Assembly: GCA_964016885.1 (NCBI GenBank)
Contig: OZ024745.1
Coordinates: 28,582,001-28,646,000 of the forward strand
Source: Eledone cirrhosa
Taxonomy: Eukaryota
Direction of reading: 5' to 3'
DNA length: 64,000 nt
In this document: one piece after another, positions 1 through 64,000 of the stretch
Position numbering within the stretch: position 1 is the stretch's first letter
Layout: each line of letters starts with the position of its first letter
The notes under the pieces: generated by a model
Told to the model about the DNA's origin: nothing
The model's input: only the letters and a program-made list of their open reading frames with translations
Database searches by the model: none
Program-made: the position numbers and the translations under genes

Positions 1-3000
1 ACAACCCCCAATACTAGTGGGACATACCGAGACACCATCTCTCCCACCCTCACAACCCCCAATACTAGTGGGCCACGCCGAGACACCATCTCTCCCACCC
101 TCATAACCCCCAATACTAGTGGGACATACCGAGACACCATCACTCCCACCCTCACAACCCCCAATACTAGTGGGCCACCCCGAGACACCATCTCTCCCAC
201 CCTCACAACCCCCAATACTAGTGGGACATACCGAGACACCATCTCTCCCGCCCTCACAACCCCCAATACTCAAGTGGGACATACCGAGACACCATCTCTC
301 CCACCCTCACAACCCCCAATACTAGTGGGCCACGCCGAGACACCATCTCTCCCACCCTCACAACCTCCAATACTAGTGGGCCACGCCGAGACACCATCTC
401 TCCCACCCTCACAACCCCAATACTAGTGGGCCACGCCGAGACACCATCTCTCCCACCCTCACAACCCCCAATACTAGTGGGCCACACCGAGACACCATCT
501 CTCCCACCCTCACAACCCCCAATACTAGTGGGCCACGCCGAGACACCAACTCTCCCACACTCACAACCCCCAATACTAGTGGGCCACGCCGAGACACCAT
601 CTCTCCCACCCTCACAACCCCCAATACTAGTGGGCCACCCCGAGACACCAACTCTCCCACCCTCACAACCACCAATACTAGTGGGACATACCGAGTCACC
701 ATCTCTCCCACTTCTCCCACCCTCACAACCCCCAATACTAGTGGGACATACCGAGACACCATCTCTCCAACCCTCACAACCCCCAATACTAGTGGGCCAC
801 GCCGAGACACCATCTCTCCCACCCTCACAACCCCCAATACTTCTGGGCCACCCCGAGACACCATCTCTCCCACCCTCACAACCCCCAATGCTAGTGGGAC
901 ATACAGAGACACCATCATTCCCACCCTCACAACCCCCAATACTAGTGGACCACCCCGAGACACCAACTCTCCCACCCTCACAACCCCCAATACTAGTGGG
1001 ACATACCGATTCACCATCTCTCCCACTTCTCCCACCCTCACAACCCCCATTACTAGTGGGACATACCGAGACACCATCTCTCCAACCCTCACAACCCCCA
1101 ATACTAGTGGGACATACCGAGACACCATCTCTCCCACCCTCACAACCCCCAATACTAGTGGGACATACCGAGGCACCATCTCTCCCACCCTCACAACCCC
1201 CAATACTAGTGGGCCAAGCTGAGACACCATCTCTCCCACCCTCACAACCCCCAATACTAGTGGGACATACCGAGACACCATCTCTCCCACCCTCACAACC
1301 CCCAATACTAGTGGGCCAAGCTGAGACACCATCTCTCCCACCCTCACAACCCCCAATACTAGTGGGACATACCGAGACACCATCTCTCCCACCCTCACAA
1401 CCCCCAATACTAGTGGGCCAAGCTGAGACACCATCTCTCCCACCCTCACAACCCCCAATACTAGTGGGACATACCGAGACACCATCTCTCCCACCCTCAC
1501 AACCCCCAATACTAGTGGGCCAAGCTGAGACACCATCTCTCCCACCCTCACAACCCCCAATACTAGTGGGACATACCGAGACACCATCTCTCCCACCCTC
1601 ACAACCCCCAATACTAGTGGGCCAAGCTGAGACACCATCTCTCCCACCCTCACAACCCCCAATACTAGTGGGACATACCGAGACACCATCACTCCCACCC
1701 TCACAACCCCCAATACTAGTGGGCCACGCCGAGACACCATCTCTCCCACCCTCACAACCCCCAATACTAGTGGGCCACCCCGAGACACCATCTCTCCCAC
1801 CCTCACAACCCCCAATACTAGTGGGACATACCGAGTCACCATCTCTCCCACTTCTCCCACCCTCACAACCCCCAATACTAGTGGGACATACCGAGACACC
1901 ATCTCTCCCACCCTCTCAACCCCCAATACTAGTGGGACATACCGAGACACCATCTCTCCCACCCCCACAACCCCCAATACTAGTGGGACATACCGAGACA
2001 CCATCTCTCCCACCCTCTCAACCCCCAATACTAGTGGGACATACCGAGACACCATCTCTCCCGCCCTCACAACCCCCAATACTAGTGGGACATACCGAGA
2101 CACCATCTCTCCCGCCCTCACAACCCCCAATACTAGTGGGACATACCGAGACACCATCTCTCCCACCCTCTCAACCCCCAATACTAGTGGGACATACCGA
2201 GACACCATCTCTCCCACCCTCTCAACCCCCAATACTAGTGGGACATACCGAGACACCATCTCTCCCGCCCTCTCAACCCCCAATACTAGTGGGACATACC
2301 GAGACACCATCTCTCCCGCCCTCACAACCCCCAATACTAGTGGGACATACCGAGACACCATCTCTCCCACCCTCTCAACCCCCAATACTAGTGGGACATA
2401 CCGAGACACCATCTCTCCCACCCTCTCAACCCCCAATACTAGTGGGACATACCGAGACACCATCTCTCCCGCCCTCACAACCCCCAATACTAGTGGGACA
2501 TACCGAGTCACCATCTCTCCCACCCTCACAACCCCCAATACTAGTGGGACATACCGAGACACCATCTCTCCCACCCCCACAACCCCCAATACTAGTGGGA
2601 CATACCGAGACACCATCTCTCCCACCCTCTCAACCCCCAATACTAGTGGGACATACCGAGACACCATCTCTCCCACCCCCACAACCCCCAATACTAGTGG
2701 GACATACCGAGACACCATCTCTCTCACCCTCAACACCCCCAATACTAGTGGGACATACCGAGACACCATCTCTCTCACCCTCAACACCCCCAATACTAGT
2801 GGGACATACCGAGACACCATCTCTCTCACCCTCAACACCCCCAATACTAGTGGGACATACCGAGACACCATCTCTCCCACCCTCACAACCCCCAATACTA
2901 GTGGGACATACCGAGACACCATCTCTCTCACCCTCAACACCCCCAATACTAGTGGGACATACCGAGACACCATCTCTCCCACCCTCACAACCCCCAATAC

Positions 3001-3450
3001 TAGTGGGACATACCGAGACACCATCTCTCTCACCCTCAACACCCCCAATACTAGTGGGACATACCGAGACACCATCTCTCCCACCCTCACAACCCCCAAT
3101 ACTAGTGGGACATACCGAGACACCATCTCTCTCACCCTCAACACCCCCAATACTAGTGGGACATACCGAGACACCATCTCTCCCACCCTCACAACCCCCA
3201 ATACTAGTGGGACATACCGAGACACCATCTCTCCCACCCCCACAACCCCCAATACTAGTGGGACATACCGAGACACCATCTCTCTCACCCTCAACACCCC
3301 CAATACTAGTGGGACATACCGAGACACCATCTCTCTCACCCTCAACACCCCCAATACTAGTGGGACATACCGAGACACCATCTCTCCCACCCTCTCAACC
3401 CCCAATACTAGTGGGACATACCGAGACACCATCCCTCCCGCCCTAACAAC
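1..3450. repeat. 51-bp tandem minisatellite, ~67 copies, running off the window start
   Basis: Unit GTGGGACATACCGAGACACCATCTCTCCCACCCTCACAACCCCCAATACTA, read directly; variants occur in blocks. Confidence 0.97.
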
Positions 3451-3839
3451 CCTATTAGCCTGTTGCTTATAAATAACAGGCTGCTAGTGAGTGGGGAGAA
3501 GGAGAAGATGGAAGGGGTTTAAACCTGTCTGTAAAACCTATCTTTATTTTTTTATTTTTTTATCTTTACCTTTTTATATATATTTTATTTATATAAATGA
3601 CTTTTAGTGACGGTCAGTAAATAATAAATGAACGCTAAATGACCATCTACCCCCCCGCCCATCTCCCCGCCTTCTTCATTCCCTTTCACGACTCACTGGA
3701 CTTTTAAGCAGTAGCATCAACCATCTCTCAGATGTCACCATTAGTCTTCTTTATATCCTTCCCCACCCCCGAGATATATATGTATTTTTTACGACCCCCT
3801 AATTCTAGCCTTATTGCCAATGCATGGCACGGCACTCTT

Positions 3840-4715
3840 TGTTCTTTCCGTCTTTCTTTCGTTCTTTCTTTCATTCCTTCTTTCTTTCTTTCTTTATTTC
3901 TTTATTTATTTCATTTTTTATTTCTTTCGTCCTTTTTTTTTCCTTCTCTCGTTCCTTCTTTCATTCATTCTTTCATTCTTTCTTTCGTTCTTTCATTCTT
4001 TCTCTCGTTCTTTCTTTTTTCATTCTCTCGTTATTTCATTATTTCTCTCATTCTTTCGTTTTCATTCTTTCTCTCGTTCTTTCATTATTTCTCTCATTCT
4101 TTCGTTTTCATTCTTTCTCTCGTTCTTTCGTTCTTTCATTCTTTCTCTCGTTCTTTCATTCTTTCTCTCATTCTTTCGTTTTCATTCTTTCTCTCATTCT
4201 TTCGTTCTTTCATTCTTTCTCTCATTCTTTCGTTTTCATTCTTTCTCTCGTTCTTTCGTTTTCATTCTTTCTCTCGTTCTTTCATTCTTTCTCTCATTCT
4301 TTCGTTTTCATTCTTTCTCTCATTCTTTCGTTCTTTCATTCTTTCTCTCCATTCTTTCGTTTTCATTCTTTCTCTCATTCTTTCGTTCTTTCATTCTTTC
4401 TCTCGTTATTTCATTATTTCTCTCATTCTTTCGTTTTCATTCTTTCTCTCGTTCTTTCGTTCTTTCATTCTTTCTCTCGTTCTTTCATTCTTTCTCTCAT
4501 TCTTTCGTTCTTTCGTTCTTTCATTCTTTCTCTCGTTCTTTCATTCTTTCTCTCATTCTTTCGTTCTTTCATTCTTTCTCTCGTTCTTTCATTCTTTCTC
4601 TCGTTCTTTCTTTCGTGCTTTCTCTCGTTCTTTCTCTCTTTCTTTCGATCTTTCTCTCCTTCTTTCATTCTTTCTCTCTTTCTTTCGATCTTTCTCTCCT
4701 TCTTTCATTCTATTT
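3840..4715. repeat. Pyrimidine-rich (TTTC/TTCA/TTCG) composite satellite
   Basis: Repeating TTCTTTCATTCTTTCTCTCG-like units. Confidence 0.92.
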
Positions 4716-5035
4716 TAATATCCTGCCAGCCCCTTTTCCTCCCACTCTCCTCTCTATTTTCATGTGTTGTTATTGTTTTTGTAGTTGTTGCTGTTGTTGT
4801 TTTCGTCTTTGAAAATTTGCATGTGTGTATATATATAGTTAGTGTGTATATACTTAGTACGTATATACACCTAGTGTGCATGTGTATATAGGTAGTGTGT
4901 ATATATACATAGTGTTAGTATATATACTTAGTGTATGTATAAACTTTGTGTGTATATATATATATACTTTGTGTGTGTATATATTAATGTGTATATATAT
5001 ATACTGAGTGTGTGTATAACAACTTAGTGTGTTTG

Positions 5036-5312
5036 AGGGTGCCTGGCTTAGTGGTTAGGGTATTCGACTCATGATGGTAAGGTCGTGAGTTCGATTCCCC
5101 GCAGTATGTTGTGTCCTTAAGCAAGACACTTTAGTCCACTCAGGGCAAATATGACTTGCACCAACTTTGTCACGCTGAATCTCCCTGAGATCGATGTTAA
5201 AGGTAGACATGTCTATGGAATGCTCAGCCACTTACACATTAATTTTACACAAACAAGCTGTTCCGTTAATCGCATCAACTAGAAACTCGTCGTCGTAACC
5301 GACGGAGTGCCA
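5036..5312 (+). mobile_element. tRNA-derived SINE, family 1
   Basis: A-box-like TGGCTTAGTGG and B-box GTTCGATTCC, then TGTGTCCTTAAGCAAGACACT; related copies near 21255, 26870, 42555, 49070 and 49810. Confidence 0.8.
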
Positions 5313-5324
5313 GTTAGTTTTATA

Positions 5325-5515
5325 TTGGTTTCTGATTTAGGCACAAGGCCAACAATTTTGCGGGAGGGGCAAATCGATTAAATCGACCTCAGTGCATTAC
5401 TGATATTTTTATTTTATCGACCCCGTAAAGATGAAAGCTCAGCAGGATTTCAACTCAGATCGTAAAGGGCCGTAACTCTATGCCATAAAGCATGTTGTCC
5501 GACACTCCACCGATT
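5325..5515 (-). mobile_element. SINE, family 2 (GGGGTCGATAAAATAAAGTACCAG body)
   Basis: Reverse complement of the copy at 17267-17460; other copies near 15885, 16110, 17990, 21970, 23790, 29490, 36480-37130, 43630, 44860, 49465, 62200 and 62500. Confidence 0.8.
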
Positions 5516-8500
5516 ATATTAGTGTGTGTATATATTAGTGTGTGTATATATTTAGTGTGCGTATATATTTAGTGTGTGTATATATATTTAGTGTGTGTAT
5601 ATATTAGTGTGTGTATATATTAGTGTGTGTATATATTTAGTGTGTGTATATATTTAGTGTGTATATTAGTGTGTGTATATATTTAGTGTGTGTATATATT
5701 AATGTGTGTATATATTTAGTGTGTGTATATATTAGTGTGTGTATATATTAGTGTGTATATATTAGTGTGTGTATATATTTAGTGTGTATATATTTAATGT
5801 GTGTATATATTAGTGTGTGTATATATTAGTGTGTGTATATATTTAGTGTGTGTATATATTAGTGTGTGTATATATTTAGTGTGTGTATATATTAGTGTGT
5901 ATATATTAGTGTGTGTATATTAGTGTGTGTATATATTTAGTGTGTGTATATATTTAGTGTGTGTATATATTAGTGTGTGTATATATTTAGTGTGTGTATA
6001 TATTAGTGTGTGTATATATTAGTGTGTATATATTAGTGTGTATATATATTTAGTGCGTGTATATATTAATGTGTATATATATTTAGTGTGTGTATATATT
6101 AATGTGTGTATATATTAGTGTGTGTATATTAGTGTGTGTATATATTTAGTGTGTGTATATATTAGTGTGTATATATTAATGTGTGTATATATTAGTGTGT
6201 GTATATATTAGTGTGTGTATATATTTAGTGTGTGTATATATTTAGTGTGTATATTAGTGTGTGTATATATTTAGTGTGTGTATATATTAATGTGTGTATA
6301 TATTTAGTGTGTGTATATATTAGTGTGTGTATATATTAGTGTGTATATATTAGTGTGTGTATATATTTAGTGTGTATATATTTAGTGTGTGTATATATTA
6401 GTGTGTGTATATATTAGTGTGTGTATATATTAGTGTGTGTATATATTTAGTGTGTGTATATATTAGTGTGTATATATTAGTGTGTGTATATTAGTGTGTG
6501 TATATATTTAGTGTGTGTATATATTTAGTGTGTGTATATATTAGTGTGTGTATATATTTAGTGTGTGTATATATTAGTGTGTGTATATATTAGTGTGTAT
6601 ATATTAGTGTGTGTATATATTAATGTGTATATATATTTAGTGCGTGTATATATTAATGTGTATATATATTTAGTGTGTGTATATATTAATGTGTGTATAT
6701 ATTAGTGTGTGTATATATTTGGTGTGTGTATATATTTAGTGTGTGTATATATTAGTATGTGTATATTAGTGTGTGTATATATTAGTGTGTGTATATATTT
6801 AGTGTGTATATATTTAGTGTGTGTATATATTAGTGTGTGTATATATTAGTGTGTGTATATATTAGTGTGTGTATATATTTAGTGTGTGTATATATTTAGT
6901 GTGTATATTAGTGTGTGTATATATTTAGTGTGTGTATATATTAATGTGTGTATATATTTAGTGTGTGTATATATTAGTGTGTGTATATATTAGTGTGTAT
7001 ATATTAGTGTGTGTATATATTTAGTGTGTATATATTTAGTGTGTGTATATATTAGTGTGTGTATATATTAGTGTGTGTATATATTTAGTGTGTGTATATA
7101 TTAGTGTGTGTATATATTTAGTGTGTGTATATATTAGTGTGTATATATTAGTGTGTGTATATTAGTGTGTGTATATATTAGTGTGTATATATTAGTGTGT
7201 GTATATTAGTGTGTGTATATATTTAGTGTGTGTATATATTAGTGTGTGTATATATTTAGTGTGTGTATATTAGTGTGTGTATATTAGTGTGTGTATATAT
7301 TAATGTGTATATATATTTAGTGTGTGTATATATTAGTGTGTGTATATATTTAGTGTGTGTATATATTAGTGTGTGTATATATTTAGTGTGTGTATATATT
7401 TAGTGTGTGTATATTAGTGTGTGTATATTAGTGTGTATATATTAGTGTGTGTATATTAGTGTGTGTATATTAGTGTGTGTATATTAGTGTGTATATATTA
7501 GTGTGTGTATATTAGTGTGTGTATATTAGTGTGTATATATTAGTGTGTGTATATTAGTGTGTGTATATTAGTGTGTATATATTAGTGTGTGTATATTAGT
7601 GTGTGTATATTAGTGTGTGTATATTAGTGTGTGTATATTAGTGTGTATATATTAGTGTGTGTATATTAGTGTGTGTATATTAGTGTGTATATATTAGTGT
7701 GTGTATATTAGTGTGTGTATATTAGTGTGTATATATTAGTGTGTGTATATTAGTGTGTGTATATTAGTGTGTATATATTAGTGTGTGTATATTAGTGTGT
7801 GTATATTAGTGTGTGTATATTAGTGTGTGTATATTAGTGTGTGTATATTAGTGTGTATATATTAGTGTGTGTGTATATATTAGTGTGTGTATATTAGTGT
7901 GTGTATATTAGTGTGTGTATATTAGTGTGTGTGTATATATTAGTGTGTGTATATTAGTGTGTGTATATTAGTGTGTGTATATTAGTGTGTATATATTAGT
8001 GTGTGTATATTAGTGTGTATATATTAGTGTGTGTATATTAGTGTGTGTATATTAGTGTGTGTATATTAGTGCGTGTATATTAGTGAGTGTATATATTAGT
8101 GAGTGTATATATTAGTGTGTGTATATTAGTGTGTGTATATTAGTGTGTATATATTAGTGTGTGTATATTAGTGTGTGTATATTAGTGTGTGTATATTAGT
8201 GTGTGTATATTAGTGTGTGTATATTAGTGTGTGTATATTAGTGTGTGTATATTAGTGTGTGTATATTAGTGAGTGTATATTAGTGTGTGTATATATTAGT
8301 GTGTGTATATTAGTGTGTGTATATTAGTGTGTGTATATTAGTGTGTGTATATTAGTGTGTGTATATTAGTGTGTGTATATTAGTGTGTGTATATTAGTGT
8401 GTGTATATTAGTGTGTGTATATTAGTGAGTGTATATATTAGTGTGTGTATATTAGTGAGTGTATATATTAGTGTGTGTATATTAGTGTGTGTATATATTA

Positions 8501-9052
8501 GTGTGTGTATATTAGTGAGTGTATATATTAGTGTGTGTATATTAGTGAGTGTATATATTAGTGTGTGTATATTAGTGAGTGTATATATTAGTGTGTGTAT
8601 ATTAGTGTGTGTATATATTAGTGTGTGTATATTAGTGTGTGTATATTAGTGTGTGTATATTAGTGTGTGTATATTAGTGAGTGTATATTAGTGAGTGTAT
8701 ATATTTAGTGTGTGTATATATTTAGTGTGTATATATTAGTGTGTGTATATTAGTGAGTGTATATTAGTGAGTGTATATATTTAGTGTGTGTATATATTTA
8801 GTGTGTATATATTAGTGTGTGTATATTAGTGTGTGTATATTAGTGTGTGTATATATTAGTGTGTATATATTAGTGTGTATATATTAGTGTGTGTATATTA
8901 GTGTGTGTATATTAGTGAGTGTATATTAGTGTGTATATATTAGTGTGTGTATATATTTAGTGTGTGTATATATTTAGTGTGTGTATATTAGTGTGTATAT
9001 ATTAGTGTGTGTATATTAGTGAGTGTATATTAGTGTGTGTATATATTAGTGT
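5515..9052. repeat. (TATATTAGTGTGTG)n-type 14-17 bp satellite, ~3.5 kb
   Basis: Continuous array read directly. Confidence 0.97.
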
Positions 9053-9686
9053 GTTGTTTGGGTGTGTTGTGTTAGGTGTACTTGGCCATGTCTAATGGGG
9101 TTAGTTTGTAGCCATGACACTCCTTAAACCCCCTACCCACCCATAACTGTACAGCAGCCGTCCTTCATCACTGTACCCCACCACCTTTGTACACCAACCC
9201 TCACCTCATCCCATATACCCTATCACTGACACACCACCACTCAATCACTATATCTCCCCACCGTTGTACACTCACCCTTCCTCTCCATCATTATACCTAT
9301 CACACACACATACCCGGTCAGTGAACCACCACCACCACCTCTACTGCTATAGTTATCCCCACCCCGATCTCGGAAGCCCTTAATCCCCACCGCACCCTCA
9401 ATAACTGATGACCCCCAATATAGTCAATGTTTAGACTGGCTGACGTGACCACTGCACTCTCACCTCTTACTACTCTACACCCACCCCGACCACTGTACCC
9501 ACTCCACCCCAGCCCACGTGATCACTGATCTCCCCCAAAACACTTCGCTGGAAACTTCAAAGAGAAACTACGAGATTCCGACGTGATTATCAGTTTTATA
9601 GTGGTCAATGATGTTGAGTTACCTCTGGGAGGTCATCGAGGTTGATACTGAGGCCTCTTTACATTTTGTCACAATTTCTTTGTACT

Positions 9687-9848
9687 TTCTTCTTCTTCTT
9701 CTTCTTCTTCGTCGTCGTCGTCGTCATCATCATCATCTTCACCATCGTCGTCATCTTCTTCTTCTTCTTCTTCTTCTTCTTCTTCTTCTTCTTCTTCTTC
9801 TTCTTCTTCTTCTTCTTCTTCTTCTTCAACTTCTTCTTCAACTTCTTC
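9687..9848. repeat. (CTT)n/(CGT)n/(CAT)n microsatellite
   Basis: Direct. Confidence 0.95.
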
Positions 9849-10019
9849 CGATTATTGCCGAAGTGCCTGTTATCTTTTCAATCAAACCTAGATACCTCTC
9901 GTATTCGATATTCGATAATATTCATAGAATTTTGAAGCCAGTTATTCAATCAACGAGAGAAAAAAATTTTCACATTCCATTATAGGAAATTAAAACCCAA
10001 AAAGGAAAGAACCCAGTGG

Positions 10020-10246
10020 TCGGATCAGACCAATGAAAACATTGTTTCCATTGGTCTTTCCATTGCTGAAACCCTCTGTTAGTCACAACTCCTGGCAGAA
10101 GAAAGGAGCTGATCATCAGATCAGGCCAAGGAAACAATGTTTCCATCGGTCTTTCCATTGTTTAGGAAGGCAACGCACCACCAGTTTCAAAAATCGAACC
10201 CACAATCTTATAATTGTGAGTCGAACACACTAACCACAAGGTCATA
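10020..10246 (-). mobile_element. tRNA-headed SINE with a duplicated internal hairpin unit
   Basis: Reverse tRNA-like head at ~10193-10245; GATCAGACCAATGAAAACATTGTTTCCATTGGTCTTTCCATTG occurs twice; homologous bodies at ~49200-49265 and ~56250-56325. Confidence 0.6.
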
Positions 10247-10412
10247 TTATAGGGACGCTAGAACAATGGAAGTTAAAAATTCAGCAATGAAAGCTACTAG
10301 AGTCGTAAGAGTAGAAATGGGGTCAGACAAGGAGTTGGGGAGGAAGAGAGAAAATGATATCAAATACACGGGTTAGCAGTCTGGGTAGATCACCAATTAG
10401 AAGTATCTATAC

Positions 10413-10883
10413 CGGGGGTCGACAACCCCAGGCTCGCGAAGCATTTTTGTCCGGCCCGCAAACAGGTTTCAATCTTAGGCTAAGCGAACCCTAAAAAAGT
10501 GGTCTGAATTATTTGGGATTAGAATACCTACTAGAGAACACGTCTAGCCACATAACTCACCTAGCTGAACGTAATGTTTTGCCTGACAGCAACAAACAAT
10601 CTAATTCAGACAGAGAATATCTCATGAAACAGTTTACCATTTCTGTCTGTATTTTATTTATAGTAAGGAATGTCATTAAATATCACAAAATTAATTGTTC
10701 TTCTTTAAATCCCGGGATTAAGGTAGCAAAGTAGCCTTCTGGACAGAGCAGTCAAAGGTCAAGGAAATTTATTATATTTTGATATCATGGCTCACCGACG
10801 AGACACTGCATAACTATGTGGCCTGCCGGTGAGACACTGCATAGCGATGTGGTCCGCACACCCCAAAAGGTTGCCGACTCTTG
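10413..10883. mobile_element. Non-autonomous hAT (Charlie-like) DNA transposon
   Basis: Imperfect TIRs CGGGGGTCGACAACC / GGTTGCCGACTCTTG and a perfect 8-bp TSD ATCTATAC (10405-10412, 10884-10891). Confidence 0.88.
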
Positions 10884-10979
10884 ATCTATACGTAGCCGTG
10901 ATCGTATGTATAAACGAAGACCAACGTTCCGGAATTTTATCAAAGTGTGGTGCATAAATAACAAGATAATCTAAGCATA

Positions 10980-11390
10980 ATTTCTGCTCTGTTGTACTTC
11001 TTTGGGGCTTGAATCTTGTCTGTTTTTCTGCCAGGATTTCTTCTGATTTTGCCTTAAGTCTGTTTAGAAGAACTTTTAGCAGTACTTTGCTGGGGTGGCT
11101 AATTAGGCTGATTGTTCTGTAATTCTGGCAGAGTCTTAAGTTTGCTTGGGGGGCGGGGGTATCGTCAGTGATTGGGTTCACTCCTTTGTTCACTTCTTTG
11201 TTTCCCATATCTTCCATATCTATGTTTTGGCCTTCCGTTTTAGGAAATCTGATGGAATGTTATCGACTCCAGGAGAATTACCATCTTCAAGCATGTGCAC
11301 CGCCTCTTCGACTTCCTCCTGGAGTATTAGAGAATCATCAATTTCATTGTTCTTATTGGTGGAATTGTCCCGGATGTTGATGTGATATCT
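10980..11390 (-). mobile_element. RTE-clade LINE reverse transcriptase fragment
   Basis: CQNYRTISLISHPSKVLLKVLLNRL..EKQTRF..RSTTEQ, the typical start of a non-LTR RT domain. Confidence 0.85.
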
Positions 11391-11437
11391 GAATTTGAAA
11401 GGTCTTTGCCATATTCAATCTTTTGATGACATGAGTC

Positions 11438-11535
<98 letters not shown>

Positions 11536-11541
11536 CAAGTA

Positions 11542-11572
<31 letters not shown>

Positions 11573-11658
11573 TTATATACATCTCACTTTTATCTATGTT
11601 TATCTATATCGATACACCCATGTACACTACCTCTAAAGTAGCATGTTCGCACTAGTAG

Positions 11659-11741
<83 letters not shown>

Positions 11742-11978
11742 CTAATTTTAAGTCAACTTTTCCATTCTGTCACGGGTTGAGAGACAGTCGAAAAGGGGTG
11801 TGCTTCTGCTAATTTATCATTGCGCATGCGTAACCGGAAGCCTTGAGACAGACAGAGTTACTATAATATTAATAGGATATATATCATATGCATAAGAGTG
11901 TAGGGATATTTAGTCACGCGGACACTGAAACAAACGCATTTGTAGGCAGACTCCACGCAATTAAGCACTCACACACAC

Positions 11979-12009
<31 letters not shown>

Positions 12010-12407
12010 CACACATAGACGCAGATCAATACATACACACACACACACATATATATATACACACATTCACGTATACACACATTCACATATACACACATAG
12101 ACGCAGATCAGTACACACATATGCACGCACACACACACGCAAACATGCACATATACACGCAACTTACACATGGATACATAAACCCAAACATAGATAAACA
12201 TATAAATGTACACATATATACACACATACGTATACACATACAAAGAGACACGCACACACATACACACACTAAGACATATATACAAATGTGCACACATATA
12301 CGCACACAAACACATACACATATACACACATATATAAGCTACAGTAACGATTGAACAAACCATTAAGCAATTCACTGTTGTGTGACTGAAACCATTGACT
12401 GTTTACT

Positions 12408-12537
12408 GGCGGCGGTGGTGGTGGTGTTGTTGTTGGTGGTGGTGGTCTGGTGGTGAAGGTGGTAGTGGTGGTGGTCTGGTGGTGGTGGTCTGGTGGTGGA
12501 GGTGGTGTTGTTGTTGTTGCTGTTGTTGTTGGTGGTG

Positions 12538-12568
<31 letters not shown>

Positions 12569-12569
12569 A

Positions 12570-12628
<59 letters not shown>

Positions 12629-12629
12629 A

Positions 12630-12676
<47 letters not shown>

Positions 12677-12677
12677 A

Positions 12678-12733
<56 letters not shown>

Positions 12734-12734
12734 A

Positions 12735-12775
<41 letters not shown>

Positions 12776-12803
12776 AGGTGGTAGTAGTAGTAGTAGTAGT
12801 AGA

Positions 12804-12862
<59 letters not shown>

Positions 12863-12878
12863 AGGTGGTGGTGGTTTA

Positions 12879-12914
<36 letters not shown>

Positions 12915-12998
12915 GGTGGTGGTGGTTGAAGTAATAGTAGTAGTAGTAGTAGTAGTAGTAGAGGTGGTGGTGGTTGAAGTAGAAGTAGTAGTAGTAGA

Positions 12999-13058
<60 letters not shown>

Positions 13059-13074
13059 GGTGGTGGTGGTGGTG

Positions 13075-13115
<41 letters not shown>
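12408..13115. repeat. (GTA)n/(GTG)n trinucleotide array
   Basis: Direct. Confidence 0.96.
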
Positions 13116-13116
<1 letters not shown>

Positions 13117-13559
13117 AAATATATAAAGGTAGCTGTGGGAGGTAGTTGATAGAAGGGGGGGGGGGATGAATGAGAGTGACACGAGGTGAGGGTGGGTAGG
13201 TGTTTGAAGTAGAGTGGAGTGAGGGCAGGACTGTATAGTGTAGTGGGGAGATGTAGAAGGTATGATGTTGGGAATGAGCTCTCTTAGCTGTTTGTGTCAT
13301 ATAATTTACAAACAGCCAGCCAAGGGAGACAACACGAATGCACCATTGGCATATATTGGCATAAATCGGGTCGCTGGTGACCTACTGAATGACGTTCACA
13401 AACAAATCGTTATGATTTTTTAATTTGGTTCTTAGTTAAAGAAACAGAATCTTTCTGCCATTTCTTAGTGAAGTTGCTCTCCCGCCTGAACCAAAGCAAC
13501 AAATTCCATTTTTTACACTTTTCTGTCCATCATCACGTCTTTATCTTTGTATTTATTTT

Positions 13560-13669
13560 GCAAGAATCTTCATGTGAAATCCTGTTTTCAAATATATATT
13601 GTTATACTTTTGGAGGGTTATACTGCCAATAAAAACACACACATTGGTGCTTGTGTTTTTATTGGCAGT
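13560..13669 (-). mobile_element. Penelope-like 3' end fragment (family B) with a fold-back hairpin
   Basis: TTGTTATACTTTTGGAGGGTTAT matches the 54661 terminus; hairpin ACTGCCAATAAAAACACA/TGTGTTTTTATTGGCAGT. Confidence 0.65.
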
Positions 13670-13703
13670 GTTGTATATATGTATGTATGTGTATATATAT
13701 ATA

Positions 13704-13868
13704 TAAGTTTATCGTGGGTTCAATCGGGGGTAACCACAGTAAGTAAGGTACTCAATACAAAGCAGAGTATAAATATTTAATATAGAAAGGCTTCTACAGG
13801 ACTAGAACTGATGATTTCTCCCGAAGGAAACAGTTCTAGTCCTGTAGAAGCCTTTCTATATTAAATAT
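13704..13868. mobile_element. Hammerhead-containing insert (family A) with an inverted arm, in (TA)n
   Basis: 38-bp inverted arms 13773-13810 / 13831-13868; homologous to 29945, 49325, 56369 and 58042. Confidence 0.85.
13808..13851 (+). ncRNA. Type I hammerhead core (family A); 5' arm of stem I replaced
   Basis: CUGAUGA-(U)UUC UCCC GAA(G)-GAAA-CAG ttctagtc CUG-UA; GUA at 13844-13846. Confidence 0.7.
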
Positions 13869-13875
13869 ATATACA

Positions 13876-13934
<59 letters not shown>

Positions 13935-13975
13935 CACACACACACACACACACATACACATACAGACAGACAGAC

Positions 13976-14055
<80 letters not shown>

Positions 14056-14100
14056 CACACACACACACATATATATATATATATGTGTGTGTGTGTACCG

Positions 14101-14565
14101 TTCATCAGAGCCACGTACTCCTCTACTTTCCCCGAAAATTATAGAAGTTGGATTCTTATAGAATTCCAGTAATAATCAGGAGCTGATTATACAGAGCGAT
14201 TGCCGGTCCAGCAAAAATTAGGTATTAGGATTGGTGCTCTGAAATAGCGATGTATATATTTGGCAATATACCGTATGTTTAATTAAAAAACATGATTATT
14301 ACTGGAATTCTATAACAATCCAGCTTCTATAATTTTCAGCGAAAGTAGAGGAGGTGCGTGGCTCTGATGAATGCTAACCAGCGTGAAACAGACTGTCAGC
14401 TTCTCTCCCTTCTTTCGCCGAAAAGAAGTAAGTGACATAGTCGCTACTTTAAAACTGATAGCGTATGGTCTTCTAAATGTTTTTAATTAAACATACGGTA
14501 TATTGCCAGATATACTATACATACATTCGTGTATACATCGCTATTTCAGAGCACCAATCCTAATA

Positions 14566-14569
<4 letters not shown>
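14101..14569. mobile_element. Retrozyme-like insert with interleaved inverted segments A-B-A'-B'
   Basis: A 14101-14178 vs A' 14293-14371; B 14219-14293 vs B' 14477-14569; ends in (TA)n. Confidence 0.8.
14360..14401 (+). ncRNA. Minimal type I hammerhead ribozyme
   Basis: GGCU-CUGAUGA-AUGCU aacc AGCGU-GAAA-CAGACUG-UC-AGCU; GUC at 14395-14397; near-palindromic stem III. Confidence 0.8.
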
Positions 14570-14624
<55 letters not shown>

Positions 14625-14763
14625 GTGGAACACTGGAAGGTAATATCCGTAGTGGTAGAGCACTGAGTGGTAGGGACGAGTTAGGTAGAAGTGGTTACAC
14701 AACAGTTAGTTCACCATACCGAGAACAATTGTTTCACCTTCGCGGATCATATATATATATATA

Positions 14764-15045
14764 GGTCATACTACCAATAAACACGTATGGACTAGTTGAG
14801 CTTCACTTCAGTGATTATTATTAATCAGGCAGCTTATCCATCTATTGGTTGGTTAATCAACCAATCACCTCATTAATTAATTAATTATAAAGCTCTTTCA
14901 TCAGACAGACTGTTTACCATATCACTGTTAAATGAGAAAAATTGAAATAGAATTCAACTCCCACACACATTTGGTGGCATGACCCTCCCAAAGTATAATG
15001 ATATATGTTTGAACACACGATTTCACATCAAGAATCCTGTAAAGC
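14764..15045. mobile_element. Decayed Penelope-like family B insert with inverted parts
   Basis: CATGACCCTCCCAAAGTATAATGATA..TTTCACATCAAGAATC matches the reverse complement of ~54620-54690; AAGCTCTTTC remnant. Confidence 0.6.
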
Positions 15046-15312
15046 AAGCGGAAAAGCGGAGTATAAATATATGTACATATCTAATATGTAGGTATGTAAA
15101 CATCGCAGAAAATACGAATTTCCCTGTAAATCGGGAACATGAGAATGGGATTGGCTCAGTGCACAGTCTCTCCACACTTTAAAAAATATCTTCACGCACA
15201 GACATTGCACGATAGAATTAATTAATAATTATTAATAATGGTATATCATGCAATGACCATACTCGATAACGAGAGGGCAGCCATCATGTATGTATATATG
15301 TATGTATGTATG

Positions 15313-15344
<32 letters not shown>

Positions 15345-15474
15345 CCAATGAATTTTAAAATGTCTAACTTTCCCAATTTCTTTTTAAACCTATGTATATA
15401 TTTATATTTCCAGTCAACCGTTAAGACCTATAATTAGGCGATGAAAAGTTGGTCGCTTTGATGTAACAGTTATC

Positions 15475-15516
<42 letters not shown>

Positions 15517-15685
15517 AAAATAAACTATCGCAGCGGAGGGTATATTGAAATTTTTAGAAATGTAGAAATCTCATACGCAGAAAATAATCGTAACTACAGT
15601 CGATTGCTAAATAATAATTTAGAAAATCTGAGAAAATACTTCTGCCGCTAAGCAGTATCAAATTCGGTACCACACACACACACAC

Positions 15686-15721
<36 letters not shown>

Positions 15722-15722
15722 G

Positions 15723-15862
<140 letters not shown>

Positions 15863-16803
15863 AAGAATTATTACATTGGACTAGGATGGTGGATTGGCAG
15901 AATCAATAAAGCGTCGAACAAATTGTTTTGTAGCATTTAGTTAGATTGTGAGTTCAAGTCCCACTGAGGTCAAATATCCCTTTAATCTTTCCGCGGTTGA
16001 TAAAACAAAATTGCTAGTCGAGAACTGGGGTTAATTTACCAACTCTGCCGTTGCTTCAAATTTGCGAGTTTTGTGCCTAAATTAGAAATCATTTTTACAC
16101 TGGATCAGGGCAATGGATTGGCAGAATCGCTAGATTGAAGAACAAATTTGTTCCTGCTTTTTAGGTTCTCATTTCAAATTCCCTCCAATGTCAACATTGC
16201 CGTTCACCCTTCCTAAGTTGATAAAAACTGAAATATTAATCAAGGACTAAAATCGATATAATCAACTTTTCTCAACCTCTAAATTGCTGGCCTCGTGCTT
16301 AAATTAGCAACCCTTATTTCACTGGATTTTTTTCTTCTTTCTCATTTCTTTATTGGGCTTCATCTTAAGTGGTAGAAATAAGATGAAAGAAGTCAAAATG
16401 ACCTGTGACCTGCAACATGTGACCTATGACCTCTGCCAAGATCAAAAGTTCACAAGCTAAACCACAAAATACAATAACAACAACAGTAATATGAATAATT
16501 AATGTGTGTATGGAAGGGTAATAAAACAGGATTGAAAAGTCAAAGGGGTTCGTTGTGGAGGGAGGGTGTATTATTTTATGTCCATCAGAAGTTCCTGGTT
16601 ATTTATTACTTATGAATGTCTCATTAGAGTGATGGGTATGATGAGGTGGGTGATGGCAGGTAGGTGTTAGTGGAGGTGGACAGATGTGGAGGGCAAGGGA
16701 TATTTTCTTGCACGACATTAAGAACTTATAGGAACGGTAAGATAGACATATATGTATCTATGTATGTATGTTCTTCTGGTTTTATTATTTTATTAATTTT
16801 CAA

Positions 16804-17205
16804 GGGCGGTAGATTGGCAGTATCGGTAGAGGGTCGGGCGCCATGTTAGGGCGGTAGATTGGCAGTATCGGTAGAGGGTCGGGCGCCATGTTAGGGCGGT
16901 AGATTGGCAGTATCGGTAGAGGGTCGGGCGCCATGTTAGGGCGGTAGATTGGCAGTATCGGTAGAGGGTCGGACGCCATGTTAGGGCGGTAGATTGGCAG
17001 TATCGGTAGAGGGTCGGACGCCATGTTAGGGTGGTAGATTGGCAGTATCGGTAGAGGGTCGGACGCCATGTTAGGGTGGTAGATTGGCAGTATCGGTAGA
17101 GGGTCGGACGCCATGTTAGGGCGGTAGATTGGCAGTATCGGTAGAGGGTCGGACGCCATGTTAGGGTGGTAGATTGGCAGTATCGGTAGAGGGTCGGACG
17201 CCATG
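16804..17205 (+). repeat. 45-bp tandem repeat x9 derived from the family 2 SINE head
   Basis: Unit GGGCGGTAGATTGGCAGTATCGGTAGAGGGTCGGACGCCATGTTA matches the 5' ends of the SINEs at 17267 and 62200. Confidence 0.92.
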
Positions 17206-17266
17206 CTTTGCTGCAAAATTGCTGGCTTTGTGTCTATATAAGAAACCATTATTTTATCAATTTTCA

Positions 17267-17460
17267 AGGGCGGTGATTTGGCAGTATCGGTAGACAGTCG
17301 GACGCCATGTTTAGCAGCATAGAGTTACGGCCCTTTACGGTCTGAGTTCAAATCCCGCCGAAATTAACTTTGCCTTTCATCCTTTCGGGGTCGATATAAT
17401 AAAGTACCAGTAATGCACTGGGATAATTGCTGACCTTGTGCCAAAAGTAGAAACAATTAT
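17267..17460 (+). mobile_element. SINE, family 2 (near full length)
   Basis: TGGCAGTATCGG A-box-like, GAGTTCAAATCCC B-box, GGGGTCGAT..GTACCAG body. Confidence 0.8.
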
Positions 17461-17715
17461 TTTATTAATTTTCACCAATAGAAAGTCGGTTTCTAACATA
17501 GAAACAAGACTCGTTCATTGGAATTTAGACACCTACTAGGTAAATACGTGTGTGTGTGTGCGCGCGCAGGTATGGGTGTTGTTGCATGTGTGGATCTGTA
17601 TGTTTTGAGTTATATGTGTACACATGTATGTTTCTGTATCTATACATCAGTTATTATATGTTGGATTTCTGAAATGTTTGACATATTTTTACAGTTCGAT
17701 TAATTGACTGTACTT

Positions 17716-17798
<83 letters not shown>

Positions 17799-18545
17799 GG
17801 GAAGTAAGGTTCTATACAAAACAGTGGATATAGAGAAAAGGTGAAGTTGGAAATATATATATATATCAGGATAGAACCAGTTTGAAACTAGTTAGACCAT
17901 TACTCAACAGCGTACTCGATACTTGGGGTAGCTGTTGAAACGGCAAGAGTTCAGCCGTCGGGTCCCGGCTCTTTATAATATATATACTATGCTTTCTTAT
18001 TTAGGCACAAGGCCAGCAAATTTTAGAGAATGGTCAGAGTTGATAAATTCAAGGTCAGTACTTAATGGTATTTTATTCTATCGATCCTGGAAGAATGAAA
18101 AGCAAAGTTGACCTCGGCATGATTTGATCTTATCTATGTATATAGATTTAAACCATACCTCTTCAACTTCATATACATCAGACACTTTTTTTAATTTTAT
18201 TTTCTTACTAAAAACAAAATTAATAATAAAACGTGCACTGTAGCCATTAACTTTACTCTCTTATCTTAATTTTTTTTAAAGTTACTCTCTTATCTTAATT
18301 TTAAAAAAGTTCCTAAATCGCTCAACGCTTCTAAAAGTAGATTGTTTGCTTACATTTAAATTTCTGGGTGATTGATAAAGCTTAAAATACGGAAAGGAGT
18401 TGTTAGCCACGGTAACACATCCTTATGATATATGGATGTGTGGGCTCGTGTACCACAGATAACGTTGTTCACCTTTTTTCCTTTCGTTTCCAAGGTTTAC
18501 ATACCCTACTTATTAGACTTTCGTTGTAGCCATTAACTTTACTCT

Positions 18546-18635
<90 letters not shown>

Positions 18636-19073
18636 GGAGGTTATCTCCCTTGCTGAATTACATGTGCGTTCTTTCAACCTGGGTTATGCCTTTTCATTCG
18701 TTCGGACAAAAGCTCGTTGAGGAAGTAAATTCCGGTCCGCTGGCTTCCAGAAGTCTTATATATTTTTATTTGGGCTGATAGAGGGCAGTTTAAGGATTTA
18801 CAGAAACCCAAGAAGCTAGATTTACCATCTTTCTAGCGGGTCCGGGTATGCTTTTTACATTCATTTGATTTATTGATATTTTATCTGAGTGTCCCGAATC
18901 TTCCATATCGCAATTTTTCGGTCGTATGGTTGATTGTAGACATGTTCTATGTGTGACGGTATTTTAACGATAGTTATAGCTCTGATTTATCTGAATTATT
19001 GAGCCCTCTGCCGCTCATTTCGAATTTTGTTTATCGTGAACTCGTGCGCCGATTTTTCGATACTCGCTTATTC

Positions 19074-19191
<118 letters not shown>

Positions 19192-19251
19192 CATTTGTAC
19201 TGCCTCTTCGCTTCCACGTTCTTTTGTTTTACTGTCTCAACTTAAAAACCT

Positions 19252-19341
<90 letters not shown>

Positions 19342-19390
19342 ATAAGAAAATGCGAAGTAGTTTCAGATGTTAAAGTCCTTTATTGATAAG

Positions 19391-19465
19391 GCTGTGATGC
19401 ATATTTCGATGACGACAGTAGCCACCTGATTCCGCGTATCCAGTGCCATGACATCATCAGACAGC
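19391..19465 (-). ncRNA. Type I hammerhead candidate with a long imperfect stem II
   Basis: Minus strand GCUGU-CUGAUGA-..-GAAA-UAUGCA-UC-ACAGC; 5-bp stem I; palindromic AUGCAU; between (AG)n and (CA)n. Confidence 0.68.
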
Positions 19466-19511
19466 TTCTTACATAATAAGGTTACGTTCCCGAGGCAATC
19501 CAAATTGAAAC

Positions 19512-19640
<129 letters not shown>

Positions 19641-19761
19641 ATAATAATAAATTTAATATTTAATATATATTATATAAATTTAATATATAATATATAATAA
19701 TAAATATATATATATATATATAATATATAAGAACAAAAGATGGTTAAAAGAGTTCCATGTA

Positions 19762-19826
19762 TTTTATTATGCGCATTTCAAAAACAAATATCATCATGCA
19801 ATAATATTTGTTTTCATCAGATAAAA
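19762..19826 (-). ncRNA. Type I hammerhead ribozyme (left palindrome arm)
   Basis: Reverse complement of 19949-20015; core intact. Confidence 0.82.
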
Positions 19827-19948
19827 CAGGAAGACATGATATGAAGGTTAAAAAACACTTGTGGATAGTGCAGTTTTAAATCAACATATGTTGATTTAAA
19901 ACTGCACTATCCACAAGTGTTATTTAACCTTCATATCATGTCTTCCTG

Positions 19949-20015
19949 TTTTATCTGATGAAAACACAAATATTATTGCATGATGATATTTGTTTTTGAA
20001 ATGCGCATAATAAAA
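19949..20015 (+). ncRNA. Type I hammerhead ribozyme (right palindrome arm)
   Basis: UUUUAU-CUGAUGA-long stem II (ACAAAUAUUAU/AUGAUAUUUGU)-GAAA-UGCGCA-UA-AUAAAA; palindromic stem III; AUA site ending at 20009. Confidence 0.85.
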
Positions 20016-20138
20016 TACATGGAACTCTTTTAACCATCTTTTGTTCTTATATATTATGTATACTCCAGTCCTACAAACTGTAGAGTGCTTCTTATCCGAT
20101 ATCTGCATTGCTTTATTGTACTACAATAAAACTCACCT

Positions 20139-20207
<69 letters not shown>

Positions 20208-20640
20208 ATAAAATGTAGTTTGCTTAAAGCATTGTGTATAATATATAATGTGGAAAGTGATATATGTAAGAAGGCTAAACAATGTAAAATGGACGGTATG
20301 ATGAAGTCAACGAAAGAGTTAGTTGCCTTGTAATGCTTTTTTTTTTTGTTTTGTTTTTGTTATTTCTTTCGTCCTAATATTTCGTGACTTGAAATTCTCT
20401 TCGACGGAGAAAGTTTATTTTTCTGAGTGTTCTATACTCTGAAACGGGGATTTGAAGTCCCGAAATATTACATATATCAATTTTCACATTCTTGACTTTT
20501 TTTTTTAATTGAGTTTGAATTATTTCCCCATATCTTACGTTAAATATTTTCCATCTTGACGTTATAGTCACTTATATATTATGAAATACTGTTGGCTTCT
20601 TGCTCACATTAATTTCTCTATTTTCATATATATATGTGTG

Positions 20641-20740
<100 letters not shown>

Positions 20741-21349
20741 CGCGTGCGCGTGTGTGTGTGTGTGTGTGCGTGTGTGTGTACATATAACAGAATGGAATCT
20801 GTTTGGTTGTAAGAACAATCCATGGGCAATGTTCCGATGGATTCCTAGAGTAACGTTGGTAGTATTTCCATATATTGCCAGAGCAATCCTTAGGCAATAC
20901 TATGATCGTTTGTTAGACCAATATTGCCAGTGTTCCGATTGCTAGAAGAATCGTTTGTCAGTGGTAAAGCAATCCGATGAAGAAGAAGAAGAAGAAGAAG
21001 AAGAAGAAGAAGAAGAAGAAGAAGAAGAAGAATTGAAATACCTTCTAATATAGATGAACGTGTATTATTGAAGAAATATATTGAATTGTACTTCTCACTC
21101 GAACGAGTTAATCGATAATAGCTGCAATGCTTCATTGCTAACAATCTTTCGTTTCATTCAAACAACTGAAAGTATTTTAAAAAAACATTTTTTGTGTTGA
21201 AATTCGTCCTTCAAATCTACATCAAAAGTAAAAGTATTTGATTATTTCTACGTGGATGCGCATGAATAAGTGGTTCGTATGTTCGGCTATGATCGTAAGG
21301 TTGTAGTTTCGATTCCAGTACTGGACAGGGCGTTGCTCTATTTCAGTTC

Positions 21350-23420
<2,071 letters not shown>

Positions 23421-23922
23421 CAATTTACACTGCACTTATAATTGTCATGTATTACTCACAAACAATCGAACACATGCACACACTCACACCTATATCACAT
23501 CATACTCTATTAGCTTTTCACCAGCTAAACCATATTTCAACGCTCGACATGAGTCGCTTCCTCTTGACTAAGTAGTTGACATCATTTTCTAGTTACGTCC
23601 CCTTTTCACACGGGATCTCACCACAAAATCTCGTTCAGACATTTTGTTTCTGTGCCTGATGAAAAGATAGCGAACGTCTCCAGCATATGCATTCCGAGCC
23701 GTGCTTTTACAGTCTGCATTTGTACTTCACGTCTATGCCTTGAAACCTAAGGAAGCATGATACATATTTCGTGTATGAATCTTAAGAAATGTTTCTACTT
23801 TTGGCACAAGGCCAGCAATTTGAAGGGCAGGAGTAAGTCGATGAAATCGACCCCGGTGCGTTACTGGTGTTTTACTTTATTGACACTCGAAAGATGGAAG
23901 GCAAAGTTGATCTCGATAGGAT

Positions 23923-24014
<92 letters not shown>

Positions 24015-25025
24015 GAATAAGCAAACTATGAAAGCACTGAATTTGTGTAAAGAATTGTTGAATATAGATATGTATTACACTGACAGTGGTGTCAGTTAGG
24101 TACAATTGTTTCTCTGGCTGTTTATTTCAGATTTTCACTGTGACAGGTTCCAGATCTTCAGCCTATTTAAACTTCATTGATAATTATGTTCTTTCCCTTC
24201 AAGCGTGAAAGAGTGCCAAAAGAGCAAGAACTATACAGGGAGTGGGTGTTGTAGCTATACAGAATGGTAAAATAAAAGAAGTGAGGTAATTTGGTAGGTA
24301 AATACAGTCTTTGGAAATAAAAGGGCGCAAACTGTTAGAGAAGAAAAAGAAGCAATATTAATGACTGGATATGTAGAGGAAGGTCCATGTGGGTAATATC
24401 AGTGGTTTGCGCGTGATATCCGTAGCACTTAGAATTCTTTCTTTTAATCCGGCAAGAGCAAGAATTTCCAGAGACTGTACCCAAAATACACATTATTTCA
24501 TAGCTGTTATTATTGAAGCTACATGATAATTACCAAACCACTGCACCCAAGTATGACTGAGCATGGATTCTTGGAGAAAGAATGTACTCTCTGAGCCCAA
24601 ATAATAGGGAGGTTGGAATAAGTGGAGGGAGGGGTTGGAAAATCGATAATTTTTTTCTCGCTTGTCTCCTTGATTTTTTAAAACCAGAATTAATCGTTAA
24701 GTTTACATATTGAGACCCAAACCATCCTATTATTTTGTAACGTATAAGATTTCTTGTAATGTCCTTCTTTGTCATGTATAATTTACTTTAGGAAATTAAT
24801 CATCATAAGAATGCTACCATTTAAAATAAAATTTAGCCGGAGATAGATCAGCAAAATTTAATAAGCGGTGTGTGGGGGAAGTCTGCAAAACAATCTTAAG
24901 ATCCAAAGGATGAATGATAGCATAAGGGACGAGGGAAATTTCCTTTTCTTTACAATCTTGCCTCCGGAAAGGTGGCCAGTCAAAAATAAACTTGAAATTA
25001 AGAAGAGAGAAACATACATACATAC

Positions 25026-25436
25026 ATGGTGGCTGCCAACTCGTTTTCGAGTACGGCCACTACTTTATATCCATGTAGGAGAACCCCTACCGATGCGCTG
25101 AACGAGTGTGACTTTTTAGTCCAGCCAGCGACTTGAAAACTCTGGTACAAACACTACACTTGTGACAATTACTGACACACAGTGCTGGGCCCATGGTACC
25201 ATGTGACGACAAGGGCAGAGAGATCTCCAGATATAAAGCAATGCCTGTGCCGTGAAGCTTTTATAGTGAGCAAAGGCACTGCACAAAGCCAGTCCCACTC
25301 TTTTAACCAAGATGATATTTACCAAAAAGAAGAACAAGTCAACATCATTGGATACCATCAGGGTTACAGGTGTTATATCAGAGTTTTCCTTCTTCTAGAA
25401 TTTTGCCTTGACAAAGGCTAAGGGGTCATCTCTCCC
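25026..25436 (-). mobile_element. 5'-truncated copy of a bipartite RTE-derived element
   Basis: Near-identical reverse complement of 30606-31016; flanked by (ATAC)n. Confidence 0.85.
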
Positions 25437-25519
25437 ATACATACATACATACATACATACATACATACATACATACAAACCTTGTTGTACACATTCGTGT
25501 ATGTGTGTAAGTATATGTA

Positions 25520-25631
<112 letters not shown>

Positions 25632-26066
25632 CTTACACATATACACATACAGGAACACACACTATCATCAACGAACATTGGCAAAGCCAGCAAAAAGAGA
25701 TAAGACAGTGTTGGGAAGCGCAGTAGGCGTGGTTATCAGGTCATATGAGCATCAATCATAGATGATTGACAGCTACTTTACTAAAACGGCGGCAAACATC
25801 AGAGGTTAGCTTAGCCACGCCTCTTCCTTCTGATCACTTTACAAAATGATGTAGGTGGTCATTGCATGTGTGTATGTGTACACGCGTGTATGTGTACACG
25901 TGTGTATGTGTGTGTGTGTGTGTGTGTCACAGTAGTATATGTCTGTATGCCTATTTATGTGTGTGTATACAAATATGTATATATATAGAGAGAGGCATAC
26001 AGACACACACTGCGGTACGTATACACACGCACACATACACGCATACATATATATATATTTATTATT

Positions 26067-26104
<38 letters not shown>

Positions 26105-26278
26105 TCCGTATGTATATGTATATGTGTGTATTTGCTTAAGGCTAACGACGTACCACTAGGTGACAATCGACATGCTAGAAATAGCTGAGAAATGAGACTC
26201 AATAACAAACATAAGATTGTCGTGGGTGGGATAGCATTGATGAAAGGTCGACTGATGAACCAACACTGACTTGGAGCT

Positions 26279-26800
26279 AAACAACAACAACAACAACACT
26301 GTCACCAACAACAACAACAACAGCAGCAGCAGCAGTAGCAACAACAACACCAACAGCAGCAGCAGTAGCAACACCAACACAAACAACATCAACAACAACA
26401 CCACTACCAGCAACAGCAACAACAATAACACCAACAGCAACAACAACAACAACAACAGCAACAGCAACAACAACACCAGTAACAACAACAACACCAGTAA
26501 CAACAACAACAATAACACCAACAACAACAACAATAACAACAACAACACCAGTAACAACAACGACAGCAGCAGCAACAACGACAACAACAGCAGCAGCAAC
26601 AACAGCAACAGTAGCAGCAACAACAACACCAACAATAGCACTAACAACAACAGCAACAACAACAGCAACAACAACAGCAGTAGCAGCAACAACAACACCA
26701 ACAATAGCACCAACAACAGCAACAACAACACCAACAATAGCACCAACAACAGCAACAACAACACCAACAGTAGCACCAACAACACCAACAACAACAACAC
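26279..26800. repeat. (AAC/AGC)n degenerate trinucleotide array
   Basis: Direct. Confidence 0.95.
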
Positions 26801-27427
26801 GTTGTGTAAGTGAAGCCAGAGTACACAGTTCAAATCAAGCACGACATCTGAAATTCCTTTCCTTGTTAGTTAATGGTTCATGTGATCGGCTCACAACCTC
26901 GCGGTCGTGAGTTCGATTCCCGGACGACCGGGCGGTATGCCGTGTCCTAGAACTAGACGTTGCTCCAGACCATTCAACTGACAACAGCAAAAATTAGTTT
27001 TACCTGTAATTACCTGTAATTCTAAAGACCATCTTTATCATACATTGTGTCATACAGAATCCCCATAAAAACTAGATTAAGGGTACACGTGCCTATTGAA
27101 TATTCATTTTACTGTGATTGACTGTAACAGTAATTCAAAGTCTAGCCGTGTCACATATCGTATCATGTTGAATCTCCCTGAGAACAATCTTAAGAGTGTT
27201 CACTCTACATAGTAATACAAGATTGACTTTAACAGTAATTTAATGCCCAGCTGTGTCACATATCGTGTCATGCTGAATCTTCCTGAGAACAATTTTAAGA
27301 CAACACATTTGTATGGAATGCTCAGCCACTGGCTGTTCTGTTCATCTAACAACTGGAAACTCATTGTCGTGACTGATGTGTCTAACATTCTCACCGTGAC
27401 TGCTTTACATATTCATAGTGAGACTTA

Positions 27428-27628
27428 TTTATTGTACACAAACATTTCATATACGAGGGTCAGCTGAAAGGTTCATAGGCTAACTATGAAGGATTGATGT
27501 TAGAGCTGTGAAATCTTGCATGCATTAATTTCAACTCTTCTTATTAATAACTGCATTGTTTCTTTCTATGGGCTACGTTAAAAAGTAAACTTCATTTGGT
27601 CATTCCATGAGAGTATCTTGGTCAGCCA
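27428..27628 (+). mobile_element. Mariner-like MITE fragment with flank
   Basis: TA-CGAGGGTCAGCTGAAAGGTTCATAGGCT terminus; inverted homologue at 31088-31286. Confidence 0.65.
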
Positions 27629-28329
27629 TGGAGAAATATAAGACCCTCATAGAACTGGACATAAAAGGAATTTGCCCATTATACAGGAGCAAATCATGGA
27701 ATAGTTTAGATAGAGCTAGACATAAGATAGGGAAAGCCACCTCATGGTACGACAACCAGAGATACCAGAGTGTCATGTTTGTGGACGCTACCCCTGGAGG
27801 GAAATTAGCTAACCAGTGTAGAAAGGCCCTGAGAAAGACCCACTTAAAGATTAAGGTGGTAGAAAAGCCAGGAACCACCATAAAATCCCTGATCATCAAA
27901 ACCTACCCTTTTAAGAAAACCCACTGTACTAATAGGAAATATATCATATGTAAGGTAAACCCCCGGATAAACTGTAAAACTAGAAACGTAGTCTATAGCA
28001 TAAAATGTACAGAGGGTACTTGCAGAAACATGACAACAACATACATAGGCGAGACAGCTCGTAGCATAGGTGAAAGGATAGACCAACACTGGGGGGAACT
28101 AAAAGGACGAAAAAACGGTTCAGTACTATACGAACATGCCAGACAACAACACGACGGTAACATAGACAACATAGAAATTAGAATAATATCTAAACATAGG
28201 AATGACCCAGCAGATAGGCAAATCAGAGAGGCCAGTGAAATAGAACTTAGAAGGTCAAGGCTAAACAGAAAAAATGAATGGAATAACAACAACACCCAAA
28301 CAAACAACACTGACCTAAGAGAAGTATAA
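27628..28329 (+). pseudogene. Penelope-like ORF C-terminus: Cys/His motifs and GIY-YIG endonuclease; RT missing
   Basis: CKTRNVVYSIKC..C..YIGETARSIGERIDQH..SVLYEH..H..RQIREASEI..LNRKNEW; the first 7 codons of the tracked ORF come from the adjacent MITE. Confidence 0.88.
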
Positions 28330-28800
28330 ATAAATAAATAAATAAATACACAAGCACAATAACAACAAACACATATAAACACACTAGTAAAGATAGAATA
28401 CATTAACCAATACACAGTCACCCAATCACGAACACACATCAAACAAAACACTATACACACACGCAAACGCATGCGCAAAGAAGACAAAATAAAATAAAAT
28501 AAACAAATAAATAAATATATAAACAGACTAAATAAAAATGGCGTAGAAAATACAATGCAACGGGAGGAAACAGATGTGCAACGAAAGAACTTTGATAAAC
28601 TATAAATATGTGTTTGTGTCTATATTGTATCTGTATTTTTGACCGTTGGTCAGTTAATGGCAACATTGAGGACCGAATAAATTAGATTACCGATATAAAA
28701 GACACAGAAGCGAACAGCGAAAACCAACCAAACAGTGAGTGTGTTCTGTTATTAATTCTGGCAATATTACACAAATATGACCCTTCCCCAAGTATACCAA
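27628..28800 (+). mobile_element. 5'-truncated Penelope-like element (linker, GIY-YIG endonuclease, 3' UTR) ending in (TA)n
   Basis: GIY-YIG ORF, then a 3' UTR with a decayed hammerhead half (CGAAAGAACTTTGA at ~28582) and terminus ATGACCCTTCCCCAAGTATACCAA-(TA)n. Confidence 0.88.
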
Positions 28801-29335
28801 TATATATATATATATATATATAATTTCTTGTAAATAAACATTCACTTCCATCCTGACGTCACTAGCCCCGTTTTTTCCTCATGTGCTTTTTCATAAATAC
28901 ACATGAAGGCGAACTAGCCACTTTTAGAATTCCCTTTTTCGGATTATACTACTGTGAGAGCCCTGGTTTCTGTTGAGCTCTGCTGATGAATGAAATCCAA
29001 CTGTGACCATCTCCACTGAAAGTTTTCATGAAATAGTCTTTTAAGACTATACAGAGCATTTGATGTTATTCCAAATTGAAGGATAAGTGTTTCAAACTTT
29101 ATTTTATCATGAGTTAAAGGTCTATAGATTTTTCCCTGGATTTTACTAAATTCTGTGGATGAATTTATATCCTGATTCTCTTTTGAGATGAGTTTGAGTT
29201 ATTTTTCCTAAATCTTTCGTTAACTACTTTTCCCATCTTGACGTTATAGTCGCATATATGTTATAGAATGCCGTTAGCTTCTTGCTAAAACAATCTCTAT
29301 ACCTCTCATTTATATATATATATATATATATATAT

Positions 29336-29414
29336 TACCCACTCTACTACCTCAAGTATTGAGTACTTTGGTGCGTTATGGTCCACCTGGTTCCTTACCA
29401 CATTTCCTTCGTTA
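29336..29414 (+). mobile_element. 3' end fragment of family C, between (TA)n runs
   Basis: Reverse complement of 30034-30112. Confidence 0.7.
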
Positions 29415-29944
29415 TATATATATATATATATATATCTGACATGGCTTTAAAAATGAGGGTTGTTTGCCTAGTTGCAAACGAATCGAATGTTATCGAGGTT
29501 AACTTTGCGTTTCATCCTTACGGGGTCGATAAAATAAAGTACCAGTAATACACTGGGATAATTGCTGGCCTTGTGTCAAAAGTAGAAACAATTATTAATA
29601 TTCGAAAAACTCAGATTGCACTTATATATATATGTATATAGTTGTACGCATAAGGTAAACAAAGAAGACCGCGTGTTGTCCTTCTCCAACGCAACTTTTA
29701 CCCCTCGGAACCTCCTCCCCGTCCTGTTGATGGATGTGAAATCCAAAATATAGGGACTATTAAATCGCTTCCAAGGTAACTTTATCTCGTGTTATTTTTT
29801 ATACTTTCCCTGCGTTCTTTTACGCTCTCTACATTTCTGTCTACGCTTCCTCCTACCCCTCCCTCTTTTAATACCAACTGATTTTGTTACCCGGAGATTT
29901 ACCCATCTACATTGTTGAGGCTTCCAAAACGACTATTATATATA

Positions 29945-30003
29945 TCCTGATGATTTCTAATGAATGAAACAGTTCTAGTCCTGTAGAATCTCATCTATAT
30001 TAA

Positions 30004-30006
<3 letters not shown>
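29945..30006 (+). ncRNA. Family A hammerhead core inserted between (TA)n runs
   Basis: CUGAUGA 29947-29953, GAAA 29966-29969, CAG/CUG stem III, GUA 29983-29985; stem I truncated. Confidence 0.7.
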
Positions 30007-30033
<27 letters not shown>

Positions 30034-30037
<4 letters not shown>

Positions 30038-30203
30038 CAAAGGAAATGTGGTAAGGGACCAGATGGACCATAACGCACCAGAGTACTCAATACTTAGGGT
30101 AGTAGAGTGGGGAATAGGAAAAAGTATGCCGTTTCGACGGCTATTTCTGGACTCCAGAAATAGCCGTCGAAACGGCTTGAGCTCTGCCGTCGGGGTCATA
30201 CTT

Positions 30204-30208
<5 letters not shown>
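30034..30208. mobile_element. Family C insert: inverted 3' tail, 23-bp-arm hairpin and 3' half of a hammerhead
   Basis: CCGTTTCGACGGCTATTTCTGGA c TCCAGAAATAGCCGTCGAAACGG; GAAA-CGGC..GCCG-UC; GAAAAAGTATG/CATACTTTTTC; relative at ~17900-17975. Confidence 0.75.
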
Positions 30209-30250
<42 letters not shown>

Positions 30251-30346
30251 TTTATTAAAATAACAGATTAAAGTTTAAGCAAAGAATCGCTGCTTTAACT
30301 CTTAACGGGATCTTAGGATTTTAGTCTTCACAATTATTATTATTAC

Positions 30347-30388
<42 letters not shown>

Positions 30389-30406
30389 ATATATATATAT
30401 ATATAT

Positions 30407-31012
30407 GTCAGGTCACCAGTTGGTGCTACTGGAAACATGTATCCCAGTACAACCTGTCTCATGGTCGGGTCGCTGGCGACTAAACTGGCAACTCCACCAA
30501 GGTTTCTTGGTGAGGAGGGTGACTTTGGACATCCTTCAGGACTAAAAACAAAACCTGTCAAAGGGCAAAGGAGCTCTTAAGAGTCAATGGCCATCCACAA
30601 TCACCGGGAGAGATGACCCCTTAGCCTTTGTCAAGGCAGAATTCTAGGAGAAGGAAAACTCTGATATAACACCTGTAACCCTGATGGTATCCAATGATGT
30701 TGACTTATTCTTCTTTTTGGTAAATATCATCTTGGTTAAAAGAGTGGGACTGGCTTTGTGCAGTGCCTTTGCACACTATAAAAGCTTCACGGCACAGGCA
30801 TTGATTTATATCTGGAGATCTCTCTGGACTTGTCATCACATGGTACCATGGGCCCAGCACTATGTGTCAGTAATTGTCACAAGTGTAGTGTTTGTAGCAG
30901 AGTTTTCAAGTCGCTGGCTGGACTAAAAAGTCACACTCGTTCAGCGCATCGGTAGGGGTTCTCCTACATGGATATAAAGTAGTGGCCGTACTCGAAAACG
31001 AGTTGGCAGCCA

Positions 31013-31016
<4 letters not shown>
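30407..31016 (+). mobile_element. Bipartite non-autonomous RTE-derived element (5' UTR-like part plus 3' end)
   Basis: CTAGGAGAAGGAAAACTCTGA RTE-5'UTR-like motif; terminal C2H2 remnant CSVCSRVFKSLAGLKSHTRSAHR* at 30884-30955; microsatellite tail. Confidence 0.75.
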
Positions 31017-31073
<57 letters not shown>

Positions 31074-31087
31074 GGTATTGGAGAGTC

Positions 31088-31286
31088 GGCTGACCAAGAT
31101 ACTCTCATGGAATGACCAAATGAGGTTTATTTTTCAACATAGTCCCTAAAAAGAAACAATGTAGTTATTAATAAGAAGAGTTGAAATTAATGAATGCAAG
31201 ATTTCACAGCTCTAGCATCAAACTTTCATAGTTAGCCAATGAACTTTTCAGCCGATCCACGTATATGAAATGCTTGTGTACAATAA
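31088..31286 (-). mobile_element. Mariner-like MITE fragment with flank (inverted homologue of 27428-27628)
   Basis: Alignment by eye. Confidence 0.65.
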
Positions 31287-31824
31287 ACATATAAGCTTTA
31301 GGCTTATTCTTGTCTCGGTACCAAGTGAGTTGAATTCACCAATAACGGATAAACACGTGTCAGACATTCATATACGGCTTCTGAAATGGTTGTGATATGA
31401 TCACAGCTTGAAATATTTATAGCGAGACTTCTCACCTTCACATACACTCCTATTATATATGGATGTATATACATATATGTATATATATATATAGAGAGAG
31501 AGAGAGAGGGGGGCGGGGAGATGTGTATATGTGTATAAGCACGCATATTTTATGTACGTGTCTATGTTTTCGTGTGTATATGCATTTATAAGTATATACT
31601 AAATATACACTCATATTCTCATATGCACATAAATATGTGTGCACACGTATCTGTATTTATATTTATGTGTCTATACATGTGTATATGTGTATGTGTGTAT
31701 ATGTACATATGCGCCCAAACGTATATATATATATATATATGTGTATATAATATATATATATATTTATATTTATGTGTGTGTGGTGTACAATAAATGTGGT
31801 AAACAGCTACTCGCACTGGGGCCA

Positions 31825-32170
31825 TGGTGGCGATGTGATGGTGGTGTAGTGGTGGTGGTGGTGATGTGATGGTGGTGGTGGCGATGTGATGGTGGTGTAG
31901 TGGTGGTGGTGGCGATGTGATGGTGGTGTAGTGGTGGTGGTGGCGATGTGATGGTGGTGGTGGCGATGTGATGGTGGTGGTGATGTAGTGGTGGTGGTGG
32001 TGATGTGATGGTGGTGGTGGCGATGTGATGGTGGTGTAGTGGTGGTGGTGGTGGCGATGTGATGGTGGTGGTGGCGATGTGATGGTGGTGGTGATGTAGT
32101 GGTGGTGGTGGTGATGTGATGGTGGTGGTGGCGATGTGATGGTGGTGGTGATGTAGTGGTGATGGTGGTG
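31825..32170. repeat. GTG/GAT-based minisatellite
   Basis: Direct. Confidence 0.9.
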
Positions 32171-32471
32171 GAGCGGCGGGGTAATGGAGGCAGAGGGTTG
32201 GGGGAGTTGAAGAGTAAAGCTATCTTTTCATGTTGTTATTCTTAACGTCTAACTCCTCCTGCTACTCCTCCACCTCCTCCTATTCCCACCCTTCCCTGTC
32301 CTTTATACCCAACACCCTCTCCTTCCCGTTACTGACTTATTCCCCTTTCCTTTACACACCCCACACCACCTCACATCCACTACTGTCGGCAAACTTCAAA
32401 GAAACCACTGCCATTTCTCTTTCTTTTTCTGTCTCTCTCTTTCCCTTCCTACCACGTTGTCTGTTTTTCTC

Positions 32472-32832
32472 ACACTACTACCACTACTGTTACTGCTACC
32501 ACTACTACTACCACAGCCACTGATACTACTACCACTACTGATACTACTACCACCACTACCACTACTACTACCACAGCCACTGATACTACTACCACTACTG
32601 TTACTGATACTACTACCACCACTACTACTACTACCACTACTGTTACTGCTACCACTACTACTACTACAGCCACTGATACTACTACCACTACTGTTACTGC
32701 TACTACTACTACCACCACTAATACTACCACTACTGTTACTGCTACTACCACCACCACCACTACAGCCACTGATACTACTACTACTATCATCAGTACTACT
32801 GCTACTACTACTACTACTACTACCAACACTAC
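32472..32832. repeat. (CTA/CCA)n degenerate array
   Basis: Direct. Confidence 0.9.
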
Positions 32833-33209
32833 AACAAATTAGGTGTCCTGACTTTCGCTGTTCATTCACAAATACACACATGCATACACATATCTATACA
32901 CATACACACGCACGGATATACATACACATACACATACACATACACATATGTATACACATACACACGCACGGATACACATACACATACACATACACATATG
33001 TATACACATACACACGCACGGATACACATACACATACACATACACATATGTATACACATACACAAATCCGTATATATTGTATAGATATATAAAATTGTTT
33101 GTGTAATATATAAATATTCATATATATATTTACCTACATATATATGAATATATATATATATATATATATGTATGAATATAAATATACCGATAGATACACG
33201 CACAAACAG

Positions 33210-33370
<161 letters not shown>

Positions 33371-33658
33371 ATATACACACACACAGACATATATATATAT
33401 ATATATAAATGAAAGGTATAAAAATATATATATATATATGTGTGTATATGTGTGTGTGCGTGTATATATATAGATATGTGTGTATATGTGTGTGTGTGTG
33501 CGTGTATATATATATATATATATATATACATACATATATATATATATATATGGAAGTGTGTATAGAAGAGATGAGATCAAAGGAAAGCAGTCAAAAAGAG
33601 AGGAATGGGGAGAGCGAATTATATAGGAACACACATACACACTGGAGGGGCGTGTATA

Positions 33659-33689
<31 letters not shown>

Positions 33690-34462
33690 TGTGTGTGTGG
33701 ATAGTCTCTTTTTTCTCTTTCTTTATATATATATATATATATGTGTGTGTCTATATATGTCTATATGTGTGTGTGTGTGTGTTTAGATTGTGAGATAGAG
33801 AGAAAAAGAGAAGGGTGAATAGAGAGACACATACACAACTGTTTAGACTCCAGACACTAAGGTTTCCTTCTCTCTCTTCACTCTTATTCTACCTTACTCT
33901 TTTTCACAACTTCTCTCTTTATAACACTACACACCACTCTCATTCTCTCTCCCACTCTTCCTCTCTCTTACTGTATTACTAATCTGTCACTTACTCTCTC
34001 TATTACTACGCAGCACCTCTCGTTTTGTATTACAACGCCGTCACATACTCTTTCTTTTACTGCACAACACTCACCCTCTCTCTGCCACTACGCCAGCCTC
34101 TCACTTCTTCTCACTTTATATGTCGTTCATTCACTCTGTTAGTCTCTTACTCTGTCAGTTACTTACTCACTCTCTTACTCTTTCACTCCTTAACTAACTC
34201 CCTTACTCTGTTAGTTTCTTACTCGCTATTTCTCATTCGCTCACTAATTCTCTTACTAACTCCCTCCCTCTGTATCTCCTCAGTTCACTGTGTTGTGTGA
34301 TTCTCCGTTACACAGCAGATTGTCTGTGGCAGTCGACGGGAATGGAGCTACCGCAATGGACTATTCTATCACAACGGATATCTTCTATATAACAACAACA
34401 ACAACCACTACCATCATATAGTCCTTATCACCACGCTCTACCATCGATACAGTCTGGGCACT

Positions 34463-36241
34463 ATGATGAATTGGTCGTGCTTTTTATTCGTGGCCCTGTC
34501 TGTGGTGGTAGGCCTGGGTGTAGTGACGGCCTTTACATCAACGTCTGACCGCCAACACGAGCGATGTGAACGTATTGCCATCCCTATGTGTATGAACATG
34601 AGGTACAACATGACGAAGATGCCTAACTTATTGGGGCATACTAACCAGAAAGATGCGGCCATACAGGTGCACGAGTTCCTACCCCTTGTTCAACTGGGTT
34701 GTTCCAAGTTACTACGATTCTTCCTCTGTTCTTTCTACGCCCCGATGTGTACAGAGATGGTCAACGCCGTGTTGGTGGTGTCCGCATGTAGATCCATGTG
34801 TCTGGAGGTGAAATCTAAGTGTGAACCTGTCCTTAAAAATCTAATGTTTCCCTGGCCAGAATCGCTTGACTGTCAACAACTCCCTGAGCACTCCAATAAG
34901 AAACGTCTGTGTATGGAGGCCCCGAATGTCACAGATGAACCAGATATGCAACCAGAAACCATAAATGCTGAATGGTGGAACATTGTCCAGTCTTTTAAAG
35001 AGAAAACCAAAGATGGCAACCACAGGAGATTACCTTATGGACGTTACGGTGGACACAACCATCATGACATGGCTTCTACACGTTCTTTATGTCCGGACAG
35101 ATTTGTCTATGTTGACAAACACGGAGGTCTTAATTATTCTTGTGCTCCACGGTGCGATATTGATGTTTACTTCAAACAAGAAGATAAAAGATTCGCCAAA
35201 ATTTGGCTACTAGTTTGGGCAACTTTCTGTTGTATTTCAACCACAATAACTGTCCTCACCTTTGCAATAGACACTTCACGGTTTAAATATCCCGAAAGAC
35301 CTATTATATTCCTGTCAATGTGTTATGCTGTCTACTCTGGAGCTTACATGATCCGAGGCATTACAGGACCTAATTCTATATCGTGTGACCGCCTCCCGAA
35401 CGGCACGGAGTTCTTAATACAAGAAGGACTGGAGAGCACTTGGTGTATTATAGTATTTTTAATACTTTACTACTTCGGCATGGCCAGTGCTATTTGGTGG
35501 GTGATACTCACCCTCACATGGTACCTGGCTGCAGGACGTAAATGGGTACAAGAAGCTATTGAATCACTCAGTAGTTATTTCCATGTGGCCGCCTGGGCAA
35601 TTCCGGCCGTGAAAACTATTATAATTCTTACAATGCGTCGGGTTGATGGAGACGAATTAACGGGTCTCTGTTTTGTAGGTAACCAAGACATCGTTGCCCT
35701 CACAGGGTTTGTTATCACACCTTTAGTTATATATCTTATCGTTGGAACAATTTTTATATTTGCTGGTTTCTTTGCTATGTTTAAAATCCGCCGGAATTTA
35801 AAACAAGACGGTACAAACATTCGCAAACTTGAGAAACTTATGGCAAAAATTGGAATATTTTCCGTATTGTACACACTACCGGCGACATGTGTTATTGGAT
35901 GTTATTTTTACGAACGGATTAACTTCAACAATTGGAAGACAGAAGCAATGCGCCGCCGATGCCGGAGTACACGGAATGGCCAGGAGGATTGCTCTCTGTC
36001 ACAATCTATACCAACTATCGAAGTATACATGTTGAAAATCTTCATGTCTTTAATCGTTGGAATTACCAGTGGAATGTGGGTTTGGAGTTATAAGACATTC
36101 AATTCATGGAAGCAGTTCTTTTCCAGCCGTTTTTCACGTCGGAAACATATTTATCACGGAAATTACCACCAAGCACCTGTTTGTCTTATGAAGACACGGG
36201 GTCAAAAAGTTATCCCCAAAAACGTGGGAACGAGAGTATGA
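34463..36241 (+). CDS. fzd9/10: Frizzled-9/10-class Wnt receptor, coding sequence in a single exon, 592 aa
   Basis: Signal peptide; CRD CERIAIPMC..YNMTKMPNLLGHTNQKDAAIQVHEF; 7 TM with RFKYPERPIIFLSMCY and IQEGLEST; KTxxxW motif (KTFNSW); C-terminal PDZ-type T-R-V. Confidence 0.96.
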   Translation: MMNWSCFLFVALSVVVGLGVVTAFTSTSDRQHERCERIAIPMCMNMRYNMTKMPNLLGHTNQKDAAIQVHEFLPLVQLGCSKLLRFFLCSFYAPMCTEMVNAVLVVSACRSMCLEVKSKCEPVLKNLMFPWPESLDCQQLPEHSNKKRLCMEAPNVTDEPDMQPETINAEWWNIVQSFKEKTKDGNHRRLPYGRYGGHNHHDMASTRSLCPDRFVYVDKHGGLNYSCAPRCDIDVYFKQEDKRFAKIWLLVWATFCCISTTITVLTFAIDTSRFKYPERPIIFLSMCYAVYSGAYMIRGITGPNSISCDRLPNGTEFLIQEGLESTWCIIVFLILYYFGMASAIWWVILTLTWYLAAGRKWVQEAIESLSSYFHVAAWAIPAVKTIIILTMRRVDGDELTGLCFVGNQDIVALTGFVITPLVIYLIVGTIFIFAGFFAMFKIRRNLKQDGTNIRKLEKLMAKIGIFSVLYTLPATCVIGCYFYERINFNNWKTEAMRRRCRSTRNGQEDCSLSQSIPTIEVYMLKIFMSLIVGITSGMWVWSYKTFNSWKQFFSSRFSRRKHIYHGNYHQAPVCLMKTRGQKVIPKNVGTRV

Positions 36242-36602
36242 AAACAAAAAAATATATATATTGATTTCTAGTCTAATTCGATTTTATATTGATTTTTTAA
36301 AAATATTGTTTGTTTTTTTGTATCTATTGCTAAACAACACAAACAGAAAAAAATGTTTAAAATTTATTTTATTTTTCTAAAATACATGAAAAAAAAAAAC
36401 TATTTTATTACAGTTTGCCAACTTCCAGTTCTGTTGTTCAATATATTATTATTATTATTATTATTATTCACGAGTCATTCAGTTACAGTCTTTTATGTTC
36501 TGAGTTCAAATCCCACCGAAGTTAGCTTTGCTTTTCATCCTTACAGGGTCGATAAAATAAAGTACCAGTAATGCACTGGGGTTGATTTAATCGAACCCCC
36601 CC

Positions 36603-36634
<32 letters not shown>

Positions 36635-37166
36635 ATTATTGGCTTTGTGCCTAAATCAGAAACCATTATTAAATCCCACCGAGGTTAATTTTGCCTTCTA
36701 TCCCTATGGGGTCGATAAAATAAAGTACCAGTAATGCATTGGTGTCGATTTAATCGACTGTCCTTTCCTTTTAAATTGCTGGCCTTGTGCCAAAAGTTGA
36801 AAGAATTATTAGTATTAGTATATGGTTTCTGATTTAGGCACAAGGCCAGCAAAAATTTAAAGGGATGTGGAAAGTGGATTGAATCGATCCAGTATGTTAC
36901 TGGTACTTCATTTTATCGACCCCCCATAAGGATAAAAGGCAAAACTAACCTCGGTGGGATTTGAACTCAGAACGTAAGGGTCGTTCTGAATTCAATTCCC
37001 GCCGAGGCAACTTTGCCACCATCCCTCCTAGGTCGATAAACTAAAGTGCCAGTGAATTACTGGAGTTGTTTAATCGATTTTTCCCCTTCCCTTGAAATTA
37101 TTGGCCTTGTGTCAATTGTAGTGACAATTATTATTATTGTTTGTTTTGACACACACACACACACAT

Positions 37167-37229
<63 letters not shown>

Positions 37230-37379
37230 AGGTATCGCCCAAAATGTATATACACTTCAACAGCTTTCTAATAAAAGTGTATATATTTTAGGGGACATAT
37301 AATTATTTTGATTTTTAAAAGATAAAAACTATCGTAGTAGTAGTGAGAAGAGTGTTTACTATGTTTACTTTCACATGTA

Positions 37380-37694
37380 CATCAATATATATATATGTGT
37401 GTATATATATATATATGTCTGTGTGTGTGTATATATATATATATGTGTCTGTGTGTGTATATATATATATATGTATGTCTGTGTGTGTATATATATATAT
37501 ATATATGTGTATATATATATATATGTCTGTGTGTATATATATATATGTATGTCTGTGTGTGTATATATATATATGTGTTCTGTATATATATGTATATATA
37601 TATACATACATATATATATATATACATATATAATATATATATACATATATATAATATATATATATAAAATTTCAGGTTATCATATATATATATA

Positions 37695-37735
<41 letters not shown>

Positions 37736-38032
37736 ATATATATATATGTGTGTATATATATATATGTGTGTATATATATATGTGTGTGTGTATATATATA
37801 TGTGTGTATATATATGTGTGTGTATATATATATATATGTCTATATATATATGTCTATATATATATATATATATGTCTATATATATATGTCTGTATATATA
37901 TATATGTCTATATATATATATATATGTCTGTGTATATATATATATATATGTCTGTATATATATATGTCTGTGTATATATATATATATATGTGTGTGTGTG
38001 TATATATATATATATGTGTGTATATATATATA

Positions 38033-38071
<39 letters not shown>

Positions 38072-38076
38072 GTGTA

Positions 38077-38125
<49 letters not shown>

Positions 38126-38140
38126 ATATATATATATACA
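37380..38140. repeat. (TA)n/(TG)n composite microsatellite
   Basis: Direct. Confidence 0.93.
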
Positions 38141-38799
38141 GTATATAGACCTAACAAACTCGTGAACCTGATATACATTCATATATACACAACTGACATA
38201 AGTTAACTTTGTTGGTCATATTCAAACATTCTTTAAAAACTTTTTATAAACTATAAATACAACATATACACATGTATGAATACATCTATACACACACATA
38301 TATATATATAGGTGTAAAGTGTGTAGATAGTAGTGATGTTTAATCGCGATACTTCACTTAATCACACACACACACACACACACATATATATCCCTTCCAT
38401 TTACTGTACCGGTTGTGTTGTTATTTCTGTTTACCTTTTATATATATATATATATAATGTGTGTGTGTGCGTGTGTATTTCTACACACATACAAATATAT
38501 AAATGCACTCATATATTAACACATTTTTATATTACTGAAACAAACGTACATAGAAACCTGTGAAATTATATATATATATATATATATATATACATGTTTA
38601 TAGACATATCTCTACGCACAAACATATATATATATATATATGTTTACATATATATATGTGTTTAAAAAAATATATACATAGCGGCTGTATGTTTATATAT
38701 AAAATGTTTATACTGCTATATATAAACACCCATTATGTGTATGTACGTGTATATGTACGCGTGTGGTGAAAAGATATATCAGGTAAGCATTTTACTCTC

Positions 38800-39300
38800 A
38801 CACACACCACACTCTTATACACACATGCACCATCACACATACACACACACACTCTTCCATACTAATATACATATGCACCATCACACATACACACACACAC
38901 TCTTCCATACTAATATACATATGCACCATCACACATACACACACACACTCTTCCATACTAATATACATATGCACCATCACACATACACACACACACTCTT
39001 CCATACTAATATACATATGCACCATCACACATACACACTCTTCCATACTAATATACATATGCACCATCTCACATACACACACACTCTCTTCCATACTAAT
39101 ACACATATGCACCATCTCACATACACACACACTCTCTTCCATACAAAGACACATATGCACCATCTCACATACACACACACTCTTCCATACTTATACACAC
39201 GTGCACCATCACACACACACTCTTTCATACTTATACACCATCACACATACACACGCTCTTCCATACTTATACACACATGCACCATCGCACATACACACAC
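38800..39300. repeat. ~48-bp minisatellite (CTTCCATACTAATATACATATGCACCATCACACATAC..)
   Basis: About 10 degenerate copies. Confidence 0.88.
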
Positions 39301-40641
39301 TCTATATATATATACTCGTGCATTCACTTATGATTTAAAATACCAGTAATGCACTGGGTCATTGCTGGCCTTGGGCCACACGTAGAAACAATTATATGTA
39401 TATATGTGTGCTTTATATATATGTATATAAATATACGTTTATATAAATAAACGTATATTTATACACACACACACTCAGACATATTCATAAACGTACACAC
39501 TCCTGCACATACATGTTTATACACAGCCTCACCGACCCACACCACCACACATGTGGCCTATTACTATGTGTGTATATGTATATATATATGTGTGTCTATG
39601 TGTACATACACACACGCACGTATAATATATACAGTTCCCAGCGCCGCACCACACATCTAACCTGGGTATAATATGTATATATATGTATATATATATAGAT
39701 GTATATGTACACACACACACATATATATATTTATATACACATATTTACATATACATACATACATGTGTGTGTGTGTGTGCACACATATACATCCACATAT
39801 GTATACACAACCCCCACCACCTCCCCACATCTGGCCTATGAATTAGTTCTTTGATGTTTAAGCCGAGATGTTTCAGCTAAAAAGTCAGCTTCTCAACCCT
39901 CCCTCCCTTTCTCTCCCCACCTTCCTTTCTCCTTTATTCCCCCCCCCCTCCTTCTAAGCTTAACTTTCTCTCTCTTCTTACTCTCTTTAATTCTACCTCT
40001 TTGTCTTTCTCCCTCTAAGCCTCGTTTTTTTTTTACTCTCTTTTATCTTATATTCTTTCACCATATTCTATTCCCCTCTAATCTCTCTGTCTCTCTTTTC
40101 CTCTTTCTACCTCTCGCCTTTCCTCTCTTTTATCTTTTACTCTCACTTTATTTAATCCCTCTCTAACTCTATATCTGTCTATCTTCCTCTTTTTAACCTC
40201 CCAATCATAGCTTTTTCTCTCTTTCTCTCTCTATATTTTATTTTTAACTGTCGATTTCTCCCTCTCTAACTATTTTATTCTCTCTATCTCTATTTTTCTC
40301 TCTTACTCTCTATGTCTTTCTTTAACCGTTGCTCTCTCTTTCTTTCTCTCTATAATTATCTTTCAACAATCACTCTTTCTCTTACACTCTCTATTCATAT
40401 CTGTCTAATCTCTCCCTCTGTCTCTACCTTTTACTCTCACTATTTCTCTCTCTCTCCCTCCCAATATATATATATATATATATTCACACATATGTATATG
40501 ATATGCGTGTATATAGCTTTATCTAATGTCTTTTTATCGATCTATCTCTATCTGTGCATCGATCTCTTTGATCTCCCCCCCCCCCCCCATGTGCGCGGCT
40601 TTATGTTTCTATTCAATAAATACACACACACATTTATATAT

Positions 40642-40682
<41 letters not shown>

Positions 40683-40782
40683 ATGTGTATGTGTGTGTGC
40701 GTGCGTACACATCCACAGTTCCTGTTTGCAATGAAAAGTTTTTTCAACAAAATCATTGAAAGATCAAACAATATCCTTATGA

Positions 40783-40811
40783 ACACCGCCAACAACAACA
40801 ATACCACTAAT

Positions 40812-40843
<32 letters not shown>

Positions 40844-42045
40844 CAATACTACCATCTCCACCACCACCACAACAACACTACCACCAACAACAATACTACC
40901 ACCACCACCAATACTACCATCTCTACCACCAACAACAACACTACCACTAATACTACCACCACCACCACCAACAACAATACTACCCTCACCACCGCCAATA
41001 ACAACGCAACCACCACCACCACCAACAACGTCACCACTATCAACAGCACTAGCACTAATACTACCAACAACACCACCACCACCACCACCACCAACACCAC
41101 CACCACCACCACCACTACCAACAACACCACCACCACTAACAACACCACCAGCACTATCAACACCACCAGCAGCACTATCAACAACACCACCACCACTACC
41201 AACAACACCACCACCACTACCAACAACACCACCACCACTAACAACACCACCAGCACTAACAACACCACCACCACTACCAACAACACCACCACCACCACTA
41301 TCAACAACACCACCACCAGCACTAACAACACCACCACCAACACCACCACCAACAACAACACCACCACCACCACTACCAACAACACCACCACCACTACCAA
41401 CAACACCACCACCACTAACAACACCACCACCAGCACTAACAACAACACCACCACCACCACTATCAACAACATCACCACCAGCACTAACAACACCACCAAC
41501 AACAACACCACCACCAACAACACCACCAACAACAACACCACCACCACCACCAGCACTAACAACAACACCACCACCACTAACAACAACACCACCGGCACTA
41601 ACAACAACACCACCACCACCACTATCAACACTAACACTACCAACAACAACACCACCACGACCAACAACACCACTACCAGCACTACTATCAACAACACTAC
41701 TACTACCCTCACCACTACCACTAACAATACCACCACCAACACTACTACTACTACTACCCTCACCACTACCACTAGCAACACCACCACCACAACTACCAAC
41801 AATACCGCCACCACTATGAACAACATTAACACAACTCTCGCCACTACCAACAATACCACCACCACCACCTACACTTACGCCACTGGCATTAACACAACAC
41901 TCTCCACTCACTACCACTACCACCAACACTACTACTACTACCCTCACCACTACCACGAACAATACCACCACCACCCCCACGAACAATAATACCACCACCA
42001 CTATGAACATTAACACAACCCTCACCACTACCAACACTTTTACCA
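40783..42045. repeat. (CAC/CAA/CTA)n degenerate trinucleotide array
   Basis: Direct. Confidence 0.93.
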
Positions 42046-42123
42046 TCGTGTTAACGAAGGAGGTTCTTGTTTAACATGTTAGAAATAGCAGTCAAGTCTT
42101 CTTTAAATCCTACATTCGATAAT

Positions 42124-42435
42124 GTAGCCCCTACATATCTGCTGGAATATCTTGATGATTGGTTTGCAGGGTCAGAGCTGACCATGGGCTAAACAATAAC
42201 AGTAGCCCCTACATATCTGCTGGAATATCTTGATGATTGGTTTGCAGGGTCAGAGCTGACCATGGGCTAAACAATAACAGTAGCCCCTACATATCTGCTG
42301 GAATATCTTGATGATTGGTTTGCAGGGTCAGAGCTGACCATGGGCTAAACAATAACAGTAGCCCCTACATATCTGCTGGAATATCTTGATGATTGGTTTG
42401 CAGGGTCAGAGCTGACCATGGGCTAAACAATAACA
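42124..42435. repeat. 78-bp tandem repeat x4, apparently identical
   Basis: Units start at 42124, 42202, 42280 and 42358. Confidence 0.93.
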
Positions 42436-42938
42436 ACACGGTTTTATTATATTCGTCGCTCATCGAGCGGTATCCTTTAATGTTTAGGTTCAATAGACGG
42501 GGATGGCGGGTGGCTGTGGGATGGATGGAGTAAATGGGTGCATGTGTATATGTGTGAAGGCGTGTGGCTTAGTGGTTAGAATGTTCAGTTCAGGATCTAA
42601 AGTTTCACGGCAGAGTGTTATGTCCTTGAACAAGATACTTTATTTCATGTTGTTTCGGTTCATTCAATTGGCAAAAATGAGTTGTACCCGTAATTTTAAA
42701 GTCGTCTGTCACGCTGAGTCTCACCGAGACCCGCATTAAGGGTACACGTGTCTGTGAAATACTTAACATCTCTTACACAATATAAATACAAGATAGACTG
42801 TACATGTGATTCAAAGGTCCAGCTTTGTCACATTGTCAGGCTGAATCTTCCTGAGAACTACGTTAGGAGTACACGTGCAGGTTGTACTCTGTTTATGAAA
42901 CACTCGTCGGAACCGACGGAGGAACAACACAAACACAC

Positions 42939-43017
<79 letters not shown>

Positions 43018-43888
43018 CGTGTGTAACTAATCTATGCGACAAGTGTGTTTGTACGATTGTGTGTGAGAGAAAGAGAGAAAAAGTGTCATTGAAGTCTTTG
43101 TTGCCATAGAAATATATTATATTATGAGGAGGTGTGGCGGGGGGTGCTTTATGGGTTTACAGAAGGGTGGTTGAGTTTTGTTATGTATTCTTTTACTGTT
43201 TTCAGTCAGTTGACTGCGGTCATGCTGGAGCACTGCCGTGAAACGATTTAGTAGATCATGTCGACACCAATACATATTTTTTTCTAGTCTGATATTTATT
43301 TTATCGATCTCTTGTCAAAAGGTTACGTTACGGGACATAAACGTGTGTAATGATACATACACACACACACACACACATTTATTTGAGTGTCGAGTGAGTT
43401 GAAATGCTTAGAAAATGTCGAAAATCTAGATTGCAAGAAATGACTGTGAACACAGCTTGGAAAATCGGATAAAATACCCCTATGGACGAGACAAAGTGGC
43501 TAGTAGCCACTACAGAGAATCGAACTGTACCACTCAGCAGGATTTTTCACTCTGTTCTGGTTATTTAACCAGATTTTCTAAACTATGTTCGTTGTCATTT
43601 CTCGCCTTCGATATATATGTATATATATGAAGGCGGCAAATTGGCAGAGTCATCAGAATGCTTTGCAGTATTCATTTCGGTCTCATATTGCACCGAGGTC
43701 GATAAAAAAAAAGTACCAGTCGAGTACTGGAATTGATTTTATTTTTTTTTTTTTCATAGCCTCTCTATTATCCTCTTTCCTTATTCTGAGAGAAATTGGC
43801 TGTATTCAGATATGGATAGATTTAAACAAAGTTCCCTACGACTCTACCATGGGTTACGAGTCCATACATGTATTTATGTGCGTGTATA

Positions 43889-43920
<32 letters not shown>

Positions 43921-44580
43921 AAAAGGTAAACAAATAACAAATAACAAAACAAACGGCATAGTACATGGAAGAAATATTAGTTTAACACTTGAAATAGCAG
44001 GAAGATATATATATAGGTCTGTTCTCACGTCACACCACCTTGAATAACGTCATCAGGAGAAGCCTTGACGTGGTCGGTTTCCCGTTTCATATAGAGTCTG
44101 CCAGTTGTGATGGTAAATATTCAGGCTGTGTAACAAAATACCGGGATATAATTCGACTGTTCGCTTCCTATCCTTTTCCATGAGGTGGTATGGCTGATAT
44201 AATGAGTGTTACTGGCTGTTCTCTGCGACCATGTCCTTGCTTTCTTGCCCACCACAGGTTGCAGCTGCGATATACCGCCCAGCCATTATCCTTTTTTGAT
44301 CATTAACTTTTTCTTCTCTTTCCTTGTTTATTATTTCAATCTTTTCTTTTTAAAAAATAGTTCCATCGTTTTATACCTCAATATTCTTACATGCATGAAT
44401 GGAACAAGTTTATAGATGTCCCATGTTGCCTCTTGGGCATTTTAGTTCGCTAATGAAATGAACGTGAATAATCTTTCAGTTTCATTTTTGTGTCGGTCAT
44501 ATCCGACATTTATCTATACCAATGCCATATATTGTGTGTGTGTGTGTGTGTGTTCATGTACACTGCACAGGCATTTTCGA

Positions 44581-44660
<80 letters not shown>

Positions 44661-45684
44661 TACATACATACATACATTCTCATCCTCCGCTTGCCATGCT
44701 GGTATGGCTTGTGCTGGACTGGACTTTTTGAAGTTTTACTATTAGATACCCTACTTAACACCAATCGTTTTAGCAACATCTTTCGACACACGGCAGTGGG
44801 GAGGTACGTTGAGACCCATACAATATATAATACGCCATTATTATTATCATCATCATAATCCCGCCGAGGTTAACTTTGCCTTGCCATTATTATTATCATC
44901 ATCATAATCCCGCCGAGGTTAACTTTGCCTTTTATCCTTACGGGGTCGATAAAATAAAGTACCAGTAATACACTGGGTAATTGCTGGCCTTGTGCCAAAA
45001 GTAGAAACAATTATTATCATCATCATTCAATGACCGTTTCCTTGCTAGCAAGGGTTTGCAGCAATATATCAGTTGGGGAATTTCATTTCCACTCTAATGG
45101 AAGCCTAAAATAGAACTATGATCATTTAAAACCGTCAATCGGTATTTAGGAATCTTATTTCTTACGTCAGTCATATTGTAGATATCATTTCATATCCATC
45201 TTTGCTTTCAATTTTACATCTGATTTTTGTCTTCATTTCAGTGATTCAGTGATTTGCCTATACTCTTACACGCACACTCACACATTATATTCATGCATAT
45301 ATTTTTCTCACTGGCATAGACTGGACAAGTCGTCTTGGTCAGTGATTAGACGGGTTCAGATAACCATGGCTTGCTCATACTTTCCCTTTTGGCATGGTTT
45401 CTTCGTCAGAATGCTCTTCCTAATGCCTACATCTTTACAGGGTGTAGTGGGTGCACTTTATTGTAGTATCTGCACTACCACTTTACAGAATGTACGAGGT
45501 GCATTTTAACTCAGTACCAGCAATACCATTTGTAGACTGCAGTGGATGCTATTTATCGAGGCATCAATTCTACTACTTTACAGTGTACTGAGTGCATGTT
45601 ATCGTCGTGTCCTCAACAGGCCAGAATGTAACACAATATGTGACCAGTATATGACCTATCTAGCCAATATATGCCTATGTCTCC

Positions 45685-46710
45685 CAGATATGTGAGCATT
45701 ATTGTAATGTAGTCAATGCTGTCAGTGTCTGTGTATCTAACAACAGCAATACTGTCCTAGATATGTGAGCATTGCTGTAATATGGTCTAGGATATCTATG
45801 TGTCTACTAACTACAGCAATACTCTCCTAGATATGTGAGCATTGCTGTAATATGGTCTAGGATATCTATGTGTCTACTAACTACAGCAATACTCTCCTAG
45901 ATATGTAAGCATTGCTGTAATATGGTCTAGGATATCTATGTGTCTACTAACTACAGCAATACTCTCCTAGATATGTAAGCATTGCTGTAATATGGTCTAG
46001 GATATCTATGTGTCTACTAACTACAGCAATACTCTCCTAGATATTTGATCAGTACTGTAATGTAGTCTACGGTGTCATGTATGTAACAACAACACTGTCT
46101 TTGATATGTGAGCAGTACTGTAATGTGATCTAGTGTCGTGTATGTAACAACAACAGCGCGTTCCAGGTATGTGAGCAGTACTGTCATGTGGTTTAGGATA
46201 TCTATGTGTAACAACAGCACTGTCCCAGATGTGAGAGCAGTACTGTTATGTGGTCTAGGATATCTGTGTCACAACAGCGCTGTTCCAGATGTGAGAGCAG
46301 TACTGTCATGTGGTTTAGGATATGTGTGTCACAACAGCACTGTTCCAGATGTGAGAGCGATACTCTAATGTCCTAGATAGGTGAGTAGTACTGTAATGTC
46401 CTAGATATATGAGTAGTACTGTAATGTCCTAGATATATGAGTAGTACTGTAATGTCCTATATATATGAGTAGTACTGTAATGTCCTAGATATATGAGCAG
46501 TACTGTAATGTCCTATATATATGAGTAGTACTGTAATGTCCTAGATATATGAGCAGTACTGTAATATGGTCTATGATGCCTGTGTTTGTAACAACTACAC
46601 TGTCCCAGACGTGTGAGCAGTATTGTAATGTGATCTAGGATATCTCTGTGTATGTAACAGCACTGACACAGTCCTAGATATACAAGCTGTAATATGTGGT
46701 CTACGATGTC
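45685..46710. repeat. Compound minisatellite with related 70-bp, ~60-bp and 28-bp units
   Basis: ATTGCTGTAA at 45771/45841/45911/45981; AGTACTGTAATGTCCTAGATATATGAGT units from 46387. Confidence 0.9.
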
Positions 46711-46728
46711 TGTGAATATATATTATAT

Positions 46729-46770
<42 letters not shown>

Positions 46771-46947
46771 CGTGTGTGTGTGTGTGCGCTCGCGTAAATA
46801 AGACCGTCGTTGTACCAATCAGTCCACAAAACACTGAGTAAACAATCTAAACCGAACGCAGATCGCTCACCAAACCGAACACGGTCAGCAACAGCTACTA
46901 AATGGGGAAGACACGTTATCATGCTTCAAAAGTCTTATTACGTAGTT

Positions 46948-47433
46948 TCTATATAATAAAGCTATTATCTGCAGCGACTACGACCCCATTACGTAATAGG
47001 CCGTGTCCCACCTTCTCTCAACTTTAAACCACCCAAAACTAATTGCTGAATTTTTTCTAAGTAGGTCAAATATCAACAGCAGGAATCTCCCTTTAAATGT
47101 ATTACTTCAAAGCAAATAAGTTAAATTTCTACAATCTGAATGTAAACTAAATTATACAGCCCTTTATATTGTCAAAGACATGGTTATTATAAGTGATGGT
47201 TGTGATGGAGATTGTGATGACGTTAGTGGTATTATTAAAGTTCTTCAGTAGATATGTTGTGTGGTAAATAAATATATATTAGATCTGAACATAATTGAAT
47301 CAAATTCCCATTGTCACTGCCTCCGTCTATCTTGCTCTCCCCATCTCTCACTATTATAAGCAAATGGGGGCCCACGCCCCAGCGAACATAACGCCCAGTG
47401 ATATACATGAATGTATATCACTGGGCGTTCTAG
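46948..47433 (+). mobile_element. Non-autonomous Helitron
   Basis: 5' TCTATATAATAAAG; 18-bp-stem hairpin at 47390-47429 followed by CTAG then T. Confidence 0.7.
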
Positions 47434-47516
47434 TTAGTATTAGTTGTGAATTACTGTCACTAGAGGGAGAAATGTCTATAGTTAGTGGTCACTGCTAACT
47501 TCAGCATTAACACCAT

Positions 47517-47604
<88 letters not shown>

Positions 47605-47829
47605 GTGTGAGTATGTGTTGTATAGTTAATATGAAGCATTGTGAGATATGTAATAAATGACTAAGTATTTCAGAAAGCCAGTACAATGTGGTAGAAATAA
47701 ATAAAGGGCAAAGGATAACAAATAAAACAACAAAAGTAATGTTTTTCTTACCCAGTATATTTCAACATAATATTTCGGGGTTATTACCTCCTTTTCAAAT
47801 TCAAAACAAAAACGAACATGTTCTTCCCT

Positions 47830-48545
47830 AACTGAGCTAACTGTCTGGATTGCGCATGTGTGGAGTTGTCATATGAGCTATCTCCTCCATGCACTTCTAA
47901 TCTATTGTTTATTTATAGCTTTTGTGTGTTGCTGAGTAGAGCCTCTTTTCCAAGCTTGCAAGGATGTGTCCTTTTTCCGTACAGCATTCTTCCACTCATC
48001 GTGTTTCTTTGTCATCTCCTCTGTAAGCTTCAAAAATTTGACACCAGCCTCATCACCCCGGTCTGGTCTTCCTCTACCGCGACTGCCATCCATATGTCCA
48101 TACTAGCGCAGCCTTCTTTATTGCACACTACATCTGATTCCACTTGTATTCAGTTCATCCATGATTTGTCCTTCATACACATCCATCAAAGCATACTCGC
48201 TTCATTTATCTCCAGTTATCACACACCCTCTGCATTCACTGCCCATGTCTCACTACCGTGCAACATCCTACATACAGCCGGCCTTTACTTTCCTAGTAAG
48301 AAACATTTTGTTTCCAACTGAATTGGTAGCTCCTTGAACTTTTTAGGTCCTGTTCTTAATCTCGCTACTATGCTGCTCTCCTAGCATCTTCTGCTGCTAA
48401 TTAGATCCCCTGAGTAGCAGAAGCTATCAACCACTTCATAGATCTTTCGAGGGAATGGAAAACGTTTATTTCATTGATGCTCTTACTACCAACTAATATA
48501 TACAAAACCTACCTTTCCTGTTAGTGGCTATCCCACTACAGCTTT
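47830..48545 (-). mobile_element. RTE LINE 3' fragment
   Basis: DGSRGRGRP..KLTEEMT..DEWKNAV C-terminal signature; degenerate RT upstream. Confidence 0.7.
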
Positions 48546-48564
48546 TATTTACCCAACTACGTGA

Positions 48565-48615
<51 letters not shown>

Positions 48616-48850
48616 TACATATATGTATATATATATATATGTATGTATATATATATTGAACCAATGTGACGAGGCCTCATGCTATATATACATCTCAACT
48701 TTTCTGCTTATTCTATCTCTATATTCCTGCCTTTTGTTATTGATTTTCCTCTTCTCTCTGTGCGTGTTTGTATTTAATATCTATTTCTATATATCTGTCT
48801 ATTTATTTGACTCTATGCCCCCCCCCCCCCCATCTCTCTCTTTCTCTCTC

Positions 48851-48883
<33 letters not shown>

Positions 48884-49324
48884 ATAAGTATGAGTGTGTA
48901 TATCAATTTATGTGTCTATTGAATCAATATCTGAATAGTGTCCAGTCATATATATATATATCACCGGAGAAAGCATGCTATCCAGTTCAGTGTGACATAT
49001 GTGACACTGCACTACTCTGTCTAGTTACACGTCACAGATGTCACACTCTTTTGTATGGACTTAAACGTCGACATGGCTTCATTTGTGCTTAGAGAGTTGG
49101 ATTCACAATCGTGAGGTTATGAATTCGATTCTTGGACCAGGTAATGTGTGGTGTCCTTGAACAAGACACTTTATTTTAAATTGTTCCTTCTGCCAGGTGT
49201 TGAAACCGGTAAATAGTATTGACAATTGGGAAGACTAATGGAAACATTGATTCCTTCGTTTGATCTGAGAAGTTCCACCCACTCGGTAAGTGATTGAGAT
49301 CTGGGAGCTTGTCGATTCGGCCTC

Positions 49325-49443
49325 TTTATCCCGGGTTCAATCGGGGGTAACCACAGTAAGGTACTCAATACAAAGCAGAGTATTGATTATTTCTCCCAAA
49401 TGAAACAGTTCTACTCCTCTAGAAGCCTTTCTATATTAAATAT
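49325..49443. mobile_element. Family A insert: inverted tail plus decayed hammerhead
   Basis: GGGTTCAATCGGGGGTAACCACAG..GTACTCAATAC then TGATTATTTCTCCCAAATGAAACAGTTCT. Confidence 0.75.
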
Positions 49444-50697
49444 ATATATATATGTGTATGTGTGTTGATTTCTAATTTAAGCACAAAACCAACAAATTAT
49501 AGGAAGACAGGACAGAGTTATATCAACTTCAATACTTGACTGCTGGATTATATTTTATCGATTCCTGAATTTAGGGAGCAAAGTTAACCTCAGCGGGATT
49601 TGAAATCTGAATGTCAAGAGACAGAATACCGCAATTGTGTTTTATCTGATGGCCTACTAATTCTATGGTGTGGTTATGTGGTGTGGTGACATGTATGTGT
49701 ATGTGTGTGTGGTGTAGTGACGTATGAGTGTGTCTGCTTCAATTAAATCTTGGCAGGATCGTTAAAGCCACCCAAAATCACAAACCTCTAGAAGTGAAGT
49801 AACTTGCCTAAGTGGAGTTCACAATAGTAAGATCATGAGTTCGAATTCCGAGCGGTTCGCTGTGACCTTGAACCAAACACTTATTTCACTTTGCTCCTGT
49901 CCACTTAGCTGGGGGGAAAGTTTTATAAGGTTGAATCTCCCTGAGAACAACGCTAAAAGTACACGTGTTTGTGGAACACTTAACTATTTACACTATAATG
50001 AAAAATGGAATGTACTTGAAATTTCGAAGGGCCAGCCATATCATTTAGAATCTCCCTGAGATGCACGTGCCTGTAGAATGCTCAGCGATTTGCACGCTAA
50101 TTACACGAGCTGGCTGTTCAAACAGATGGAACTTTCTTCGTCGTTGTAACCGACGGAGATCCCCCCCCCCTTCACCCTCTATAAGGATGGACTCTTTCAT
50201 TGGATAATGGAATTTAGCGTTCATTTTATTTGTTGTTGATGTGGTGGTGATAGTGGGGAGTCAAAATAAAACAAACAGGAATATCACAGCTGGAATGCCT
50301 TTGATCTTATCTGTGTGTCTCTGTCTGTTTGACTGTCTGTGTATGTCTGTCAGTGTATCTGACTGTTTGTCAGTCAGTCTGTCTGACTATCTGTCTGTCT
50401 GTCTTTCTTCTCTGTATATCTGACTATCATATAGGCGGCCTGAGTGGCTATACTACAACTATTTCTACTCTCTACACACTATTACTAAAGCTACCACTAC
50501 CACTTGTACCGCCGCCGCCACCATCTGTACCTCCACTCTACCATCGTCATCATCACCACCATCTATACTTCCACCATAACATAACCAACATCACAGTACT
50601 ACGTACATACCTCCCACTTTACATTTGATTAATTCCCCCCATTATCTCTTCCCCTCTCTCTCTTCTAATCTTTGTTTTCTAACCAAATTTACTGTAG

Positions 50698-50740
<43 letters not shown>

Positions 50741-50750
50741 AACACACATA

Positions 50751-51340
50751 CATTATAATAAATGTTCGGTAAACCCATACGTACATATATATATGTGTGC
50801 ATGTATGTATATATATACATACTACTGTACGTCTGTATACATATATGTATGTACGTGTACATACTTACATTTAAGTAACAGCCGTACTAAGAGTGAGAAA
50901 TGAAATTTCGTTTCATTATTTCCATTTATTGTTTTCGGTACGCCCGGCCGACTAACTCACTCGATACGCAAATTAGGCTGCTCAGCCGTTAATATGCATA
51001 AGGAAAGTATATACTTTCAGACGTTCAACCATCTGGCAGGAAGGTATACGATGCTGACGATAGCTAATAAGCTTGAAACTAGTACATCGTTCCTTTGTCA
51101 GTGTTGAACAAAAGGGCAACGATGGTTGCTAAACACTGTACGGCGTAATTCGGGCTGTTTGTTTGTTTACAAACAAACCGAGCATTATAATAAATGTTCG
51201 GCAAATCCATACGTACATATATATATATATATGTGTGCATGTATGTATATATATATATACATACTACTGTATGTCTGTATACATTTAAGTACCAGCCGCA
51301 CTAAGAGTGAGAAATGAAATTTCGTTTCATTCTTTTCCAT
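50751..51340 (+). mobile_element. Retrozyme/pLTR-like unit: ~160-bp direct repeats flanking a hammerhead
   Basis: 50751-50925 repeated at 51183-51340; (TA)n on both sides. Confidence 0.78.
51048..51090 (+). ncRNA. Minimal type I hammerhead ribozyme
   Basis: ACGAUG-CUGACGA-uAGCU aaua AGCUu-GAAA-CUAG-UA-CAUCGU; 6-bp stem I; palindromic ACUAGU; cleavage predicted after A51084. Confidence 0.88.
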
Positions 51341-51919
51341 ATATATATATTTATATATATGTATACACACACACACACAGTTACACTTATACATACATAC
51401 AGGCATGTGTGTAGAAGTGGCGAAGGTGGTGTTTGTTGGTGTGGGGCATTTTTTCAATTTACAGGGAAATTCGTATTTCTGGCGGGTTTACATGTCTACA
51501 TATTTATATACACATTGGTGCAGTCTCGGTTACCCACTCTGTATATATACGGATTGGCTGCTTGGTACATACATATATATATGAGTATGGGTATGTATGT
51601 ATGCGTGCATGTTTGTACGAGTGTAATCTCTGTAGGTGTAAATGTATGTGTGTCTGTTGGTGTAAGAATATTTGTGTGTATACATATATCATCTTCCTCA
51701 TCATTTAATGATGATGATATATGTGTGTGTAGCCCCCATTTTGTCTGGCTGTTCTTTCAAACCTGATACCCTCATTAATCATTGTATCGCATTCTCTGAA
51801 GCTGTCTCCACCCTCCTTACCCCACTTTATCCCCTTGACCTCTTTACACACAGACACATACATACATATAGATATATATATATATGTATATATATAGACA
51901 TATATATATATATAGACAT

Positions 51920-51953
<34 letters not shown>

Positions 51954-52189
51954 AAATATATTTTTGATATATATTTTATATAATATATATAAATGTATTA
52001 AGTTGTGCATTAAGCAGTTTTGGTAGACGATAAATGAATATCTGTATATATAAAATGTATACGCCATCGCGACTGCATAAATGACTATGTAGACATGTAA
52101 ACGTGCCATATATTCGTATTTCCTTGAAAGTGAAAAGTAGTTTGAAACGATTTCAAATCTTTTGGAGTTCTTTGCGATGCGAAACACTT

Positions 52190-53330
52190 ACGTCTTTCTC
52201 TGATCCCCATATCCCAAGACATTGACAAACAGCCTGTTGTCAACCACCTTACGTACTGTGTATACCTCTCTTCCTACCTTCTCTTTAATTTACCTCGTTC
52301 CGATCTTTACTGCCTCCATTATTCCAGTCTTTCCATGCCTGTGTCGTGTTATTAACATCCCTATCCACAGTGTTATTCCACCATCAGGTGACCTCTATCT
52401 GGCTGGTGCTTTGCTCCAGCTGCAAGTTTCATCTGTAGCCTGCAATACATTGTCTCATAGAAACTTCAAATTGTCCTCTATGTCATATGTAAGTAACTCC
52501 TCCTCGCTTTTGTCACACGCTTCACATAGGGCTTTCCCGAACCTATACTTTAATAGAAAGGTCTTTTAGCTTCCAAACCCTCCTCCAGATTTTCTTGCGT
52601 TTCTTGTGATTATTCTAATGTCACTGATGACTAACTTAGGATGTGTTGCATTCTTCTCCAGGAAAGGACTAACCTAACATAACCAACTCTATATCTTGTT
52701 TTTTAACAAGTATGAAATCAATCTGGCTTGTGTGTTCACCTGATTGATAGGTAATCAGGTGACTGGTTGGCTGGCTGGTTTCCTGAAGTTAGTCTTGCAG
52801 ATAATTCATTTGCATCATAGAATTCTTGGAACTTTGCTCCCTCTTCATTTCTTATGTGATAACCAGAACCACCATGTACTCTAGTGTAGTCATCCTGGTG
52901 CTGCCTTACATATCCAGTGAAATAGGCAGCTAGGATGATGAGGTCTCTGTCATCTATAACTGAGGTTGTCTGTAAGAGTTCCTCATAGAAACAGACCTTT
53001 TGTTCTTTACTCAATCCTGATTGTGTTACATACATCAAGATAAATGTTATTTTATTGCTTATGACTATTCTGAGCTTGATAATTCTATCACTTTACCTCA
53101 TTTACCTTATCTATCCACCTCTCAGCTAGTAGAATGCCTTCTCCATCTGCCCCATCTTCAATTTAGAGCTATTTGCCTGTGAGTAGTTTTGCTAAGACAC
53201 CCCTCCATCTCATTTCGTAAACACAGCAGACATCCATGCATTTCCTCGAGCATCTCCACAATTTACCCTCATCTACTTTTCAGTGTGCCCACATTGAGAG
53301 TGGCAGCCCTCAGATGTGGTAGTTGACTCA
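52190..53330 (-). mobile_element. RTE LINE AP-endonuclease fragment
   Basis: YVTQSGLSKEQKVCFYEEL..HGGSGYHIRNEEG..EFYDANEL. Confidence 0.8.
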
Positions 53331-53419
53331 TCCTTTGGTAGTAGCTCTCTGATGGCCTAAGTTATGAAAATGAGAAAGGTTTAACACAACTAATTAGGGA
53401 AAGAGTCAAATTAGATTTT

Positions 53420-53720
53420 CTTCTTTTTTTGCCAGGCTGGTACACCACAGATGCCCTCTTCCTATTGTGACAACTTCAGAAGGTCCTAGCTAAGTATGAG
53501 CCACTGTATCTCAGTTGACCTAGAGAAGGCATTTGACAGAATACCATGATCTGGTCGTCTTTGCGTAGAGTAGTGGATTGAGAGAGCAGTGAACAGAGGA
53601 GTTATCTGTAAAGTGGGGGTATGTTATGAGTTTAGTGAGGAATTCAATGTGCAGAAATCTTGTATATTACAGTTTTCCAGGCCTTAACAGAAGAGCTTAA
53701 GACTGGCTTCGCTGACCATT
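53420..53720 (+). mobile_element. RTE LINE RT fragment
   Basis: TTDALF..VDLEKAFDRIP. Confidence 0.7.
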
Positions 53721-54222
53721 GGAGGCCTCTTCAATTATGTCAATAGTAGAAGACCCCCACCCAATGCTAGTGCCACGATAAAACGTATCCAGTGCACTTT
53801 GTAATATGCAGAAATATGTGTAAGCGAGATGCGACCCCTGGCCCGTATGAGAGGTCAGCAGCTACGATTAAGTACTGACTAGCTCTGTGACGATCTGACC
53901 AACTCTTACTAATTGAGAAGAACGTTAAATGGTGATAGTGATGATGATGATGACGATAGTGGTTGTGATGAATATATTTATACCAAAAGCATAATCTATA
54001 TACTTATAACTTTACTGTGTGTTGACACGCATACATACAATTATGCGTGCGCGCGCGTCTAAACACACATCCACACACATTATCCAACCAGCAACTCACA
54101 AATAGACACCATTAGTGGTGAGACAGGCCACTTGGTGGCGCTGTTATTGGTATACAATAACATCTCGTTCAATGTTCATCATCAAAAGGTTCACTCTTTT
54201 CAAAGTGTTGTTTGTCTGAAAT

Positions 54223-54450
<228 letters not shown>

Positions 54451-54495
54451 CTCTTTGGTGATGAAAGTTGTAAATATATGTGGATCGTAGTGTGA

Positions 54496-54609
<114 letters not shown>

Positions 54610-54798
54610 TTTCTGAATTTCTTTGGCAAGATTCTTTATCTGAAAACGTGTGTTGAACCGATATTGTTATACTTTGGGAGGGTCATGTTGCCAATAAGAA
54701 ACACACGCACCAGTTGCTTTCACTTCAATTTATTATAATAAATTTATAAATTTCCCGTTGGTTGGTTGGTTCCACAACCAGATGGTTGTTTGTATATT

Positions 54799-54841
54799 GT
54801 CAAAGTTCTTTCGTCACACATTCTGTGACCTCTTCAGTGAC
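54799..54841 (-). ncRNA. Hammerhead candidate (left arm, family B)
   Basis: Reverse complement of 54973-55015. Confidence 0.7.
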
Positions 54842-54972
54842 TGGGGATTCTTTTCTTTGTTTTTGTGCCTCTCCTTTGTTCTGTTCTACGCCATCTTGTT
54901 TCTCAAGAAGAGAAACAAGATGGTGTAGGACAGAACAAAGGAGAGGCACAAAAACAAAGAAAAGAATCCCCA

Positions 54973-55015
54973 GTCACTGAAGAGGTCACAGAATGTGTGA
55001 CGAAAGAACTTTGAC
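54973..55015 (+). ncRNA. Hammerhead candidate (right arm, family B)
   Basis: GUCA-CUGAAGA-gGUCACA gaaug UGUGAC-GAAA-GAAC-UU-UGAC; CUU site; minimal stem III. Confidence 0.7.
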
Positions 55016-55238
55016 AATATACAAACAACCATCTGGTTGTGGAACCAACCAACCAACGGGAAATTTATAAATTTATTATAATAAATTGAAGTGAAAGTAA
55101 CTGGTGCGTGTGTTTCTTATTGGCAACATGACCCTCCCAAAGTATAACAATATATATATATAGAGAGAGAGAGAGATGTTTTTATGTATGTATATATATG
55201 TATACATTTATGTATGTGTATATGTATTTATGTATGTT

Positions 55239-55308
<70 letters not shown>

Positions 55309-55590
55309 AGTGTATTTATGTATATGTATCTTTATATATATATATGGAGAGAGAGAGAGATTTATGTGTGTGTGAGCTGTTTTGGATAGGTGAAGTGTTA
55401 TGTGTGTGTGGTTGCTTGTATTATTGTGATGTAGCCCCAGGTTAGACATAGTGAAGCAGTCCTACACAGTGGCCTTGTGTTTATAGAAGTCATTATTATT
55501 ATTGTTCCCATAAACAATACGGAAGGGACTTGATGGAATTTTCAACCATGGAAGCTTATGTCTCCCTTTGCCACCCAGCTGATTTGTTAA

Positions 55591-55788
55591 CCCTTTAGCA
55601 TTTAAACCGGCCATATCCGACCATAATTCTCTTACCACTTTTTGTTCAAACCGGCCGTAACTGGCCACTAATACTGATGTTAAGATATTGTTCTTAAAAT
55701 AAATATCAAAATCTAATAGATTCAATATTATGTCAGATAGTTATGTGAGGTAAAGTGTTTCCTAATAGAGTATGTAAATGCTAAAGGG
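55591..55788. mobile_element. piggyBac-like MITE
   Basis: TTAA TSDs and 14-bp TIRs CCCTTTAGCATTTA / TAAATGCTAAAGGG. Confidence 0.85.
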
Positions 55789-56368
55789 TTAAATGAATCC
55801 ACAAGTGCCTTACGTTTGGCCACTAACTCCGAGCCAGAATCGAACGTAGCAGTCATCTACAGAGATAAAACCTAATTAAGTAACCAAGGTCATGAAAATG
55901 AAAAACATTTGAAATTTACAATTCACACATATGTTGGTTTAGATGGCCTTTTCCGAGGTTGCGTCTCGTAGGAGGTTTCTTGGGTGTTTAATGATAGGGC
56001 CCCAGTCCTATTATGTTGTTGTTACAGTTCAAACCGATGTAGGTTTAGCTGCTCTCATATGAGGTTGTATCTCAAAGCAAGTTCTTGGGTGATTTAATGA
56101 AACCCAGTTTGACCGTGTTACAGTTCACAACTATGAAGGTTACATTATATCTCACAAAAGGTTTAGTTTTTTTATAGTATGGAGCCCAGGCCTATCATGT
56201 TGTTACACCTACTATGAGATGTAGCAACATCTCATGGGAGGTTCTTAGGTACCTGGAGTTGCGACCAATAGATAGTATAAGCAATTGGAAAGACCAACGG
56301 AAACATTGTTTCCCCGGTCCGATTTTACGTAAGTCGATCGACAAATTTATTTATATATATATATATAT

Positions 56369-56495
56369 TGATGATTTCTAAAGAATGAAACAGTTCTAGT
56401 CCTGTAGAATCTCATCTATATTAAAACTTTTATACTCTGCAATGTATTGAGTACCTTACTTACTGTGGTTACCTCCGATTCAACCCGGAATAACG
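56369..56495 (+). mobile_element. Family A sense monomer: hammerhead core (first C lost) plus ~90-nt tail
   Basis: TGATGATTTC..GAAACAGTTCTAGTCCTGTA..CCGATTCAACCCGGAATAAC between (TA)n runs. Confidence 0.8.
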
Positions 56496-56559
<64 letters not shown>

Positions 56560-56853
56560 TTGTGTGTGCGTGCGTGATGATACGTGTATGTGAAAACAAT
56601 TGTGTAAATTAAAAACTTGCACCAGAATGACCTTCCCTTGAGAAGAATGTAGTTTATTTTTCCGGCACACATTCCTCCTGTACGGTTGTGGTATTGATGG
56701 CGTCCACAATAGTGCTAGTGTTAGTGACAGTGCTGTCATTGATGATGATGATGATGATGGTATAATATATATATATATATATATATATAGGCAAACATAG
56801 CAAACAAACGTAAAAACATTGTGGTTATACATGTATATATATATATGTACACT

Positions 56854-56886
<33 letters not shown>

Positions 56887-57355
56887 GAAAACAGGGAGAA
56901 AGAGACGATTATGAGGAAGACAAATTTTTTTTTTTCTTTTTTTTTGTGTCTCTCTTTTTTCTGGGTTAGAAAATGAGTAAATCGAAATGTTTTACTTTGT
57001 GTGAAGTGTTAAGGTATTAGTTGATTTATTTATTATTTAACAATGGCATTTATTTATCTATTTATATATTTAATTATTTCTATTACCGGTTTCTGCATTT
57101 ATATGCATTATCAAATGATAGTGAAATGTATTAGTGTGGTGTCACACATATTAAAGAGAAGGTGCAGAAAGAATAATGTTATTTACAAACAAGGTTTAAG
57201 AAGTGAAAAGGAAAAAAAAACGTGCATAATGTGGAACGTAAAAAGTCAATATGGAAGAAAAGTTAATGTTATTTATATATACAGTTATATATATATAGTT
57301 ATATATATATATAGTTATATATATATATATAGTTATATATATATATATATATATA

Positions 57356-57700
57356 TAGTGAAAAATGGACGGGAACAAAACAGAGGTAGTACGAACAAAG
57401 GTTTATTAGTTTCACGCTCTTGAGAGTGAGGGGGGGCGTTTCGGACATAAGCCCTTCTTCAGGCGAAAAGTGTGTGGGAAGAGAGTTCCGAGGGTGTGTA
57501 GGGGAGTGGGGGAGAGACATTTAGAAAAAAGGGGTGGGGAGGAAAAACGGTGGAAGGGGTACAAATAAAAATACATATAAATATATATATATAGGGCTTA
57601 TGCCCGAAACGTCGTTCCCTACCACCCCACTCTCAAGAGCGTGAAACTAATAAACCTTTGTTCGTACTGCCTCTCTGTTTGTTCCCGTTCAATTTTTTAC

Positions 57701-57705
<5 letters not shown>
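57356..57705. mobile_element. Inverted-arm insert with a split hammerhead (CUGAAGAAGGGCUUAUGYCCGAAACG)
   Basis: Arms 57356-57455 / 57593-57705; flanked by (TA)n. Confidence 0.8.
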
Positions 57706-57731
<26 letters not shown>

Positions 57732-57877
57732 TGATGGAGGTTAGACAGGCATTAATAAAAGTATATTCACCAGTCAAAAACCAAACATCACAATGATGCT
57801 AGTTTATGTAATGTTAACAATGAACAATATTGAAATTGATATTAGAAACGTATGAAGTTTCAGAAACTATGCAGAAG

Positions 57878-57913
<36 letters not shown>

Positions 57914-57920
57914 ATATATA

Positions 57921-58022
57921 CAAGGTGTACCCCCAAAAATGTATACACTTCTACAGCACTCTAATAAATATTGCCTGTACAGGTAATCAAAGTGTGTATA
58001 TATTTTGGGGGGACACCCCGTG
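57921..58022. mobile_element. Tc1/mariner-like MITE
   Basis: CAAGGTGTACCCCCAAAAATGTATACACTT..AAGTGTGTATATATTTTGGGGGGACACCCCG; relative at ~37228-37300. Confidence 0.65.
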
Positions 58023-58041
58023 TATATATATATATATATAT

Positions 58042-58250
58042 AAGTTTATCCCAGGTTCAATCGAGGGTAACCACAATAAGTAAAGTACTCAATACATAGC
58101 AGAGTATAAATATTTAATATAGAAATGGCTTCAACGGGACCAGAACTGTTTCATTCGGGAGAAATCATCAGGAAGCCCTGATGATCAGAGCTTCCTGATA
58201 ATTTCTCCCGAATGAAACAGTTCTGGTCCCGTTGAAGCCATTTCTATATT
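58042..58250. mobile_element. Family A head-to-head palindrome with two hammerheads
   Basis: Minus 58128-58176 GCUUC-CUGAUGA..GAAA..GUU-GAAGC; plus 58190-58238 with a CUGAUAA variant. Confidence 0.85.
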
Positions 58251-58252
58251 AT

Positions 58253-59436
58253 ACAAGCTGGCCGTCCGGCTAGGTATACCGGCATTTTATCTTTTCAAGA
58301 ACCCCCCTCCACTCCTGTGCAAAGATACCGCACGCCCTCTCAAGTCTGCAACGTTGGGTTGGGGGTTAACGTGCTCTGATGTTGGGTTTGAATAGTTTTT
58401 AGGATTCCCCAGTTCAGCAGCCAGTACGTTAAAGAAAATTGATAGTTACAACAATAAAGGCTGAACAGAGAACACATTTTTTAACAAACTTTACAATAAT
58501 TTGTACAACCAAAATGGAAATTCCAAGTAACAGAAAATACATAAATTACATTGTTAGAGCCTCAGAGTATACAATATTTTTTGTTCGGCCCTCCGGAGCA
58601 AAGATGAAGAGATTATTTGGCGAGCTCACCCTGGAGCATCCTACATACAATTGACCATGGGAGAAGCATGGTTTTCCCAGTTGAGGGCCAGCCACTTTTA
58701 GGGTTTGACCCTGAGCGTTGTTGATGGTAATCGCGAAGCTTAGTCTTATTGGAAACTGAAGTCGCTTAACATGTCCTGTAACTGGCGAATGATTTCAAGT
58801 CTGGTTCCTGGGATGGCCCGATGGCGACGTATCGCTTGTGAATCTGCATCTCCAATGAAGTAGATTTGCAAAACCTTGTGGTCTTCGTCAGTCAGAGGTA
58901 GGAGACTTCCAATCGTGTAGTACACTTGGCCCTGTACTTTAAATGGGGGCATGTATCCGTGCTTTCGTGAAATAAATAGGTTTTTGTTTTTGTGTATGCA
59001 AAAATATATGTACACGAATATATATATTAAAATAACAGATTAAAGTTTAAGTAAAGAATCGCTGCTTTCACCCTTAACAGGATCTTCTGAAACTAAAAAA
59101 ATCAATCTGTGAACGCAGAAGTAAATATTTCGAAAAACGTTATCTAATGCAGACATACAGAGACATATTATAAGGGCGCGACGTCATAGCTATGTCTCTC
59201 TATCTAAAAATACAGACTAAGAAAAAGTGAGGAATGTCATATAACCGGAAGTGTTGACATTTGAAATTTTAAAGAAGTGAATATTTAAATAATGTCTTTA
59301 ATCTTTTAACAAAATTCAGTAGACAAAAATAGCCTCACTTTTTTACTTGGAAAAAGTTACATCTTTGGTGCTGTTTGGTCCAGTCGTTTGGCGAAAAGTT
59401 TGTTACATACATACGGCCGTTAGCTTTATATTATAT
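58253..59436 (-). mobile_element. Internally deleted Helitron with RepHel fragments
   Basis: FKVQGQVYYTIGSLLP..LQIYFIG (N-terminal region) abutting the PIF1 end FAITINNAQGQTLKVAG..CFSHGQLYVGCSRV..TKNIVYSEAL; 3' CCGG hairpin plus CTTG; 5' TATAATATAAAG. Confidence 0.85.
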
Positions 59437-60239
59437 ATATATATTCTTTATTCTTTTTTTTTTTTCGGTCATTAGCCTGCGGCCACTGTGACACTGTCTT
59501 GATTTAGTCGATCATATCGAACCGTATACTAATTTTCTCAAGTCTGGTACTTATTTTATTAACCTATTTTTTCTGTCAAACCGTTAAGTGTTGAGTGTGA
59601 CAGAAAGTTACGTGTGTTTACGTTTGTGTCTGTCCCGTAACTCAGCAGTTCGACAAAAACAGATAAAAGAAGTACCAAGCTTAAGAAAATAAAGGTTTCG
59701 ATATGATCACACACATACACAATACAACAACCTGCTGAATCAGGATTTGTGGGCCCTATAATAATCTTCATAAGCATCATGGGCTCCCTTTATTAGGCGA
59801 TGTTTTACAGATGGATGCCCTTCTTGGAGCCAACCTCTGTCTTCGCCTCTAACAATATGCAGATATGCGATGAACCTATTCTAAACCAGGTACAATATGA
59901 ATTGATAAACGAGTAGTGAATCTAATACCATGGGTTTCATAGAGTCGGAATGGTCCTATCAGCCCCTATCGGCTGACTTTGAGAATCTGGCTGTAGACAA
60001 TAAGTTTATTAGTCAATATACCTAGTGAGAGAATATACACACACGCACCTATAGATTTGAGGTAAAGAAAATTAAGTACTGGGATCGACTTGAAGTCCCT
60101 TGAAGGCACATGGCCAACAATATGGAAATGGAAGGGGAAAGTCAACTTCAGTATATGACTGGTACTTTGTTCTGGGGTCGATGTAATCGACTTTTCTCTC
60201 CCGCCACCAAATTGTTAGCCTTGTGCCGTGGCGGTATTT

Positions 60240-60520
60240 GTGGTAATGGTGGCAGCGGTTTGGTGGTGTGGTAATGGTGACAGTGTGTGGTGGTGGTGGT
60301 GACTGTGTGGTGGTGGTGGTGGTGGTGGTAATGGTGACAGTGTGTGGTGGTGGTGGTAATGGTGACAGTGTGTGGTGGTGGTAATGGTGTGTGGTGGTGG
60401 TAATGGTAGTGACAGTGTGTAGTGGTGGTAATGGTGCCAGTGGTAGTGGTGGTAATGGTGCCAGTGGTAGTGACAGTGTGTGGTGGTGGTGGTGGTAATG
60501 GTGCCAGTGGTAGTGAGTGA
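60240..60520. repeat. GGT-rich minisatellite
   Basis: Direct. Confidence 0.88.
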
Positions 60521-60753
60521 CGCTGTGTATCAGTAGTATTGGTGATGGTGGTGGTGAGAGATCAAACTACGATAGTAATTAGTTCTTTGATCATACTGAC
60601 AACATCCCCCCCTCTCTCCGGTCCTCCCCCCTCACGTTTCCTCTCTTTCTGTCCCGCCTGTTCTAACAAGATGGTAGACATGATATAGTCTTATGTATGT
60701 GCGTATATCTGTGAATATATACATATGTGAGTATGTTTATGTATCTGTATGTG

Positions 60754-60835
<82 letters not shown>

Positions 60836-61164
60836 CACATACAGATACATAAACATATATATATATATTCACATATCTATATATATATACGTACATAACA
60901 ATATATTTATATGTACATACCCATTAATGTTAAGTGTTGCTTCAAGCGGCTATAATGTTAAAACATAAAAATTGTGTATCTCTCTCTCTCTCTCTCTCTT
61001 TCCCCCTCCCCCCTCTCTCTCTTTCCCCCTCTCTCTCCCTTTCTCCCCCTCTCTGCCCCTTTTCTCCCTCTCTCTCCCTTTTTCTCCCTCTCTATACATA
61101 TAAAGATAGATGTGTGTGTAAATAAGCATGTGTGTAGTAGTATATATTACACACTAGTTATTAC

Positions 61165-61236
<72 letters not shown>

Positions 61237-61711
61237 CAGACAAACATACATACATGCATACATACGTCATAATACATAGATACATACATACATATACAAA
61301 CACGCACATAGTAATTCGTACAAGATATAAAGATATAAGGTTACGTTGTATAGCTGTACCACATCACCACCACAACAACATTCCCTCCCCCCTCACCTCA
61401 TTCTGGTGTTCTCTCCTCACCCCTCTCTTTCTCTCTAGTAGACTTCAAACGATTCTGTGTAGCCTCACTTCTTTGATGTTCTCTGGCGGTAAAATGTAGA
61501 AGTTGTTGGTGGTAGTCTTTTTTTTTCTTTTTGCTGTTATTGTTGTTGTTGTAAGTCATTCCAGGCTTAATTGGAAACAGCGCAGGCCTTTGCTGGTACC
61601 TCCACCCTCCCCAGCTATCAAACCCCACCACTTCTTTCTGCTATTATTACTTTATTCTCCATCGTCCCCCTCTTCTCTTGTACATATATACATACATGCA
61701 TGTTTTATATA

Positions 61712-61756
<45 letters not shown>

Positions 61757-61780
61757 GAAAAATGAAAACAAATAAGACAG

Positions 61781-62035
61781 ATACTTTGGGAGGGTCATGT
61801 TTGTTAATTAAAACACACGCACCAGTAAAGTTTCACTTCGGTTTTATTATTAGTCTGATAAATAATCTATACATTCCTAGGTTAGTTTAATGACTGCATG
61901 GTTATTTAATAGTCAAAGCTCTTTCGTAAAAAAAAACAACACATGAAATGAAGTAAATAAAACAAAATGAAAACGAAGGGGAGCAAGAATAGTCATTGAG
62001 AAGGTCACAAGGTATGACGAAAGAGCTTTGAAATT
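61781..62035. mobile_element. Decayed family B insert with inverted halves
   Basis: ATACTTTGGGAGGGTCATG..GTCAAAGCTCTTTCGT, then GTCATTGAGAAGGTCACAAGGTATGACGAAAGAGCTTTGA. Confidence 0.72.
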
Positions 62036-63542
62036 AAAATAAATGTGGGTGTGATACAACTTGCTCTAGACTTTGACTCTCTTACACTGTTTTCTTCGTC
62101 CTACGTCACCATCAGCACCACAACCATCATCATCACCGTTGTAATGGGCCAGACCATTGCCAGCATTTGTCTCACTCTGAAGCATTATGTTTATATTTGG
62201 AAGGGTGGTGGATTGGTAGTATCGGTAGAGGGTCAGACGCCATGCTTTGCAGCAAAGAGTTACGGCCCTTTATGGTCTGAGTTCAAATCCCCCCGAGGTT
62301 AATTTAGCTTTTCATCCTTACGGGGTCGATAAAATTAAGTACCAGTAATACACTGGGATAATTGCTGGTCTTGTGCCAAATGTAGAAACAATTGTTTATA
62401 TTTGGCAGAATTGGTAGAGCATCGCCCTAGTGTCAATATATAGACTCTAACCCTCATTTGAAATATGTTTAGCTTTGTCATTATCATAAAACAACGAATT
62501 GGCAAAGTTGTTAGAATATTGGGTAAAATACTTTGTGGTTTTCGTTCTGATATTCTGCGCCATAAGTTCTAATCCCACTGAAGCCGACTTTACCGTTTAT
62601 CTGTCGTGGTCGATAAAATACCAGTCTTATACTGAGTAAATTCTTCCACTATTTTTTCTTTCTCACTACATATATGTGTGTGTCGTTTGAAAGCCGAGAT
62701 TAACGCCGCCCTCTGTCGTTTGACATTAGTAAGAACGGCAGTACAGTGTAAATATCACATATCAAACATATATTACATGTGTAATGTGTTTCAAGCTACA
62801 TCTGTGTGTGTGATATACATACATATATACATATGTGCATGCGTGTATAAATGTATATATTTATGGATATTTATATATATGCCCACATACATTATATATA
62901 TATATATATACACGCAACCTCTAACGCTATTTATCTTAAGTGTTTATGTTCAACGTTATATACAGTTCACTACTGAATCAGCTATTCGTAATACCTATAT
63001 ATATTCACGTGTACGTGTATATATACTCAGATAAGGAGTACCGTTAGCTATGTCAATCATTTGAACCACTTGCCAAGAAATTATCCTCCATATAGTGGTC
63101 GACCGACCTGCTAAAATTAACAGCCAAATTCTTTCAAATCACACACCTTAAATGCATTTATCAGTGTATCATGACAGGAAAGTCACGGCTGGAACGCAAT
63201 TTATCATAGCTCAAGTAATCAGGCCTGGTAAGAGCTACAGAACCAACCATTGAACATCATCAAATCTGTTTTTCTCACAGAGAATCTACTTCTCTCCATT
63301 TCCTGGTGACGTTTTCCATTCCAAGAAACATCGTTTTGCCCACCGCTCACAATTTGCCCCAATTTCTGTCTTGTCTCAGACTTGCCTTACCATCTGCTTT
63401 GCCCACCACCCACAATTTACCTCGCATATATTGCTCCAGACTTTGCCACTACACAAAGCTTGCCCCCGCCTTCTGTATTGCCCTACCATGGCCAATAATT
63501 TTCCACTGCCATCTATCTTGCCAGATTACCCCTTTTGTTTTT

Positions 63543-63603
<61 letters not shown>

Positions 63604-63604
63604 G

Positions 63605-63675
63605 TTTTGTCTGACGAACGTGCTAGATGTTTCTTGCAAGAATCATCTAGTTTCTTGAAACCTTCGGTAATTATA
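63605..63675 (+). ncRNA. Hammerhead core next to (TA)n; weak stem I
   Basis: CUGACGA 63611-63617, CUAGAUG/CAUCUAG stem II, GAAA-CC uuc GG-UA. Confidence 0.6.
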
Positions 63676-64000
63676 TTGTGTTGTGTATTATATAATTAAA
63701 TATATATATCAGAAAATGCACACGAACAGGCAATTGCATCTCTACCTTTTCAAACACTTTGCTAGCTTGCAATTTCGCGCATGAAAATGGTATTGCATAT
63801 GTACTGCCAGTTTGCGCAACATATTAGAGAACCGCTCTGTCGGTAAGATGAATGTGAGACGATAATAAAAGAGAATGGACAGGAAGCTTTACATGCGTCT
63901 TGCGACAAAAAGCGAAATAAATATGTAAAAATATAAGGTCGGAAAATAAAGAGAGAACAGACTTAAGATAGAAAATGTACGACACACCCACACAGGAAGA

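Follow-up and report, generated by a model that had tools for sequence, protein, structure and literature searches.

Animal non-LTR retrozymes are described as tandem units of 170–400 nt with one type I hammerhead each; retrozyme circles are reported to be expressed in coral, mussel and axolotl, and Penelope-like elements (PLEs) were proposed as their mobilisers (PMC7229834). Retrozymes have also been argued to be non-autonomous PLE derivatives (Li, Clavereau and Pollet 2026, bioRxiv 10.64898/2026.07.22.740005). For PLEs, a circle was proposed as the template for copies of more than one unit (PMC4209133). PLE insertions are described as carrying partial tandems and an inverted 5'-truncated copy, often with a 30–40-bp tail at one end only, and as biased toward (TA)n (PMC8557442). 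According to PMC11167929, a PLE protein nicks and extends both DNA strands, starts synthesis at two internal sites that bound the tail, and has unprocessed RNA as its main in vitro substrate.

Here we analysed a locus in a 64,000-nt window (the whole stretch of DNA presented), in which two oppositely oriented copies of a hammerhead-bearing repeat meet beside a microsatellite. The features are as follows.

13934–14096, no strand: left-flank microsatellites (AC)n, (TA)n and (GT)n
14099–14178, minus strand: left arm, segment A (unit positions 1–81), with an atypical outer end inside hammerhead stem II
14179–14218, minus strand: left arm, 40-nt spacer (unit positions 278–317), which closes the 317-nt cycle
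14219–14293, minus strand: left arm, segment B (unit positions 184–277, with a 19-nt deletion)
14293–14569, plus strand: right arm, unit positions 1–277, 5'-truncated
14333–14424, plus strand: predicted long hairpin around the hammerhead (predicted fold)
14360–14401, plus strand: type I hammerhead motif, predicted cut after GUC 14397
14539–14569, plus strand: tail, between the short 3' end (about 234–246) and the long 3' end (273–277)
14568–14621, no strand: (TA)27, the microsatellite target into which the right arm's 3' end runs

The right arm reads A'-hammerhead-middle-B' on the plus strand and runs straight into (TA)n at 14568–14621; an earlier note made from the sequence had read 14293–14569 in this way, and the sequence bears it out. 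The left arm, on the minus strand, reads B (14293 to 14219), spacer (14218 to 14179) and A (14178 to 14099). The same note had given this order correctly but had stopped the match two bases short of 14099. The arms meet 5' end to 5' end with a 1-nt overlap at 14293, and BLAST inside the window gave arm matches with E = 1e-33 and 1e-19. Over the 81 nt of segment A the arms show 5 substitutions and one gap; in segment B they show one substitution, an additional base in a homopolymer and a 19-nt length difference. We assign the last to a deletion in the left arm, the 19 bases being present in the top-scoring family copies. Non-majority alleles common to both arms occur at three positions, one of them present in only 7 of 92 other loci, so both arms likely derive from one source lineage. 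The outer end of the inverted arm, at unit position 81, differs from the usual 230–248 and belongs to a minority class of 'other' ends (9 of 50 position-ordered two-armed copies); it likely reflects later deletion or off-site priming. No ORF of at least 120 aa overlaps the locus. A putative intron was noted by eye, with GTAAGT near 14428 and TTTCAG near 14545.

All core bases of the hammerhead are present, with CUGAUGA at 14364–14370 and GAAA at 14385–14388. Stem I (GGCU/AGCU, 4 bp, 14360–14363 with 14398–14401) lies within the long predicted hairpin. Stem II is AUGCU/AGCGU (5 bp, 14371–14375 with 14380–14384), stem III is palindromic (14388–14396), and GUC ends at 14397. Rfam at gathering thresholds returned 0 hits in the window. 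Across the 317-nt family the core is intact in 64 of 106 unit passes; one locus (L074) has two cores in tandem, and several loci cover two or three. Two linked subfamily states were seen at unit positions 79 and 105, A79 occurring with the cut triplet GUC and U79 with GUU. The U79 state amounts to a U-U mismatch at the base of stem II, a likeness to HHR_Amex2 as described from axolotl. A profile built from nine U1/U2 upstream regions gave only a weak match to an snRNA-type promoter in the unit, the best site scoring 10 bits as against 21–31 for real promoters; about 0.2 sites as good are expected per unit by chance. The U1/U2 upstream regions themselves (L309–L361) share AATTA near -90, TCAGT near -57 and a TATA-like block near -30.

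The genome searched comprises 3.0 Gb and is rich in microsatellites; a frizzled ORF in the window (34301–36241) marks it as that of an animal. With the right arm as query, 2,868 first-look candidates came up, of which the 40 scored had 92–95% identity, and a 674-nt natural tandem as query gave 3,472; we put the family at roughly 3,000 dispersed copies. The earlier note had proposed a head-to-tail unit of 277 + 40 = 317 nt with one hammerhead, and this is the unit length of natural direct tandems at other loci. It had also asked whether the B-spacer-A junction recurs genome-wide. The whole B-spacer-A probe is present in 18 of 29 other top loci, so that the junction is not a one-off rearrangement. 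All arms map to one 317-nt cycle, on which direct arms extend over as much as 1,103 nt, or 3.5 units. Because score-chosen samples favour long copies, position-ordered samples were drawn. The exact pattern of long 3' end plus TA had 504 matches and the short-end pattern 767, with 0 for the reversed controls; from these we took 89 long-end copies (29, one duplicate having been dropped, and the 60 next in position order) and 30 short-end copies. Among the 89, the median main-arm length is 186 nt, and 21 main arms are longer than one unit. Most copies are shorter than 1.5 units, 5'-truncated, two-armed and in (TA)n. Unit passes (171) diverge by a median of 6.8% from the column majority, by which measure the family is aged.

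Target-site duplications of retrozymes, when present, are described as longer than 4 bp. No convincing case was found among 89 (TA)n-ended copies; an imperfect duplication of about 37 nt, seen by eye, flanks L007. Three loci at G000:C4:58.6-59.0 Mb (L076, L079, L082) have the same flanks and are probably a segmental duplication of one insertion, which carries a short target duplication. Contigs of a second organism also align to the unit, for example over 128 nt with 3 differences at 14426–14553, so that a relative likely has the family as well.

The insertions have a regular anatomy. (TA)n terminates nearly all of 30 loci chosen by whole-unit score, and 3' ends cluster at unit positions 234–246 and 273–277, about 30 nt apart. 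An adjacent inverted arm, joined at the 5' end, accompanies 50 of the 89 position-ordered long-end copies, so the two opposite-direction copies that the earlier note had seen at one site are the family's usual build. The outer ends of these 50 inverted arms lie at 230–248 in 39 cases, at 270–277 in 2 and elsewhere ('other') in 9. Long-end main arms have a short-end rather than a long-end inverted partner in a ratio of 40:2, and short-end main arms have a long-end rather than a short-end partner in a ratio of 10:1. Overall, the two arms have opposite ends in 50 of 53 classed insertions (Fisher p=3.6e-8; excluding 12 'other' ends, and with one insertion present in both samples). Many head-to-head junctions overlap by 1–7 nt and some by 18–20 nt. 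In many insertions, for example L153 and L182, neither arm contains the other, which indicates that each arm was primed on RNA separately. This anatomy matches the published PLE footprint.

Judged by its sequence, the 317-nt unit is a new family of the known animal non-LTR retrozymes, and it has the sequence-level features of both a retrozyme and a non-autonomous PLE. Like the retrozymes described in PMC7229834 and the 2026 preprint, it is a non-coding head-to-tail unit with one type I hammerhead and a short palindromic stem III, and its 317 nt lie within the span of about 150–450 nt allowed for the class. It likewise occurs as many dispersed monomers and short multimers and coexists with PLEs. 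Two-armed (TA)n insertions with two fixed ends, the usual form here, do not figure in the results and discussion of those two descriptions. With EN+ PLE insertions, as described in PMC8557442 and PMC11167929, it shares 5' truncation, partial tandems, an inverted 5'-truncated copy and a (TA)n bias, as well as a tail of about 30 nt at one end only and a hammerhead upstream of two internal 3' ends. An autonomous PLE has an ORF for RT plus GIY-YIG; the unit differs from EN+ PLEs in having neither, being only 317 nt long with arms that stay on the cycle. A further parallel is provided by Chlamys elements such as MRC1, which are described as non-autonomous, with pseudo-LTRs and multicopy head-to-tail insertions (PMC8557442). 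Chlamys elements differ in being algal and of a clade said to be without canonical hammerheads, and in sharing 3' sequence with an autonomous family (PMC8557442); none was found for the 317-nt unit in 88 PLE-type loci. Retrozymes as a class, the circle model and the connection with PLEs have all been published before; what this locus adds is a new family. In the literature, subscription journals and supplements aside, we found no description of two-armed, tail-paired retrozyme insertions.

We favour, with a probability of about 0.6, the reading that the locus holds a non-coding 317-nt hammerhead repeat as a two-armed, 5'-truncated copy, likely inserted at (TA)n by PLE machinery from an uncut, likely multimeric RNA template. 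On this reading, (TA)n DNA would be nicked by the RT/GIY-YIG protein of a PLE, and cDNA would be primed on that RNA from both DNA ends. One end would start cDNA at the tail site (273–277) and the other at the short site (234–246). Both cDNAs would halt at variable points and be joined head to head via short overlaps. The template would be either a multimeric circle or a transcript that reads through a tandem copy. Until now the case for PLEs as mobilisers of retrozymes has drawn on co-occurrence and phylogeny. The insertion anatomy gives it more direct genomic support, through the fixed tail and short ends, their near-strict pairing on opposite arms and the read-through of the predicted cut site. 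PMC8557442 asks how tails and inverted repeats arise in PLEs, and the unit also offers a small RNA substrate for that question.

The nature of the template was approached through the cut site, since copying of cut linear monomers predicts arms that end there. Of 49 main arms that reach the site in the position-ordered sample, 48 pass it and one stops; two inverted arms have their 5' end at the site, and an alignment of copies showed no excess of gaps at the cut columns. Since cDNA synthesis runs through this site, the template was uncut, either a multimer or a circle. Alleles at six diagnostic sites are concordant in 64 of 66 comparisons between tandem units and 200 of 222 between inverted arms, as against 52% between loci; a score-biased set of 95 loci gave 217 of 252 and 225 of 266, respectively. 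Tandem units have 16% of rare alleles in common, inverted arms 5.5% and different loci 1.5%. Such allele sharing within insertions fits a circle or a homogeneous tandem transcript equally. The earlier note had taken the template to be head-to-tail or circular. The head-to-tail cycle is upheld; the circle is not established, as the junction could equally come from an uncut tandem transcript.

The strongest alternative, which we nevertheless consider unlikely, shares the two-ended PLE insertion but makes the template mainly a monomeric 317-nt circle, formed by hammerhead cleavage and ligation and copied repeatedly, a model proposed in PMC7229834 and PMC4209133. The near absence of stops and gaps at the cut site, the near-complete concordance within insertions and the excess of shared rare alleles in tandems over the between-locus level are all as it expects. 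Natural monomers are moreover predicted to fold stably as circles, at -81.4 kcal/mol for one (40 shuffles, -55.3 +/- 4.7) and -76.6 kcal/mol for a second (40 shuffles, -55.4 +/- 5.3). No long source array of the 317-nt family was seen among the 40 scored of 3,472 candidates, which also speaks for a circle. Against this, the DNA features counted in its favour also fit an uncut tandem transcript, and DNA footprints by themselves do not establish a monomeric circle. Ribozyme mutants are reported still to insert (PMC11167929), and one of nine retrozyme dimers is reported to be cleaved in vitro (bioRxiv 10.64898/2026.07.22.740005).

A young 310-nt sister family bears on the same choice. Its unit (L364:1840-2149) is co-linear with the 317-nt unit over the whole cycle and 68% identical to it (208/306). 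Sister copies are about 99% identical and form arrays of 10 or more units, compared with a median divergence of 6.8% and at most 3.5 units in the 317-nt family. The hammerhead and its enclosing hairpin (a predicted fold) are retained by changed sequence. The sister family also has two ends, 31 nt apart, and these are paired in 24 of 26 two-armed loci, one end being fixed by the query. Copies lie at L364:1704-2149, G000:C4:164378339 and many other places, with two-armed arrays of up to at least 14 units. Variants were compared among units on the premise that a monomeric circle predicts all-or-none sharing. In 32 sister loci, chosen as best-scoring or long, 81 variants were singletons and 27 recurrent. 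Two of the recurrent variants occur in every unit of their arrays, as a single-unit circle predicts, whereas 25 occur in only some units, several with periods of 2–5 units. In seven sister loci, unit-specific variants are common to particular units of both arms. This partial sharing makes multimeric templates look common in the sister family. Arrays of 10 or more units do require a growth route, a point in favour of the monomeric circle; part of the variant pattern could stem from subsequent block duplication, from gene conversion or from errors of assembly. In the sister family, the pattern favours multimeric templates.

We also entertain, as an unlikely speculation, a more specific scheme in which the RNAs of animal retrozymes form circles of one unit or of two to five. 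A dimer of PLE protein would copy such a circle from the two ends of a staggered (TA)n break, with roles necessarily divided: synthesis would begin at the tail site from one end and about 30 nt upstream from the other. If this were true, the 317-nt and 310-nt units would amount to protein-free substrates of minimal size, accounting for both the PLE tail and the inverted pseudo-LTR; the driver would be the RT+GIY-YIG family found next to one copy, at L243.

As to a coding partner, the genome holds 10,595 GIY-YIG candidates, a point in favour of the preferred reading of PLE-driven insertion from an uncut template. Among these, 88 PLE-type loci were examined (30 GIY-YIG loci, 20 long-ORF loci, and 30 and 8 copies of the RT+GIY-YIG family adjoining one copy); a family profile was run against the first 50 of them and the window. 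None of the 88 has a terminal repeat homologous to the unit, which counts against the preferred reading, and only nested insertions were encountered. Flanks of 9 of the 89 position-ordered copies match long ORFs from the PLE-type loci, and just one of these (L198/L243) abuts the 5' end of an arm. There (L243:500-2620, G000:C1:254643295 onward), a 126-nt arm lies head to head with a 5'-truncated RT+GIY-YIG element, the single such join in 119 sampled copies. It may be a candidate mixed insertion, or it may reflect chance nesting. This RT+GIY-YIG family has a cysteine linker of the Neptune/Nematis type, a trait given for that clade in PMC8557442, and one of its copies ends in (TA)n and carries an inverted arm of its own, without a tail. 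At L364 a sister copy lies directly upstream of a near full-length RT+GIY-YIG element.

These data also bear on a very improbable reading, in which the family stems from a long coding PLE, each copy being a 5'-truncated piece of its terminal repeat, with a 317-nt cycle that is incidental. It has some precedent, as palindromic-stem-III hammerheads are described in PLE terminal repeats, and opposite-strand pairs 100–700 bp apart have been ascribed to truncated PLEs (PMC4209133). It is largely refuted by the 21 of 89 arms that exceed one whole unit yet remain on the cycle and by the lack of a homologous terminal repeat in the 88 PLE-type loci. Furthermore, 0 of the 89 position-ordered arms continue in the same direction into an ORF, contrary to the possibility, raised in the earlier note, that the unit is merely the terminal repeat of a coding element. 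The 5' ends of different copies share no non-family sequence, only unrelated host repeats being found there.

Mobilisation by a LINE enzyme, with inversions arising through classical twin priming or fold-back copying of the first cDNA, is more improbable still. Short-overlap 5' inversions are typical of twin priming, and the junction overlaps seen here recall them. In our insertions, however, the arms overlap in sequence, main-arm 5' ends are spread over the cycle rather than placed at the second start, and the 3' ends are internal, fixed and about 30 nt apart, without poly(A). Fold-back synthesis and classical twin priming were ruled out as general explanations, as neither of the two arms has to include the other. 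A one-off local rearrangement or an artefact of assembly, conceivable here since the locus sits between long microsatellites and none of the aligned reads or contig pieces shown spans the whole locus, is refuted for the family by the same junction and two-armed build at dozens of independent loci, and the sequences of the two arms here differ.

Other features were observed in and near the window. A second hammerhead-motif family, CUGAUGA...GAAACAGUUCU(A/G)GUC, occurs at 13777–13870 (plus strand), 29947 (plus strand) and 58110–58250 (both strands); it lies in fold-back arms beside (TA)n, and read depth is very high at 13700–13860. A third hammerhead-motif family is present at 51054 (plus strand) and, at L143:8150-9724, forms a tandem of units of about 490–510 nt. 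Read depth marks the right flank past (TA)n, at 14624–14760, as itself a high-copy repeat. Long minisatellites with 51-nt and 14–16-nt units occupy 1–3452 and 5515–9054. A weak reverse transcriptase fragment lies at 10792–11259 on the minus strand (RVT_1, E=3e-5, below cut-off), and an uninterrupted 646-aa ORF with Fz and Frizzled domains spans 34301–36241 on the plus strand.

Follow-up and report, generated by a model that had tools for sequence, protein, structure and literature searches.

A hammerhead motif between partial direct repeats in the genome of Eledone cirrhosa: a probable retrozyme-type retrocopy

Introduction

Retrozymes bearing hammerhead ribozymes (HHRs) and the pseudo-LTRs of Penelope-like elements (PLEs) have been well described in animals, a mussel included, and the class considered here is not a new one. 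Non-LTR retrozymes are units of 150-450 bp with a GC content below 50% and a type I HHR; their multimers are cleaved, the products are circularised by RtcB, and mobilisation by PLEs has been proposed (PMC7229834). Further traits expected of the class are expression as linear and circular monomer RNA, many family copies that include tandem arrays, and the lack of an LTR-type primer-binding site or polypurine tract. These units have been related to PLE pseudo-LTRs. An active retrozyme locus is considered to need at least two consecutive HHR-bearing units, with solo copies representing family monomers and offspring (bioRxiv 10.64898/2026.07.22.740005). The canonical HHR core has been defined as C3 U4 G5 A6 N7 G8 A9, G12 A13 A14, A15.1-U16.1 and H17 (PMC3088659), and canonical animal type I HHRs have a helix I of 6 bp, a helix II of 4 bp and a helix III of 1-2 bp with a palindromic loop (PMC4209133). 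In metazoan PLEs the usual form is the min-HHR, in which an unpaired nucleotide lies between A9 and the G10.1-C11.1 pair, helix II has 7-8 bp and helix I has 4-5 bp (PMC4209133). A dimer mechanism has been reported for newt and axolotl HHRs (PMC6155905, PMC7229834). The axolotl HHR_Amex1 and HHR_Amex2 both work better as dimers, and the latter is functional, with 22% cleavage in 1 h as a monomer and more as a dimer (PMC7229834). Among nine predicted retrozyme dimers from Xenopus, one was cleaved in vitro (bioRxiv 10.64898/2026.07.22.740005).

Partial tandems are the typical arrangement of PLEs, and inverted, truncated structures ending at a microsatellite have also been described as a PLE insertion arrangement (PMC8557442). 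The idea that PLE insertions may exceed one unit has already been published (PMC4209133). Reverse transcription by the PLE protein, which nicks AT-rich DNA, begins at a site inside the RNA and does not require HHR cleavage in vitro; for an anole PLE, the main substrate was RNA that had not been cleaved (PMC11167929). In cephalopods, PLEs constitute 6.83% of the O. vulgaris genome, distributed over 190 families (PMC13282606), and Octopus Naiad PLEs have been listed with a (TA)n preference (Craig 2021 supplement). No description of a cephalopod retrozyme was found in the literature searched, some supplements lying outside that search, and the word "hammerhead" is absent from the available portions of two cephalopod repeat surveys (PMC13282606, PMC8967140).

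Here, an HHR-bearing element is described from 64,000 nucleotides of microsatellite-rich animal DNA from Eledone cirrhosa (contig OZ024745.1, positions 28,582,001 to 28,646,000), a stretch referred to below as the window. The element is probably a 5'-truncated, non-autonomous retrocopy of retrozyme type, mobilised by a PLE.

The hammerhead motif

A type I HHR occupies positions 51048-51090 on the plus strand, as detected by sequence reading, a descriptor scan and folding. Stem I is formed by ACGAUG (51048-51053) and CAUCGU (51085-51090) through six Watson-Crick pairs, enclosing the core segments CUGACGA (51054-51060) and GAAA (51075-51078). On the helix III side lie the palindrome ACUAGU (51078-51083), which permits either one pair with a CUAG loop or two pairs with a 2-nt loop, and a GUA triplet with a predicted cut after A51084. 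Helix II (51062-51065/51070-51073) is closed by the loop AAUA. Every required position of the canonical core definition is occupied as expected, and the helix lengths (6, 4 and 1-2 bp, with a small palindromic loop) are those of canonical animal type I HHRs. Helix II has at its base a U.U mismatch (U51061/U51074) where the G10.1-C11.1 pair, typical and not universal, is usual; U51061 may represent decay of this copy. Stem I extends over 51023-51109 (plus strand) to a total of 6+4+6+7 = 23 predicted pairs; the 6-bp stem is adjoined by a UAU/U internal loop, and loop 2 ends in A. Both are in place for a putative loop 1-loop 2 tertiary contact, which would be formed by U1.7 and the last A of loop 2.

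A preliminary description had presented this motif as a textbook minimal hammerhead with a perfect 6-bp stem I and a palindromic ACUAGU. Stem and palindrome can be read directly. The word "textbook" does not quite apply, given the U.U mismatch at the helix II base and a stem I that runs on to 23 bp, and "minimal" is wrong, as the extra nucleotide before 10.1, the G10.1-C11.1 pair and a long helix II of 7-8 bp are all absent. One min-HHR trait, the palindromic 15.2-16.2 with loop 3, is present as ACUAGU.

The motif lies far beyond chance expectation. A strict descriptor, composed after the motif had been seen, gave no match in 1000 shuffles of the whole window, while a looser one (any match, stem I of at least six pairs) was matched in 2 of 1000 shuffles, compared with five matches in the real window. 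These shuffles were local and dinucleotide-preserving, in 500-nt blocks, on both strands and over the full 64 kb. Rfam gave no gathering-level match anywhere in the window, and no hammerhead family occurs among its 82 weak matches at 50500-51600; since Rfam does not score the motif, the assignment rests on the descriptor. Matches to Rfam microRNA families were rejected as TA/TG hairpin artefacts, far under their thresholds. Taken alone, the 43-nt motif folds no better than shuffles (z -1.5).

Predicted folding of the hammerhead

In a nearest-neighbour energy model, with tertiary contacts left out of all figures, the minimum-energy monomer of 51023-51109 reaches -27.2 kcal/mol and pairs the core CUG with the UAG of the palindrome at a probability of 0.88. 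The active monomer, with a one-pair helix III, is placed at -20.4 kcal/mol, 6.8 kcal/mol above this inactive minimum. A strand-swapped double-hammerhead dimer with a 6-bp ACUAGU duplex is calculated at -57.6 kcal/mol, compared with -54.4 kcal/mol for two monomers and -57.8 kcal/mol for the cofold minimum. On these energies the monomer is predicted to fold into an inactive form and the dimer to form an active helix III. The figures agree with the dimer mechanism of the newt and axolotl HHRs, with cleavage at this locus predicted from folding alone. The low proportion of Xenopus dimers cleaved in vitro has been counted against the preferred reading of the element, as has the use of mainly uncleaved RNA by the anole PLE.

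Architecture of the element

The element comprises 590 nt (50751-51340) in the order A-B-A', that is, two direct repeats around a unique segment, and lies between TA tracts. To its left, a (TA)n microsatellite (50698-50738; tandem repeats finder TRF and sequence) is followed by a short CA-rich stretch to 50750 and is the likely insertion target. Repeat copy 1 (A, 50751-50926, plus strand) has 176 nt, with weak similarity that may reach back to 50737, and its start is likely a 5'-truncated end because it falls inside the junction hairpin described below. A 28-nt segment found in copy 1 only (50838-50865, plus strand) is bordered by short TACAT repeats and is predicted to fold as the 3' arm of a long purine-pyrimidine hairpin. 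The unique segment B (50927-51182, plus strand), of 256 nt, is non-coding, is predicted to be structured and holds the HHR. At the B/A' junction a 9-bp hairpin (51178-51201, plus strand) exposes AAUAAA (51189-51194) at its loop, 105 nt past the cut site. Repeat copy 2 (A', 51183-51340, plus strand) has 158 nt and ends beside TA repeats, 256 nt past the cut site. By analogy with the mechanism described for PLEs (PMC11167929), position 51340 is likely to mark the start of reverse transcription. The right flank (51341-51379) consists in its sequence of a TA and then a CA microsatellite, and no target-site duplication is readable in the TA/CA flanks.

The two copies differ by six clear substitutions in 148 aligned positions (approximately 4%) and in length by two TA-tract changes, the 28-nt indel and a single-nucleotide indel close to the 3' end, giving successive offsets of 432, 438, 442 and 414 nt. 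The repeated unit measures 414-432 nt, with a GC content of 37.5-37.7%, and the element contains 1.37-1.43 such units. The longest reading frame from a Met has 53 codons, and tblastn with six PLE-like proteins at an E value of 1 gave no match in the element, none in B included. These results bear out the earlier account of about 1.4 units of a monomer near 420 nt, with (TA)n on both sides and no coding capacity. The direct repeats of about 160 bp that it gave also stand, with offsets slightly wider than the 414-432 nt that it reported.

Several other readings of the element were considered and set aside. An ATG occurs near the 3' end of each repeat copy, and an intron followed by this ATG, in the style of a PLE 5' region, found no support: in copy 1 the reading ends after 18 codons, and it could be matched to no PLE N-terminus. 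Judged by the A- and B-box consensus motifs, a Pol III promoter was rejected: the A- and B-box-like sites, each with one mismatch, occur in reversed order, and the latter is an arm of stem I. A tRNA gene search found none. A sigma-70 promoter scan is inapplicable to eukaryotic DNA.

Folding of the unit

The repeat and the unique segment are linked in structure at their junction. The hairpin at 51178-51201 has a predicted energy of -11.5 kcal/mol, reached by one of 2000 shuffles of the A head, and in it the final 5 nt of B find in-register partners in A, extending the 9-bp hairpin with a G.U pair included. Because it contains this G.U pair, the hairpin is not a templated fold-back. Its prediction argues that the repeat belongs to the element and is not a target duplication. 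In a circular unit, copy 1 interacts with B at a predicted -9.3 kcal/mol, a value reached by one of 150 shuffles, while copy 2 shows no excess interaction with B (38 of 150 shuffles reach it). The number of 7-nt stretches in which A and B are complementary does not reach significance (P 0.12).

As a predicted circle, the unit is 63-64% paired, with stems I and II intact at probabilities of 0.6-1.0. None of 100 shuffles folds as well as the plus strand of B alone (z -3.8), and the minus strand equals it (z -4.6), so that this property is not strand-specific; in the background, z values of -3 or below were obtained for 7 of 118 low-repeat strand-windows, each 255 nt long and compared with 15 shuffles. 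The folding of the whole unit (z -7.1) was discarded as evidence, being inflated by the microsatellite hairpin, and the test on B alone was used instead. A heterogeneous tandem template would gain support if every derived change lay in copy 2; testing the six substitutions one by one gave no significant result in this respect (P 0.21 and 0.15). The better pairing of copy 1 with B has been kept as a lead on derived changes in copy 2.

Other hammerheads and features of the window

A relaxed scan revealed seven HHR motifs in the window, compared with a shuffle mean of 0.064 (maximum 2, 500 shuffles), and one further HHR family, with a U.U at the helix II base, occurs beyond these seven. Most HHRs of the window lie inside inverted, truncated structures ending at (TA)n. 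Among these loci the element at 50751-51340 is the sole direct-repeat case noticed, and it has no significant sequence in common with the others: a comparison on both strands with eight window segments, covering the other HHR families and a PLE fragment, gave no homology beyond one AT-rich 12-mer, shared with the family at 54977. No second copy of the element's own family was found in the 64-kb window by BLAST, nhmmer or pattern search, and family-level tests are limited to this window. The element pattern had no exact match in bacterial or archaeal genomes and none in phage records, collections without octopods in which this result carries little weight. The lack of matches for three short motifs in the Craig 2021 supplement likewise carries little weight.

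The multi-copy U.U family is found at 13808-13877, 29944-30010, 49380-49442, 56364-56432 and 58110-58257. Its copies are truncated at or inside the core, are often inverted and end about 20 nt past the cut site at (TA)n. It is unrelated to the HHR at 51048 and has U at 10.1 in six of six aligned arms and U at 11.1 in five, giving U.U in five of the six, two of these arms coming from one inverted insertion. At 54610-55151, an inverted pair of min-HHR-type pseudo-LTR ends is located between TA tracts, with HHRs at 54837 (minus) and 54977 (plus); the 54977 HHR shows the min-HHR extra nucleotide and the G-C pair, and related 3' ends occur at 13548-13643, about 14978-15000 and 61679-61850.

A PLE-like 3' fragment is present at 27589-28802 (plus strand), in which a GIY-YIG-like endonuclease frame precedes a pseudo-LTR containing a decayed hammerhead; the fragment runs up to (TA)n. 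The 246-codon frame (27589-28329) shares 36% identity with the C-terminal portion of unnamed proteins of 912-944 residues, which can be read as putative PLE RT-endonucleases from their YVDD, Cys-linker and GIY-YIG-like motifs, the linker being as described for PLEs (PMC8557442). Pfam names neither the fragment nor two of its homologues. The region downstream of the frame is homologous to the 54977 HHR family (reached by 1 of 300 shuffles).

Further hammerhead loci include an inverted HHR pair at 19720-20060 (19820 minus, 19955 plus) with a long helix II and a palindromic UGCGCA loop III, between TA tracts. A type I HHR at 28977-29057 (plus strand) has a long, stable helix III, and activity as a monomer is predicted for it; the sequence of its downstream end (29181-29317) is found again at 20502-20635. 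An inverted structure at 14101-14401 carries a canonical-looking HHR at 14364 (plus strand), and a short inverted element at 30128-30232 has an apparent HHR 3' half and an end before (TA)n that resembles the 51340 end by eye. Apart from these loci, the window contains an intronless frizzled-9/10 ORF (34463-36241, plus strand) with 91% identity (536/591) to an Octopus sinensis protein, which identifies the host as an octopod, and a 51-nt minisatellite of 67 copies (1-3452) with open frames of more than 1000 codons on both strands. An abundant short interspersed repeat, likely a SINE, occurs at 5314-5514, 17244-17466, 21969-22170, 23777-23922, 29494-29603, 36481-36984, 44906-45016 and 62180-62402. 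A 423-nt segment is present twice, in opposite orientation and at 97% identity (25014-25436 and 30606-31028), each copy adjoining a microsatellite.

Proposed history of the element

The starting point of the proposed history is a unit of 414-432 nt, present 1.4 times and lacking an ORF, whose HHR motif caps a predicted stem of 23 bp. A single HHR would be held inactive by CUG:UAG pairing, while two copies are predicted to pair their ACUAGU palindromes into a 6-bp helix III. The cut after A51084 would in this manner be gated to multimeric transcripts of tandem donor loci, freeing monomers of about 420 nt, and these may be circularised by a host RtcB-type ligase, as suggested by coral, mussel and axolotl retrozymes. 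From here we infer mobility through a partner PLE, whose RT/GIY-YIG protein would nick a (TA)n tract, with copying beginning at an internal RNA site equivalent to the 51340 end. Copying would then proceed backwards through the cleavage junction, overrun the point at which it began and halt about 1.4 units on, at 50751. The resulting copy, with one HHR, would be unable to free a monomer in cis. It is likely a dead-end offspring, and its repeats have by now diverged by approximately 4%.

A copy of more than one unit implies that the template was continuous across the HHR, as either an uncleaved tandem transcript or a circle would be, and both yield the same 51340-to-50751 product. The tandem transcript is slightly favoured as the probable template because the repeats differ and because the one PLE assayed worked mainly on uncleaved RNA, and drift after insertion explains the A/A' differences equally well. 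An RNA circle is also a plausible template, slightly less probable. The suggestion, made in the preliminary description, of a more-than-unit copy made by reverse transcription around a circle or along a tandem template is retained as the best reading, given the junction hairpin, the (TA)n flanks and the unit size. A more specific proposal is unlikely as a whole, namely that of a cephalopod circRNA retrozyme whose HHR is strictly dimer-gated by its self-blocking fold and whose 1.4-unit insertion records a Penelope RT running more than once round an RNA circle.

Alternative explanations

The alternative that survives best, itself improbable, is that the element is the remnant of an autonomous PLE, with a truncated upstream pseudo-LTR (A), a body almost wholly deleted and a full downstream pseudo-LTR from the HHR to 51340, and was never an independent replicon of about 420 nt. 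PLEs do make partial tandems with an HHR in the pseudo-LTR (PMC4209133, PMC8557442), and the other HHR loci of the window resemble PLE ends. AAUAAA lies 105 nt past the cut site here and 69 nt past it in the 54977 family, the end of which shows homology to the pseudo-LTR of the PLE fragment; this also points in the same direction, as does the ATG near the 3' end of each repeat. However, no protein remnant was detected in B by tblastn with the six PLE-like proteins, copy 1 and B fold as one unit, and the HHR is of the canonical kind, unlike the min-HHRs usual in metazoan PLEs (PMC4209133). Since retrozymes themselves have been reported as derived from pseudo-LTRs (bioRxiv 10.64898/2026.07.22.740005), this explanation differs from a PLE-mobilised retrocopy mainly in degree.

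Less probable again is a solo HHR insertion that underwent local duplication at the DNA level, with the TA tracts promoting slippage or unequal crossover, and was later trimmed, in which case the 1.4 units would be uninformative on reverse transcription. An A-B-A' order requires both a duplication and a deletion under this scheme, and the geometry is that of the standard PLE partial tandem, with a fixed 3' end at TA and a ragged 5' end; the order of A before B is moreover backed by the pairing of copy 1 with B. These points are set against a microsatellite-rich locus, repeats that differ by slippage-type indels, a window without a second copy and a proposal that PLE termini amplify locally into tandem repeats (bioRxiv 10.64898/2026.07.22.740005).

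It is highly improbable that A represents host DNA, present as an unusually long target-site duplication (about 170 bp) around a 256-nt HHR monomer B. Although A has TA-rich tracts, the preferred target, and retrozyme target duplications have been described as larger than 4 bp (PMC7229834), the last 5 nt of B extend a hairpin with A in register, G.U pair included, as only one in 2000 shuffles does, and the 3' end of A' resembles by eye that of the HHR element at 30128-30232. A chance hammerhead match in low-complexity DNA is extremely improbable: the lack of an Rfam match, the descriptor composed after the fact and the unexceptional folding of the 43-nt motif are outweighed by the shuffle results, and by the occurrence together of a complete core, a palindrome and a 23-bp extended stem.

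Significance

As a probable PLE-mobilised retrocopy, the element would extend retrozymes to octopods, where HHR elements look very dense. If seven intact HHR motifs per 64 kb are typical, octopod genomes would hold on the order of 100,000 hammerheads, and at that density two-repeat insertions should be sufficient to settle the question of circle or tandem from sequence alone. The element would also offer a clean test of whether the PLE machinery copies circles or uncleaved tandem RNA: copying of a circle would leave both repeats of one insertion identical at birth, while copying of a tandem would cause A-versus-A' differences to recur across loci.

Comparison with known systems

The element would act like a non-LTR retrozyme. 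With one HHR it is not an active retrozyme locus, with no ORF it is not an autonomous PLE, and its HHR is not a min-HHR. Among non-autonomous PLEs, Chlamydomonas MRC1 and similar elements resemble it in being non-coding and in having pseudo-LTR-like direct repeats produced by partial tandem insertion (PMC8557442). Those elements share 3' similarity with an autonomous partner and are mostly without an HHR, whereas the present element carries an HHR, and the window yielded no partner for it.

The resemblance to PLEs in general (PMC4209133, PMC8557442, PMC11167929) concerns the partial-tandem, pseudo-LTR-like geometry, the ragged 5' end, the (TA)n microsatellite target and a type I HHR with palindromic 15.2-16.2, all of which are found at this locus. 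In contrast to autonomous PLEs, with their telomerase-like RT and GIY-YIG endonuclease, the element has no such ORF, shows no 5' inversion and carries an HHR free of the extra nucleotide before 10.1, the G10.1-C11.1 pair and the long helix II of min-HHRs.

At the level of the ribozyme, the nearest systems are the axolotl and newt satellite 2 hammerheads: the one-pair helix III under a palindromic tetraloop is shared with axolotl HHR_Amex1, and the U.U mismatch at the helix II base with axolotl HHR_Amex2 (PMC7229834). Compared with the axolotl hammerheads, the HHR at 51048-51090 unites both of these weak features and adds a predicted self-blocking CUG:UAG fold.

The closest likeness is to the animal non-LTR retrozymes of coral, the mussel Mytilus galloprovincialis (350-390 bp) and the axolotl (Rtz_331 and Rtz_353) (PMC7229834, bioRxiv 10.64898/2026.07.22.740005). 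From these the present element, which is known from sequence, differs in its 1.4 units, cephalopod host and internal TA/TG microsatellite hairpin. It also differs in its single HHR, where an active retrozyme locus would hold two HHR-bearing units, and for this reason it is placed as a likely solo offspring. As in the known retrozymes, its unit is non-coding, falls within 150-450 bp (414-432 nt) and below 50% GC (37.5-37.7%), and carries a canonical type I HHR; the predicted circle is self-paired (63-64%) with the HHR foldable and its stems spared, and the element co-occurs with PLEs, as those retrozymes do (PMC7229834).
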